In this document: positions 1 to 17,831 of the stretch, piece after piece
Layout: each line of letters starts with the position of its first letter
Numbering within the stretch: position 1 is the stretch's first letter
IMG/VR virus record: IMGVR_UViG_2695420624_000004
Length of the DNA stretch: 17,831 nucleotides
Reading direction: 5' to 3' (one strand)
Source: a virus
Lineage: Duplodnaviria > Heunggongvirae > Uroviricota > Caudoviricetes
Notes under the pieces: generated by a model
The model's input: the letters and a program-made list of their open reading frames with translations, nothing else
What the model was told of the DNA's origin: nothing
The model's database searches: none
Made by a program: the position numbers and the translations under genes

Positions 1-405
1 ATGGATCAGGTCGTTGTTTTTCAAAAGATGTTTGAGCAAGTGAGAAAAGAGCAAAACTTCTCCTGGTTTTATTCAGAATTAAAACATCACCGTATTGCAC
101 ATTACATTTATTATCTGGCTACGGATAACATCAGAATTATTACTCACGATGATACGGTTTTGTTATTAAGAGGAACCAGGAACCTGTTAAAAGTTAGTAC
201 GACCAAGAACCCTGCTAAAATAAAAGAGGCCGCATTGCTTCATATTTGCGGAAAATCTACATTTCGGGAATACTGTTCAACACTGGCAGGTGCGGGCGTT
301 TTCCGGTGGGTTACTGATGTTAATCATAACAAACGCAGTTACTACGCCATTGATAATACGCTTTTATATATTGAAGATGTAGAAAATAATAAACCATTAA
401 TCTAG
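1..405 (+). CDS. ycgX: YcgX-like small protein (134 aa), host gene flanking the prophage
   Basis: Complete ATG-to-stop ORF starting at base 1. Length and position (beyond iraM, distal to the icd fragment) match the icdC-iraM-ycgX arrangement I remember from E. coli K-12. Identity is from memory and synteny, not a search. Confidence 0.5.
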   Translation: MDQVVVFQKMFEQVRKEQNFSWFYSELKHHRIAHYIYYLATDNIRIITHDDTVLLLRGTRNLLKVSTTKNPAKIKEAALLHICGKSTFREYCSTLAGAGVFRWVTDVNHNKRSYYAIDNTLLYIEDVENNKPLI

Positions 406-611
406 CTAAAGTTGGATACTTAAGAAATGCTTCATAATTCAGTAAGGCATTAGCATAATGGAAATAAAAGTGCAGAGACTATCTCTATGGATGATTAATA
501 CTGTCTTTTTATTGTCACCCATAAATAATCACCAGACTAATACTATCAACTTGATATTTGAAATGTGATCACTTGACTTTTGATACGTTATTTTATAACG
601 GTTAACATATT

Positions 612-643
612 TATAAAAACAACGGCCGTGCCACACGTCCGTT
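612..643 (-). terminator. Terminator-like hairpin, diverged second copy of the icd terminator
   Basis: AACGGCCGTG-CCA-CACGTCCGTT stem-loop (one mismatch), followed on the minus strand by a T5 run. About 50 bp (611-660) aligns with the icd terminator region at 1476-1525, with compensatory stem changes. Confidence 0.45.
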
Positions 644-999
644 TCAATACTTAACGCACATGTATTTTGGTTTAGTCATCATCCGGTTATATGTATTTTA
701 GCCAGGAACAGGTTAAATCATTCCTATATAACTCAAAAATTGAAACCTTATTCTCATGTCATGCTTATATTCATTATTATCGTTATATAAAAAGGCAACC
801 ATAATGTTTAGCAAATTGGCACAAAGTAGCATAAAGGCTATGTTTTAATTACAGGATGTTCAGTCATTTGAATGTATAACATTATAGCTAAACAAATCTA
901 AAACGAAGTCAATAATTTATTGCTTTCACAAAATCTCATTTTGTTTAACATCCATTGAGATTCCTTGCTTTAAATTTTATTTTATATAAGCCATCATTT

Positions 1000-1040
1000 T
1001 AATTAATTTATTTTTTTGAGGGGGGGGGTAATATACTCAT
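1000..1040 (+). promoter_or_regulatory. Candidate iraM promoter (TAATAT -10-like element at 1029-1034)
   Basis: AT-rich region with a TAATAT hexamer about 70 bp upstream of the iraM start. No clear -35. Inferred from sequence only. Confidence 0.3.
1020..1028. repeat. G9 homopolymer preceded by T7, inside the putative iraM promoter
   Basis: Sequence reads TTTTTTT-GA-GGGGGGGGG-TAATAT at 1011-1034, about 78 bp upstream of the iraM ATG. The tract lies just upstream of a -10-like TAATAT. Confidence 0.9.
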
Positions 1041-1105
1041 ATGCAAAATCAAGAAATAAACATCCTAATGAACCATATTAAATACCGTGGGATAAGACAT
1101 AACAA

Positions 1106-1429
1106 ATGAAGTGGATAGTAATTGACACGGTAATTCAACCTACATGTGGTATATCTTTTTCAGCCATATGGGGTAATATGAAAATGATCATCTGGTATCA
1201 ATCTACTATATTTCTCCCTCCTGGCAGTATATTTACACCGGTTAAGTCTGGTATTATCCTTAAGGATAAAGAATATCCTATTACTATTTATCACATCGCA
1301 CCATTCAACAAGGATTTATGGAGTTTACTCAAAAGCAGTCAAGAGTGTCCTCCAGGAGAAAGCAAAATAACAAATAAATGTTTACATAATAGTTGCATTA
1401 TAAAAATATGCCCATATGGGCTCAAGTAA
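1106..1429 (+). CDS. iraM: IraM-like anti-adaptor protein (107 aa)
   Basis: 107-aa ORF ([13 protein letters not shown]...), AT-rich, divergent from and adjacent to the displaced icd fragment. Length and synteny match iraM (ycgW) as I remember it. Confidence 0.6.
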
Positions 1430-1475
1430 TGGGCTTCATATAAATATGCTCGATATGCTATTAATAATATCCACA

Positions 1476-1508
1476 TAAATAAAACAACGGGCGTGTTATA
1501 CGCCCGTT
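1476..1508 (-). terminator. icd Rho-independent terminator
   Basis: AACGGGCG-TGTTATA-CGCCCGTT hairpin, followed on the minus strand by GTTTTATTTAT, about 25 nt after the icd TAA stop. Confidence 0.7.
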
Positions 1509-1531
1509 TCAATATTTAACACATGGAGAGA

Positions 1532-1696
1532 TTACATGTTTTCGATGATCGCTTCACCAAACTCTGAACATTTCAGCAGCTTAGCGCCTTCCATCAGACG
1601 TTCGAAGTCATAAGTTACGGTCTTGGCATTGATTGCGCCTTCCATACCTTTAACAATCAGGTCAGCCGCTTCAGTCCAACCCATATGGCGCAGCAG
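1532..1696 (-). pseudogene. icd: Displaced 3' fragment of isocitrate dehydrogenase (icdC-type), last 54 codons plus stop
   Basis: Minus-strand translation reads [54 protein letters not shown], the Icd C-terminus. Homology stops abruptly at about 1696; upstream is unrelated AT-rich DNA. The 165-nt length matches the e14-type integration site in icd. Confidence 0.85.
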
Positions 1697-1885
1697 TATA
1701 TAAAAACCATGAATTCAAGTCATTGATATTTAACGATAAAAATTATTTTATTGTCTTTTTATTAGCCAAAATAAACTTTATTCAACCGTTTGATTTCATT
1801 GACGTTCGTTTTTATTTTGGGGAAAGGTTTTCTCTACCATTTATATCCAAATTACAAGTCTACATTTTATTAACATCTCAATACA

Positions 1886-1916
1886 TGTGAGGCCTTGCAG
1901 ACCTTTGTGAGACCTT
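1886..1916. repeat. Clustered direct repeats TGTGAG(G/A)CCTT / GACCTT in the att-proximal arm
   Basis: Reads TGTGAGGCCTT-GCAGACCTT-TGTGAGACCTT within 31 bp, about 200 bp inside the prophage from the att junction. Arrangement resembles recombinase arm-type sites. Confidence 0.4.
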
Positions 1917-2396
1917 ATGTGTCTCTGTTTTGTCCCAACTTATGTTAAGAGGCACATAATTAAAAATAAGATAACGATGCCGCCAAGCAGTGCAAAACCT
2001 TGTTTACTCCACGACTGTCTGCCCCATTATCTGCATACATAATTATCCTCCATAACTGAGATAAATGTCGGTTATGAGCGAACAACAGACGTTTAGTTTA
2101 TGATGGCTGTGTCTATACATTAAACATAACATCCATTACCGGCACCGCTTATTAATTGCTATCTGATATTGTCACTAAAAAAATAGGCATTCCCCGATAT
2201 AATAATCACAAAGAAGCTTTTGGTGCTGGCAATCGGTATACCTCATAGTGGACTGCGACTTTCCGGGCACGACAAGGATATATCAATGTATGAGCAGGAA
2301 AATTAGACCGTGGTGCGTCATATGATGACTAAGCACGGATAACAGCTACTTAATTGAAACTATTGATTATATTACAGCCAGTGCCTTATAGGATGG

Positions 2397-3518
2397 TTAG
2401 TCATCAACCGCGACTCCTGCACAATCATGGGCTATTGCCAGCAATTGTTTTTTAATTGCTTTAGCATCTACCGTCATATCTACTGTAGCAAAATGGATCT
2501 TATGTCCCTGAGTGACAACATACTCATTAAGCATATAGCCAACAGCTGGATGAAGTAGAAGACCAGCGGCATTGAGCGAAAGCGGATCCGTCTTGTTCTC
2601 CTGTGTTCTAAGGTAGGTATATAGCTGATAAATATAGCCATTACGTAGTGATTGCTCCCGATGCCAACCCTTTGTCAGAATCGAATTAAATTTGGTATCG
2701 ATAATAATACGCCGCTGGGCAGTCTTGTGTTCCAGAATAATGTCTGACTTCATTGTCGGGAAAATCTCTGCACTACCTGCACTTTGATCGCTCAACGCCC
2801 ATTTCAGCTCTTTCCCTGCAGAGACCTGCCAAGTTGTTTTGGCAAGGTGTACACGATATAAGCCAGCGATACCTTTTTCAAATAGTCTTCTCATCCAGTA
2901 AAGGTTATTTGAGGGCGCAGGTAAAAGATATTGGCCTTGATCTTCGGTCGGCATCAGCAGTTCAAAAGCTAATCGTGCGGCATCGACCATCGGTTTATCT
3001 GCGGCATCATGGCGTCCAAAACGCCACACTGAGGGTAATTCGCGGGGGGCAGGATATCCTCCATTTATCCCCTCACGGCGAAGTGATATTGCCATAAAAT
3101 GGCAATCTGCCGCCAAAGACGGTTTCACTATGATTGAGGCCAGACGTTCTAACGCACAGCGAACATAGCGATTTCGGGGGGTGTTGAGGGTTATGTCTTG
3201 AAAATGGCAGGCAACCTGTCCCCGTTCCAGCAGTTGATGACTGGCAGTATACAGTATGTCAATGCGCCCTCTCACCCGGTTCAGGGCCGCATGACAAGTT
3301 TGGTATCCCATATTTAAATTGCGACGTCGGCGCAGCGTAATCTCATGAAGGAGGATTGTCGCCACCAGGTCGGGGATTTCTGCTGGGTTATCTTCTACTG
3401 CGATCTGATTGCGCCCTAACTGGCGAAACAGATCTGAAGCGTACAGCATCAGCATCCAGATATTTCGCATGGGAATACGTGATGCTGTATGTTGCTCACT
3501 CCCGGTTATTGTCGTCAT
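2397..3518 (-). CDS. McrC-family nuclease subunit of a Type IV (modification-dependent) restriction system
   Basis: 373-aa ORF. N-terminal PMRNIWMLMLYA resembles the McrC N-terminus; the IIIDTKF...QSLRNGYIYQLYTYL block matches the McrC PD-(D/E)xK nuclease region. Start ATG overlaps the upstream stop as ATGA. Confidence 0.8.
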   Translation of the reverse strand: MTTITGSEQHTASRIPMRNIWMLMLYASDLFRQLGRNQIAVEDNPAEIPDLVATILLHEITLRRRRNLNMGYQTCHAALNRVRGRIDILYTASHQLLERGQVACHFQDITLNTPRNRYVRCALERLASIIVKPSLAADCHFMAISLRREGINGGYPAPRELPSVWRFGRHDAADKPMVDAARLAFELLMPTEDQGQYLLPAPSNNLYWMRRLFEKGIAGLYRVHLAKTTWQVSAGKELKWALSDQSAGSAEIFPTMKSDIILEHKTAQRRIIIDTKFNSILTKGWHREQSLRNGYIYQLYTYLRTQENKTDPLSLNAAGLLLHPAVGYMLNEYVVTQGHKIHFATVDMTVDAKAIKKQLLAIAHDCAGVAVDD

Positions 3519-5497
3519 TTTGCTAATAACACTTTTCTGGCTTCATCGACTTTATTTGGAGCATCGAACCAATATTCGGCGAGCAAAGGGCAGATCTCTG
3601 TATCAACGACTTGTTCATACCAAGCCTGGGCATCGTTGATTTTTTGGCCGATAGCTGGGGTGACATAGCTGTGACCGATACAAAACTGTGGTCCTAAGGT
3701 AACATCTTTTGCCAGCATATCGTTTAATACCGTCAGTCGAGATTTGATGAATGCTAACATGTCAAAATCAATTGCGTAATTATAATTTACCCAGTTTCTC
3801 CACGCGTCATTAAAAGCTGGCTTTAGATCGATAAACGCGAAACGACGGCGCAGCGCTAGGTCAAGTAGTGCGAGTGAGCGGTCTGCAATATTCATCGTAC
3901 CGATGATATATAGATTCTCAGGAATGTATATTTTTTCATCAGCATTTTTAGGATAGGAAAGAGATAATGCCTCAGTCGGCGTGCGTTTATCTGCTTCCAT
4001 CAACGTGAGTGTTTCACCGAAGATTTGCGCCGGATTGCCACGATTAATCTCTTCAATTATCACCACATATTTCGAGGTAGGATTATTGACTGCAGTTTTG
4101 ATTGCATTTACAAAAGGTCCATCAATTAGCGTCAATTGCCCTTCTTTACCTGGACGCCAGCCTCGAATAAAGTCTTCGTAAGAGAGGTTCGGGTGAAATT
4201 GCACCGCGCTAATACGCTCAGGTGCTTTTTCTCCCATCAAGCAGTACGCCAGACGTCGCGCTAACCAAGTTTTTCCAGTTCCGGGTGGTCCTTGTAATAT
4301 CAGGTTTTTCTTGTCGATCAGGCGCTGAAGTGTGAGTTGGATCTTAGCCTCTTCCAAGAAACAGCCATCCTGCACCAGATGACTGATGTCATAAGGAACG
4401 TGGGTGAGTTTTGGCAACAGCGCACTCTCTTCGACAGTTTCCTCAGTTATCGTCTGGGATTCGTTTTTCTCAAAATTCAGGTATTCATAATTTCCGGACT
4501 CGAGGGACTTTAACTCATCATCATTGCATAGTTTCTGTAGATAAAAGTAGATTGAGCTTGTAACAGTTTTGCTCTCAGGATGCTCTACCTTGAATACGTC
4601 CAAGTAGTTTTCTTCCAACTCCGAAGCAGTGAAATAAGGGCCATTTTTTTTCAGGCATAACGCCTTAATTTTATTCAGTAAAGAGGCTTTCCACGTTCTA
4701 TTTGCCACCTCATCTTTAGACTGGCTAAGATCTGTATTCCACGCTGATAAGGAAAGTTCTGGGAAAGAATGAACCGGATAGTTTGGTTGGGTAAAGACCT
4801 CGTTCAGCGCCCGCATAAGACTCAGGTAACTTTGTCCACTACAGCGACCTTTTGCCCCGTTTTTAATGATCTTAATGTTTAACACTGTCTGAATGTAATA
4901 CTGCGACTGGCTATCTAAAGTGGGGTAGAACCAAGGACGGGTCCAGTACAACCCCATGGTGAGATTCCAACCGACATTCATTACTGTAGAAGCGATGTCA
5001 TATGCGGCAGTGAAGTCTGCAGAGTTAGTATTCTGGTTATCCGCAAAGATCATTGCCTGTGAGAACATTTCCCACAAGCATTCAATGTCATTAGGGTCGC
5101 GTGACTTTTCATAACCAAAGAACCAAGATTTTTGGTTATTCAACAGAGGGATTCCGGCAAAGGAGTCAGGAATCGGTTCGTTCACGCCCAACAAATTCGC
5201 TAGCTTGGCAGCAATAATTTTGCGATTGCTGTCGGTCAAGTTACGATTGAACAAGCCCATAGTAGTAAACGGACAAATGTCTTTTAAGGGAAAGATCTCT
5301 CCCATAATAGATTTGTCCTGCAGATGGGACATTCCTTCCACACCCGAGGCAATTAGATGAATACCTTTGACTAATTCATCTCTACGATTTCGCCAAGTCA
5401 GTAACGCGTTGGCAAAAGCCTCATAAAAACTAGCCCAAGCAAACTTGCCATCATGTTCTGCTGTATCCACGGGAACTCCATTATACTTGTTGAGCAA
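3515..5497 (-). CDS. McrB-family AAA+ GTPase with an extended, uncharacterised N-terminal region of about 400 aa
   Basis: Walker A LILQGPPGTGKTW and a C-terminal IIGTMNIADRS...ALRRRFAF block typical of McrB. The annotated start is TTG; an in-frame GTG at 5470 with GGAG 5 nt upstream and a TATAAT just before it is a plausible alternative start. Confidence 0.85.
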   Translation of the reverse strand: MLNKYNGVPVDTAEHDGKFAWASFYEAFANALLTWRNRRDELVKGIHLIASGVEGMSHLQDKSIMGEIFPLKDICPFTTMGLFNRNLTDSNRKIIAAKLANLLGVNEPIPDSFAGIPLLNNQKSWFFGYEKSRDPNDIECLWEMFSQAMIFADNQNTNSADFTAAYDIASTVMNVGWNLTMGLYWTRPWFYPTLDSQSQYYIQTVLNIKIIKNGAKGRCSGQSYLSLMRALNEVFTQPNYPVHSFPELSLSAWNTDLSQSKDEVANRTWKASLLNKIKALCLKKNGPYFTASELEENYLDVFKVEHPESKTVTSSIYFYLQKLCNDDELKSLESGNYEYLNFEKNESQTITEETVEESALLPKLTHVPYDISHLVQDGCFLEEAKIQLTLQRLIDKKNLILQGPPGTGKTWLARRLAYCLMGEKAPERISAVQFHPNLSYEDFIRGWRPGKEGQLTLIDGPFVNAIKTAVNNPTSKYVVIIEEINRGNPAQIFGETLTLMEADKRTPTEALSLSYPKNADEKIYIPENLYIIGTMNIADRSLALLDLALRRRFAFIDLKPAFNDAWRNWVNYNYAIDFDMLAFIKSRLTVLNDMLAKDVTLGPQFCIGHSYVTPAIGQKINDAQAWYEQVVDTEICPLLAEYWFDAPNKVDEARKVLLAK

Positions 5498-5830
5498 TGA
5501 TAATTTATCTGTGTGAGTTTTAACATATTACTATCAGTTATAGAAAAATTTAACTATCCGATACAGAGAGCGGAATGCTGAATTTGACCTGACTTGCTTC
5601 CAACCAATTAAAATCAACTTATTTATCAATTGGTTATTTTGGCACATGGCGGTCATCAAGGCAATATCGCGTTGTCATAAGGTGTCGAGGCTCGGAGGTT
5701 CAAATCCTCTCATACAAAAAATAAATAAAATTAATGACGGTTGGAAATTATTCAATACACTCTCGAAAGTACATCAGCCAACCGCAGCACGTTATTGCAT
5801 ATAACGTTTCTGCGGCATATCACAAAACTA

Positions 5831-6415
5831 TTATTCCATAACAGGGATTGCAGGCCACTCAATATCAGGTGCAGTTGATGTATCAACACGATTCAGCAAC
5901 ACCCGATACTTCTTCCAGGCTTCAAGCAACGAGGTTTCTTCCTCCGTTGCGATTTCCAGATCTGCAGCATCCTGAAGCGGGGCAATATGCTCACTGGCTA
6001 CCTGCATCAGGCTGTTTTTTGTTTCTTCCGCCTCCCGGATCCGGAACAGTTTTTCTGCTTCCGTATCCTTCACCCAGGCTGTGCCGTTCCACTTCTGAAA
6101 CTCCCCTTCCGGGGATAACCAGGTGATATTTTCCGGTAGAGGTCCGAGTTCAGAAATAAATAACGAGTCGCCGGAAGCCACGTCATAGACGGTTTTTCCC
6201 CGATGATCTTCAACGAGATGCCACGATGCCTCATCACTGTTGAAAACAGCCACGAAGCCTACCGGAATATCTGGCGGTGCAATATAGGTACTGTTTGCTG
6301 GCAGACCTGTATGAGGCGGAATATATGCGTCACCTTCACCAATAAATTCATTAGTTCCGGCCAGCAGATTATAAATTTTTATGGTCCGTGGTTGTTCACT
6401 CATTCTGAATGCCAT
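5831..6415 (-). CDS. tfa: Tail fibre assembly protein (lambda Tfa-like)
   Basis: 194-aa ORF ([24 protein letters not shown]...WPAIPVME), near-identical to lambda Tfa as I remember it. Start overlaps the stf stop by 1 nt (TAATG). Confidence 0.9.
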
Positions 6416-9264
6416 TATGCAAGCCTCACAATGTAGTTAAATGCGATGTTTTTGACGGTGTTTTCCGCGTTACCAGCAGCGTTAACGGTGATGGTGTGTC
6501 CATGTGAGCCAATCGCAACGGAGTGCGTATGAGCACCAATACCGACAGTATGTGCATGTGCGCCTGCGCTTGCAGCAGTGCCGGACAGCGAGTGGGTATG
6601 AGCACCATCTGATGATGTCTTCCCTGCATTACGAGTCTGGCCACTACCGCTTGTTGTGCTCATAATCCCCGCGCTTGGATTTGAAATCGCGGTATAACCA
6701 TTAGGGAAAATGCTCGTGTTCGTGCCACCAAATGCACCGGAACTCTTGTGTTGGTGCGCGCCGGCACTATTTGCGGTCCCGCTAATACTATGGGTATGCG
6801 CCCCGGTGTTATTCGTGGATTTGGTTCCGTAATCAAACGACGATGTGGTTTTCGTCCCCAAATCCGTACTGGATGCGCTGGCGCTGTGGGTGTGCGATTT
6901 AATGCCGTCCTGTTCCTGAGACAATACGGCCCGACCACTGGCAGGTTTGCCCTTAATCGTCCAGCCACGCATATCAGGGATCACGCCTGACGGATAAGCG
7001 GCTGCAAGTTTCGGGTAAGCAGATTTGTCAAAAGTCTGCCCCTGCATCAGGGCATAACCAGACGGAACGGTATCTGATGGCCACGGGATTGGTGCGCCGA
7101 CTGGGTAGCTTTCTGGTGGAAGATTTTTCGAGGTATAAACTTCTGCCCAGCCTTCCTCAAAACCATAACCGTCTCTTGAAGAACGGTAGAACAGACCACC
7201 ATTTCTGTAATGCGCCTTCATCTGCAGGGTCCGGCAACTTCCGACTCCGGTATAGAAGTTAACCAGAATATAGCTGTCGCCAGAGCGGGTGACATTGTAA
7301 GCGCCTGATTCGGCATTCCAGGGAACGCCACCATCCGCATCGGCATATGTATCCGTTGCCCTTCTGGCAAAAGCAGCCACATGCGCGGCGGTTAAAGTAA
7401 TATCTTTGGAACCATCAAATGGAACACCGGATATTTTTCTTGCAGTCTGGAGTTTTGTAGCAGTTGCAGCATTACCAGTGGTGTTCTGATTACCCGTAGT
7501 GTTTACACCTGGAAGGTTAATATTTGCAGAACCGTCGAAAACAACTCCACCGATAGATCTTGCCGTCTGCAATTTCGTGGCTGTACTTGCATTACCATTC
7601 AATGAACCAGTTAATCCACCTGTAACAGACAACGGACCTGAAACTGTTCCTCCGGTTGTTGGCAGTGCTCCAATATCTGATGGTGTAGGTTTCTGATGTG
7701 AGCTATACATCGTATAAACAACACCATAGGTAACGCTGGAAGGCTTACTCGCTGAATATGTTGGCGAGGTATAAACAGAAACTGACGCATTTGCAGTACA
7801 ATCCCAATGGATATTTACACTCGTCGCATAATTGCCAATCTCAACGTAAATATCATATGTATCGCCGGATGTGTTGATCCAGGCGAAATTCGTTAATCCG
7901 ACGGCTGTACGCTTCCACAAAGCCCCGGTAATTCCTTTGGGGTTTCCATTGCCTGCTCGTAGAACCAGTTCTGAAATGCCTGCCTGATGTGGGGAACCGA
8001 CGTTGTAACCAGCGCCACCAATCAATGCGATGTAAACGATGGAACTCGCTTGTGGCATGGTAACCGTAGCCAGTTTGAACCACCCAGCCCCGCCAGAGAA
8101 AGACATCGTTACTGAATTTAAAGTACCAATATCTTTCGGCGTTAATGTTATATCCGCAGTCAGTGCTTTTCCGTTAACTTTTCGGTTAGATGGCACCCTG
8201 CTATTCGCATTGTCATTGGCTGCTTTAACTGCTTTTGGCGTTGCGGCCAGCGATTCACTGGTGCTATCAACAGCACTGCTAAGTTTCACAACACCTTTAG
8301 TTGTAAGGCTTGCGTCTTCCATCGCAACTGCACCGGCAATCTCTTCAGCACGATCAGCAGCAGCTTCCGCACGGGTCGCAGCGGATTCAGCAGTAGTTTT
8401 GCTCTGAGATGCCGCCGTCGCACTGCCAGCTGCCTCTGTCGCCTTCGTGGATGCTGTCGTGGCGCTGCCTTTCGCTGCTGATGCCTGTCTGCTCGCCTCA
8501 TCTTTTGAAGCAGACGCAGATGATGCCGATGACGCCGCCGAACTGGCGGACGATGCAGCTGCCATTTTTGAGGATTCTGCACTGGTTTCCGAGGCTTTCG
8601 CGTTCGTTTCGGATGTCTTCGCTGCGGATGCAGACCTCGCTGCTGCGCTGGCCTGTTCAGCGGCTTCGCCAGCCTTCGTTGTGGCTGTTGAAGCAGACGA
8701 TGCGGCGCTTTCTGCCGATTTTCCGGCGGCGGTGGCACTGGCTGAGGCCTGCCCGGCACTTGTTGACGCGGCACTGGCAGACGACGCAGCCGCTGTTTTT
8801 GAGCCTGCCGCAGCCGAGGCGCTCTGTCCCGCTGCCGTTTCAGAAGACCTGGCGTTTGTCTCAGACGTCTTTGCCGCCTTCGCGGAATTGCCTGCCGCCG
8901 TTGCCGAGGAAGCGGCACTACTGGCGCTTGATGATGCGTTCGTTTCTGATGATTTCGCTGCCTCTTTTGAGGCCGCCGCATCCCGGGCTGAGGTGGCTGC
9001 TTCTGACGCCTTCGTGGTCGCGGCGGATGCAGAAGTGGCTGCTGATTGTTGTGACGCTGCCGCATTCGTTTCTGACGTTTTCGCCGCACCGGCACTGGTA
9101 GCTGCCGCGCTTTTTGAGGACTCTGCAGCAGCACTTTTTGCTGCTTCACGGGCCTTTGTCGATGCCGTTCCTGCGCTGGAAGACGCTGACTGAGCCGACG
9201 ACGCGGCCTGTCCGGCTGACGTGCTGGCGGCACGTGCTGAGCCTGCAGCATCGGTTATTACCAC
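6415..9264 (-). CDS. stf: Side tail fibre protein (lambda Stf-like), body and receptor-binding tip; N-terminal part is in another frame
   Basis: Long Ala/Ser-rich KTSETNA-type fibre repeats, a conserved GAPIPWPSD...[24 protein letters not shown] region and a His-rich HxH C-terminal tip ending [11 protein letters not shown]. Confidence 0.85.
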
Positions 9265-9577
9265 TTCCCGGATCGCTATACGCTATTCCGTTAAAGATAA
9301 TGGGCGGAATAATGATTTGACGGTCAAAGTTATGATCATCGCTGATGGTGACTGTAACCGTCCCGTTTGGTGTTTCCGTATTACCCCACGTACCAGCCTG
9401 TTTCGGGAATGATTTGGATACAGCTTTAACGAAGTCACCTCTGACCGGACTCCCCTGCCCGTCAACCAGGCTTATCAGCGTGGTGCCGGAAGATGGCAGC
9501 GTGATTTCACGGTCGAGCGTCAGCGTCCGGGTCTGGCTGTTTACCGCCAGCACGCGCCCGCCGGTGCGGATACCCAA
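9146..9577 (-). pseudogene. Upstream segment of the tail-fibre reading frame, out of frame with the stf body (frameshift or junction)
   Basis: This ORF overlaps the stf body ORF at 9146-9264 in a different frame. Its first ~100 codons look like real protein, then it degenerates into an out-of-frame read of the Ala/Ser repeats. Assignment as Stf N-terminus is tentative. Confidence 0.4.
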
Positions 9578-9795
9578 GCTGGAGTGGCGAACGTTTTACC
9601 CTTGCTGATGAGGTATTCACTGATTTCGCTGTACCACATGTGGCTGAGTGCATTCTGGGAAAGACTGCGTCTCTCGCGCCACGGTTTAAGCACCATGCGA
9701 AAGCATTTGCCGTCCTCCAGATAAGGCTGGATCTGCCGACCGATAGCGGTGAAGTTACCGCGATGCAATTTGATACCATCTTGTGGGAGGTTCAC
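9541..9795 (-). pseudogene. NinB/YbcN-family protein, N-terminal fragment truncated by a deletion joint
   Basis: 84-aa ORF with GTG start preceded by GGAGG. The block KPWRERRSLSQNALSHMW resembles the NinB RSLDQNRKLW region. The ORF ends prematurely in non-homologous sequence near 9541-9580. Confidence 0.45.
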
Positions 9796-9989
9796 GCTTC
9801 ACCTCCGCAGAGATCAAACGCTGGATGCAAAATATCGCAGGTGCATTTCTGCATCTGTGAATGGAGAAGAGAGGTTGGATTGTATGTGCGCATAAACGTC
9901 CCCGTTTAGCGCAGAAGTCACCGGAGTTGTTCAGGCCCCAATGGCATGATTATGGCTGGTTGATTATTGGAAATCAAATGTGCTGAAAA

Positions 9990-10499
9990 TTAGTCTGCCA
10001 AGTCTTCCTCAGTCGCAACTGGGTAATTCCAAATATCAAAAAAAGCTATAGCCTCCTGCCATTTGCTCCATAAGTTATCAAGTACTTGTGTAGGTTCCGT
10101 ACTTTTAAAAACAGAATCAGCCGCATCACCGTTATGAACTTCCTCGTACAGTTCCATTATTAGCAGATTAACAAAGTACTGTTTCAACATTAATGCCTGA
10201 TTACCTTCTTTCTGCTGGCTATCCTGCTTGATGATCTCCATCGCCCGTACTAGGCACCTGATGATATCCGCTGCATCATTAACGCTCCATTCAGATCCGC
10301 GCTTATCTTTAGCTGATGAATTGGCTCTCTCAGCGCAAGCCTTTAAAGACTCATAAAGGTAAACTCTATTTTGTAGCTGCAGCGCTTTTTTTGACGTGTA
10401 CCAACTTGCAAGCGCCGACCCCGCTGCGGCTAATGTGCCAAACGCAGAAATACCTGCTGCTATTGCACTTAAGTCGGCACTGTCAAAGTTCCACATCAT
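9990..10499 (-). CDS. Hypothetical 169-aa protein with one N-terminal hydrophobic helix (membrane-anchored); stand-alone moron
   Basis: ATGATG start preceded by AAGGTG at 5-nt spacing. Upstream AT-rich region has -35/-10-like elements. Residues 10-33 (LSAIAAGISAFGTLAAAGSALASW) are hydrophobic; the rest is charged and helical-looking. No family recognised. Confidence 0.6.
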   Translation of the reverse strand: MMWNFDSADLSAIAAGISAFGTLAAAGSALASWYTSKKALQLQNRVYLYESLKACAERANSSAKDKRGSEWSVNDAADIIRCLVRAMEIIKQDSQQKEGNQALMLKQYFVNLLIMELYEEVHNGDAADSVFKSTEPTQVLDNLWSKWQEAIAFFDIWNYPVATEEDLAD

Positions 10500-10675
10500 C
10501 GTTACACCTTATATAAATACCCCTCAGTAATATCCAATAAGGTATGTGCACAATCAATATAATTTTATCCGTATCGGCACATAGCGATTTGAACGCTACT
10601 GGTAATGGTATATTTTAGATTATATCGTCCAGTTTACAGCACCCGTATTTTATGAAATGGACTCGCATATTACCC

Positions 10676-10714
10676 AAAAAATGCCAGCACTTCCGTCATC
10701 GTAGAATGCTGGCA
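10676..10714 (-). terminator. Rho-independent terminator between orf99 and orf169
   Basis: Perfect 8-bp inverted repeat TGCCAGCA/TGCTGGCA with a 17-nt loop, followed on the minus strand by a T6 run. Confidence 0.5.
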
Positions 10715-10757
10715 GTATTTCTAACTAGTGACTTTATTGGAACAGATTCTGACGGAA

Positions 10758-11057
10758 TTATGGTAACACTCGACTCCACTTATCATCCAGCCACGGCTGG
10801 AATTTTACATGTGCCGTTTCTCTGGCGAGGATTGCTCGCGCTCTGTTGAGTATCTGGGGATATTCTTGCTCGATAGAAGTAAAGCGGCCGGCTTCGCGGT
10901 GCTCCGCAACCTGAAGTAGTGGAGTAACGTTCTGGCAGGCAGTTAACATCACATCACCTGCTCGCCATAACCAAGCACGTGCACAAAGTTTGTTATCAGT
11001 GAATTGTTTTGTGATTGGGTATTGTTGAACTGCTAGAACGAGAACGCCAGCATCCAT
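10758..11057 (-). CDS. Hypothetical 99-aa protein (nin-region cargo)
   Basis: ATG-initiated ORF with AGGGA upstream, co-directional with ybcK and the orf169 moron. No family recognised. Confidence 0.45.
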   Translation of the reverse strand: MDAGVLVLAVQQYPITKQFTDNKLCARAWLWRAGDVMLTACQNVTPLLQVAEHREAGRFTSIEQEYPQILNRARAILARETAHVKFQPWLDDKWSRVLP

Positions 11058-11168
11058 TGGCAGTCCCTATAGTAAAACCATAGCTCAGGACGCTTCGTTC
11101 AGGATAGATAATTTTATTGTACTTACCTAACTTTCTTACTATAGCACGGTTGAAAAAGTGATTATTAC

Positions 11169-12695
11169 TCAAAAATAAACCTCACCATCAACCATATATT
11201 TGAGAGTACTTATCGCCTGCTGGGCGGATATTGTTTTCATTAAAGGATAGTGTTTAAAAACAATGCCATTCATAAAATAGATATCACAGGTTTTATTATC
11301 TGTATTGATTATGATTTTTTCGAATGTTTTATAGGCAAGTGTACGACATAGCTCTCGCCCATTTTTACTGGTTAAGTCAATAGCATGAAAATCACCAAGT
11401 GAACTCACCGCTTTACTCTTCAAAGTTTTTAATGATACAGAAGCCCTTCGTAATTCCTTATCTAATACTCTGATTTTTTCTGCTATAGCGGTAACTTCAG
11501 GCGCAACAGATAATGCAGCAATTAAATTATTAATTTTCATCTGGAGCTCAATAATTTTCAACTCTAAAGTTTCATTAGCATCTTTCTTGTTTTCAACTGG
11601 TTGGATTTTACTACAATTAAAAAGCAACTCATTAATGATATTATAATCAACCAAATCTCTCTTTATTGATGGCCTGTCACATCGATGCAGTCTTCTCATC
11701 GGACAAACATAATAGCCATGCAAACTTCCAGATACCGCATGAACAATCATGGTATTACCACAAGCCTCGCACTTCATAACTGTTCGAAGTAGATTTATCA
11801 ACATAGGATTTTTGCTACTATTGCTAATACCAAAAGGTGCCAACCGAATTTCCTGCACAGCGTAAAACAAATCATCTGATATGACTCTGGGATAATAGCC
11901 AGCGATTTCACTTATTCCTTTACCTCTTGCACGATATGAAGGTACGCATATACCTATCAGAGCTTTATTCGCTAATAATTTTTCAATTACAGAAGGTCCC
12001 CATGCACTTTCTTTTCCTGAGAAATTCTTTACAGCATGATCATTTAAATACTTGGCTATTGCATTCAATGAGCGCCTTTCCATCCTGAGTTTAAAAATTA
12101 GCTCAATAGTTTTCACCCTGTCGGGGTCTGGAACAAAAGCCGTTCTTTTGTCATCCAATGAGAGCCATCTCGGACAAGACGCCGTCATAATCGTGCCTGA
12201 CTCCAGTGCATCCTGCCGTTTTTTCTTCCATGATAATTTAACCCGACTTGACTTTATCTCGCTTTCTTCATTTGCCCTTTGTGCTATAAGTATGGCTTTT
12301 ATTAATGAATATGGCTCATTCAATGAGTCAATATTATAGACTGTATTATCGCAAAGAGTTATAACATCAATACCGTGATTCAAAATCAATTTCAGACGCT
12401 CAATCGCCTCACCGACTTTTTCTCTTGAAAGTCTGTCCAGACTTTCAACTAACAATGTAGTCCCTGGCAATATATAACCATGTTCTATAGCATCTAAAAA
12501 TTCCGAAAAAGCTCCTGATTGTGCATGCTTTCCATTGAATGCGCTTAACCCCAAATCTTCATACGTTACGGTATCAAGGTAATAATCACTATTTACCTTT
12601 AGCCATTCAGTAATAAGCCTTCTCTGGCGGTTTAATGAATCACCAGACATCTGACTTGGTGATGAAAATCGCATATATGCTATGGCTTTTTTCAT
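11169..12695 (-). CDS. ybcK: Large serine recombinase (YbcK-like)
   Basis: 508 aa. N-terminal resolvase-type catalytic domain (AIAYMRFSSPSQ with the presumed serine nucleophile), recombinase domain and a Cys-rich zinc-ribbon region (CEACG...CPMRRLHRC). Length and position next to emrE match DLP12 ybcK. Confidence 0.8.
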   Translation of the reverse strand: MKKAIAYMRFSSPSQMSGDSLNRQRRLITEWLKVNSDYYLDTVTYEDLGLSAFNGKHAQSGAFSEFLDAIEHGYILPGTTLLVESLDRLSREKVGEAIERLKLILNHGIDVITLCDNTVYNIDSLNEPYSLIKAILIAQRANEESEIKSSRVKLSWKKKRQDALESGTIMTASCPRWLSLDDKRTAFVPDPDRVKTIELIFKLRMERRSLNAIAKYLNDHAVKNFSGKESAWGPSVIEKLLANKALIGICVPSYRARGKGISEIAGYYPRVISDDLFYAVQEIRLAPFGISNSSKNPMLINLLRTVMKCEACGNTMIVHAVSGSLHGYYVCPMRRLHRCDRPSIKRDLVDYNIINELLFNCSKIQPVENKKDANETLELKIIELQMKINNLIAALSVAPEVTAIAEKIRVLDKELRRASVSLKTLKSKAVSSLGDFHAIDLTSKNGRELCRTLAYKTFEKIIINTDNKTCDIYFMNGIVFKHYPLMKTISAQQAISTLKYMVDGEVYF

Positions 12696-12880
12696 GGTGA
12701 CACCTGCTAAAGTATGCTTTTATAAACCTTAGTGGTGAGATATGATTTTTGTTTAATTTTTATTTAAAAAGACAATTAAGGTCACATTATCTTGAATATA
12801 CAACAATAATCGTATTGCAATTTTCTTACACCATAATCTTGAAAGCACAAAAGAATGAATAAAAACTAAAGACATTAACA

Positions 12881-12919
12881 AAAAGCATAAAACGAGGCCC
12901 ATATAAATATACGAGCCTC
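12881..12919 (-). terminator. Possible emrE terminator (weak hairpin plus T-rich tract)
   Basis: GAGGC/GCCTC 5-bp stem with a long AT-rich loop, followed on the minus strand by GTTTTATGCTTTTTG, about 30 nt after the emrE stop. Confidence 0.3.
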
Positions 12920-12950
12920 CATATTTTAGTCGTTTAAAAACAAATTATTT

Positions 12951-13283
12951 TTAATGTGGTGTGCTTCGTGACAATAAATTAATAACCAACACACCGGCAC
13001 AAATCAACATCATGCCTATAATGGCTGGCAGGTCCAACCGTTGGCCGAAAAATCCCCATGATAGTAAGCTAATCAGGACAATACCGACTCCTGACCAGAT
13101 AGCATAAGCAATCCCTGTAGGAATATAAGCCAGCGTCTGAGCTAATAACCAGAATGATGCACAATAACAAATAATTGTACCAACAGATGGCCATAACCGT
13201 GTAAAACCTTCTGAAAACTTCATTAAGGTTGTACCAATGACCTCTGCAAGTATTGCACCACCAAGATAAATATAAGGATTCAT
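12951..13283 (-). CDS. emrE: SMR-family multidrug efflux protein EmrE (110 aa)
   Basis: MNPYIYLGGAILAEVIGTTLMKFSEGF...LLSRSTPH is essentially the EmrE sequence. The ORF track's 128-aa version starts 18 codons upstream; the true start is the ATG at 13283. Confidence 0.9.
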   Translation of the reverse strand: MNPYIYLGGAILAEVIGTTLMKFSEGFTRLWPSVGTIICYCASFWLLAQTLAYIPTGIAYAIWSGVGIVLISLLSWGFFGQRLDLPAIIGMMLICAGVLVINLLSRSTPH

Positions 13284-13350
13284 AGCATATTCTTTCCTGT
13301 TCAAACTGGAGAGAATTGTACTACAGTTTGAACTCAACTCACCTGTTTCA

Positions 13351-13653
13351 TCATTGTGTACCCATTGATGTTCTTTTATATACCCTCAATACCCGTTTCA
13401 TCGCGGCACTCTGGCGACACTCCTTAAAAATCAAATTCGTGCTCACCTTTCCTTCCCATTCTTCTCTGGTAGCGAACCGATAATACACCGTTCGCCAGAC
13501 CTTACCATCAACGACTAGGATTCCTGCCCGCGCCATTTTAGCCGCAGCCTGATTTATGCTGGTTACCGTTGCGCCTGTTACCGCGGCAACGTCCTGCGCA
13601 CAGAATTTCTTATGAGTCCCCAGGTAATGAATAATTGACTCTTTGCCCGTCAT
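13351..13653 (-). CDS. ren: Ren-like protein
   Basis: MTGKESIIHYLGTH...AAKMARAGILVVDGKVWRTVYYRFATREE is near-identical to lambda Ren. Start overlaps the P stop (ATGA). Confidence 0.85.
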   Translation of the reverse strand: MTGKESIIHYLGTHKKFCAQDVAAVTGATVTSINQAAAKMARAGILVVDGKVWRTVYYRFATREEWEGKVSTNLIFKECRQSAAMKRVLRVYKRTSMGTQ

Positions 13654-14351
13654 ACCCTTGCTCCTTTCAGCCCAAACTTAGCTTTGATTTCTGCGATCTT
13701 CGCCAGAGCCTGTGCACGATTTAGAGGTCTACCGCCCATGACAGGAAGTTGTTTTACTGGTTCAGGTATAGCCTCACCACGGTTAATTCGTGCGGTCATA
13801 CAGGACAGTTCATCGGCAGCCTTGCGCCGTAATTCCGCGTCAGTCAACGCATTGGCCCGCATGTTCTGATACAGGTTGGTAACCAGCCAGTAGTGCGCGT
13901 TTGATTTCCACGGATAAGACTCTGCATCCGGATACAGCCCGCGCTTCCGGCAATACTCGTAAACCATATCAACCAGCTCGCTGGCGTTTGGCAGCCCGGC
14001 GGTAACGGATGCTTCTTCCCGGCACCAGGCGACAAACTGCCCGGGTGATGGCAGGAATGGTCGATTCTGCCGACGGGCTACGCGCATTCCAGCGTTAACC
14101 TGTTCCATTGTGGTGATCCCGTTTTCCCGAAAAGCCAGCACCCACTGGCGGCGGATTTCGTTCAGTTCATTCTGGTCACGGTTAGCCAGGCTCGCCGGGA
14201 AAGTTGCCAGTAACTGGCTGAACACACCGTTGATGATCTGCGCTACCTGCTGTACCTGTGGCTTTTCGTCGTACTGTTCCGGCATGTTGTTGGCGATCCG
14301 ACGCATCTGCTCACGGTCAAAGTTAACCATCTGTGCGGCGATGTTTTTCAT
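13650..14351 (-). CDS. P: Replication protein P (lambda P-like, full length, 233 aa)
   Basis: MKNIAAQMVNFDREQMRRIANNMPEQYDEKPQVQQ... near-identical to lambda P over the full length. Confidence 0.9.
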   Translation of the reverse strand: MKNIAAQMVNFDREQMRRIANNMPEQYDEKPQVQQVAQIINGVFSQLLATFPASLANRDQNELNEIRRQWVLAFRENGITTMEQVNAGMRVARRQNRPFLPSPGQFVAWCREEASVTAGLPNASELVDMVYEYCRKRGLYPDAESYPWKSNAHYWLVTNLYQNMRANALTDAELRRKAADELSCMTARINRGEAIPEPVKQLPVMGGRPLNRAQALAKIAEIKAKFGLKGARV

Positions 14352-14584
14352 AGATCCACCCCGTAAATCCAGTCAGTGTTTGTCAGGTCGAGTTTTGGTT
14401 TGCCGACTGTCACGCCAGCCTGTTGCTTGTTCCGGTTGATTTCGAGCTGGGTCCACTTGTCGCGGAGTTTGGCCGGACTCAGCACGTTACCGGACCAGAA
14501 GTTGTCCTGGCAGGCCCAGCGGAACAGTACACACATGTCGCGGTGGTTACGTCCATCACGTTCACGCATCAGACGGATATCGTT
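14348..14584 (-). pseudogene. O: Replication protein O, C-terminal ~78 codons only
   Basis: ...[59 protein letters not shown]...[13 protein letters not shown] matches the lambda O C-terminus. The first 16 codons of the ORF-track call are antisense to exo and not O. Confidence 0.8.
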
Positions 14585-15238
14585 ACCGGGATCGACGTGA
14601 GAGCTGTCGAACAGGGGGATGATGCGTGGCACAAATTACGGCTCGGCGTCATCACCGCTTCAGAAGTTCACAACGTGATAGCAAAGCCCCGCTCAGGAAA
14701 GAAGTGGCCTGACATGAAAATGTCCTACTTCCACACCCTGCTTGCCGAGGTTTGCACCGGTGTGGCTCCGGAAGTTAACGCTAAAGCACTGGCCTGGGGA
14801 AAACAGTACGAGAACGACGCCAGAACCCTGTTTGAGTTCACTTCCGGCGTAAATGTTATTGAATCCCCGATCATCTATCGCGACGAAAGTATGCGCACCG
14901 CCTGCTCTCCCGATGGTTTATGCAGTGACGGCAATGGCCTTGAACTGAAATGCCCGTTTACCTCCCGGGATTTCATGAAGTTCCGGCTCGGTGGTTTCGA
15001 GGCCATAAAGTCGGCTTACATGGCCCAGGTGCAGTACAGCATGTGGGTGACGCGAAAAGATGCCTGGTACTTTGCCAACTATGACCCGCGTATGAAGCGT
15101 GAAGGCCTGCATTATGTCGTGGTTGAGCGGGATGAAAAGTACATGGCGAATTTTGACGAGATGGTGCCGGAGTTCATCGAAAAAATGGACGAGGCACTGG
15201 CTGAAATTGGTTTTGTATTTGGGGAGCAATGGCGATGA
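14585..15238 (+). pseudogene. exo: Lambda exonuclease (Exo/Red-alpha) lacking its first ~9 codons; joined head-to-head to O'
   Basis: From [41 protein letters not shown] to the C-terminal FVFGEQWR this is near-identical to lambda Exo. The N-terminal 54 codons of the ORF-track call are antisense to O. No ATG start at the joint. Confidence 0.8.
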
Positions 15239-15393
15239 CGCATCCTCACGATAATATCCGGGTAGGCGCGATCACTTTCGTCTACTCCATTACAAAGCGA
15301 GGCTGGGTATTTCCCGGCCTTTCTGTTATCAGAAATCCACTGAAAGCACAGCGGCTGGCTGAGAAGATAAATAACAAACAGGAGGATATATGA
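15235..15393 (+). CDS. Small 52-aa ORF, lambda orf60a-like, coupled to exo
   Basis: [55 protein letters not shown] overlaps the exo stop (ATGA) and its stop overlaps the next ATG (ATATGA). Not in the ORF track because it is under 60 aa. Resemblance to lambda orf60a is from memory. Confidence 0.5.
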
Positions 15394-16454
15394 GTCAGGT
15401 TGGTAATCATTCATTCGAATTTCCGGCATCGCAAGGTGTACAGGGTGGTACTGTTACACTCTTCCTTACCATACCAGGAAGATCGCTGGCTCGTTTCCTC
15501 GCTTCAGATAATTACGGCCATACACTGGAACGCTCTCAGCGAGAAATTAATCCAAATCGAGTACGAAAATTTTTAAATTATCTCACTAACGCAGACTCAA
15601 GAAATGAGCCTTTTATCATTCCCCCTCTCGTAGGTAACTGTGATTCGAATATAGAATTTGTACCGTTTGGCAACACAAATGTTGGTATAGCCAGAATTCC
15701 CCTCGACGCCGAAATAAAACTTTTTGATGGTCAACATCGTGCAGCTGGCATTGAGATATTTTGCCGAAGTTCCCCATCAACGCTCATGGTTCCCATGATG
15801 CTTACAATGAATCTGCCGCTAAAAACCCGGCAGCAGTTCTTTTCGGACATAAATAACAACGTTTCTAAGCCATCAGCGACCATCAATATGGCGTATAACG
15901 GCCGGGATGATATTGCTCAGGGAATGATATCCTTCCTGACCCAACATACTGTATTTGCCGATATAACCGATTTTGAACACAACGTAGTGCCATTAAAAAG
16001 TAATATGTGGGTGAGTTTCAAGGCACTCACTGATGCAACGTCAAAGTTCGCTAGGAACGGCAATCAACAACTTGAAATGGGATATATAGAATCTGTCTGG
16101 GAGGCATGGATTACACTAACTCAGATTGACTCAATCCGACATGGTGTACACCACGCTACGTACAAGCGCGATTATATTCAGTTCCATGGAGTAATGATTA
16201 ACGCTTTCGGTTTTGCGGTTCAACAGATGATGGTTAATCATTCCATCGCAGAAATAACTTCTATGATCGAAAAACTATGTGCAACTACCAGCTCTGCAGA
16301 AAGAGAGGATTTTTTTCTGATGGATAACTGGGCGGGGATCTGCACGAAAGCCAGCCAGGAAAAACTATCTGTTATTGCCAATGTGGCAGCGCAGAAAGCA
16401 GCAGCAAACAGACTGATACAAGCTTTTACCAAAGGAAGTCTGGAAACAACTTAA
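15390..16454 (+). CDS. DGQHR-domain (DndB-like, ParB/Srx-type) protein, 354 aa
   Basis: Literal motif FDGQHRAAGIE at about residues 113-123, in the position expected for DndB/DGQHR proteins. Translationally coupled to the upstream small ORF and followed by a terminator. Confidence 0.7.
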   Translation: MSQVGNHSFEFPASQGVQGGTVTLFLTIPGRSLARFLASDNYGHTLERSQREINPNRVRKFLNYLTNADSRNEPFIIPPLVGNCDSNIEFVPFGNTNVGIARIPLDAEIKLFDGQHRAAGIEIFCRSSPSTLMVPMMLTMNLPLKTRQQFFSDINNNVSKPSATINMAYNGRDDIAQGMISFLTQHTVFADITDFEHNVVPLKSNMWVSFKALTDATSKFARNGNQQLEMGYIESVWEAWITLTQIDSIRHGVHHATYKRDYIQFHGVMINAFGFAVQQMMVNHSIAEITSMIEKLCATTSSAEREDFFLMDNWAGICTKASQEKLSVIANVAAQKAAANRLIQAFTKGSLETT

Positions 16455-16521
16455 TGAATCAACATTGTCTCATATCAGCATGCTGTACGGCGTCTTTAAG
16501 GAACGGTGAGCATGAAAAACA

Positions 16522-16542
16522 AAATCATCATGGAGCTACAGG
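16522..16542 (+). terminator. Rho-independent terminator downstream of the DGQHR gene
   Basis: GGAGC-TACAG-GCTCC hairpin immediately followed by TTTTTTATT. Confidence 0.5.
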
Positions 16543-16607
16543 CTCCTTTTTTATTATTCGCATTCACCCTCAAGCGTATTAACCAACAATTCAGGGATTA
16601 ATGAAAG

Positions 16608-16826
16608 ATGGCAGACATCATTGATTCAGCATCAGAAATTGAAGAATTACAGCGCAACACAGCAATAAAAATGCGCCGCCTGAACCACCAGGCTATATCT
16701 GCCACTCATTGTTGTGAGTGTGGCGATCCGATAGATGAACGAAGACGCCTGGCCGTTCAGGGTTGTCGGACTTGTGCAAGTTGCCAGGAGGAGATCGAAC
16801 TTAAGAACAAACAATGGGGACTGTGA
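16608..16826 (+). CDS. TraR/DksA-family C4 zinc-finger protein (lambda Orf73-like)
   Basis: 72 aa with a CxxC...CxxC arrangement (HCCECGDP...GCRTCASC) typical of TraR/DksA C4 fingers, in the exo-xis accessory region where lambda encodes its TraR-like protein. Confidence 0.7.
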   Translation: MADIIDSASEIEELQRNTAIKMRRLNHQAISATHCCECGDPIDERRRLAVQGCRTCASCQEEIELKNKQWGL

Positions 16827-16873
16827 TGGCTTCAAAGCAGCAAATTTCAACATCGTCCAACTGAGGTGTAAAA

Positions 16874-17113
16874 ATGTTCAGAATCATTTTTCCTAACACC
16901 TGGTACGTCGACCACCACGGCACTCCCTGCAAAATCCTGCGTTCTACCCACAACAAAGTTCACTACATCCGAAAAGGCAGAACATGTATCGCCAGCATGT
17001 TCCGCTTTAATCATGACTTTGAACCTGTGAATAAAGCTGATGCAGATCGGATAGCAGAAGAGATCGAAACGGCAGAACACATTAAGAAGTTACGTGCCAT
17101 ACGCAGGAAATAG
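16874..17113 (+). CDS. Hypothetical 79-aa protein (exo-xis accessory region)
   Basis: ATG preceded by GAGGTG at good spacing. Basic C-terminus. Co-directional with the TraR-like gene. No family recognised. Confidence 0.5.
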   Translation: MFRIIFPNTWYVDHHGTPCKILRSTHNKVHYIRKGRTCIASMFRFNHDFEPVNKADADRIAEEIETAEHIKKLRAIRRK

Positions 17114-17162
17114 AAAAATTGATAAATTCAATACTGCATTACTCAGCATTAAATTTATCTCT

Positions 17163-17831
17163 ATGTGAACCGCCCCGGGTTTCCTGGAGAGTGTTTTATC
17201 TGTGAACTCAGGCTGCCAGATCATCGTTTCCGATGGAAGCATAATAAGCTTTTTCTGCTTCTGCCGGAGGAGTATGGCCCAGCCTTTCCAGCAATCGTCG
17301 ATTGTTATACCAGTCCACCCACGTGAGTGTGGCCAGTTCCACTTCTGCACGGTTTTTCCAGCTCTTACGGTGTATTACCTCCGCTTTGTAAAGACCATTG
17401 ATGCTCTCCGCCATCGCGTTGTCATACGAGTCGCCTGTACTTCCTGTTGATGCCAGTAATCCGGCTTCCTTAAGCCGCTGTGTGTAGGCCAGCGATACAT
17501 ACTGAGAACCTTTATCACTGTGATGGACCGTGCCGGACGGTCGACGGGCCCATAACGCCTGCTCCAGTGCATCCAGCACGAATGTCGTTTCCATGGACGA
17601 TGAGACCCGCCACCCCACGATGTATCCGGCAAACACATCAATGATGAACGCCACATAGACGAAGCCCCGCCATGTGCTGACGTAAGTAAAATCAGCCACC
17701 CACAGCTGGTCAGGTCGTTCTGCCACGAACTGACGGTTTACGCGGTCGCCTGCGGCAACGGCTTTCCGGCTGATGGTCGTACGGACCTTTTTACCCCGGA
17801 GAACACCGGCAAGTCCCATAACCGCCATGAG
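17163..17831 (-). mobile_element. IS3-family insertion sequence (IS629/IS3411-like end), truncated by the window edge
   Basis: Terminal inverted repeat beginning TGAACCGCCCCGGGTTTCCTGGAGAG at 17163, about 45 bp from the transposase stop. Only the orfB-proximal end is present. Confidence 0.75.
17208..17828 (-). CDS. IS3-family transposase OrfB (DDE integrase core), partial; N-terminus outside the window
   Basis: 206 aa of open frame running to the window edge. Contains IS3-family DDE-core-like blocks (HSDKGSQY, DNAMAES). Confidence 0.8.
   Translation of the reverse strand: MAVMGLAGVLRGKKVRTTISRKAVAAGDRVNRQFVAERPDQLWVADFTYVSTWRGFVYVAFIIDVFAGYIVGWRVSSSMETTFVLDALEQALWARRPSGTVHHSDKGSQYVSLAYTQRLKEAGLLASTGSTGDSYDNAMAESINGLYKAEVIHRKSWKNRAEVELATLTWVDWYNNRRLLERLGHTPPAEAEKAYYASIGNDDLAA

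What the first reader, a model, noticed from the sequence alone, without database searches (positions are those of the whole stretch)
611..1525. iraM is bracketed by two diverged copies of the icd terminator region
A roughly 50-bp segment (ATAAAACAACGG...CGCCCGTTTCAATATTTAACACATG) occurs at 611-660 and 1476-1525. Both copies keep a terminator hairpin, with compensatory changes in the stem. iraM and its AT-rich promoter lie exactly between them. This looks like a relic of a small element inserting at the icd 3' end, with iraM as horizontally acquired cargo.
Basis: seen in the sequence. Interest (0 to 1): 0.45.

Follow-up and report, generated by a model that had tools for sequence, protein, structure and literature searches.

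The report
Old attachment-site scar brackets iraM
The two terminator-like copies around the E. coli stress gene iraM are most likely the worn-down duplicate ends left when a mobile element carrying iraM inserted into the end of the icd gene, a well-known kind of scar rather than a new mechanism.

Summary
The repeat is real: 616-658 matches 1481-1523 at 36/43 bases, far above chance. The copy next to icd (T_B) is the conserved icd terminator. It is also found in Citrobacter, other Escherichia species and in the attP of phage 21-type phages. The far copy (T_A) sits on the native downstream flank. In this window its stem carries a C/T mismatch, so the changes are not compensatory. About 1,470 of 5,426 complete E. 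coli genomes have an empty site with one copy; about 3,700-3,880 have both copies plus iraM. Seventeen genomes carry a longer form. There the far copy continues through the icd stop codon and the last 13 bases of icd. About 6.3 kb (an AriR-like gene, iraM, trkG, an IS relic, a 455-aa ORF) lies between the copies. So the 45-bp repeat is most likely what two deletions left of an icd 3'-end duplication of the e14/phage 21 type, with iraM as surviving cargo. All diverged IraM relatives examined sit in lambdoid prophages or an integrase-bearing island. This is a new example of a known kind. It remains unresolved whether the empty site is ancestral or a later loss.

The parts
1..405 (+). ycgX (DUF1398 protein), chromosomal neighbour on the far side of the scar
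   Evidence: ORF. Pfam DUF1398, E 1e-47. RefSeq annotation of identical loci.
458..568 (+). ymgL small ORF, as annotated in RefSeq genomes
   Evidence: L003 feature 1553-1663 maps to window 458-568. It is present in both empty-site and iraM-bearing genomes.
566..615 (.). Native flank downstream of the icd terminator
   Evidence: About 50 nt are homologous to the sequence just beyond the icd terminator in Citrobacter braakii, Citrobacter sp. Cu233 and E. ruysiae (alignment; blastn 75-77% over 91-100 nt against flank' copies). It is contiguous with the single terminator in empty-site genomes.
616..660 (.). T_A: far, decaying copy of the icd terminator region (hairpin 621-643, AACGGCCGTGCCACACGTCCGTT)
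   Evidence: 36/43 identity to 1481-1523. C/T mismatch in the stem, -9.7 kcal/mol. Alleles with an intact stem occur in other lineages. The orthologous copy in the long form continues into the icd stop codon plus 13 nt of icd.
658..662 (.). Junction 1: inferred deletion junction between T_A and the iraM segment ('CATG' overlap)
   Evidence: Window 520-654 aligns to L072 9081-9215 and window 660-800 to L072 9436-9598. About 220 nt of L072, including the icd stop-codon relic, are missing here.
661..1105 (+). AT-rich iraM upstream region. It holds ymgK (804-848) and, at 1041-1109, a 22-codon ORF that is the relic of the start of an AriR/YmgB-like gene.
   Evidence: 27.9% G+C. 74-76% identical to the upstream region of the AriR-like/iraM module in L063, L065 and L070. 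Window 1040-1074 is 80% identical to the start of the intact AriR-like ORF, which has Pfam YmgB, E 6e-14. Translation.
1106..1429 (+). iraM (107 aa anti-adaptor of RssB)
   Evidence: ORF. RefSeq name in identical loci. Homologs at 94-96% identity are named IraM, with precomputed PF11183.
1430..1480 (.). iraM 3' flank, ending in the A-run that forms junction 2 with T_B (about 1476-1481)
   Evidence: Window 1404-1479 aligns to L072 10622-10695. L072 then continues with iraM's own hairpin terminator, trkG and more, whereas the window continues with T_B. Both partners end in CTA(C/A)CAAAAAC-type sequence (direct reading).
1481..1525 (-). T_B: functional-looking icd terminator (hairpin 1486-1508 followed by GTTTTATTTA on the minus strand). 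It probably also ends convergent iraM transcription.
   Evidence: Terminator scan hit. z about -5. The stem pairing is kept in all 8 short-form E. coli haplotypes sampled; one has the central 9 nt inverted. The stem sequence is the same in Citrobacter, E. whittamii and E. albertii, with one change in E. ruysiae, and it is present in phage 21-type attP regions.
1532..1684 (-). icd 3' fragment (last 50 codons; icdC-type pseudogene) displaced by the prophage now to its right
   Evidence: ORF translation ...GEAIIENM. Annotated as a partial isocitrate dehydrogenase in matching genomes.
1685..1700 (.). Junction of the icd homology with the current prophage arm (attR-type core region)
   Evidence: The window, ATCC 25922 and Eco889 share icd sequence up to ...GCGCAGCAGTATATAAAAA. 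The homology of phage 21-type attP with the window spans 1479-1700.
1701..17831 (.). Degraded lambdoid prophage integrated in icd. Genes: McrC/McrB-like, tail fibre and assembly protein, large serine recombinase, EmrE-like SMR, lambda P, DndB-like, IS3-family transposase. This is context for a later use of the same site.
   Evidence: Pfam hits. 17 genomes carry at least 80% of it at 99.9% identity. The O157:H7 locus has a related set ending in xis-int next to icd.

Best explanation
T_A and T_B are the two ends of an old attachment-site duplication.

An integrative element (a prophage or prophage-like island) carried its own copy of the icd 3' end, terminator and a little downstream flank. It recombined into the 3' end of icd in the manner of e14 and phage 21. 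The element-borne copy became the working end of icd; T_B descends from it. The native end was displaced to the far side of the element, still attached to the native flank, ymgL and ycgX; T_A descends from it. This native/element assignment is an inference, and I put its reverse at about 15%.

iraM, with an AriR-like gene just upstream, was cargo at the far end of the element. Deletions then removed almost everything else:
- the displaced icd fragment, back to just past its terminator (junction at 658-662);
- most of the AriR-like gene;
- about 4.8 kb between iraM and the proximal terminator (junction at the A-run, 1476-1481).

The 45-bp repeat is the part of the original repeat, at least 105 bp long, that survived both trimming events. 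T_B stays under selection as the terminator of icd and probably also of convergent iraM. T_A no longer ends icd and is drifting; the window's allele has a stem mismatch. Later the same site was used again, by the prophage at 1701 onward, which displaced T_B together with 153 bp of icd.

Shown: the repeat, the empty site, the long form with an icd-coding relic beside the far copy, phage-borne copies of the terminator, and prophage homes of IraM relatives. Inferred: that the short and long forms descend from one event, the order of the deletions, and which copy is native.
For: 1. The repeat is real and non-random.
2. An empty site with one copy joins the T_A flank directly to a B-type terminator and the icd stop codon. 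About 1,470 genomes have it.
3. The B-type hairpin is the icd terminator in Citrobacter, E. ruysiae (one stem change), E. whittamii, E. albertii and Escherichia sp. E1V33. The 50 nt left of T_A are homologous to their downstream flank.
4. Phage 21 and more than 25 other lambdoid phages carry window-homologous sequence covering exactly 1479-1700, that is the icd 3' end plus T_B, next to int and the attP arm sites. Duplicating this terminator is therefore a routine by-product of integration at icd.
5. The long form occurs in L065 and L072 and in 17 genomes in all. Its far copy, 9138-9242, aligns with its proximal copy, 15455-15559, through flank, hairpin, spacer, stop codon and TTACATATTCTTGAT (score 72-98 against a shuffle maximum of 29). 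Between them lie an AriR-like gene, iraM, trkG, an IS relic and a 455-aa ORF.
6. The window is collinear with the long form apart from three gaps. T_A shares the AATACTTAA variant with the long-form far copy, whereas all proximal, outgroup and phage copies have AATATT.
7. T_A has three stem alleles among the 8 short-form haplotypes sampled. T_B keeps its stem pairing in all 8.
8. IraM relatives at 54-73% identity sit between Q or stx and the lysis genes of lambdoid prophages, or in an integrase-bearing island.
9. Published background: e14 uses icd and leaves the icdC fragment (Hill et al. 1989, as cited in PMC13626634).
Against: - No integrase, excisionase or arm sites lie between T_A and T_B, in the window or in the long form. 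The element type is therefore inferred from the scar alone.
- The far copy keeps only 13 nt of icd, so the crossover point about 165 bp into icd cannot be seen.
- The short and long forms are very diverged: iraM 81% nt, ycgX 87-89%, and ycgX plus flank 22% different. They could be two independent insertions of related elements.
- The assignment of T_A as native and T_B as element-borne rests on flank continuity and on analogy with e14/phage 21 geometry.
- T_A keeps a perfect stem in several lineages. It may therefore still be useful, for example to stop ycgX-ymgL read-through, rather than simply decaying.
Confidence: 0.72

Rival explanations
1. A small element whose attachment site is the icd terminator itself inserted just downstream of the icd stop codon. 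It duplicated about 45-50 bp and carried only iraM and its promoter.
For: In the window the repeat is confined to the terminator region and iraM lies exactly between the copies. The empty site has one copy. The left edge of T_B coincides, within a few nt, with the end of phage-borne homology.
Against: The long-form far copy extends into icd coding sequence and into the flank, so the duplicated unit was larger than the terminator. The iraM-segment homology in L065, L070 and L072 continues left of window position 661. iraM has its own terminator in the long form. The window's edges are therefore truncations. No recombinase, inverted repeats or T_A-type att sequence turned up in viral or genome collections outside this locus.
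Confidence: 0.08
2. The same integration scar but with the opposite assignment. T_B is the native terminator and T_A came in with the element, with the crossover at the distal A-run end of the terminator.
For: T_B is identical to the single copy of empty-site ATCC 25922 (45/45) and to the outgroup consensus. All T_A alleles carry private changes (CCA loop, AATACTT, AACGCA) seen nowhere else, as an element-borne diverged att copy would.
Against: T_A is contiguous with the flank that adjoins the terminator in empty-site genomes and in Citrobacter. In the long form the proximal copy carries a different flank (flank'), 99% identical over 105 nt to the one beside an integrase-bearing island in S. 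flexneri, and the far copy carries a truncated icd end. This is the geometry of a displaced native end. B-type copies circulate on phages, so identity of T_B to other copies is uninformative.
Confidence: 0.15
3. A local duplication unrelated to mobile elements. The terminator was duplicated by slippage or unequal recombination, and iraM arrived between the copies, or the copies were homogenised, by other means. Alternatively the similarity is convergent, since both are GC-rich hairpins with A/T runs.
For: Hairpin terminators are short and can look alike. The pattern scan also hit unrelated terminators in distant bacteria.
Against: Similarity extends beyond the stem into the non-palindromic tail TTTCAATA(C/T)TTAAC and, in the long form, into the icd stop codon and coding sequence. 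The score is about 14 sd above shuffles. icd is a documented integration hot spot whose elements carry exactly this segment.
Confidence: 0.04

Closest known systems
e14 / phage 21 integration into icd, leaving the icdC pseudogene (Hill, Gray & Brody 1989, as cited in PMC13626634; phage 21 record OL657228)
   Same: Same target gene. Direct repeats made of the icd 3' end and its terminator. An element-borne copy completes icd while a native copy is displaced. Cargo genes sit near the element ends. The phage-borne homology covers window 1479-1700, including T_B.
   Different: This event has no integrase, excisionase or arm sites left. The displaced copy is trimmed to the terminator (13 nt of icd remain in the long form), so it is not annotated as icdC. 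The long form's proximal copy carries about 50-90 nt of extra downstream flank that phage 21 lacks. It lies outside the annotated e14 boundary and predates the prophage now in the site.
Decayed prophage or island remnants that leave a single useful moron, such as the IraM homologs in Stx2 phages or iraL on the potB island of CFT073 (PMC4045071)
   Same: An IraM-family gene as accessory cargo of a mobile element, AT-rich and with its own promoter. All diverged homologs examined are in lambdoid prophages or an integrase-bearing island.
   Different: In prophages the gene sits between Q or stx and the lysis genes, on the opposite strand. Here it is paired with an AriR-like gene and lies at the far end of an icd-integrated element. 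The chromosomal gene shares only its coding region with the phage copies (72.6% nt).
Bidirectional intrinsic terminator between convergent genes
   Same: T_B is a perfect 10-pair GC-rich hairpin with an A-run on one side and a T-rich tail on the other. It sits 57 nt after the iraM stop and 24 nt after the icd stop.
   Different: Only the icd-strand tail passes the simple T-run rule. Activity on either strand was not measured.

Membership tests
icd-targeting integrative elements (e14 / phage 21 type att duplication) | Inserted DNA is flanked by direct repeats made of the icd 3' end region | tested here: met
   The window keeps only the terminator part (616-658 / 1481-1523). The long-form allele has a repeat of at least 105 nt, comprising flank, terminator, spacer, stop codon and 13 nt of icd (L072 9138-9242 / 15455-15559).
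icd-targeting integrative elements (e14 / phage 21 type att duplication) | An uninterrupted empty site with a single copy exists in related genomes | tested here: met
   ATCC 25922 and Eco889 alignment. About 1,470 of 5,426 genomes carry the empty junction.
icd-targeting integrative elements (e14 / phage 21 type att duplication) | icd stays intact through the proximal copy, while the far copy is a truncated non-functional end | tested here: met
   L072 and L003 have full-length icd next to the proximal copy. The far copy has at most 13 nt of icd.
icd-targeting integrative elements (e14 / phage 21 type att duplication) | A tyrosine integrase (and excisionase) with arm-type sites lies next to the att copy | tested here: not met
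   No such gene lies between T_A and T_B in the window or in L072. The 455-aa ORF has no integrase domain. Integrases are present for other elements at the site. I therefore file this as a relic of such an element, not as an element.
icd-targeting integrative elements (e14 / phage 21 type att duplication) | The crossover lies at the core inside icd, about 165 bp from the stop codon | not testable with these tools
   The displaced copy is deleted beyond 13 nt of icd in every allele found.
Rho-independent terminator | A GC-rich stem-loop directly followed by a U-run on the transcribed strand | tested here: met
   T_B on the minus strand has 9-10 pairs followed by GTTTTATTTA. For T_A of this window only a 5-pair sub-stem is flagged and the energy is about halved. 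Activity was not measured.
Transposon or IS target-site duplication | A short (2-14 bp) exact duplication flanking an element with terminal inverted repeats and a transposase | tested here: not met
   The repeat is 43-105 nt. No inverted termini or transposase bound the iraM segment.
IraM / PmrD-like family (PF11183) | Sequence membership of the 107-aa product | tested here: inconclusive
   Homologs at 94-96% identity carry precomputed PF11183 and the name IraM, and RefSeq names the identical gene iraM. My own hmmscan of the window protein against the held Pfam copy returned no family at E <= 0.01.

The most novel reading that the evidence does not exclude
The scar records an insertion at icd older than any of the prophages now found in the site sampled here. 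If so, the roughly 27% of E. coli genomes without chromosomal iraM at this site, which in the strains I could identify are phylogroup B2 (ATCC 25922, DSM 30083), lost it through recombination across the 45-bp terminator repeat rather than never having had it. The repeat would then act as a built-in deletion switch for an RpoS-stabilising gene. The far copy would be kept in many lineages because it insulates the PhoP-controlled iraM promoter from ycgX-ymgL read-through.
Probability: 0.3. Interest if true: 0.45.

Novelty: new member of a known kind. Interest (0 to 1): 0.33.

Why it matters
It gives a concrete, sequence-level account of how iraM entered the E. coli chromosome. iraM encodes a regulator that stabilises the stress sigma factor RpoS under magnesium starvation. 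One paper states that iraM lies on e14 (PMC4045071). In fact it lies beyond the displaced icd fragment that marks the far boundary of e14 in K-12 (PMC13626634) and of the prophage in this window, inside an older, separate scar. The locus shows serial re-use of one attachment site, with nested relics. It also shows that iraM's present promoter region derives from an upstream AriR-like gene. Finally, it offers a simple explanation for the presence/absence polymorphism of iraM among E. coli lineages. The underlying mechanism, 3'-end duplication by integrases followed by prophage decay, is textbook, so the general significance is modest.

Tried and rejected
- A global MAFFT alignment of the window against L063 was misleading because of the rearrangements. 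I replaced it with local alignments.
- I looked for icd sequence immediately right of T_A in the window (and direct reading). Nothing convincing is there; the relic is visible only in the long form.
- I searched viral contigs for the T_A-type hairpin hoping to find a donor element. All 9 hits were the same E. coli locus, as host flank of prophage contigs.
- The scan of one genome per species found no T_A-type copy outside E. coli. E. fergusonii and Salmonella did not match the pattern, so their state is unknown.
- I asked whether ycgX and iraM are two morons of one collinear lambdoid prophage. DUF1398 does follow Rz in L060 in the same orientation as iraM. I rejected this as the main model because native flank and T_A lie between them, and the trkG order does not fit.
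- A neighbour-joining tree of ycgX plus flank, built to decide whether the empty site is ancestral, was unresolved (bootstrap 6-32).
- Literature searches found no description of the T_A relic. Hill et al. 1989 is not in the held library.
- H166/L064 and L005 are IS1-associated deletions and are uninformative.

Full report
**What is in the window.**
In window orientation the region reads as follows:
- ycgX (1-405, +; DUF1398)
- the small ORFs ymgL (458-568) and ymgK (804-848), as annotated in identical RefSeq loci
- iraM (1106-1429, +)
- the last 50 codons of icd on the minus strand (1532-1684, ...GEAIIENM)

From about 1700 to the end lies a degraded lambdoid prophage. Its genes are McrBC-like, a tail fibre and its assembly protein, a large serine recombinase, an EmrE-like transporter, lambda P, a DndB-like gene and an IS3-family transposase. 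The icd piece is therefore an icdC-type fragment displaced by a prophage sitting in icd. That situation is the one described for e14 in K-12 (Hill et al. 1989, as cited in PMC13626634).

**The observation.**
The repeat finder reports 616-658 against 1481-1523, 43 nt at 84% identity. The local alignment score is 29, against 12.0 +/- 1.2 (maximum 17) for block-shuffled windows. I call the far copy T_A and the icd-proximal copy T_B.

T_B is a perfect 10-pair hairpin (AACGGGCGTG-TTA-TACGCCCGTT). On the icd strand it is followed by GTTTTATTTA. It folds at z about -5 on both strands and the terminator scan picks it up.

T_A in this window is AACGGCCGTG-CCA-CACGTCCGTT. Pair 6-18 has changed on both sides, but to C/T, which is a mismatch. 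The closing pair went from G.U to G-C. The energy drops from -19.8 to -9.7 kcal/mol. The repeat is therefore confirmed, and the 'compensatory changes' are not.

**Empty sites and counts.**
Against 5,426 complete E. coli genomes:
- 3,862 carry at least 80% of 406-1700.
- 3,883 carry the iraM segment 661-1480.
- 3,703 carry the flank-T_A-segment junction intact.
- About 1,470 carry an 'empty' junction.

In the empty junction the T_A-side flank runs straight into one B-type terminator and the icd stop codon. Examples are ATCC 25922, Eco889 and the type strain DSM 30083. The rest are IS-associated or prophage-associated deletions.

**Which sequence is ancestral.**
A scan of one genome per species for AACGGNCGTGNNANACGNCCGTT found the B-type hairpin downstream of icd in these genomes:
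- Citrobacter amalonaticus, C. braakii and Citrobacter sp. Cu233
- E. whittamii, E. albertii and two unnamed Escherichia species
- E. ruysiae, with one stem change

The 50 nt left of T_A are homologous to the flank beyond the terminator in Citrobacter and E. ruysiae. T_A thus sits in the native position relative to the far flank, and T_B sits in the native position relative to icd.

The A-type hairpin was found only between the ymgL flank and the iraM upstream region. That holds for the species scan and for 9 viral-contig hits, which are host flanks of prophage contigs.

**Why this terminator gets duplicated.**
Phage 21 and more than 25 other lambdoid phages carry sequence homologous to window 1479-1700. 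That span is the last 165 bp of icd, the spacer and T_B. It ends within a few bases of the left edge of T_B and lies next to the attP arm sites and int. O157:H7 and other strains show int-xis directly beside such a copy. Every integration of this type creates two direct copies of the terminator.

**The informative intermediates.**
A diverged allele of the locus occurs in 17 complete genomes (L072, strain RMDEC465) and in a metagenome contig (L065). In L072 the order is:
1. ycgX
2. ymgL-like flank
3. a terminator copy
4. TTAACATATTCTTGAT, which is the icd stop codon plus its last codons
5. about 190 nt of unassigned sequence
6. an extended left part of the iraM segment
7. an intact AriR/YmgB-family gene (Pfam E 6e-14)
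8. iraM (81% nt identity), with its own hairpin terminator
9. trkG
10. an IS relic
11. a 455-aa ORF
12. a Citrobacter-like flank (flank')
13. a terminator copy
14. intact icd

The far copy (9138-9242) aligns with the proximal copy (15455-15559) through flank, hairpin, spacer, stop codon and 13 nt of icd. The scores are 72-98 against a shuffle maximum of 29. The far copy is therefore a truncated displaced icd end. That is the signature of integration into icd, not of insertion at the terminator.

The window is collinear with this long form apart from three gaps:
- L072 about 9216-9435, which removes the icd relic and gives the junction at window 658-662 with a CATG overlap
- most of the AriR-like gene, leaving a 22-codon ORF at 1041-1109 that abuts the iraM start
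- L072 10696-15487, giving the junction at the A-run 1476-1481, where both partners read CTA(C/A)CAAAAAC

L063 is the long form with a different deletion, which removes the far copy altogether. The flank' version of the att segment also lies beside an island in S. flexneri that carries an integrase fragment and AAA_21/HNH genes. Such segments do travel on integrative elements.

**Behaviour of the two copies.**
Across 8 short-form haplotypes the T_B stem pairing is always kept. Its tail varies, and one allele has the central 9 nt inverted, as in phage 1H12. T_A has three alleles:
- a stem identical to T_B with a CCA loop (D8, 2022N21-074-17, S1-CHI-01-A, HCM-27C-1; -15.3 kcal/mol)
- one C-to-T wobble (S. 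flexneri; -13.4 kcal/mol)
- the K-12-like allele of this window (-9.7 kcal/mol)

All T_A alleles and the long-form far copy share AATACTTAA. Every proximal, outgroup and phage copy has AATATT at that position. This links the short-form and long-form far copies.

**Origin of the cargo.**
IraM relatives at 54-73% identity are confined to Escherichia. They lie in lambdoid prophages between Q or stx and the esterase/holin genes, on the opposite strand (Stx2 phages 1717 and 2851, E. albertii and E. coli prophages), or in an integrase-bearing island. Only the coding region is shared with the chromosomal gene (72.6% nt). The iraM segment is 30% G+C, against 45% for the whole window. Hryckowian et al. 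2014 treat iraL as horizontally acquired and place iraM 'on the e14 prophage' (PMC4045071). Strictly, iraM lies beyond the displaced icd fragment, outside e14 as bounded in PMC13626634.

**Best explanation and open points.**
I conclude, with about 0.72 confidence, that the repeat is the trimmed remnant of an e14/phage 21-type att duplication from an old integration that brought iraM. T_A is most likely the displaced native terminator and T_B the element-borne, now functional, one. The reverse assignment remains possible (about 0.15). A small terminator-targeting element is unlikely (under 0.1).

Whether the empty site is ancestral or a secondary loss through T_A x T_B recombination is unresolved. 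Empty-site haplotypes are no more distant from iraM-bearing ones (2.6-3.9%) than those are from each other. The long form is 22% away. The tree is unresolved (bootstrap 6-32). If the short and long forms share one event, the empty site must be a loss. A crossover anywhere in the 15 identical bases AAAACAACGGGCGTG would give exactly the ATCC 25922 sequence.

**Novelty.**
The mechanism is well known and the horizontal origin of iraM-family genes has been proposed. The specific scar, its intermediates and the AriR-like ancestry of the iraM upstream region were not found in the literature I could search. I rate it a new member of a known kind, of modest interest.

Noticed in passing
window 1041-1109: A 22-codon ORF ([22 protein letters not shown]) ends in ATGA, overlapping the iraM start codon. 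Its start is 80% identical over 35 nt to the start of the intact AriR/YmgB-like gene that precedes iraM in the long-form alleles. The K-12-type iraM leader and promoter region therefore seems to be recycled from that gene.
   Followed up: partly
window 1019-1027: A run of nine G sits just upstream of the small ORF and iraM (GAGGGGGGGGGTAA). The homologous place in L063 reads TTGGGAGTC, a ribosome-binding site. I did not check whether the run length varies between strains.
   Followed up: no
L076 1530-1552 (strain 2022N21-074-17); L010 (phage 1H12): One T_B allele has the central 9 nt of the hairpin inverted (GTGTTATAC to GTATAACAC) with the stem kept. The same flipped form is in phage 1H12's attP. 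This could be a hairpin loop inversion, or replacement of the chromosomal terminator by a phage-borne allele.
   Followed up: partly
L076 53-511; one search hits H24 and H37: IS200C copies are inserted immediately beside the T_A hairpin in several strains. IS1 insertions and IS1-associated deletions also cluster here (L005, L064, H122).
   Followed up: no
L060 50-529: A DUF1398 gene (the YcgX family) lies after Rz1 in a lambdoid prophage, in the same orientation as that prophage's IraM homolog. ycgX itself may be of prophage origin.
   Followed up: partly
L012, L016 and L019 (S. flexneri SFBU0723): This genome has three terminator copies: T_A and T_B around iraM, plus a third beside the functional icd. 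The third copy is attached to a Citrobacter-like flank and to an island with an integrase fragment and AAA_21 ATPase plus HNH genes (defence-like). L012 and L016 look like two copies or overlapping fetches of the same iraM locus.
   Followed up: partly
window 2397-5497 and 15390-16454: The prophage in icd carries a McrC/McrB-like pair (373 and 660 aa; the McrB-like protein has a long N-terminal extension before the AAA_5 domain) and a DndB-like / DGQHR gene. These are probable anti-phage cargo at the att-proximal end.
   Followed up: no
L020 and L021: Contigs labelled as an uncultured Sutterella genome and a Veillonella parvula MAG carry E. coli-type sequence: a phage 21-type attP with icd, and the ymgL flank with terminator and icd. 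They look like mis-binned E. coli or phage contigs.
   Followed up: no
window 1106-1429: hmmscan of the window's IraM against the held Pfam-A copy gave no hit at E <= 0.01. Yet the protein database lists precomputed PF11183 (PmrD) for 94-96% identical proteins.
   Followed up: no
L034 984-1700 and 217-546; L042 6170-6886 and 7315-7644: In Escherichia sp. E1V33 and E. whittamii the genes downstream of icd are a 238-aa YebC-like ORF and a 109-aa cysteine-rich ORF (identified by eye only), not ycgX, bluR or bluF. The whole ycgX-ymg block beside icd may be specific to E. coli.
   Followed up: no

Follow-up and report, generated by a model that had tools for sequence, protein, structure and literature searches.

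The window analysed here is a 17,831-nt stretch of Caudoviricetes virus DNA (IMG/VR record IMGVR_UViG_2695420624_000004). Near its beginning lies iraM, whose product is an anti-adaptor that protects RpoS from RssB/ClpXP. The genes, repeats and sequence elements in this part of the window are the following.

1–405: ycgX, which opens the window
458–568: ymgL, a small gene after ycgX
616–658, + strand: first copy of a 43-nt direct repeat, found by repeat search
804–848: ymgK, a small gene before iraM
1011–1017, + strand: T7 (TTTTTTT), read from the sequence
1018–1019, + strand: GA, read from the sequence
1020–1028, + strand: the poly-G tract G9, GGGGGGGGG, the hypervariable element
1029–1034, + strand: TAATAT, a -10-like hexamer, invariant in all alleles
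1106–1429, + strand: iraM, 107 aa, placed from the ORF list and the RefSeq annotation of identical or near-identical loci
1481–1523, + strand: second copy of the 43-nt direct repeat, equivalent to the icd terminator hairpin
1532–1698: icd 3' fragment, after iraM
∼1695: prophage junction, the prophage being inserted in icd

The two copies of the direct repeat are 84% identical at a spacing of 865 nt, and ymgK and iraM lie between them. By sequence comparison, the IraM protein encoded here is identical to that of K-12 (MG1655). Over positions 1–1690, the window departs from MG1655 at two places only: a SNP in ycgX and an additional G in the tract. iraM is PhoP dependent (PMC10948607; PMC13529223). 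It is reported to respond to PhoP more sensitively than any other target, without saturating, and to be costly, through RpoS, when over-expressed (PMC13529223). H-NS binding is listed for the ycgX-iraM spacer (PMC3946193).

A preliminary description of this DNA, made from the sequence alone, had singled out T7-GA-G9 as unusual in its AT-rich surroundings, and this was borne out. The G9 run is the longest homopolymer of the window and is uninterrupted, with a length in the range (about 7 or more) at which mononucleotide runs are capable of slipping. For the ycgX-iraM spacer (406–1105; 700 bp, AT-rich, 14% G) an independent-base model gives an expectation of ∼1e-5 runs of nine or more Gs. Over the whole window (45% GC), where two overlapping G8 matches were observed, that number was reached in 13/200 dinucleotide-preserving shuffles. 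G/C runs of at least 8 were also sought in ∼176 kb of other E. coli sequence, where they occurred at this same locus alone. Direct reading, the spacer expectation and the ∼176 kb comparison together indicate that the tract is genuine, is located as stated and is more than a chance occurrence. Its location upstream of iraM was likewise described correctly: the tract occupies 1020–1028 and the iraM ATG begins at 1106, with an interval of 77 nt, where "about 78 bp" had been given.

Tract length among E. coli genomes

The region was found in 3,920/5,426 complete E. coli genomes. In 1,336/3,920 it was ≥99% identical to the window, which defines the K-12-type allele, and 2,380 fell at 90–95% identity. 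An alignment of representative genomes shows the K-12-type allele as T7-GA-G(n), where n is 7, 8, 9 or 10 and the flanks are otherwise identical. The T7 run is essentially invariant within this allele, apart from a rare T>C. The other aligned alleles have short or interrupted G motifs (T6-GAAGGGG, T7-GAGGGGG, T6-GGGGAG, T7-GGGAG), and those with GAAGGGG are essentially invariant.

A G-rich motif at the position of the tract and the TAATAT that follows it are kept in every allele, which hints at some constraint on the region.

Tract length was counted in the complete E. coli genomes using probes of 84–99 nt that differed in n alone. The counts for G9 and G11 are exact, as the E-value limit was passed by exact full-length matches alone. 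The counts for G7, G8, G10 and G12 were taken from an identity band and are upper bounds or ranges, as the band includes partial-coverage hits of 100% identity. For trimmed probes there were 17–42 such hits in the "≥99%" band. The exact G9 and G11 searches imply a baseline of ∼14 partial hits for probes of 95–99 nt, and the approximate counts were corrected accordingly. The genomes were distributed as follows.

G6: 3 genomes (exact full-length matches)
G7: about 140 genomes, at most 154 (identity band)
G8: 595–615 genomes, the modal length (identity band and an evenly spaced listing of rows)
G9: 267 genomes (exact, strict E-value limit, 97-nt probe)
G10: about 130 genomes, at most 143 (identity band)
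G11: 60 genomes (exact, strict E-value limit)
G12: 15–46 genomes, best estimate about 27
G13: 2 genomes (exact full-length matches)
G14: at least 1 genome

The repeat number varies from G6 to G14 across ∼1,300 genomes whose flanks are otherwise near-identical, and about half of the K-12-type alleles are non-modal. G9, the length in the window, is a common natural allele. The preliminary description had proposed that tract length be compared over independent assemblies; the comparison gives clear length differences, and invariance was not seen. Its view of the run as a slippage-prone homopolymer is upheld by this spread among near-identical flanks and by a +1 change in an MG1655 laboratory line, which is described below.

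Long-read assemblies miscount G/C runs, and such homopolymer errors must account for part of the differences seen between assemblies. The K-12 derivatives DH5alpha CP025520, HST04 and ER1709 read G7, whereas 5/5 K-12 references (MG1655, W3110, BW25113, DH10B and DH1) read G8. G7 in these three derivatives is most simply explained as homopolymer error in the assemblies. That all of the length differences are miscalls of a truly invariant tract is, however, highly improbable. The variation recurs in contigs from human-gut and food metagenomes, where the K-12-type tract was found as G7 (2 contigs), G8 (10), G9 (8) and G10 (1), with three further tracts interrupted by G>A. These contigs carry SPAdes-style names, suggesting short-read assembly, and in the same metagenome data the short G4 allele T6GAAGGGG is identical in 22/23 contigs. 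Long-standing reference genomes also differ, with G8 in MG1655, G10 in ETEC H10407 and G11 in HS. Lengths are concordant inside clonal sets. G11 is present in 4/4 serial ST-617 isolates from one patient (PMC5404521), G8 is shared by Z217-2 and Z217-4, and G9 by E2, TUM3755 and TB4019. Moreover, a non-modal share of about half is far above any plausible error rate.

A change of length has also been recorded in the laboratory. The silver-adapted MG1655 population SAM7 is listed with "1,212,080:1 +C, 1.000, intergenic (-77/+623), iraM/ycgX" (PMC11510482, Table 1). Since MG1655 position 1,212,080 marks the end of the run on its 3' side, the insertion converts G8 into G9. The call was made from Illumina reads using breseq, at a frequency of 1.000, and the change is absent from the sister population SAM6 (PMC11510482). 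The supplement of that paper lists iraM as a mutation only. Full-text literature searches returned no description of the iraM poly-G tract, and this unremarked row of a mutation table is its sole trace (PMC11510482). The preliminary description had also raised a sequencing artefact. As an explanation of the population-level variation this fails on the contigs, the references, the clonal sets and the breseq call, but an error of ±1 base is possible in any single assembly.

Ten genomes carry the prophage of the window (98–100% identity; 16-kb haplotype), and their tracts are G7 in one, G8 in five and G9 in four. Such mixed lengths within one prophage haplotype indicate that the tract changes much faster than the surrounding sequence. 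Within clones, switching amounts to one de novo +1 in a laboratory line, set against five K-12 references at G8 and four serial isolates at G11. Clonal agreement and the common G8 of the five K-12 references argue for a tract that is heritable and moderately unstable, not a fast phase switch.

Promoter elements and the transcription start

Three elements upstream of the tract bear on the position of the iraM promoter.

889–905, - strand: a weaker PhoP-like box, CGTTTT-agatt-TGTTTA, in reverse orientation 36 nt upstream of the direct box, read from the sequence
942–958, + strand: a candidate PhoP box, TGTTTA-acatc-CATTGA (TGTTTAacatcCATTGA), in direct orientation, with a perfect first half and a degenerate second half
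971–976, + strand: TAAATT, the predicted -10 of a PhoP-dependent promoter, exactly 12 nt after the PhoP box

The half-sites of the direct box are kept in 9/9 aligned alleles, where changes are confined to the spacer. GCTTTAAATTTT, on which the prediction of the -10 partly rests, is invariant across the alignment, and TAAATT is conserved in every aligned allele. The locus has a direct-orientation PhoP box ((T/G)GTTTA-N5-(T/G)GTTTA) 12 nt upstream of a -10 hexamer, and 12 nt is the defining box-to--10 spacing of architecture I/II PhoP promoters (PMC3335776). According to PMC13529223 the iraM promoter contains two PhoP sites, a strong and a weak one, and the weaker box at 889–905 is consistent with this. 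From the 12-nt rule and the invariance of TAAATT, a PhoP-dependent start is predicted at ∼983–984. The predicted leader would then be ∼122 nt long, with the G run at ∼+37 to +46. The promoter scan also returned an overlapping candidate, TTGAGA-17-TATTTT, at 955–983.

A 5' end has been mapped in K-12 by 5' RACE. The 2009 study lists iraM under its former name, ycgW (b1160), and gives an end at -87 together with the sequence "Tttttttgaggggggggtaat" (PMC2760140 supplement). When mapped via MG1655 coordinates, this end is the G of the GA that precedes the run, position 1018 in the window. The procedure used poly-A tailing of the cDNA and a T17 anchor primer at 45°C, with no selection for triphosphate ends, and its authors themselves describe "ambiguity by tailing". 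Given tailing and priming of this kind, an end at the T7 run may be an internal-priming product of a longer transcript. If the end is genuine, the G run lies at +3 to +11. The start would then be basal and PhoP independent, because the direct box is 48 nt from its -10. Direct-orientation boxes are active at 12 and 23 nt, weakly active at 33 nt and inactive at 48 nt (PMC3335776). The Cappable-seq, ROSE and Conway 2014 supplements contained no other mapped iraM 5' end, and the 2009 RACE table alone gave a position.

Both candidate starts, ∼983 and the GA, are upstream of the G run, from which we infer that the run is transcribed. The run is outside iraM and outside the small upstream ORF considered below. 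It was found in none of the positions where repeat length alters expression, namely the -35/-10 spacer, a site of activator phasing or a reading frame.

The preliminary description had instead located the tract within a putative iraM promoter and directly before the -10-like TAATAT. On that reading the tract would lie in or near the -35/-10 spacer, TAATAT would be the -10, and changes of one G would switch iraM transcription. AT-rich, H-NS-bound DNA often holds many weak promoters. The spacer is such DNA (H-NS binding, PMC3946193), and TAATAT directly follows the tract, is invariant and keeps the key A2 and T6 positions. We nevertheless felt that a phase-variable promoter was very unlikely here. 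The promoter scan found no -35 with at least 4/6 matches at 16–18 nt from TAATAT and did not return TAATAT itself, and no mapped 5' end was found downstream of it, near -65. According to both the -87 end and the PhoP geometry, transcription starts before the G run, and with the run downstream of the start a switch acting through -35/-10 spacer length is not expected. The PhoP box at 942–958 is 70 nt from TAATAT, beyond the 12–33 nt working range of a direct box. Finally, K-12 lineages decades apart are all G8 and the serial clinical isolates are concordant, which suggests a rate below that of classical phase variation. TAATAT is thus where it was said to be, at 1029–1034 just downstream of G9, but its role as a -10 gains no support. 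If the true start were downstream of TAATAT, the tract would be promoter-proximal.

A "constitutive iraM promoter" (Shimada 2014; TTCATA-17-CATAAT) was rejected as a candidate. It maps to 431–459, by the start of ymgL, and at ∼650 bp from iraM it is not relevant to the tract.

The iraM leader and the effect of tract length

One further feature lies between the tract and iraM.

1041–1109, + strand: a 22-codon uORF, whose TGA overlaps the iraM ATG (ATGA)

Tract length could act from within the leader, by determining how much IraM is made and thereby how far RpoS is stabilised under conditions that induce PhoP. The tract does lie between the predicted start and a dosage-sensitive gene (PMC13529223). 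Three routes are conceivable. The G-rich segment may serve as a Shine-Dalgarno-like element of the uORF that overlaps the iraM start, GA-initiated transcripts may undergo altered promoter escape or reiterative transcription, and leader stability may change.

With regard to the first route, every allele has a G-rich motif that ends 12 nt short of the uORF start codon, and the uORF is open, with its ATG and the ATGA overlap intact, in 11/11 allele variants. A spacing of 12 nt is, however, long for a Shine-Dalgarno element. The openness of the uORF is not significant (chance of no stop = 0.57), and its 13 changes are 10 non-synonymous and 3 synonymous, as expected without coding constraint. The peptide had no match in the protein collection searched, and the uORF was rejected as a conserved peptide.

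The second route draws on the RACE end at GA, directly before the run, and on the layout GA-G(n)-U, which recalls the GA-T(n)-G found where codBA and upp transcripts are initiated. A homopolymer near the 5' end of the transcript is present only if the -87 RACE end is the true start; the method is ambiguous at T runs and the end may be an artefact. In addition, slippage at initiation is least likely with rG:dC hybrids (bioRxiv 2024.12.23.630015).

The leader was also folded using minimum-free-energy and partition-function calculations. The folds are weak for G4–G12, with pairing of the U run to an A-rich stretch further downstream. The predicted accessibility of the iraM RBS is 0.72 and does not change from G4 to G12, which argues against tuning at this step, and RNA structure was rejected as a mechanism. 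A search of the iraM leader for Rfam families gave no match.

Fixation of the +1 variant in one evolved line, SAM7, might be taken as a sign of selection on length. But several mutations under strong selection accompanied it, and hitch-hiking is explanation enough. The broad, unimodal G7–G12 distribution resembles stepwise drift, not selection for particular lengths. None of the leader mechanisms considered gains support from these results, and we consider it unlikely that tract length tunes IraM output through the leader. The larger proposal, that the G run is a genuine contingency-like tuning locus of the general stress response, by which the iraM leader sets IraM when PhoPQ is active, is in our judgement quite unlikely.

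The account that we favour, and hold to be probable, is that the tract is a slippage hotspot, that it lies outside the promoter core in a transcribed iraM leader, and that its length changes are neutral or of small effect. The K-12-type, phylogroup-A-like allele has a pure G run where others have the short, interrupted motifs GAAGGGG, GAGGGGG, GGGGAG or GGGAG. This run varies in one-base steps, from G6 to G14 among near-identical sequences, and its length is inherited faithfully among close relatives yet is mixed within the 16-kb prophage haplotype. The changes are presumably produced by slipped-strand mispairing that escapes mismatch repair, at a rate that would be far above that of point mutation and well below that of classical phase-variable loci. 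G>A point mutations occasionally break the run, and in one sequenced laboratory lineage it changed once, from G8 to G9. As the inferred start is upstream of the run, one-base changes are not expected to alter -35/-10 spacing. At most, length may modulate events that depend on the leader, among them promoter escape, mRNA stability and translation, and by our estimate its functional effect on iraM is probably small.

Known repeat systems and the significance of the tract

Homopolymers cause promoter phase variation in Neisseria meningitidis (porA poly-G, opc poly-C) and Bordetella pertussis (fim2/fim3 poly-C), as do the TA repeats of Haemophilus influenzae hifA/B. In phase-variable promoters the repeats lie within the -35/-10 interval or a short distance upstream of the two hexamers, usually number 9–15 or more and change at 1e-2 to 1e-5 per generation, and on/off or graded expression has been measured. 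The iraM tract is like porA, opc, fim and hif in having a G/C run immediately 5' of the gene, one-base steps, differences among strains and slipped-strand mispairing. It is unlike them in that the run is apparently downstream of the start and is stable in K-12 lineages and serial isolates.

A closer match is found in the mononucleotide indel hotspots of E. coli. Mutation accumulation work by Lee and coworkers in 2012 reportedly described indel hotspots, limited by mismatch repair, at long mononucleotide runs. The iraM tract shares with such hotspots the one-base changes at a G:C run of 8–9, a rate far above that of base substitution, changes in experimental evolution lines and decay by point mutations. 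Those studies were general, whereas the iraM locus adds a species-wide G6–G14 polymorphism beside an RpoS regulator. The tract was classed with hypermutable mononucleotide repeats, not with phase-variable promoters, because it does not lie where length would be coupled to expression. Within that known class the iraM run is a new case.

Two other systems resemble parts of the locus. The reiterative leaders of E. coli pyrBI, codBA and upp (GA-T(n)-G) have the same layout as iraM if the RACE end is real, and Bacillus subtilis pyrG (GGG) shows that G runs can stutter. In contrast to these leaders, the iraM start site is uncertain and G:C hybrids resist initiation slippage. To our knowledge, no NTP-dependent regulation of iraM has been described. 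The candidate direct box 12 nt upstream of a -10-like hexamer is like the PhoP promoters of architecture I/II at mgtA, phoP, ybjX and virK (Zwir et al. 2012, PMC3335776), and at iraM too a second, weaker box is located further upstream. Unlike those promoters, iraM has a degenerate second half-site; the likeness concerns the promoter, not the tract.

Long G/C runs are generally scarce in E. coli. Given this scarcity, that nine lengths or more occur among one third of the genomes with iraM makes the tract a conspicuous hotspot. The polymorphism is striking for E. coli, and it lies beside a dosage-sensitive RpoS regulator. Through iraM, RpoS stability is coupled to Mg2+/PhoPQ signalling, and the level at which the gene is expressed has a fitness cost (PMC13529223). 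If tract length has no effect on IraM, the changes are a recurrent neutral "mutation" in K-12 resequencing that should not be over-interpreted, and the tract would be a sensitive marker of the homopolymer accuracy of assemblies and of mismatch-repair status. If length does affect IraM output, the tract would offer a simple and reversible way for the stress response to vary in nature. Tuning of this kind would give phylogroup-A-type E. coli a heritable but reversible shift in RpoS stability, and the differences in RpoS level already known between strains would then have a second origin in addition to rpoS mutations.

Promoter signals upstream of iraM

Genomic SELEX assigned a sigma-70 "constitutive promoter", TTCATA-17-CATAAT, to iraM (PMC3946193). 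The sequence maps to 431-459, directly 5' of ymgL (458-568). Because ~650 bp separate it from iraM, it is more likely to drive ymgL than iraM; ymgL is a small gene that was discovered after the assignment was made. Two candidate PhoP boxes lie closer to iraM.

942-958, candidate PhoP box in direct orientation, 12 nt from a -10-like TAAATT
889-905, weaker candidate PhoP-like box in reverse orientation, 36 nt upstream of the direct box

Together, the candidate boxes and TAAATT make up an architecture-II-like arrangement. This arrangement is kept across all iraM alleles, and phoPQ is only ~6 kb from iraM in prophage-free strains (L072).

Variation between the promoter region and iraM

A TTTTAAT-like duplication adds 7 bp to some non-K-12 alleles ~20 nt 5' of the T run that precedes the G tract (995-1001 region; columns 148-154 of A1, the alignment of representative E. 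coli alleles). Therefore, 990-1028 as a whole is more prone to indels than the rest of the sequence upstream of iraM. The PhoP box, TAAATT and the sequence 3' of the tract are conserved around this segment.

An unannotated ORF of 22 codons lies at 1041-1109 and ends in a stop codon that overlaps the start codon of iraM (ATGA). The frame is open in 11/11 alleles, an openness without statistical significance, and the majority of its substitutions are non-synonymous. A search of a protein collection with the 22-codon peptide returned no match.

Repeats and prophage at icd

ymgK and iraM are bracketed by two copies of a 43-nt direct repeat (616-658 and 1481-1523; 84% identity, spacing 865 nt), the second of which is the icd terminator hairpin. 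The pair resembles a scar left by an old insertion, or by duplication of an att site, through which iraM came to lie beside icd. A lambdoid, e14-like prophage occupies icd at 1695-17831, replacing the e14 of K-12, and at least 80% of it is covered in only 17 of the 5,426 complete E. coli genomes searched. The following features were located in this interval.

2397-3518 and 3515-5497, McrBC-like pair (McrC and AAA ATPase, respectively), cargo
5831-9264, tail-fibre genes, cargo
5874-6072, minus strand, Rfam RF02111 (IS009 candidate sRNA), full-length match of 214 bits
11169-12695, large serine recombinase, cargo
12951-13337, emrE, cargo
15390-16454, DndB/DGQHR protein, cargo
17208-17828, minus strand, IS3-family transposase fragment with rve domains, at the window end

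The RF02111 match sits within a tail-fibre assembly gene. Most prophage-sharing genomes lose similarity to the window from ~17165 on, which points to an IS insertion specific to the strain.

iraM in clinical isolates

In MRSN346595 and three sister isolates of the ST-617 series, obtained serially from one patient, the tract is G11. In these serial ST-617 mcr-1 isolates, ISApl1 interrupts iraM itself (PMC5404521), which shows that clinical lineages tolerate loss of IraM function.

Follow-up and report, generated by a model that had tools for sequence, protein, structure and literature searches.

Published descriptions count icd among the most occupied prophage hotspots, with duplication of the 3' end of the gene. 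Phage 21 and the K-12 element e14 have been known since the 1990s to share the attachment site (attB) in this gene, and the title of Wang et al. (1997) indicates both this sharing and separate specificities of the two integration systems. The phage 21 system at icd is already known and very common, and it is a textbook case of a phage that enters a protein-coding gene and brings along a spare 3' end and terminator, with the result that the gene stays intact.

We analysed a window of 17,831 nucleotides (the whole stretch of DNA presented here), in which a 3' fragment of icd adjoins prophage DNA. By sequence comparison, this junction is the long-known and common right-hand end of a phage 21-type defective prophage in icd. 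We consider it very probable that positions 1479-1950 are the attR-type junction of a defective mosaic prophage that arose by recombination through a phage 21-type tyrosine integrase, with the arm sites and the adjoining sequence module read as described below. The attP of such a phage contains a duplicate of the final ~165 nt of icd together with the icd terminator. Integration would let the phage copy complete icd on the int side of the prophage, with the host's own 3' end stranded here as a pseudogene beside iraM.

The displaced icd fragment and the occupant of the site

The host flank lies in the reverse of its K-12 orientation and includes the E. coli chromosomal genes ycgX (1-405) and iraM (1106-1429), the latter adjoining the junction. 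Next to it, on the minus strand, are the icd 3' untranslated region and the native icd terminator (1479-1531), where a terminator scan detected a terminator-like site (AACGGGCGTATAACACGCCCGTT then GTTTTATTTA) and where a hairpin spans 1486-1508. This segment is part of a block of 218 bp (1479-1696) that is shared by the host and the attP of phage 21 and is duplicated by the latter; the phage therefore brings the icd terminator as well as the coding end. A search of 1400-2500 against Rfam returned only weak, chance-level matches, located at 1418-1560.

The displaced fragment itself is an icdC-type pseudogene with a Glu/Glu allele (1532-1696, minus strand), and conceptual translation of the minus strand at 1532-1699 gives an open reading of the C-terminal end of Icd. 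The preliminary description gave its extent as the last 54 codons plus the stop codon, which is right to within one base: the icd homology starts at 1695 and runs to the stop codon at 1532-1534, corresponding to 53 full codons and two nucleotides. The length also agrees, within one base, with the 165-nt icdC pseudogene of K-12, and the fragment matches K-12 icdC at 19 of the 19 positions at which host-type and phage 21-type sequences differ. Lying beside iraM, it passes straight into prophage DNA, and in the strains ML35 and NCTC9100 it is annotated as a partial isocitrate dehydrogenase pseudogene. Two Glu residues had been noted in place of the Asp residues of K-12 Icd. The comparison confirms them at both positions, and K-12 icdC likewise has Glu at both. 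The Glu/Asp difference is thus the known host-versus-prophage allele, not a peculiarity of the strain: K-12 Icd has Asp where the fragment has Glu because the 3' end of the working K-12 icd is derived from e14. According to a review that cites Hill et al. (1989), icd is returned with Asp changed to Glu when e14 excises. Integration of this type accounts for the differences between strains in the last 54 icd codons.

The occupant of the site has the int-xis-attP module of phage 21, in agreement with the earlier view that a different prophage uses the e14 attachment site in icd. The arm at 1690-1950 (261 nt) is 90% identical to phage 21 (M61865.1, covering int-xis-attP, and OL657228.1, the genome) and 93% identical to the lambda-like phages 4A7, 1W, and 3W. 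Positions 1479-1950 align gap-free with phage 21 (2158-2629 of locus L002), an alignment that takes in the icd terminator, the 3' end of the icd coding sequence, the junction, and the arm; the phage 21 homology ends at 1950. Most of the window (1-17165) matches the strain NCTC9100 at 99.9%, where the element is a ~17.7-kb remnant that ends in xis, a 380-aa integrase, and an intact icd. This integrase is identical to phage 21 Int at 379 of 380 residues (99.7%) and 60% identical to the e14 integrase IntE. An IS3-family insertion takes up the final 666 nt of the window, which ends inside it at 17831, before xis and int; the strain Z1323HEC0011 has the identical IS3 junction and continues from it into the same xis, int, and icd. 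The cognate integrase is thus known only from the near-identical relatives NCTC9100 and Z1323HEC0011, the window stopping short of that region, and in these nearest genomes the intact icd is present at the other end of the element, together with xis and the phage 21-type Int.

The cargo does not consist of e14 genes, as the preliminary description had recognized. It comprises an McrBC-like pair, tail-fibre genes, a DLP12-like block (ybcK, emrE, ren, and P), exo-like and DndB-like genes, and the IS3 insertion. Both genes of the McrBC-like pair are encoded on the minus strand; the McrC-like gene (2397-3518) matches Pfam PF10117 (5e-21; RefSeq mcrC), and the gene for the McrB-like AAA_5 ATPase of 660 aa (3515-5497) matches PF07728 (8e-27; RefSeq AAA family ATPase). 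Among 5426 complete E. coli genomes, 1465 carry the junction of truncated icd and P arm, scored as coverage of at least 80% of window positions 1600-1880. Unoccupied icd genes in which the counterpart of 1600-1695 is identical to the window also exist.

The phage arm and the 59-nt module

The strand-exchange (core) region is contained in a 27-bp identity block (1669-1695), within which 1685 is the only position that distinguishes the displaced fragment from the hybrid icd of NCTC9100. In the attL/attR pair of K-12 e14, mismatches at the equivalents of 1673 and 1685 leave 11 identical bp that correspond to 1674-1684 (GTCCAACCCAT, which is ATGGGTTGGAC in the icd sense). This 11-bp block is a candidate for the core position, and it agrees with the 11-bp core of the e14 literature. 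The A at 1685 in the displaced fragment, against G in the hybrid icd, was considered as a means of pinning the exchange to 1674-1684 and was dropped, the base being polymorphic (11 A and 3 G among the attP-type sequences of a wider sample). Because of this polymorphism, because the icd-like segment is a mosaic of "host" and "phage" alleles, and because identical unoccupied icd genes exist, the exchange point is stated only as 1669-1695.

Beyond the core lies the phage 21-type P arm, the int-distal arm of attP (1697-1877, plus strand, 76% A+T). It would be organized as in lambda, with an A+T-rich sequence, two predicted IHF sites, and one putative arm-type Int site (1815-1826). Two exact matches to the IHF consensus on the minus strand (1716-1728 and 1783-1795) are the positions at which we infer IHF binding. 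The dodecamer TTTTGGGGAAAG on the plus strand (1815-1826) occurs once in the 17.8-kb window, allowing up to one mismatch, and corresponds to the putative arm-type dodecamer of phage 21 (YYTTCCCCAAAA / TTTTGGGGAARR). In NCTC9100, three tandem copies of TTTTGGGGAAAG are found in the same orientation between int and icd (31171-31207 of locus L003), and OL657228.1 annotates the tandem triplet as attP subsites P1P2P3 with the consensus YYTTCCCCAAAA. The single copy in the window matches the three tandem copies beside int at the other end.

The e14 dodecamer, TTTTGATAAC, has the same 3+1 layout, with its single copy ~125 bp from the core in the arm beside icdC. No TTTTGATAAC layout was found in the window arm, and the e14 and window arms diverge right after the icd homology. 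Since the 3+1 layout is present in both phage 21-type elements and e14, the dodecamers are the best candidates for arm-type Int sites, and TTTTGGGGAAAG is likely to be such a site. The difference between the dodecamers of phage 21 and e14 fits their separate known specificities. The outermost phage 21 dodecamers span 397 bp, a stretch that does not include the GRCCTT repeats. It fits a minimal phage 21 attP of 366-418 bp, which would likewise exclude them.

These repeats had been described as three GACCTT-type motifs in the first ~220 bp of the prophage, and all three were located there: TGTGAGGCCTT (1886-1896, GRCCTT from 1891), GCAGACCTT (1897-1905, GRCCTT from 1900), and TGTGAGACCTT (1906-1916, GRCCTT from 1911). 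Mononucleotide shuffling of the window (1000 replicates) gave three GRCCTT motifs within 30 nt only twice, and the cluster thus exceeds chance. The repeats end ~220 bp into non-icd DNA, ~60 bp outside the dodecamer and ~200 bp from the core. They were not found in the int-proximal arm, between int and icd, of either NCTC9100 or phage 21 (loci L003 and L002), and neither the repeats nor the module that encloses them was found in e14.

The three repeats (1886-1916) are enclosed in a conserved 59-nt module (TCAAWACATGT...GTTTTGTCYC, 1878-1936, plus strand). Its borders are sharp, and the flanks on both sides are unalignable among phage 21, PhiR57_1, Kati, SfI, SfII, and phi458. The fetched loci contain 143 copies in 23 variants, and the module is present in 3943 of 5426 E. 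coli genomes (73%). A recognizable integrase gene lies within 3 kb of 30 of the 143 copies and is upstream and in the same sense in all 30, at a distance of either 121-159 nt or 462 nt. In phage 21, SfI, SfII, and Kati, the module is located past attP, away from int, and in the int sense; the gene order in SfI and SfII is xis, int, attP core, module, gtrA, and the SfII record (KC736978.1) annotates the module as a "putative rho-independent terminator". In K-12, it lies at the right end of DLP12, between the argU-like attR and ompT, ~300 nt upstream of ompT. The module is common to phages whose Int and Xis are unrelated to those of phage 21 (SfI/SfII, Kati, and DLP12); the Int proteins of phage 21 and SfII are 27% identical over 158 aa, and their Xis proteins are dissimilar. 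The curated Rfam families gave no match at the module in the search of 1400-2500, and a full-text literature search for its motifs returned nothing relevant. The small RNAs svsR and C0293 of icd-integrated prophages are unrelated to it, svsR being located at the 3' end of cI and C0293 at the attL side of e14.

On the plus strand, the module folds into an imperfect hairpin of 17-18 bp (1883-1922, -18.3 kcal/mol, z = -2.05), and the GRCCTT repeats are half-stems of this long hairpin. An alternative hairpin with a 5-bp stem (1909-1925) lies directly before TGTTTTGT and passes a simple terminator scan. The T tract, which is short and interrupted, begins 4 nt past the long stem, the more stable of the two. 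Across the 23 variants, standard pairs occupy 93% of the pair cells on the plus strand versus 77% on the minus strand, and most substitutions are compatible with wobble pairing (for example, G-C, A·C, and A-U occur at one pair). Covariation was not significant for either hairpin model and did not exceed that of shuffled alignments, the variation being too low. For the DLP12 copy of K-12, the text supplements of one Term-seq data set (Adams et al., 2021) list no RNA 3' end near 585,93x-585,99x; expression of the flanking gene envY may simply be lacking.

Alternative readings of the arm and the module

Assignment of the junction to the e14 family, and not to the phage 21 family, would accord with the shared attB and with a displaced fragment identical to K-12 icdC, and the related element of ML35 bears e14-like genes further in (ymfL, ymfQ, and baseplate genes). 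However, the e14 arm beside icdC is unrelated from the first base past the icd homology and has TTTTGATAAC, not TTTTGGGGAA, and the Int of the relatives is far closer to that of phage 21 (99.7%) than to IntE (60%). Judged by the arm sequence, the e14-family assignment is already refuted, and we give it next to no probability. The preliminary description suggested that the GRCCTT repeats are arm-type recombinase or directionality-factor sites, bound by the Int or Xis of the phage itself. They are indeed non-random direct repeats spaced 9 and 11 bp apart, about one helical turn, they lie on the P-arm side as do the Xis sites of lambda, and they are conserved in phage 21. The suggestion did not hold, however: the int-proximal arm is without the repeats and bears three TTTTGGGGAA dodecamers, a motif found once in the window arm, and the repeats are located beyond the outermost dodecamer (by ~60 bp), ~200 bp from the core, and are absent from e14 despite the same attB. 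The same sequence is also found 121-159 nt from SfII-type integrases with 27% identity to phage 21 Int and a dissimilar Xis. A site for phage 21's own Int or Xis at the repeats is very unlikely, because the repeats belong to a module that is shared across unrelated integrases. The lesson for annotation is that the arm-type site of phage 21-type elements is the putative TTTTGGGGAA dodecamer, not the GRCCTT half-stems. Another protein-binding role, that of a CII-type activator site (TTGC-N6-TTGT, 1895-1908) for a promoter directed towards accessory genes, would be in line with the label "CII binding site matches ttgynnnnnnttgy" that OL657228.1 places on the same sequence, with the occurrence of the pattern in the window copy and in all main module variants, and with the position of the Sf-phage module ahead of gtrA in the same sense. 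Yet the window contains five such patterns against 4.4 expected, no plus-strand -10/-35 promoter-like site was detected at the module, and the plus strand downstream of it encodes nothing for more than 1 kb in either the window or phage 21. We regard a CII site here as highly improbable, and the annotation was set aside, the pattern being at chance frequency.

The main rival to a terminator or hairpin cassette is a functionless gene remnant. The 59-nt block would then be the 3' end, without function in cis, of the gene CPT_21_32, which encodes a small "putative membrane protein" of 51 aa in phage 21; it would be conserved where that gene is intact and survive elsewhere as a recent remnant. CPT_21_32 overlaps the module with its 3' end, its stop codon falling at the left border of the block, and the frame ...DKTETHK(A/V)SQ..ARPHMY* can be read without interruption in the window as well as in phage 21 and Kati. 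The right flank encodes the rest of the ORF in about half of the 143 copies, and of the seven nucleotides at which the window and phage 21 differ, three are synonymous changes in that frame. On the other hand, the ORF is interrupted by a stop in phi458, lacks a start in SfI and SfII, and is reduced to 25 codons from a GTG in the window (1878-1955, minus strand), where the N-terminal part is diverged and out of frame relative to phage 21, while the block is still 85-100% identical between unalignable flanks. The positional homologue in lambda is similar at the DNA level but in another reading frame, the CPT_21_32 protein belongs to no PHROG family, and the substitutions favour the retention of plus-strand pairing. 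The ORF was tested as the explanation of the module and is not conserved; the remnant in the window is probably non-functional, and we consider it unlikely that the block as a whole is a mere gene end.

The role that we consider most likely for the module is that of a transcription stop, or of an RNA hairpin, where the int-att module borders on the accessory genes; the terminator-like scan hit and the SfII annotation favour a terminator. The fuller proposal, which we make tentatively, is that it is a formally undescribed functional element acting at the RNA level (a boundary terminator or a sib-like processing hairpin) that would move as a cassette from one lambdoid phage to another, whatever integrase they encode, and always sit just outside attP and in the int sense. 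The repeats themselves are very probably no part of the recombination machinery but half-stems in a self-contained module that ends in a T tract. In the phage, the module would stop transcripts running in the int sense, and in the prophage it would stop transcripts entering from the host flank. Counting against this role are the modest fold z-score, the non-significant covariation, the short and interrupted T tract, the tI/sib that lambda keeps upstream of its own diverged copy, the lack of a listed 3' end at the K-12 DLP12 copy, and, in phage 21, the inverted icd terminator that already sits between int and the module. The position of the module fits that of a sib/tI retroregulator, as it is located past attP in the int sense and is parted from int by integration. 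Strict homology to sib/tI of lambda was rejected, because lambda keeps its own tI upstream of a diverged module copy. Should transcripts prove to be terminated or processed at the module, it would count as a small and widespread regulatory part at prophage boundaries, with one K-12 copy upstream of ompT.

Comparison with described systems

Phage 21 (M61865.1 and OL657228.1; studied in the Campbell laboratory in the 1990s) is the closest described system. It uses the same attB and duplicates the same 218 bp of icd end and terminator, its P arm is 90% identical, with the dodecamer in the same place and the same 59-nt module beyond, and its Int is shared by the relatives of the window element at 379 of 380 residues. 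In contrast to phage 21, the window prophage is a ~19-kb defective mosaic, and the small ORF beside the module is broken.

The e14 element of K-12 has the same insertion point and the same displaced icdC fragment. Both e14 and the window element have three tandem dodecamers by the icd end and, in the opposite arm, a single one at ~125-135 bp from the core. Just within attR, each has a type IV restriction gene (mcrA in e14, McrBC-like in the window element). They differ in that the arms are unrelated, the e14 dodecamer is TTTTGATAAC, IntE is only 60% identical, and e14 lacks the 59-nt module.

Lambda shows the same order of int, P' arm, core, and P arm (with IHF and arm-type sites), followed by a hairpin element in the int sense, and it has diverged positional homologues of both the module and the neighbouring small ORF. 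Its tI/sib forms a hairpin of its own, lying after the P arm and before the module homologue, whereas the homologue itself is without a T tract and folds better on the opposite strand.

The attP-gtrA element of SfII (KC736978.1) and the right end of K-12 DLP12 contain the same module, with 85% identity to the window copy, and its position and orientation relative to int and attP are as in the window. The integrase family and attB (tRNA genes) differ from those of the window element, and int is at 121-159 nt rather than 462 nt. The downstream genes are co-directional with the module in SfII and DLP12 (gtrABX and ompT, respectively), whereas in the window they converge on it.

State of the prophage element

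With neither an immunity region nor head genes, the prophage in the window is a defective mosaic remnant. Its DLP12-like block (11169-14423) comprises a ybcK-type large serine recombinase, emrE, ren and P, and here an exo-like gene adjoins a truncated replication gene in the opposite sense. The early region also encodes a DndB/DGQHR-domain protein (15390-16454, plus strand; Pfam 3.8e-46, PADLOC DndB 4e-37), flanked by exo-like/DUF1317 genes on one side and a TraR-like gene on the other. It is solitary, with no other dnd genes found nearby.

Near the right end, an IS3-family insertion (17165-17831) lies between a DUF4222 gene and xis, and includes an rve-domain transposase gene (17208-17828, minus strand). 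The insertion may cut xis and int off from early transcription. The window shares it with strain Z1323HEC0011 and with CFT073-type loci.

The 59-nt module and its small ORF

The conserved 59-nt hairpin module also occurs at other loci. The K-12 copy (NC_000913.3 585,932-585,990, minus strand, corresponding to 533-591 of locus L149; 4001-4060 of locus L012) is at the right end of DLP12, immediately past the argU-like attR and about 300 nt upstream of ompT, and it shares the orientation of envY and ompT. In E. coli O157:H7 H2495, the copy (locus L013, 4001-4063) is located about 270 nt upstream of a tyrosine recombinase gene, in divergent orientation; this gene heads an island with ABC-three-component-system genes. 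The H2495 arrangement is probably the junction of two adjacent elements.

In phage 21, a small ORF of 51 amino acids, CPT_21_32 (2689-2844 of the phage 21 locus L005), overlaps the module, as this ORF also does in roughly half of the module copies. It encodes a hydrophobic stretch followed by a basic stretch, and a search for a corresponding PHROG family returned none. The window counterpart (1878-2085, minus strand) is split into pieces of 25 and 41 codons, and lambda has an N-terminal part (VKEKK...) homologous to the phage 21 ORF.

Genes on either side of attR

About 80 nt 5' of the iraM start is a poly-G tract (1020-1028) whose length differs among strains, with nine G in the window, eight in K-12 and ML35, and seven in NCTC9100.

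On the prophage side, a McrC-like gene (PF10117) and a McrB-like ATPase gene (AAA_5) are encoded on the minus strand at 2397-5497. The McrB-like protein has 660 amino acids, with a long N-terminal region, and its gene is interrupted by an IS3 element in ML35. The pair is located immediately inside attR, in the very slot held in e14 by the type IV restriction gene mcrA.

Follow-up and report, generated by a model that had tools for sequence, protein, structure and literature searches.

Remnants of ninB, J and stf at three deletion joints in a defective lambdoid prophage at icd of Escherichia coli

The locus and its setting

The window analysed here, i.e., the whole 17,831-nucleotide stretch of the IMG/VR record IMGVR_UViG_2695420624_000004, is a defective lambdoid prophage of E. 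coli at icd. It combines phage genes at an att site with the loss of functions essential for the lytic cycle, as none of the Q, lysis, terminase, head or tail genes is present in the window. An icd' pseudogene lies at one end, while relatives show xis-int-icd at the other; the early region is DLP12-like, and an McrBC-like cassette occupies the far end of the window. The cargo of the prophage comprises the McrBC-like genes, a DndB-like gene and emrE. The minus strand from 9800 to 9146 is prophage debris, made of half a ninB, two scraps of J and an stf that has lost its front, with three deletion scars. The features are as follows, the coordinates listed being on the minus strand:

Early-right module: P, ren, emrE, a ybcK-type serine recombinase, a P22AR_C protein, a 169-aa protein, orf33 and ybcN
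9571..9795: 5' fragment of ninB/ybcN, codons 1-75 of 151, with a GTG start at 9795
9571..9574: joint 1, ninB'::'J; GGTA is common to both parents in the alignment with ybcN and intact J
9441..9574: J fragment 1, J residues 488-531, identified by BLASTP, tblastn and nucleotide identity
9441..9446: joint 2, J'::'J; 6-nt repeat GGTCAG (9 of 11 nt when extended)
9253..9446: J fragment 2, covering J residues 989-1056 and with them the first half of the receptor-binding domain at the C-terminus
9253..9256: joint 3, J'::'stf; AACC is common to J and the PSS-10-type stf allele
9146..9577: chimeric ORF of J fragment 1, J fragment 2 and 35 codons of out-of-frame stf
6415..9252: 5'-truncated 'stf, codon 147 to the stop, without the N-terminal tail-attachment (collar) domain
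5831..6415: tfa, the tail fibre assembly gene, intact (Pfam PF02413 Caudo_TAP, E=7e-44)

The order on the minus strand is ninB/ybcN (9795-9571), J (9574-9441), J (9446-9253), stf (9252-6415) and tfa.

Several known prophages resemble this arrangement in part. The early-right module is 99.8% identical to that of DLP12-type prophages such as L005. Like DLP12 of E. coli K-12 (ren-emrE-ybcK-...-ybcN-ninE-ybcO-rusA-quuD...), the prophage is a defective lambdoid element with large internal deletions, but DLP12 is integrated at argU, whereas the window lies at icd, its ybcN breaks off at codon 75 and continues as J, and its cargo is McrBC-like and DndB-like. On the other hand, the icd site and the duplicated 3' end of icd, with an icd' pseudogene located opposite xis-int in relatives, are shared with the e14/phage 21 family. 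As in e14, where the gene in question is mcrA, the prophage is defective and a modification-dependent restriction gene is placed at the int-distal end. Unlike e14, the window is a lambda/DLP12-like mosaic that contains McrBC-like genes instead of mcrA and no Pin invertase.

Identity of the fragments

The homologies in the stretch range from E=1e-13 to E=1e-36, far past chance. An earlier note on this DNA had proposed that a truncated ninB directly abuts a tail-related frame, and this is borne out: the ORF running from 9795 to 9541 ceases to be ninB after codon 75, and the ORF from 9577 to 9146 adjoins it. Nucleotides 1-225 of the ninB fragment are 100% identical to the intact ybcN of L005, with divergence at 9571/9570, after which nine unrelated codons lead to a stop at 9541-9543. 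ORF 9541-9795 matches the NinB/Orf (YbcN) family (phrog_72, E=1.7e-21) over residues 1-75 against profile positions 7-82 of 161, short of the complete domain of about 146-151 aa, and the corresponding fragment in E2 is annotated as 'NinB/YbcN family protein, missing C-terminus'. ORF 9541-9795 is a pseudogene fragment.

The adjoining stretch, 9146-9577, had been taken for the N-terminus of Stf. Instead, 9253-9574 is homologous to lambda gpJ, in two segments whose residues are numbered here from a 1137-aa J. J fragment 1 matches lambda J at 91% over residues 488-531 (BLASTP, E=2e-22) and the J of L007 with E=1e-18 (tblastn), and shows 100% nucleotide identity with the intact gpJ gene of strain 120899. 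J fragment 2 matches residues 989-1056 of L007 J at 94% (tblastn, E=9e-36) and contains Pfam PF12421 Ig_GpJ_C (E=3.2e-13, profile positions 1-71 of 135); the second match to lambda J in the window has E=5e-15 (BLASTP). While the intact 1137-aa J displays six Pfam domains (FNIII-A, Phage-tail_3, Ig_J, Ig_J_second, Phage_Tail_Tip and Ig_GpJ_C), only 44 + 68 residues, drawn from two separate places, are left in 9253-9574. Thus, the stretch is unrelated to the side tail fibre Stf, although in a loose sense it is tail-fibre-related, as J is the central tail fibre. Beyond 9253 the J-derived ORF reads stf out of frame until a stop at 9146. The resulting chimeric ORF is without biological meaning, and exact-protein look-ups with two possible starts retrieved no gene on record for its product.

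A change of frame into the Ala/Ser-rich stf ORF (9264 to 6415) does exist, as the earlier note had stated, but it is located at 9253-9256 rather than at 9264-9290, and it is a J::stf deletion joint, with J sequence 5' of 9253, rather than a frameshift within stf. ORF 6415-9264 has collar and fibre-repeat Pfam matches and is homologous to the Stf shaft and tip, with tfa downstream. It matches PHROG tail fibre families, the phrog_3299 match beginning at profile position 149. The 'stf-tfa segment is 99.2% identical at the nucleotide level to stf plus tfa in strain PSS-10, whose stf is intact and encodes 1093 aa, and homology to the intact stf allele begins at nt 435-439. The N-terminal tail anchor is missing from this ORF, whose frame starts at codon 147. 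In the intact Stf of L007, the PF08400 domain covers residues 1-134 (E=1.3e-71); it is absent from all window proteins in Pfam searches, and tblastn with Stf residues 1-145 and with Lom returned no match in the window. The collar by which the fibre is held on the tail consists, in Ur-lambda, of Stf residues 1-91 (PMC12617516). To judge from the sequence, the 'stf product would be unable to attach to a tail.

The stf-tfa pair had also been described as surviving next to the restriction cassette. It does adjoin the McrBC-like cassette, but stf lacks codons 1-146 and is not intact. A scan for promoters and terminators found no more sites than in shuffled sequence and no sigma-70-like site upstream of 'stf, and no Shine-Dalgarno sequence is evident for 'stf-tfa. 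Programmed frameshifting from J' into stf was also considered and rejected, given that inspection revealed no slippery heptamer at GGTAATAACCGATG and that the J' frame is without a credible start.

Deletion joints and successive decay

The single ninB joint of the earlier note stands, but the stretch contains three joints, including one at 9441-9446 that had been missed, rather than one joint plus a frameshift. Joint 1 fuses ninB codon 75 to J codon 488. Joint 2 corresponds to an in-frame loss of 537 bp (179 codons) relative to the form found in 17 other genomes (see below). Joint 3 fuses J codon 1056 to stf codon 147, with a loss of 1,412 bp relative to L007 and L014 that takes in all of J beyond codon 1056, lom and the first 146 codons of stf, with the whole PF08400 tail-attachment domain; it is out of frame, the J side contributing 108 codons plus 1 nt. 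With these stf codons gone, no correction of the frame can restore the gene.

Of 5,426 complete E. coli genomes, 17 contain joints 1 and 3 with every base identical. These carriers come from several countries and hosts, with 97-100% identity over the joints, and joint 3 is also identical in two IMG/VR contigs, which retain the long J' form. By contrast with the recurrence of this form, joint 2 was found in no other sequence among complete E. coli genomes, one-genome-per-species contigs and metagenome contigs.

Less decayed relatives at icd still carry what the window has lost, which upholds the earlier proposal that a deletion at ninB removed the late regulatory, lysis and head genes and most tail genes. 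L009 and L013, of the icd prophage family, retain ninB-ninE-ybcO-rusA-ylcG-quuD-porin-essD-rrrD-rzpD-bor-nohD-terL', and a gene run from ninB via Q and lysis to nohD/terL' is present in 730V1 and E94. On the other side of the deletion, L007 keeps I-J-lom-stf-tfa, and NCTC9967 has I-J-lom-stf-tfa-McrBC at icd. Decay has also gone further in some relatives. In the near-identical Z1323HEC0011 the stf body is missing, as are a further 254 bp of J', and in Z1323CEC0012 the loss extends from P as far as the final 129 nt of stf, so 'stf can be dispensed with. The tfa gene is present in all decay forms that were examined.

Taken together, the stretch very probably represents non-functional debris of successive deletions in an icd lambdoid prophage, i.e., ordinary prophage decay. 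A first deletion between ninB and J would have taken about 24.6 kb (lambda-equivalent), with the rest of nin, Q, and the lysis, packaging, head and tail genes. A second, of 1.4 kb, would have joined J codon 1056 to stf codon 147. The J remnant would then have been shortened, the window's own step being the 537-bp in-frame loss between the two copies of GGTCAG. The order and number of these events are inferred. In the 17-genome form, each of the two J segments has its best match in a different J allele, so the history may also involve recombination between prophages.

The microhomologies of 4-6 nt at the joints (GGTA, GGTCAG and AACC) look like the signature of illegitimate recombination. Judged on the letters, each of joints 1-3 appears to be a microhomology deletion, with parental identity within the 2-10 nt range and neither IS nor att sequence. 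Replication slippage or microhomology-mediated end joining would account for them, rather than site-specific or homologous recombination. No IS is located at the joints, no hairpins or notable repeats were found at 6541, 9253 or 9574, and the window contains no Chi sites. Deletion at pseudo-sites by a Pin/Hin-type or YbcK-type recombinase was also considered and seems unlikely, as inspection of the end points showed no symmetrical crossover site.

A holin'::'J joint with the same J start nucleotide, GGTA microhomology and 99.7% identity is present in Qin-like prophages, both in E. coli 042 and in numerous further strains. These prophages differ from the window in having holin instead of ninB on the left, in lying at the ydfJ locus, and in that J runs to its natural end. 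As the J-side nucleotide is the same, joint 1 may have arisen in two steps, an older holin'::'J deletion followed by one from ninB to that joint via TGGGTA (GCTTGGGTA vs GCTGGGTA). The J fragment of 042 starts at the same nucleotide (GGTA followed by TCCGCACC) and is 99.7% identical over 342 nt, and the intact holin reads GTGCTGGGTA at the break, which would give 6 nt of homology with ninB as opposed to 4 nt for a direct ninB-J event. However, intact gpJ genes with this J allele exist as well, down to the SNP beside the joint, so that a shared truncated ancestor is not required and the SNP common to the window and the 042 holin'::'J cannot serve as proof of common descent. Moreover, the 042 remnant is located at another chromosomal site, and no icd prophage with holin'::'J was found. 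Such a two-step origin is considered possible but rather unlikely.

Along the same line, deletion end points in relatives within this prophage family coincide with older joints more often than the analyst had expected. Apart from the J end shared by ninB'::'J and the Qin-like holin'::'J, the J'::'J joint of the 17-genome form is the same as the terL'::'J joint of strain 52F4, and the private stf deletion of Z1323HEC0011 begins 0-3 nt from joint 3. That deletion and the independent P'::'stf joint of Z1323CEC0012 end in the same TA(CC) at window positions 6540-6543, which is also the edge of a conserved stf-3'/tfa module. The end points might be non-random, with new deletions that repeatedly begin or end at a distance of 0-3 nt from one another or from an older joint, but this is considered unlikely.

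Persistence of the stf-tfa remnant and its meaning

Under the decay reading, ninB' and J' would be dead pseudogene fragments, and the 'stf-tfa frame would be open only because the event is recent. It has to be weighed against selection for 'stf-tfa, whether as a fibre-tip donor for incoming lambdoid phages or because an expressed fibre fragment serves the host independently of any tail. The 949-codon 'stf frame and tfa are indeed open, tfa has outlasted each form of decay examined, and the stf 3' end plus tfa form a widely shared module, 94% identical to lambda, that offers homology for recombination. On the other hand, the carriers are 99.5-100% identical, so open frames are expected without selection; the stf body has gone in close relatives; no expression signals are evident for 'stf-tfa; and the retention of tfa can be explained by its position beside the McrBC-like cargo. 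Selection is accordingly regarded as quite improbable. At most, infecting lambdoid phages might acquire a new fibre tip from 'stf-tfa through homology, and linkage to the McrBC-like cargo appears to be the simplest explanation for its persistence.

Less probable still, and very unlikely overall, is an artefact of sequencing or assembly, confined to this one assembly, as the source of the frame break, of the joints or of both. The private joint 2, found in no other genome, contig or protein record searched, is where a misassembly or consensus error might be suspected, but its perfect repeat of 6 nt is too short for an assembler to collapse, and the near-identical Z1323HEC0011 has private secondary deletions of the same kind. 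An error at the frame break, an eventuality left open in the earlier note, is excluded: joints 1 and 3 are not assembly errors, because they are identical in 17 complete, independently assembled genomes, and the IMG/VR contigs agree. The idea of an stf with an internal, repairable frameshift, as annotated in lambda PaPa (orf-401/orf-314; PMC12617516), has hardly any credibility left, since ORF 9146-9577, though tail-related and placed immediately before the stf body in a different frame, matches J and Ig_GpJ_C rather than Stf and PF08400, and stf homology is confined to one side of the break. The likeness to PaPa is limited to a disabled side tail fibre gene next to an intact tfa, as PaPa has a single-base frameshift in an otherwise complete stf, while the window has a 1.4-kb deletion that no change of frame can revert.

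Beyond correct annotation, under which the locus consists of ninB', J' and 'stf pseudogene fragments rather than of a frameshifted stf open to repair, the result has little importance. The prophage is unable to make particles, and what is likely to be relevant to the host is confined to its cargo, namely the McrBC-like cassette, the DndB-like gene and emrE. The series of private deletions could serve as a strain-typing marker, and near-identical relatives with different private deletions provide a tidy natural case of stepwise prophage erosion. If the clustering of end points were true, it could stem from a break or joining activity with site preference, or from hot spots at module boundaries, rather than from chance, and it would inform on how prophage erosion proceeds.

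Layout of the icd prophage and its early-region genes

The window is a 17.8-kb defective lambdoid prophage of E. coli at icd, a deletion-eroded DLP12-like/lambda-like mosaic of a well-known kind that occupies the chromosomal site of e14 and phage 21. Its nearest complete genomes (n=17) cover 80-96% of it at 98.4-99.9% identity and carry xis-int-icd beyond its right end. In RefSeq the pieces already carry annotation as partial NinB/YbcN and tail-tip pseudogenes; megablast of 8800-10100 returned, in relatives, 'NinB/YbcN family protein, missing C-terminus' and 'phage tail tip domain-containing protein, missing N- and C-terminus'.

Features of the prophage (a slash marks where the sequences part at a joint)
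Left end, +: ycgX and iraM, host genes
Next, -: icd' pseudogene, first of the minus-strand genes
2397-3518, -: McrC-like gene (PF10117 match)
3515-5497, -: McrB-like AAA_5 ATPase, 660 aa
5831-6415, -: tfa
6415-9264, -: long Ala/Ser-rich tail-fibre ORF
9252-6415, -: stf codon 147 to stop, then tfa; 99.2% identical to PSS-10 stf-tfa
9256-9253, -: joint 3, AACC common to J (GGTAATAACC/CGGG) and PSS-10-type stf (CATGCAACC/GATGCTG)
9446-9253, -: J residues 989-1056 (PF12421 E=3.2e-13; tblastn E=9e-36)
9446-9441, -: joint 2, crossover in GGTCAG
9574-9441, -: J residues 488-531 (91% identity to lambda J, E=2e-22)
9574-9571, -: joint 1, GGTA common to ninB (TTGGGTA/AAAG) and J (GCCGGTA/TC)
9795-9571, -: ybcN/ninB nt 1-225, 100% identical to the intact gene
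Further right, -: 169-aa conserved phage protein, P22AR_C protein, YbcK-type large serine recombinase, emrE, ren, P, 5'-truncated O
After O, +: exo, DUF1317, DGQHR/DndB-like gene, TraR/DksA gene, DUF4222
Right end: IS3-family element

The McrBC-like pair (2397-5497, -) lies at the int-distal end and is intact in every decay form examined. In the 660-aa ATPase, AAA_5 covers only residues 398-553, and the ~380-aa N-terminal region gave no family match. Strain E94 still has an immunity region with cI, cro, N, gam, bet and other genes, all of which is deleted here; at ~14580-14640 the truncated O (-) stands head to head with an exo (+) slightly short of full length, presumably the first deletion joint of the earlier note. 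The IMG/VR contig L010 also lacks exo (14586-15262). The DGQHR-domain protein (15390-16454, +) matches PADLOC DndB (E=4e-37); its gene sits in the early-left operon between the DUF1317 and TraR/DksA genes, and the surroundings contain no further dnd or dpd gene.

Just upstream of ninB lie a 33-codon ORF (9792-9893, -), which is orf33 of phage 82, and the 169-aa gene (9990-10499, -; phrog_1779), whose product has no Pfam or PADLOC match; DLP12-type prophages carry both with 99.8% conservation. Between ren and the nin region, emrE and the recombinase (Resolvase, Recombinase and Zn_ribbon_recom domains) occupy 11169-13337 (-) as they do in DLP12, and this module is therefore common to prophages at different att sites.

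A chain of three deletion joints from ninB to stf

Segments were mapped against lambda (L003), phage PhiR29_1 (L004), a DLP12-type prophage with intact ybcN (L005), the NCTC9967 icd prophage with intact I-J-lom-stf-tfa (L007), an intact gpJ with the same allele (L015) and the intact PSS-10 stf-tfa (L014). The truncation of ninB had been placed rightly, within about 10-35 nt; identity to intact ybcN stops after nt 225. The PHROG NinB/Orf profile matches residues 1-75 of the fragment (E=1.7e-21), and past joint 1 the frame picks up nine foreign codons before it stops at 9541. In lambda coordinates, the loss at joint 1 is equivalent to the stretch from 40,869 across cos to 16,965, some 24.6 kb. 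That late functions have gone, as had been proposed, is borne out by the less decayed icd relatives 730V1, E94 and NCTC9967, which still carry the missing genes; 730V1 and E94 keep ybcN-ninE-ybcO-rusA-ylcG-quuD-porin-essD-rrrD-rzpD-bor/iss-...-nohD(-terL'), and in NCTC9967 K'-I-J-lom-stf-tfa directly adjoins the same McrBC-like cassette.

What follows joint 1 is central tail fibre (J) sequence. The first scrap (9574-9441) is 100% identical in nucleotides to gpJ of strain 120899, and the second (residues 989-1056) represents the first half of the Ig_GpJ_C receptor-binding domain. On this segment-by-segment anatomy, the ORF at 9146-9577 is the two J scraps plus 35 codons of out-of-frame stf. The earlier note had taken this ORF for the Stf N-terminus and had missed the internal joint 2, while recognizing the ninB joint. 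The PF08400 domain spans residues 1-134 of intact Stf (Pfam, E=1.3e-71), and tblastn found no trace of its region or of Lom anywhere in the window.

At joint 3 the J share amounts to 108 codons plus one base, so stf continues in another frame. The frame change noted previously was thus correctly located (within about 10-35 nt), but it is a J::stf deletion joint and not a frameshift; 1,412 bp are lost relative to NCTC9967 and PSS-10. The 949-codon ORF opens at a GTG (9264) that belongs to the J-derived part and is no genuine start codon. Antisense to the Ala/Ser-rich shaft runs a 248-aa ORF (8447-9193, +), hypothetical protein WP_021570482.1 in RefSeq with its own PHROG (phrog_560, E=2.5e-118) and a lambda counterpart, orf206b; it is probably no gene but a side effect of the repetitive GC-rich codons.

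Distribution of the joints and continuing decay

Probes of 116 nt across joint 1 and 116 nt across joint 3 were searched in 5,426 complete genomes. Both find full-length matches in one and the same set of 17, at 100% in 16 and at 97.4% (joint 1) and 98.3% (joint 3) in the other. These genomes come from chickens (Korea, Japan), US poultry, a crow, hospital isolates, NCTC9100 and the laboratory strain ML35. Two IMG/VR contigs contain joint 3 as well. Joints 1 and 3 are not assembly errors, the artefact envisaged earlier for the frame break. The 17 genomes and both contigs have 537 bp of extra J material between 9441 and 9456. The J' of the 17 genomes is a mosaic in itself: over the first 340 nt it agrees at 100% with one gpJ allele, and the next 521 nt show only 91% identity to that allele and 99.2% to 'J of strain 52F4. 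Joint 2 was not found elsewhere among E. coli complete genomes, one-genome-per-species contigs, metagenome contigs or exact-protein look-ups, and the simplest reading is a putative in-frame deletion between two GGTCAG copies, recent and private to this sequence.

Strain Z1323HEC0011 is 100% identical to the window elsewhere and has the same IS3 insertion, together with other private deletions that remove the whole stf body and a further 254 bp of J'. From these sequences, secondary erosion is evidently still under way in this lineage, and the broad conclusion of prophage decay was right. The partial IS3-family transposase (17165-17831, -) sits between the DUF4222 gene and xis; among complete genomes examined its insertion is common only to Z1323HEC0011, and most relatives match the window only as far as 17165.

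Deletion end points and the remaining 'stf-tfa

All three joints carry microhomology of 4-6 nt, and no IS end, att-like site, flanking repeat or hairpin was found at any of them; they would therefore have formed by illegitimate, microhomology-mediated deletion. In four cases, end points in related prophages fall within 0-3 nt of older joints or of each other (window 6540-6543 and 9253-9257; in relatives, L006 8038-8042, L008 8040-8044, L001 9973/9974, L002 6884/6885 and L012 9058-9062). On its J side, joint 1 breaks at the very nucleotide where J begins in the holin'::'J remnant of Qin-like prophages, e.g., that of E. coli 042. Joint 1 may or may not have arisen in two steps, with a later deletion running from ninB to an older holin'::'J joint; the longer microhomology (TGGGTA) that this would give speaks for such a sequence of events, whereas the J allele concerned also exists in intact gpJ genes. 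The J'::'J joint of the 17 genomes falls at the point of the terL'::'J joint of 52F4. In Z1323HEC0011 the stf deletion begins 0-3 nt from joint 3, and its other end lies in the TA(CC) (6540-6543) in which the P'::'stf joint of Z1323CEC0012, an independent event, also lies. The conserved stf-3'/tfa module shared with lambda has its boundary at this point too (6541). No Chi site, hairpin/secondary structure or IS was found that explains such a hot spot.

In Ur-lambda Stf, residues 1-91 form a collar clamping the fibre onto the gpV/gpM junction, and the linker of residues 92-101 leads to a coiled coil that begins at 102 (PMC12617516). Judged against that structure, a Stf product beginning at residue 147 would be unable to attach to a tail. 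A promoter/terminator scan against shuffled sequence and inspection of starts gave no credible expression signals for the fragments; the open 'stf and tfa frames carry no weight because carriers differ by 0.5% or less, and the stf body is lost in relatives. That defective prophages act as homologous donors for infecting phages is a general idea in the literature on such elements, and the sole plausible leftover role for 'stf-tfa would be that of a homologous donor to incoming lambdoid phages.

Follow-up and report, generated by a model that had tools for sequence, protein, structure and literature searches.

The window analysed here, a stretch of 17,831 nucleotides (IMG/VR record IMGVR_UViG_2695420624_000004), is a segment of an Escherichia coli chromosome with a prophage at the icd/e14 site, and this prophage is a decayed mosaic. 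From left to right the window contains ycgX, iraM, a McrBC-like gene pair, a tail-fibre assembly gene and a tail-fibre gene, followed by an N-terminal fragment of ninB (84 codons), the open reading frame under study (the target gene), a 99-residue remnant of a Rha/antirepressor gene, the serine recombinase gene ybcK, emrE, ren and P; a YqaJ-like exonuclease gene, a DndB/DGQHR-like gene and an IS3 transposase gene lie at the right end. The target gene occupies positions 9990-10499 on the minus strand, between ren/P and the truncated ninB (9541-9795), which agrees with the location in the nin region given in a preliminary description of this DNA. The neighbouring Rha/antirepressor remnant (10758-11057, minus strand) contains a P22AR C-terminal domain; phages PhiR26_1 and PhiR5_1 have the full-length gene, and E. 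coli 55989 has a pseudogene. In the DLP12/lambda-like prophage of E. coli 55989, the block formed by ren, emrE, ybcK, the Rha remnant, the target gene and ninB is intact, and, judging by 100% matches, the same block also appears to be present in O104:H4 strains. Because the whole block is found intact in 55989, the window is considered to carry a truncated copy of it, joined to tail-fibre DNA.

The target gene encodes a protein of 169 amino acids (WP_000990013.1) from an ATG start, and a Shine-Dalgarno sequence, AAGGTG (10505-10510, minus strand), precedes the first ATG by 5 nt and the second by 8 nt, so that both the reading frame and the ribosome-binding site reported earlier were borne out. 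Several alleles (L003, L042) have ATA in the position of the first ATG, so that the second one, at 10496, is probably the conserved start, which would give a protein of 168 residues. Intact full-length orthologues with 44-99% identity are distributed across Enterobacteriaceae, including Escherichia, Scandinavium, Enterobacter, Phytobacter, Raoultella, Klebsiella, Citrobacter and Cronobacter. The gene is under purifying selection, with a dN/dS of 0.09-0.16 where dS could be computed and saturated dS in the other comparisons. Among 5426 complete E. coli genomes, 181 carry the gene, mostly at 99% identity or more (166 genomes), and the carriers include diverse commensal and pathogenic strains. 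In the decayed prophage, the gene and its promoter are intact even though both neighbours, Rha and ninB, are truncated. Such a position, in a heavily decayed prophage with a truncated gene on either side, could suggest a chance reading frame or a decaying pseudogene without function; however, the full-length orthologues from Escherichia to Cronobacter, Enterobacter and Raoultella, the dN/dS of about 0.1 and the conservation of the promoter, the ribosome-binding site and the C-terminal motif leave this explanation with a negligible probability, and it is effectively refuted by the conservation data.

The cargo slot between ren and ninB

Within DLP12/lambda-like prophages, the gene with its promoter is an optional occupant of the ren-ninB slot. 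The right boundary of the slot is the backbone ninB leader, a sequence of 194 nt (9796-9989, minus strand) that lies outside the cargo and is followed by the truncated ninB. This leader was found in 48 phage records, two of which (PhiR26_1 and PhiR5_1) carry the target gene, and the matches start 9-12 nt past the target stop codon, which defines the right edge of the cargo. The leader contains covarying hairpins, and the corresponding region of phi80 includes an annotated repeat, IR4. A variety of other genes occupy the same slot: an acyltransferase gene and a lipoprotein gene in PhiR30_1, PD-lambda-1 together with the target gene in PhiR26_1, other cargo in phi80 and other cargo again in DLP12 of K-12. 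Some of this cargo (emrE, ybcK and the acyltransferase gene) is unlinked to defence. The PhiR phages are taken here to originate from the study of Brenes and Laub (2025).

The upstream neighbour of the target gene varies by lineage and may be Rha, DUF551, Ead/Ea22, a methyltransferase gene or an unknown gene, and this variation implies that promoter and gene together form the mobile unit. An obligate pair with Rha was considered and rejected, as the other lineages have one of the other genes upstream. More distant members of the family sit in other early-operon slots; for example, the copy in Cronobacter lies before int, at the distal end of the PL operon, and one distant copy is in a small integrative element, adjoining a DRT reverse transcriptase gene and a SLATT gene. 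In every locus the gene is co-oriented with the surrounding early genes. The test for a core nin-region gene (ninB to ninI, rusA) was negative, with the target gene present in 2 of 50,697 phage records and no match to a Nin family in Pfam. Two features by which morons are recognised were observed, namely presence or absence at a collinear site and a distinct base composition, the G+C content being 43.9% for the target gene versus 54.3% for P and 54.9% for ninB.

Promoter, terminators and transcription

A candidate sigma-70 promoter, TTGATT-17 nt-GATATT, is located at 10529-10557 (minus strand), with an A/T-rich tract upstream of the -35 element. The motif TTG-N20-GATATT occurs once in the window versus 0.29 expected by chance, and nearly every locus with the gene has it at a constant distance upstream. 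Seven upstream regions were compared (alignment A3), taken from lineages with 50-80% protein identity and saturation at synonymous sites, and all seven share the TTG of the -35 element and the GATATTA of the -10 element without variation, with the spacing fixed at 17 nt and an A/T-rich tract before the -35 element. Given that the hexamers are invariant at a constant offset despite saturated synonymous sites, this element is probably a real sigma-70 promoter of the target gene. The promoter-like elements of the preliminary description are retained as a probable promoter with respect to conservation in diverged lineages, although the element agrees with the consensus at 8 of 12 positions and was missed by a consensus scan of the 258-nt spacer (10500-10757), which found no promoter at a threshold of 9 of 12. 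A perfect TATAAT at 10624-10619 was rejected as the promoter, as it has no -35 hexamer and is AATAAT in PhiR5_1. In more distant relatives (L010, L011 and L061/62), TATAAT takes the place of GATATT and is followed by a strong hairpin with a T-run that overlaps the -10 element (z -3 to -5.3); upstream hairpins of this strength, overlapping or following the -10 element, were detected in L010, L011, L052 and L061. The inverted repeat around the -10 element, which is strong in these relatives, folds no better than shuffled sequence in the window (z -1.07). The hairpin of the relatives may represent an insulator terminator or an operator.

An intrinsic-terminator-like hairpin, TGCCAGCA...TGCTGGCA followed by T6 (10676-10714, minus strand), lies just past the stop codon of the Rha remnant, with a folding energy of -16.6 kcal/mol (z -2.67), and is conserved in PhiR26_1 and PhiR5_1. 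It was not called by an automated terminator scan because of its bulged stem and long loop. This putative terminator, which the preliminary description had noticed as well, separates the cassette from transcription of the preceding gene. On the other side, no terminator belonging to the gene itself was found downstream of its stop codon in the window lineage, where the stop codon leads straight into the ninB leader; the 194 nt downstream were rejected as the terminator of the gene, since this sequence is backbone. Strong intrinsic terminators directly after the gene were identified in a number of relatives (L052-L057 and the distant members in L064, L067/68, L072 and L073), and that of L052-57 (GGCCTCC-GGAG-GCC + T5) is placed between the gene and the ninB leader. 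The flanking terminators in relatives are the pattern of an insulated transcription unit, whereas the window unit is promoter and gene only, as its lineage has no downstream terminator. The previous view of a self-contained moron thus holds for the bounded optional slot, the lower G+C content, the conserved promoter and the terminators of relatives, but not for a terminator downstream of the gene in the window; the feature is, for the most part, an autonomous accessory cassette ("moron") of DLP12/lambda-like prophages.

Since the gene is always co-oriented with the early operon, it could also be expressed lytically via N-antiterminated readthrough. An early lytic or host-takeover accessory protein, which would target a host process at the membrane, for example replication, and would not protect the lysogen, is consistent with the constant orientation of the gene along the PR or PL early operon and its position amid genes for replication and recombination, with the lack of a terminator between the gene and ninB in the window lineage, and with the presence of an adjacent DNA polymerase III theta-like gene (PF06440) in three lineages and two arrangements (65 nt downstream of the target gene in L061-63; in L064 and L072 upstream of it, overlapping by 4 nt). 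A protein of this kind would perhaps act together with the phage copy of the theta subunit. However, the theta gene is missing in at least nine other lineages examined, the conserved promoter and the flanking terminators in many lineages imply insulation from the early operon, and the gene is intact in a prophage remnant that is incapable of lytic growth. Almost all sequenced lambdoid phages also lack the gene (found in 2 of the 50,697 phage records), which makes it dispensable for lytic growth. Overall, a role limited to lytic development seems unlikely, though by no means far-fetched.

The encoded protein and its family

The preliminary description recognised no family for this protein, and the same picture emerged from database searches, with phrog_1779 as the sole family found. 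The match to phrog_1779 covers the full length of the protein (residues 1-169 of 169, E 1.2e-102); the function of this family is not annotated, and membership is therefore uninformative on mechanism. An exhaustive profile search of 1.84 billion cluster representatives retrieved 35 relatives in all. No Pfam family was found for the protein, and scattered sub-threshold matches were obtained among 30 relatives; PADLOC gave no match for the protein either, and among the 30 relatives the best E-value was 0.0018, with no family appearing in more than two of the 30. No NCBIfam family was assigned to the protein or to the 30 relatives, and a search of PDB with sequence profiles likewise produced no match. 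Structure comparison revealed no specific or informative fold match, including comparison with solved defence and exclusion proteins, and no RNA family of Rfam was detected in or adjoining the cassette. In addition, WP_000990013 was not mentioned in the literature searched, and the protein is absent from the DefensePredictor supplements. The target is labelled "hypothetical protein" in the records of PhiR26_1 and PhiR5_1, whose depositors labelled PD-lambda-1 and HipA. Homology to a structural or housekeeping phage protein, which had been named as an observation that would argue against an accessory role, was not found.

The sole hydrophobic segment of the protein is an N-terminal helix at residues ~10-33 (codons at 10401-10472, minus strand), a putative signal anchor rich in Ala, Gly and Ser. 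Ala, Gly and Ser account for 68% of the anchor in the window protein (74% with Thr), compared with a family median of 58%, and small residues follow a conserved pattern, SA-I-G/A-x-V-A-A-A-x-A-A-F-x-S. The single N-terminal helix of the proposed membrane anchor was thus found as described, but it is weakly hydrophobic, its Kyte-Doolittle 19-residue peak being a borderline 1.59 versus 1.5-2.5 in homologues. Basic residues are present after the anchor and none before it; the charges of the N- and C-terminal flanks are -1 and +3 in the window protein, and the family means are -0.1 and +2.1. By the positive-inside rule, we infer an N-out/C-in topology, in which the helical domain would be cytoplasmic.

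An AlphaFold model built on an alignment of 30 sequences predicted an all-helical bundle (pLDDT 84.5), in which a long helix (residues 7-63) extends from the anchor into the compact bundle; the bundle ends near residue 155 and is followed by a short C-terminal tail. The residues conserved across the wider family (S32, Q43, L52, A56, N60, W71, A86, I90, F109, L113 and W147) are chiefly structural (L, A, I, F and W), together with S32, Q43 and N60. As these residues form no recognisable catalytic motif and the model is an all-helical bundle, the domain is likely to be non-enzymatic. The protein ends in an acidic tail, ATEEDLAD (codons at 9993-10013, minus strand; alignments A1 and A2), in which T163, E165, D166, L167 and D169 are invariant among close relatives. 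The corresponding pattern, T-[DE]-E-D-L-x-D, is invariant in close relatives and its D-L-x-D part is kept in most of the distant ones, which suggests that the conserved tail is a short linear binding motif.

Two further explanations take the composition of the anchor as their starting point. The first is a membrane-active toxin or addiction element, whose helix would oligomerise and depolarise the membrane, thereby stabilising the prophage or killing infected cells. The small-residue pattern of the anchor resembles helix-packing motifs, and the single-gene unit is tightly insulated in transcription; however, no antitoxin partner is conserved alongside, the approximately 130 residues of well-folded, conserved soluble domain would be unexpected for a simple pore-forming peptide, and 166 genomes carry the gene stably with at least 99% identity, all of which make this explanation quite improbable. 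The second is related to the SAR (signal-arrest-release) domains of phage endolysins and pinholins, transmembrane helices of low hydrophobicity with a high content of Gly, Ala, Ser and Thr, which can exit the bilayer (PMC9239132). The target anchor is similar to these domains in its high proportion of small residues (68% Ala, Gly and Ser) and marginal hydropathy. In SAR endolysins, the helix is preceded by two to three basic residues and the catalytic domain is periplasmic (PMC9239132), whereas the target has a neutral or acidic N-flank and basic residues after the helix, so that the opposite orientation is predicted; moreover, it has no lytic domain and lies outside the lysis cassette. It is conceivable, though highly improbable, that the protein has a reverse-oriented SAR-like anchor: it would be stationed at the lysogen's inner membrane and released into the cytoplasm once the membrane potential is disturbed by an incoming phage or a holin, after which the bundle and the D-L-x-D tail would engage a target in the cytoplasm. 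This target might be a component of the replisome, a suggestion based on the recurrent DNA polymerase III theta neighbour. If true, this would be a membrane-integrity sensor and effector in a single protein, a mechanism undescribed for prophage cargo.

Comparison with known systems and possible function

The target is an uncharacterised instance of a well-known kind of element, the lambdoid moron. In HK97 and HK022, morons are promoter-gene-terminator units inserted between backbone genes, and the HK97 gp15 moron encodes an inner-membrane superinfection-exclusion protein. Similar to these, the target is an optional single-gene insert of lower G+C content between conserved backbone genes, with its own candidate promoter, flanking terminators in relatives and a small predicted inner-membrane protein as product. 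On the other hand, it shows no similarity to any Pfam family covering such proteins, it lacks a downstream terminator in the window lineage, and, in place of a small polytopic architecture, it would consist of one weakly hydrophobic N-terminal helix and a cytoplasmic bundle of approximately 130 residues. Hotspots in prophages are known to harbour defence genes (Vassallo et al. 2022, PMC9519451). The target shares the ren-ninB slot with PD-lambda-1, from which it is separated by about 1.6 kb in PhiR26_1; however, PD-lambda-1 is transcribed in the opposite direction, whereas the target follows the direction of the early operon, and, unlike known defence cargo, neither the target nor its 30 relatives have a meaningful PADLOC match.

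Because the gene is an insulated unit with a conserved promoter, is optional cargo and is intact in a dead prophage, the simplest reading is that it is expressed to the advantage of the lysogen. Such a benefit might lie in lysogenic conversion or host fitness without any relation to phages, the product being a membrane protein that, like bor, lom or the neighbouring emrE, would change the physiology of the envelope or the tolerance of stress. The autonomous architecture of the transcription unit, the retention of the gene in a decayed prophage, its occurrence in varied commensal and pathogenic strains and its sharing of a cargo block with emrE and ybcK in E. coli 55989, O104:H4 and the window would all be in accordance with a conversion factor. 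However, the domain is predicted to be cytoplasmic, the protein has no transporter, enzyme or surface-protein signature, and the family is restricted to the early regions of phages and satellites, with no chromosomal non-prophage copies in the loci examined. A contribution of this type is considered rather unlikely.

Blocking or abortion of infection by another phage, that is, superinfection exclusion or abortive infection, as suggested in the preliminary description, is a reasonable but unsupported reading; it is ranked first among the readings, although it is held tentatively and at a level short of an even chance. A non-enzymatic cytoplasmic domain tethered to the inner membrane would fit a protein-binding role at phage DNA entry or in membrane-associated phage processes. 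The membrane topology, the expression in lysogens and the anti-phage role that we infer for the protein can be combined in the following model. The cassette would be transcribed from its own sigma-70 promoter, TTGATT-17-GATATT, with the upstream terminator shielding it from the preceding gene. The product would be a single-pass inner-membrane protein of 168 or 169 amino acids, made up of a short acidic N-terminus on the outer side of the membrane, an Ala/Gly/Ser-rich anchor of weak hydrophobicity and a cytoplasmic, non-enzymatic alpha-helical bundle ending in the acidic EDL-x-D tail. Produced in the lysogen and located at the cytoplasmic face of the inner membrane, it may bind a host or phage protein through the helical domain and the tail, and the incoming phage would then be blocked or the infection aborted. 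The confidence in exclusion or abortive infection is kept at this tentative level because nothing positive ties the family to defence, and searches of Pfam and PADLOC found no similarity to a known exclusion, abortive-infection or defence family.

Several other observations also count against exclusion. Cargo with no role in defence (emrE, ybcK and an acyltransferase gene) shares the slot, the depositors of PhiR26_1 and PhiR5_1 named other defence genes and not the target, the anchor is marginally hydrophobic (Kyte-Doolittle 1.59), and the window lineage is without its own terminator after the gene.

The outcome of the analysis is a clonable cassette of approximately 570 bp (10560-9990) for which a promoter, a start codon and a topology are predicted and whose C-terminal motif can be tested. 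About 3% of complete E. coli genomes have the gene, among them enteroaggregative E. coli (EAEC) 55989 and the O104:H4 outbreak lineage, and it is kept intact even in dead prophages, while no member of the family has a known function. It may prove to be another conserved hypothetical cargo gene; if, instead, the product is an exclusion or abortive-infection protein, it would represent a new single-gene family in the defence repertoire of prophages and would help to mark the ren-ninB junction as a lambdoid defence hotspot.

A conserved structured leader upstream of ninB

The backbone DNA that separates the stop codon of the gene for the predicted 169-aa membrane protein from the truncated ninB (window 9796-9989, minus strand) is a conserved and highly structured leader lying 5' of ninB, and it was found in 48 phage records. 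Among the comparison loci, copies are present in L004, L005, L010, L011, L052, L057, and L060, as well as in two phages that carry other cargo in the same slot, phi80 (L070, approximately 2470-2666) and PhiR30_1 (L071, 3494-3683). RNAalifold analysis of 11 ninB leaders produced 30 base pairs, 14 of which showed compensatory changes, and a search of the leader against Rfam matched no family. One hairpin presents a 9-nt loop, CCUGAACAA, which is conserved even as the stem differs in nearly every lineage, an organization that resembles boxB. In a second hairpin, which corresponds to 'IR4' of phi80, a GGGA tetraloop caps a covarying stem approximately 10 bp long, and the leader holds a third hairpin as well. 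The palindrome TTGATT-N6-AATCAA is invariant and is followed by CCATAAT; at this site, a promoter-like element (TTGATT-17-CATAAT) was flagged as a candidate.

The leader also contains a small ORF of 33 codons (9792-9893, minus strand), annotated as hypothetical in RefSeq, whose TGA stop codon overlaps the GTG start codon of ninB. The C-terminal half of its product (M-x-x-x-T-x-D-[IF]-L-[HY]...) is also found in L004, L005, and phi80. The ORF may encode a translationally coupled leader peptide.

Truncation of ninB and other features of the decayed prophage

In the window, ninB (9541-9795, minus strand) ends after approximately 84 codons and continues into tail-fibre-related sequence, which is labelled in RefSeq as a 'phage tail tip domain' pseudogene. 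The site near 9540 is a deletion junction, at which the early-right region now abuts the tail genes of this decayed prophage. The N-terminal part of the 949-aa tail-fibre ORF (6415-9264, minus strand) includes a very long Ala-, Ser-, and Thr-rich stretch of low complexity, which accounts for several long spurious ORFs, both on the opposite strand and in other frames. A tail-fibre assembly gene at 5831-6415 contains a match to the Rfam family IS009 (RF02111; 214 bits; 5874-6072, minus strand).

Two further loci were observed. An McrBC-like pair (2397-5497, minus strand) is located at the prophage end, beside the icd remnant; its McrB-family member, an AAA+ protein of 660 aa, has a long N-terminal domain, and its gene overlaps by 4 nt (3515-3518) the gene for a 373-aa product annotated as McrC. 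In strain ML35, the McrB gene is interrupted by an IS3 element. A 354-aa stand-alone protein with a DndB/DGQHR domain (15390-16454, plus strand) matches TIGR03187 (E 1.5e-55), PADLOC DndB (E 4e-37), and phrog_7901; its gene adjoins an IS3 transposase, and no other dnd genes are visible within the window.

Neighbouring gene and probable promoter of the predicted membrane protein gene in relatives

A gene for the DNA polymerase III theta subunit (HolE/Hot-like, PF06440) adjoins relatives of the membrane protein gene in three lineages (L061-L063, 6567-6824; L064, 5756-6004; L072, 2-160), and the window and at least nine other lineages examined lack it. In lambdoid nin regions it lies 65 nt downstream of the relative; in a small integrative element it is found upstream, the two genes overlapping by 4 nt (ATGA).

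Relatives carry a strong G+C-rich hairpin with a T-run (z -3 to -5.3) at the gene's probable promoter, either overlapping the -10 hexamer or immediately after it. This was detected in L010, L011, L061, and L062, at a distance of about 50 nt from the gene on its upstream side, and in L052. In the window itself, the hairpin at the -10 element was not significant. Readthrough from upstream would end at the hairpin and T-run of the relatives' promoter, and transcripts initiated at that promoter would not include the hairpin's 5' arm. The arrangement in these relatives resembles a promoter set within a terminator.

Follow-up and report, generated by a model that had tools for sequence, protein, structure and literature searches.

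The window, which is the whole 17,831-nucleotide stretch of DNA analysed here, raises the question of how the 3' end of a lambda-type O gene came to lie head-to-head with an exo gene that has lost its beginning. Between 13351 and 16454 the genes ren, P and the O fragment (O') are read on the minus strand, and the truncated exo (exo'), orf60a and a DGQHR gene follow on the plus strand (Table 1). The joint between O' and exo' is very probably the scar of an internal illegitimate deletion, of the short-homology and RecA-independent type, in a lambdoid prophage at icd. Since the gene order and the divergent orientation are those of lambda (int-xis...exo on one side, O-P-ren on the other), an internal deletion is the simplest reading. 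In the intact phage, a pL operon (N...gam-bet-exo-orf60a) and a pR operon (cro-cII-O-P-ren) would have diverged from the immunity region. The deletion would have joined codon 10 of exo to codon 222 of O with the divergent orientation retained. It would have taken both early promoters, the repressor, Cro, N, CII/CIII, Kil, Gam, Bet, the DNA-binding domain of O and the ori, and induction, replication and host killing would all have been removed in one event. The joint could have formed in a single step at a 2-bp TA (or at the imperfect CGT(T)A), or by nested steps.

Table 1. Positions in the window of the joint, the genes around it and the open reading frames that cross it
Feature	Position	Strand	Description
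ren	13351..13653	-	full length
Replication protein P	13650..14351	-	full length, 233 aa; PF06992, E 8e-62
O'	14348..14584	-	lambda O N222-L299 + stop, 78 codons; C-terminal, P-interacting part
Mechanical ORF, 94 aa	14348..14632	-	O' + 16 codons of antisense exo', to GTG
Mechanical ORF, 271 aa	14423..15238	+	54 antisense O' codons, continuing in frame into exo'
Native CGTTACCGG in O antisense	14485..14493	+	pattern match
Deletion joint	14584..14585		2-bp TA common to the O-antisense and exo homologies
exo'	14585..15238	+	lambda exo codons T10-R226 + stop; frame intact
orf60a homologue (DUF1317)	15229..15393	+	start overlaps exo' stop
DGQHR/DndB-family gene	15390..16454	+	PF14072, E 3.8e-46

The joint and the interval missing from it

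In a blastn comparison, lambda 40555-39348 (ren, P and the 3' end of O, minus strand) aligns with window 13378-14585 at 93.9% identity and lambda 32002-31194 (exo from codon 10, and orf60a) aligns with window 14584-15392 at 97.0%. The two alignments abut, and their overlap is the 2 bases TA (T14584 and A14585). A longer match at the joint, CGT(T)A, is imperfect. When the sequences are read side by side, with a slash for the breakpoint, O antisense GATATCGTTA/GCC and exo GCAGCG/TACCGGG give GATATCGTTACCGGG in the window. With longer flanks, the O antisense reads ...GGATATCGTTA/GCCCACC, the exo side reads ...CTGCAGCG/TACCGGGATCG, and the window reads ...GGATATCGTTACCGGGATCG. At the protein level (tblastn), residues 221-299 of lambda O are found at 14587-14351 with 96% identity, and residues 10-226 of lambda Exo at 14585-15235 with 97.7%. 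The preliminary description placed the end of about 78 C-terminal O codons on the minus strand near 14584 and the beginning of exo, at about codon 10 on the plus strand, at the same point. Both placements prove to be exact, with N222-L299 at 14348-14584 and T10 at 14585. Neither homology extends further, and a full-length frame cannot be recovered for either gene.

A probe of 120 nt centred on the joint was searched against 5426 complete E. coli genomes. The complete joint is present in 23 of them (22 at 100% and 1 at 96.6%) and also in 4 IMG/VR contigs. Thousands of the other E. coli genomes match only one half of the probe, either O or exo. The O-only matches cover bases 1-61 and end at probe base 61 (window 14585), and the exo-only matches cover bases 60-120, beginning at probe base 60 (window 14584). 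Because these ends coincide with the joint, the breakpoint is independent of lambda as the reference. The idea that the O breakpoint is a natural mosaic boundary between O alleles was rejected, since the O genes of lambda and of the E94 prophage are homologous across it; their homology runs from nucleotide 434, which lies some 230 nt further upstream. By eye, no palindrome, insertion sequence end or IS200/605-type TTAC target fits all of the joints described below, and Rfam has no RNA family at or near the window joint. A second copy of CGTTACCGG arises at the joint, at 14581-14589. It and the native copy make up a direct repeat of 9 bp with a spacing of 96 bp (2 matches against 0.05 expected by chance), and the predicted product of slippage between the copies is CAGCACGTTACCGGGATCGA.

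The gap in lambda coordinates is about 32003-39347, which is 7.35 kb. The leftward side of the gap held exo codons 1-9, bet, gam, kil, cIII, ea10, ral and sieB, the immunity part held N, nutL, pL/oL, rexB, rexA and cI, and the rightward part held pR/oR, cro, nutR, cII and O codons 1-221. The four ori iterons (lambda 39034-39118) lie inside the deleted part of O, so the ori is gone along with the initiator. Measured against the E94 prophage, the nearest relative at this chromosomal site to remain intact, the gap is 5,153 bp and the overlap is likewise TA. DNA of the deleted interval, whether from lambda or from E94, has no match anywhere in the window. The window has no protein match to Bet, Gam, Kil, CIII, N, CI, Cro or CII, or to RexA/B, SieB, Ral, Ea10 or the E94 repressor, Cro and YdaT proteins, and none of the plausible window ORFs tested has an HTH or repressor domain in Pfam. 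These DNA, protein and Pfam searches bear out the earlier claim that everything between O and exo is absent, with neither a repressor nor an initiator left. None of the elements of an inducible prophage (repressor, cro, early promoters, N, O with ori) is found in the window. The remnant should be unable to be induced, to replicate or to kill its host, and the lack of a repressor, promoters, N, O and ori would explain the inertness of the element at icd.

One step or several, and breakpoints used more than once

Two points stand against a simple deletion. An overlap of 2 bp says little about mechanism, and a single random event leaves the recurrent breakpoints described below unexplained. It is possible, although rather unlikely, that the window joint was made in two or more steps, which would give the same end sequence as one step. 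The first step, a 450-bp deletion, would have used the 5-bp repeat TACCG to join bet (GCGTTACCG/AATGG) to exo (GCGTACCG/GGATC). The second would have used the 5-bp repeat CGTTA, with O antisense ...ATCGTTA joined to the remnant of bet, ...GCGTTA. Each step would thus have 5 bp of homology in place of 2 bp. A relevant joint occurs in 13 genomes, in a prophage integrated at att-lambda (ybhC). It consists of ren', 14-24 nt of bet and exo', the extra bases being the bet fragment, and its exo breakpoint is exactly that of the window. This ren'/bet/exo' joint was located in FDAARGOS_1248 (L006 8980-9010) and in NCTC9100 at 3005345, and NCTC9100 holds the window joint as well. The left sides of four joint types (window, ren'/bet/exo', RM10410 and FT130) all end in CGTTA, which also favours formation in steps.

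The intermediate that such a route predicts, bet'/exo' with intact upstream bet (ACCGTAATCATCCGATCTGCGTTACCGGGATCGA), gave 0 matches in exact-pattern scans of metagenome and genome contigs and is absent among 6 IMG/VR loci. With a megablast probe for this intermediate, the two halves of an intact bet-exo merge into one match. The exo' of the ren'/bet/exo' joint is no closer to that of the window than lambda exo is, since it differs at 16 of 655 positions and that of lambda at 14. The two joint types are also in prophages at different att sites. An intact exo allele with GTTACCGGG, which would make the microhomology 5 bp, was considered and rejected; in an IMG/VR scan the motif occurs only in two joint types and never in an intact exo.

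Several other joints spanning this region were found in related prophage remnants. K-12 has a P'/exo' joint, the DLP12 of E200086 has a P'/bet' joint that is present in 7 genomes, and 2015C-4136CT1 has a joint between P' and the region upstream of gam. In FT130, the DLP12 at argU (L017 4985-5010) has 46 codons of O' joined to orf60a'. In RM10410 (L016 16951-16970), O' ends at exactly the same base as in the window and is fused to window 15265 inside orf60a; exo' is deleted entirely, and the joint is unique among the 5426 genomes. FT130 and RM10410 have the orf60a breakpoint in common. The FT130 joint could derive from one of the RM10410 type, through slippage of 96 bp from one CGTTA repeat to another.

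The sites in exo (GCG/TACCG), O antisense (ATCGTTA/) and orf60a (GGGTA/GGCGCG) each occur in two different joints, and the re-used breakpoints are spread over prophages at three att sites (icd, argU and att-lambda). This re-use is the sole element of the locus that is slightly surprising. It may tentatively be taken as a sign that the breakpoints are non-random, through either a hotspot mechanism or a traceable chain of nested deletions at the 5-bp repeats CGTTA, TACCG and GTAAT. In a chain of this kind, joints would pass between co-resident prophages via flanking homology. If true, this would provide a base-resolved genealogy of the dismantling of lambdoid prophages. The alternative joints could serve as lineage markers of prophage decay in E. 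coli. A literature search on exoD/peaD found no description of these joints.

The element at icd and its relatives

In the genomes with identical sequence, the element sits between ycgX-iraM and icd. The xis/int genes adjoin icd and a duplicated icd' fragment is present at the far end of the element. The attachment site is icd, which is the e14/phage-21 site, and not the argU site of DLP12. Carriers of the element at icd include NCTC9100 and Z1323HEC0011 (loci L001 and L015). The element is not DLP12, with which it has only the ren-emrE-ylcJ-ybcK module in common. The duplicated icd 3' fragment is at window 1479-1690 and is 92.9% identical to icd of E94. At the same end, mcrC and an AAA-ATPase (McrB-like) gene form a pair at 2397-5497. 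Decay is heavy in the rest of the element, which has no Q, lysis or head genes and retains only tail-fibre pieces, a large serine recombinase and the mcrBC-like pair. An IS3-family element with rve domains is located at 17166-17831, between the DUF4222 gene and xis. This insertion is present in Z1323HEC0011 and absent in NCTC9100, where xis/int follow directly. The xis/int genes of NCTC9100 are intact, so excision of the remnant may still be possible.

The DLP12 prophage of K-12 also has a deletion of the immunity region that leaves a truncated replication gene (peaD) head-to-head with a truncated exo (exoD). It is located at argU with intD, whereas the window element is at icd. The preliminary description proposed the K-12 exoD-peaD region as a reference for the window breakpoint, but on alignment it is a separate and larger deletion (13961 to 14959). 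The K-12 joint lies between P codon ~130 and exo codon ~135 (window-equivalent 13961/14959), so that O is wholly gone and both P and exo are much shorter than in the window. The K-12 joint is found in 306 genomes, compared to 23 for the window joint. K-12 DLP12 also carries the ren-emrE-ylcJ-ybcK module, which matches window 12501-13564 at 96.8% and has Pfam YlcJ and large serine recombinase domains. The module encodes an SMR efflux pump and a large serine recombinase and lies at window 12753-13653 and 11169-12695. Since it is common to the icd-site element and to DLP12 at argU (96-97%), it has moved between prophages at different att sites.

The E94 prophage (NZ_CP119740, locus L014) shares the icd site with the window element. 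Its right arm has the same genes as the window element (int-xis-DUF4222-TraR/DksA-DGQHR-DUF1317-exo) and is 98.6% identical over window 14584-17165, and its far end likewise has mcrBC-like cargo and icd'. E94 keeps bet, gam, kil (Kil-like), an S24 repressor, cro, a gene with a YdaT domain, and complete O and P genes. The nin region, Q and the lysis genes are likewise retained. In the O/P allele of E94 the identity is only 90% (window 14023-14585), and the emrE-ybcK module is absent. Against the early region of lambda, the window has 94-97% identity in exo', orf60a, O', P and ren, which follow the lambda order. Compared to lambda, the window element is missing 32003-39347, has the DGQHR gene in place of orf63/orf61, and has an int/xis that targets another att site.

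These relatives bear on whether the joint could be a fusion of two elements, in which a DLP12-like left arm (O'-P-ren-emrE-ylcJ-ybcK) was joined to an icd-site right arm (exo'-orf60a-DGQHR-...-xis-int). The module on the left arm is otherwise typical of DLP12 at argU (96-97%), and E94, the relative at icd, differs in its P allele (90%) and lacks the emrE module, both of which are consistent with a fusion. However, the order and orientation of the genes are those of a single lambdoid genome, and the sharing of modules can be put down to the homologous-exchange mosaicism of lambdoid phages, with no need for a fusion at the joint. To fuse an element at argU with one at icd would also take a large chromosomal rearrangement, and the flanking chromosome is collinear. 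A fusion is therefore very unlikely.

The genes left at the joint

The exo' gene differs from lambda exo by 14 nt and 5 amino acids. The substitutions (T101I, N168D, I189V, S198N and I202M in lambda numbering) are not at catalytic or 5'-phosphate residues. It keeps R28, L78, D119, E129 and K131, among which R28, D119, E129 and K131 are the catalytic and 5'-phosphate residues of lambda Exo. The YqaJ domain (PF09588) is matched over profile positions 2-149 of 150 with an E value of 3.7e-29 and a score of 102.4 bits (cut-off 22). The gene has lost its native ATG, ribosome-binding site, promoter and partner Bet. In lambda the ATG of exo overlaps the bet stop and is coupled to it, and this coupling is lost in exo'. 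No ATG, GTG or TTG with a Shine-Dalgarno match was found in frame before exo' near the joint, and the first in-frame ATG is exo codon 53. PGAP calls exo' as a 219-aa 'lambda exonuclease family protein' CDS from ATC at 14579. With codons 1-9 and bet gone, exo' is not a complete gene with its own start and ribosome-binding site; the CDS is a beheaded fragment that should be marked as a pseudogene. A consensus scan, which is a weak test, found no sigma-70-like site on the plus strand of 12810-16064, in agreement with the earlier remark that the exo-side genes have no obvious promoter. Overall, promoter-like sites are no more numerous than in shuffled sequence.

O' does not have the N-terminal DNA-binding (origin-binding) domain of lambda O or the ori iterons, although its C-terminal homology to lambda O is 96% over residues 221-299. 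It has no Pfam match. PGAP/RefSeq describes it as 'replication protein, incomplete, missing N-terminus', that is, an incomplete pseudogene, and the incomplete O beside an exonuclease-family CDS is thus already flagged in the RefSeq annotation. P and ren are intact but are without promoter pR, and P is also without its partner O. On the other side, the DGQHR gene substitutes for lambda orf63-orf61, exactly from the ATG of orf63, and is translationally coupled to orf60a. An ATGA overlap links both orf60a and the DGQHR gene to the gene upstream of each, so the two belonged to the lost pL operon. The absence of native promoters for O', P, ren, exo', orf60a and the DGQHR gene, and of a start codon for exo', suggests that these genes are largely silent and decaying passengers. 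Further decay can be seen among the carriers, as RM10410 has also lost exo' and the DGQHR gene of Z1323CEC0014 has a frameshift. A DGQHR/DndB-like gene in an operon without a promoter is relevant to judging it as an active defence gene. The preliminary description considered the ORF at 14423-15238 to be a chimera of antisense O and exo, and this is the case, with 54 antisense O' codons and 217 exo codons. This ORF is not a natural gene.

What stands against silence, as far as can be read from the sequence, is that the exo' frame is open with all of its catalytic residues and is annotated as a CDS. Exo' could be a working exonuclease with a substituted 5' end and a non-canonical or upstream start, forming an accessory or defence operon with orf60a and the DGQHR/DndB-like gene. 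The 217-codon open frame, the retained R28, D119, E129 and K131, the complete YqaJ domain, the PGAP call and the identical sequence in 22 genomes are all in favour of this. However, there is no canonical start with a Shine-Dalgarno match, no promoter-like site and no Bet partner. Exo' is also dispensable, as it is deleted in RM10410, and the DGQHR gene is frameshifted in one carrier (Z1323CEC0014). The exo' genes of the carriers are nearly identical, with patchy differences in the single diverged copy, and this near-identity is probably a result of recent common descent and not of selection. A working exo' is therefore highly improbable. The chance that the joint is an artefact of assembly or sequencing is negligible, because independent assemblies of 22 complete genomes contain the identical joint, and it recurs in one diverged copy (96.6%) and in 4 IMG/VR contigs.

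Bobay and colleagues are said to have described in 2014 how prophages decay and become domesticated, with functions lost by deletion and accessory genes retained. In the grounding, decay and domestication of prophages, induction, replication and killing are lost by deletion while accessory genes are kept (Ramisetty & Sudhakari 2019, PMC6379469). The internal deletion in the window is the same concept, and the window is one instance of it with base-level breakpoints. The joint is a specific case of well-known prophage decay with nothing conceptually new, and beyond annotation it matters little.

Several further observations concern the carriers and the flanks of the joint. Z1323CEC0014 (L007) has the same joint with ~60 substitutions relative to window 13400-15400. 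These are confined to the lambda-homologous ren-P-O'-exo'-orf60a part, and the emrE/ybcK and DGQHR genes are nearly identical. This pattern of substitutions resembles gene conversion to either side of the joint, with other resident lambdoid prophages as the donors. An Rfam match to IS009 (RF02111) is present inside the tail-fibre assembly gene at 5874-6072 on the minus strand, with 214 bits against a gathering score of 117. Downstream of the DGQHR gene, homology to lambda resumes at 16474. Window 16474-16803 is 95.8% identical to lambda 30747-30418, an unannotated interval between ea22 and orf61, and spans the upstream region and most of the TraR/DksA-family gene of the window (16608-16826). 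From this match, lambda appears to carry a remnant or homologue of the TraR/DksA-family gene.

Follow-up and report, generated by a model that had tools for sequence, protein, structure and literature searches.

The stretch of DNA analysed here (the window, 17,831 nucleotides) is a defective lambdoid prophage remnant at icd in E. coli, and it carries a gene whose 354-aa product belongs, judging from its profile matches, to the DGQHR-domain (TIGR03187)/Pfam DndB family. The length of this product and its literal DGQHR motif (FDGQHR, residues 112-117) had already been reported by a first-pass annotation and are confirmed here, as is the claim that the window holds no dnd partner genes: none appears in the RefSeq annotation of the NCTC9100 locus, which is 99.9% identical to the window and served as the comparison locus. 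In temperate enterobacterial phages the gene would represent an exchangeable accessory cassette of the leftward early operon (pL), with a product that acts outside any phosphorothioate system. Tentatively, and with somewhat less than even confidence, we read this product as a stand-alone ParB/Srx-fold NTPase of the DndB/DGQHR branch that aids the establishment of its element, most probably by counter-defence.

A partner-less relative of DndB

The family assignment draws on several profile collections. The Pfam DndB model (PF14072) matches residues 11-286 with 158.2 bits (E 3.8e-46; cutoff 29.1), the DGQHR-domain model TIGR03187 reaches 188.8 bits (cutoff 58.85), the PADLOC DndB model 126 bits, and phrog_7901, a family of unknown function, matches over the full length with 716.8 bits. 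Agreement among four independent profile libraries rules out a chance occurrence of the DGQHR motif. The profile search proposed in the first-pass annotation bears out the DGQHR/DndB affiliation. Of the ParBc/HTH_ParB domains, neither PF02195 nor PF17762 matches at E<=1. A canonical ParB is ruled out by this result and by the lack of a parA gene in the window.

Three motifs are conserved, RSQRE (48-52), DGQHR (113-117) and FFSDINNN (150-157), and residues R48, Q50, R51, D113-R117, Q148, Q149, F151, D153 and N155 are invariant from the phage proteins through the plasmid-borne relatives to a genuine, operon-encoded DndB. The invariance of these core motifs argues for a retained nucleotide-dependent activity, and the protein may bind and hydrolyse NTP (ATP, GTP or CTP), judging solely from motif conservation; in vitro binding of ATP and GTP is on record for a DndB-like protein (bioRxiv 10.1101/2025.10.10.680097). 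The structure model places the N-terminal domain in the ParB/Srx-like fold, with low confidence at residues 40-49 and 154-167, the regions of the RSQRE and INNN motifs. Pfam detected no nuclease domain in the protein, and the helical C-terminal domain gave no informative structural match. Among PDB sequences, phmmer and profile searches found no solved relative; Foldseek against the PDB returned nothing at E<=0.001, and the structure search of BFVD yielded weak DndB/GmrSD-like viral matches only.

Among the closest known systems is DndB itself (DptB; TIGR03233; PF14072), which regulates the phosphorothioation operon dndBCDE and binds DNA in doing so (PMC4507180). Both proteins share the Pfam family, the DGQHR motif, an upstream QR motif and an F..D.N motif, and both combine a predicted ParB/Srx-fold N-terminal domain with a helical domain within about 355 aa. 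DndB lacks, however, the clade-specific motif D[FY]EHNVVP.KS..SFKAL.DAT, and it sits with dnd genes, whereas the DGQHR gene is phage-borne in the pL operon with no dndC, dndD, dndE or dndA nearby. At 106.9 bits, the match to the DndB equivalog model TIGR03233 stays well below the required 328, and the protein shows 21-25% identity with a DndB from a real dnd operon; the sub-cutoff score and the gene context rule out DndB proper. Neither the window nor the related loci of phages and plasmids contained dndC, dndD or dndE (with or without dndA/iscS), and none of about 100 related loci carries dnd, dpd or ssp partner genes. The protein of the sole dndBCDEA locus that was found (L107) is only 25% identical.

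The protein might still work in the manner of DndB, as a nucleotide-modulated transcriptional repressor that acts on phage or host operators, possibly a host dnd promoter (in keeping with the mimicry suggested at first reading), and tunes expression during lytic growth. We consider this unlikely, given the low equivalog score and identity. Neither repeats nor operator-like elements were found around the gene. The operator TACGN10CGTA, at which DndB represses dnd transcription in an ATP-modulated way, has no match in the window, a result of little weight as only 0.14 matches are expected by chance. A phage whose DNA is unmodified would gain no protection from DndFGH if dnd were repressed, and the hosts of the family (E. 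coli, Salmonella, Klebsiella and plasmids) range far wider than the reported occurrence of dnd, with dndBCDE present in 1.82% of bacterial genomes (PMC8569181).

Other characterised relatives were compared in the same way. [quoted passage not shown] In the NCBIfam collection, only three models match the DGQHR protein at E<=1, all of them DGQHR/DndB models, and neighbouring dpdA (TGT-like) and dpdC genes are absent from the window and from the annotated homologous loci; profile scores and gene context thus rule out DpdB. A type IV nuclease of the GmrSD/SspE/DndI kind is ruled out because the DndB family is the only Pfam match and the helical C-terminal domain has no nuclease match; unlike the DUF262/GmrSD-type nucleases SspE, DndI and BrxU, the protein has neither a C-terminal DUF1524/HNH domain nor a Pfam DUF262 match. 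By its description as a protein with a kinase and a shutoff domain, the known phage anti-Dnd factor JSS1_004 differs in domain make-up. Full-text literature searches found no functional study of an orphan DGQHR protein from a phage or plasmid.

The cassette in its truncated operon

The features of the region are listed in Table 1. On the exo side, homology to lambda starts at 14584, and window positions 14584-15392 are 97% identical to lambda 32002-31194 (blastn). From the orf63 start codon onwards a cassette of 1081 bp stands in place of lambda 31193-30748 (446 bp), the segment with orf63 and orf61. The replaced lambda genes and the DGQHR gene occupy the same slot, with exo-orf60a upstream and a terminator and a TraR-like gene downstream in both, but the sequences are unrelated, and the cassette is the longer of the two and lower in GC (0.427 against 0.515 in the flanking exo-orf60a DNA).

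Table 1. Features in and around the DGQHR cassette (positions in the window)
Feature	Position	Strand	Basis or description
3' remnant of lambda O replication gene	14348..14584	-	RefSeq annotation of NCTC9100 locus
exo' (lambda exonuclease)	14579..15238	+	Pfam YqaJ 102 bits; RefSeq 219-aa CDS
orf60a homologue (DUF1317)	15235..15393	+	Pfam DUF1317 106.9 bits; phrog_1998 109.7 bits
Shine-Dalgarno AGGAGG	15380..15385	+	sequence reading; 4 nt before DGQHR-gene ATG
DGQHR-domain (DndB-family) gene	15390..16454	+	354 aa; predicted N-terminal ParB/Srx-fold domain and helical C-terminal domain
Non-lambda cassette	15393..16473	+	blastn against lambda, GC calculation, lambda annotation
Intrinsic-terminator-like hairpin and T-run	16532..16552	+	terminator scan; GGAGCTACAGGCTCC then TTTTTT
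TraR/DksA-type zinc-finger gene	16608..16826	+	Pfam zf-dskA_traR 35 bits; TIGR02419 54 bits; phrog_54 90.6 bits
DUF4222 gene	16874..17113	+	Pfam DUF4222 69.8 bits

Within this operon the end of exo' overlaps the orf60a ORF (which may be read from 15229 or 15235), and the ATG of the DGQHR gene overlaps the orf60a/DUF1317 stop in the tetranucleotide ATGA at 15390-15393. The gene is therefore predicted to be translationally coupled, with a strong Shine-Dalgarno sequence, and the coupling to exo'-orf60a asserted at first reading holds. The feature span of 15235-16560 proposed at that stage has to be corrected at its start, which is the orf60a start and not that of the DGQHR gene. The assertion that the gene ends at its own terminator is rejected because the hairpin falls within backbone DNA that blastn aligns to lambda 30747-30418 at 95.8% identity; it is a conserved lambda feature downstream of orf61 and the replaced segment, outside the inserted gene. 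Overall, the earlier interpretation is partly supported. The TraR/DksA-type gene is next in the operon, with lambda homology up to 16803, and the DUF4222 gene is the last, after which an IS element parts the operon from xis and int; downstream of the DUF4222 gene in NCTC9100 lie the excisionase and integrase genes and icd.

The upstream part of the operon has been lost. The deletion junction falls at the O remnant, labelled by RefSeq in NCTC9100 as 'replication protein, incomplete, missing N-terminus', and has removed pL, N, cI, cro, cII, gam, bet and the 5' part of O; exo' is left without approximately its first nine codons and all upstream operon DNA. Since the pL promoter is deleted, the copy in the window is probably weakly expressed or silent, and a sequence scan of the + strand from 14300 to 15390 found no sigma-70-like promoter. 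The loss of pL, N and all upstream early genes at 14584, the lack of a promoter-like site and the IS element that severs the operon from xis and int would all suit a silent passenger of a decaying prophage, without current function for the cell. Even for this local copy, to which alone it applies, we regard that account as very unlikely: the reading frame is undamaged, with 99-100% identity among hundreds of genomes, and the family is strongly conserved, with about 100 invariant alignment columns among sequences that are 52-73% identical.

Distribution in phages and on plasmids

Of 5426 complete E. coli genomes, 282 contain the cassette, and cryptic prophages at both icd and the DLP12 site of E. 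coli retain an undamaged gene. The relatives as a whole amount to 831 representatives. In temperate phages of Salmonella and Klebsiella, homologues with 61-74% identity are found in this early-left slot, as in the Salmonella Uetakevirus SPN1S and in Klebsiella phages. The survey of lambdoid prophages called for by the first-pass annotation likewise located the gene in this slot in intact prophages, with the gene orders bet-exo-orf60a-DGQHR and cI-rexAB-kil-gam...DGQHR. The commonest upstream neighbour is orf60a/DUF1317, which overlaps the gene by 4 nt in 35 of the 80 related loci; as a dedicated partner it is ruled out, given that lambda has orf60a without a DGQHR gene and that many homologues occur without orf60a. 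The remaining neighbours vary (TraR, multi-HTH proteins, methyltransferases, DUF550, Ead/Ea22-like), so that no constant companion gene points to a mechanism.

One of these neighbours invites a specific alternative. In seven of about 50 diverse phage loci, including SPN1S, an MT-A70 or Dam methyltransferase gene comes next and overlaps the DGQHR stop by 4 nt. Combined with the requirement of DpdA-dependent modification for DpdB and the enrichment of ParB-fold/methyltransferase fusions in prophages (bioRxiv 10.1101/2025.10.10.680097), this is compatible with a DpdB-like helper ATPase that loads on or remodels DNA so that an orphan methyltransferase of the phage or plasmid modifies the element rapidly and protects it from restriction. 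Such a role is clearly improbable in view of the majority of loci, the window included, that have no adjacent methyltransferase, and of the lambda-type copies, which are followed by the TraR/DksA gene instead.

A sister group with 37-43% identity is found on 1071 plasmids, 885 of which are predicted to be conjugative; its proteins are 70-100 aa longer and carry a C-terminal extension, and its gene neighbours include ssb, antirestriction, RadC and PsiA genes. On an IncL/M plasmid some 16 ORFs separate the DGQHR gene from the oriT/relaxase end, and ssb, Hha, DUF4942, RadC and an antirestriction gene share its orientation; the copy of the pOXA-48 type is interrupted by IS1. In Buttiauxella-type islands the DGQHR gene stands immediately ahead of PsiA, and an Antirestrict-domain gene follows. 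On IncL/M plasmids, other plasmids and islands alike, the sister-group genes stand among establishment and anti-defence genes of the leading region (ssb, psiA/psiB, ardA/klcA, orphan methyltransferases) and in the same orientation. What the pL operon of phages shares with the leading region of plasmids is that each is the 'first expressed after entry' compartment of its element; the plasmid proteins are, however, only about 40% identical to the phage protein, and their anti-defence role is putative. In the supplementary tables of PMC11541004, DGQHR figures only as a small, unnamed gene family. The occurrence of relatives in phage early operons and in the first-transferred region of plasmids makes the protein a candidate helper for incoming mobile DNA.

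Possible roles of the DGQHR protein

The pL-operon position and the leading-region context of the sister group are suggestive, and only suggestive, of early expression and an anti-defence role. Association with anti-defence islands is in itself weak evidence for what the protein does. Defence systems, moreover, contain ParB/DUF262 domains no less often than counter-defence does.

The opposite function is that of a prophage or plasmid defence (superinfection exclusion) factor, a ParB/DUF262-like sensor that has lost, or does without, a fused nuclease and protects the lysogen against other phages. The low-GC, moron-like character of the cassette and its location in an accessory hotspot would agree with such a factor, as would the intact gene in cryptic prophages at both E. 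coli sites, a McrBC-like system in the same prophage remnant, and the CBASS operon that adjoins the homologue on a Vibrio plasmid; related DUF262/ParB-fold domains also drive the type IV enzymes SspE, DndI and BrxU. Against it, the gene lacks a promoter of its own and is translationally coupled within pL, an operon that lysogens keep repressed. The protein also lacks an effector domain, PADLOC matched it with no model besides DndB, and on plasmids the relatives point the same way as the early-expressed genes of the leading region. On balance a defence function seems distinctly unlikely.

Under the establishment reading that we prefer, the protein would be made as a delayed-early product upon phage infection or induction, would bind DNA in a nucleotide-gated manner, as do DndB, DpdB and ParB, and would aid the establishment of the incoming or replicating element. 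The most probable route would be counter-defence, whereby the DNA of the element may be shielded or marked, or modification-reading host nucleases hindered. A broader proposal, which we regard as unlikely, is that the phage proteins and their plasmid sister group, with over 1000 conjugative plasmids (IncL/M among them), form an unrecognised class of broad establishment or counter-defence factors. These would be nucleotide-gated, ParB-like DNA clamps that are made first after entry and that shield the incoming DNA, recruit modification to it or serve as decoys for host nucleases whose related DUF262/ParB domain reads DNA modifications.

To our knowledge, DndB-family proteins are known only as regulators of phosphorothioation clusters and, in the case of DpdB, as the helper of a DNA-modifying enzyme. 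The DGQHR gene represents a conserved, partner-less branch of this family. Two kinds of mobile element carry this branch, each in its 'first expressed' compartment: temperate phages that infect E. coli, Salmonella and Klebsiella have it in their early operons, and conjugative plasmids of clinical importance in their leading regions. If its product is an establishment or counter-defence factor, this would add a new mechanism to the arsenal of phages and plasmids, and would give a function to one exchangeable cassette of the poorly understood exo-xis region of lambda.

A stand-alone relative of DndB

The first-pass annotation had described a 354-aa protein with a literal DGQHR motif, coupled to exo'-orf60a, and the ORF (Table), the profile scores and the gene overlaps agree: the start codon and the DUF1317/orf60a stop share ATGA, orf60a in turn overlaps exo', and AGGAGG lies 4 nt 5' of the start. 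The start proposed there, 15235, is that of orf60a; the DGQHR gene itself runs from 15390. In profile searches residues 11-286 match the Pfam DndB family (PF14072, 158.2 bits), TIGR03187, the model for the DGQHR domain, yields 188.8 bits (cutoff 58.85), the PADLOC DndB model 126 bits, and phrog_7901, a phage family of unknown function, matches over the full length (716.8 bits). Membership is thereby established and a chance motif ruled out, but the family assignment is not new, since RefSeq already names the product 'DGQHR domain-containing protein'. This branch of the superfamily is small as a whole: among 1.84 billion representative proteins a profile search recovered only 831 relatives at E<=0.001, of which 79 reach E<=1e-30. 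In a sizeable group of 510-545-aa relatives (e.g. representatives P0193, P0197, P0199 and P0201) the match to the profile begins at about residue 150, behind an N-terminal extension of about 150 aa.

An alignment of family sequences (52-73% identical) has about 100 invariant columns. R48, Q50, R51, D113-R117, Q148, Q149, F151, D153 and N155 are invariant out to plasmid homologues and one genuine operon-encoded DndB, which argues, as far as sequence can tell, that the nucleotide-dependent chemistry of the superfamily has been kept. The Pfam search revealed neither a nuclease nor any other effector domain. The protein belongs to the DndB family, lacks partner genes, has the ParB/Srx fold and carries conserved nucleotide-site motifs. 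DndB binds operators (PMC4507180), DpdB is a DNA-stimulated ATPase needed by DpdA for DNA modification (PMC10164549), and a DndB-like protein binds ATP and GTP (bioRxiv 10.1101/2025.10.10.680097); because of these precedents we infer that the DGQHR protein would bind and hydrolyse a nucleotide and bind DNA.

A DndB-like repressor, the earlier idea of a mimic of host DndB included, is an unlikely reading of such a protein; a true DndB was rejected on the equivalog model (106.9 bits versus a cutoff of 328) and the lack of adjoining dnd genes. About 100 loci with relatives (80 viral contigs, 22 genomes, annotated phages and plasmids) were inspected for partners, and none had dnd, dpd or ssp genes adjoining the DGQHR gene, bearing out the claim that it stands alone. 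The only true dndB-C-D-E-A cluster recovered, verified by Pfam, is from Halobacteriovorax (locus L107), and its protein is just 25% (tblastn) or 21% (alignment) identical to the DGQHR protein. The motif D[FY]EHNVVP.KS..SFKAL.DAT is common to the mobile-element proteins, whereas that operon-encoded DndB lacks it.

A foreign cassette in a defective prophage

NCTC9100 is one of the E. coli chromosomes to which the window is 99.9% identical, and there the corresponding stretch is a defective lambdoid prophage integrated at icd. From a deletion junction its two arms run in opposite directions; the element has lost pL, N, the immunity region, gam and bet there, and exo lacks its first nine codons. 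An IS3-family transposase inserted after DUF4222 cuts off xis and int in the window; NCTC9100 and FORC 064 run on into xis, int and icd at the insertion point, 17165, where their homology with the window ends. No sigma-70-like promoter is predicted upstream on the DGQHR strand and pL is deleted, so this copy is probably poorly expressed. That it is a silent passenger, a reading confined to the window copy, is the least probable of the alternatives.

Relative to lambda, 446 bp with orf63 and orf61 have been replaced by the 1081-bp cassette, whose left junction is exactly the orf63 start codon. Its GC content is 0.427 (GC3 0.39); the exo-orf60a DNA alongside has 0.515 (exo GC3 0.61). Because of this exchange and the lower GC, the cassette is, by its sequence, a typical gene-for-gene mosaic replacement of foreign origin. 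The terminator ascribed to the gene as its 'own' lies inside the lambda-homologous part and is therefore a backbone feature.

The McrBC-like pair at the far end of the remnant, adjoining the icd' fragment, is a type IV (modified-DNA) restriction module aboard a cryptic prophage. The order O'-P-ren-emrE-ybcK beside exo' is the arrangement known from the K-12 DLP12 prophage, here at the icd (e14) attachment site, which suggests that cryptic prophages recombined with one another.

Features of the remnant and of its NCTC9100 counterpart
Feature	Coordinates	Strand	Remarks
McrBC-like pair	2397-5497	-	McrC, 373 aa (PF10117, 75 bits); AAA_5 ATPase, 660 aa
Tail-fibre-like ORF	6415-9264	-	949 aa
Unusually GC-rich stretch of that ORF	8039-9264		GC 0.56-0.62; NCTC9100 counterpart: + strand hypothetical protein in RefSeq
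Long opposite-strand ORFs in the stretch	8409-9101; 8447-9193	+
O'-P-ren-emrE-ybcK beside exo'	11169-14632		ybcK: large serine recombinase (Resolvase + Recombinase domains)
Deletion junction	14584
Lambda homology, left	14584-15392		97% to lambda 32002-31194
Second terminator-like hairpin	15299-15321	+	in orf60a, lambda-homologous DNA; 9 bp, 6 GC pairs, weak T tail
DGQHR gene	15390-16454	+	354 aa; FDGQHR = residues 112-117
Cassette	15393-16473		1081 bp
Lambda homology, right	16474-16803		95.8% to lambda 30747-30418
Clean hairpin + T-run	16532-16552	+	terminator scan
IS3-family element	about 17165-17831
IS3-family transposase ORF	17208-17828	-	rve domain, 98 bits
NCTC9100 arm		one strand	icd' fragment, McrBC-like pair, tail-fibre genes, ybcK, emrE, ren, P, O'
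NCTC9100 arm		other strand	exo', DUF1317, DGQHR gene, TraR/DksA, DUF4222, xis, int, icd

Distribution in phages and conjugative elements

The flanks were matched in 3606 of 5426 complete E. coli genomes and the cassette in 282. Apart from the icd remnant, the cassette is found downstream of bet-exo-orf60a in lambdoid prophages that look intact, and at the DLP12 position in a prophage where cI, rexAB, kil and gam precede it. The equivalent early-left position, flanked by recombination genes and int, holds genes for proteins of 61-74% identity in Salmonella phages SPN1S, SPN9TCW and SPC32H/N (Uetakevirus), in phages of Klebsiella and in numerous IMG/VR prophages. Neighbours differ from locus to locus: upstream most commonly DUF1317 (35/80 loci, 4-nt overlap), otherwise PerC-like, HTH or ParB-HTH proteins; on the downstream side the E. 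coli type has TraR/DksA, and 22 loci have a 154-179-aa multi-HTH protein. The gene is an exchangeable cassette inside a temperate-phage early operon. A copy 100% identical to the E. coli gene in a 'Bacillota bacterium' metagenome-assembled genome (L086; contig JAEWTL010000063.1, 5.5 kb) is most likely a binning contaminant.

With no promoter of its own and a position within the repressed pL operon, the gene seems poorly placed for a defence or exclusion factor protecting the lysogen, a role we hold to be improbable. In 7 of about 50 diverse loci the downstream gene is a DNA methyltransferase, MT-A70 (84 bits) or Dam (202 bits), with a 4-nt overlap at the DGQHR stop codon. A DpdB-like helper of a methyltransferase is equally improbable; DpdB itself was rejected, as no dpd genes adjoin the DGQHR gene among the ~100 loci.

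The closest non-phage relatives sit in the early-entering region of conjugative elements. This sister group (37-43% identity, 70-100 aa longer) occurs in 1071 plasmid records, 885 of them predicted conjugative. In an IncL/M plasmid about 16 ORFs separate the homologue from the oriT/relaxase end, and it shares its orientation with ssb, an antirestriction gene, Hha, DUF1380, DUF4942 and a RadC-like JAB protein. Related 72-88 kb IncL/M plasmids keep it intact, whereas in pOXA-48-sized plasmids of ~63.5 kb (H113-H128; Klebsiella, E. coli, Enterobacter) IS1 splits it in two, a natural knockout. Chromosomal islands of Buttiauxella, Dryocola and Pseudescherichia (L098-L103) carry a leading-region-like module in which a DGQHR protein of 438-460 aa is encoded right before PsiA (142.6 bits), with DUF5431, an Antirestrict-domain protein and DUF932 coming next (e.g. 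L098, 7992-11478). On a Vibrio mediterranei plasmid (L110, 7001-13836) an orphan 458-aa protein annotated 'DndB' (33% identical) has a CBASS-like operon (nucleotidyltransferase, ThiF, MPN, SAVED) and radC close behind it on the downstream side. The supplementary tables of PMC11541004 list a small 'DGQHR domain-containing' family with no comment.

A role in establishment or counter-defence, acting on DNA early after entry, is our tentative preference. Such a role would agree with both genomic compartments and with the repeated linkage to orphan methyltransferases.

Implications

The initial observation is confirmed and its interpretation partly supported. Our literature search turned up no work on the function of an orphan DGQHR protein from a phage or plasmid; the exo-xis literature concerns orf60a, orf61, orf63, orf73 and ea22. 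JSS1_004, the phage anti-Dnd factor already known, differs in domain make-up, being described as a protein with kinase and shutoff domains. What is new here is a stand-alone, mobile-element-borne form of the DndB/DGQHR ParB-like NTPases. The IS1-disrupted copies of pOXA-48-sized plasmids could be exploited for experiments, and the most useful new lead is the tie to plasmid leading regions and overlapping methyltransferase genes.
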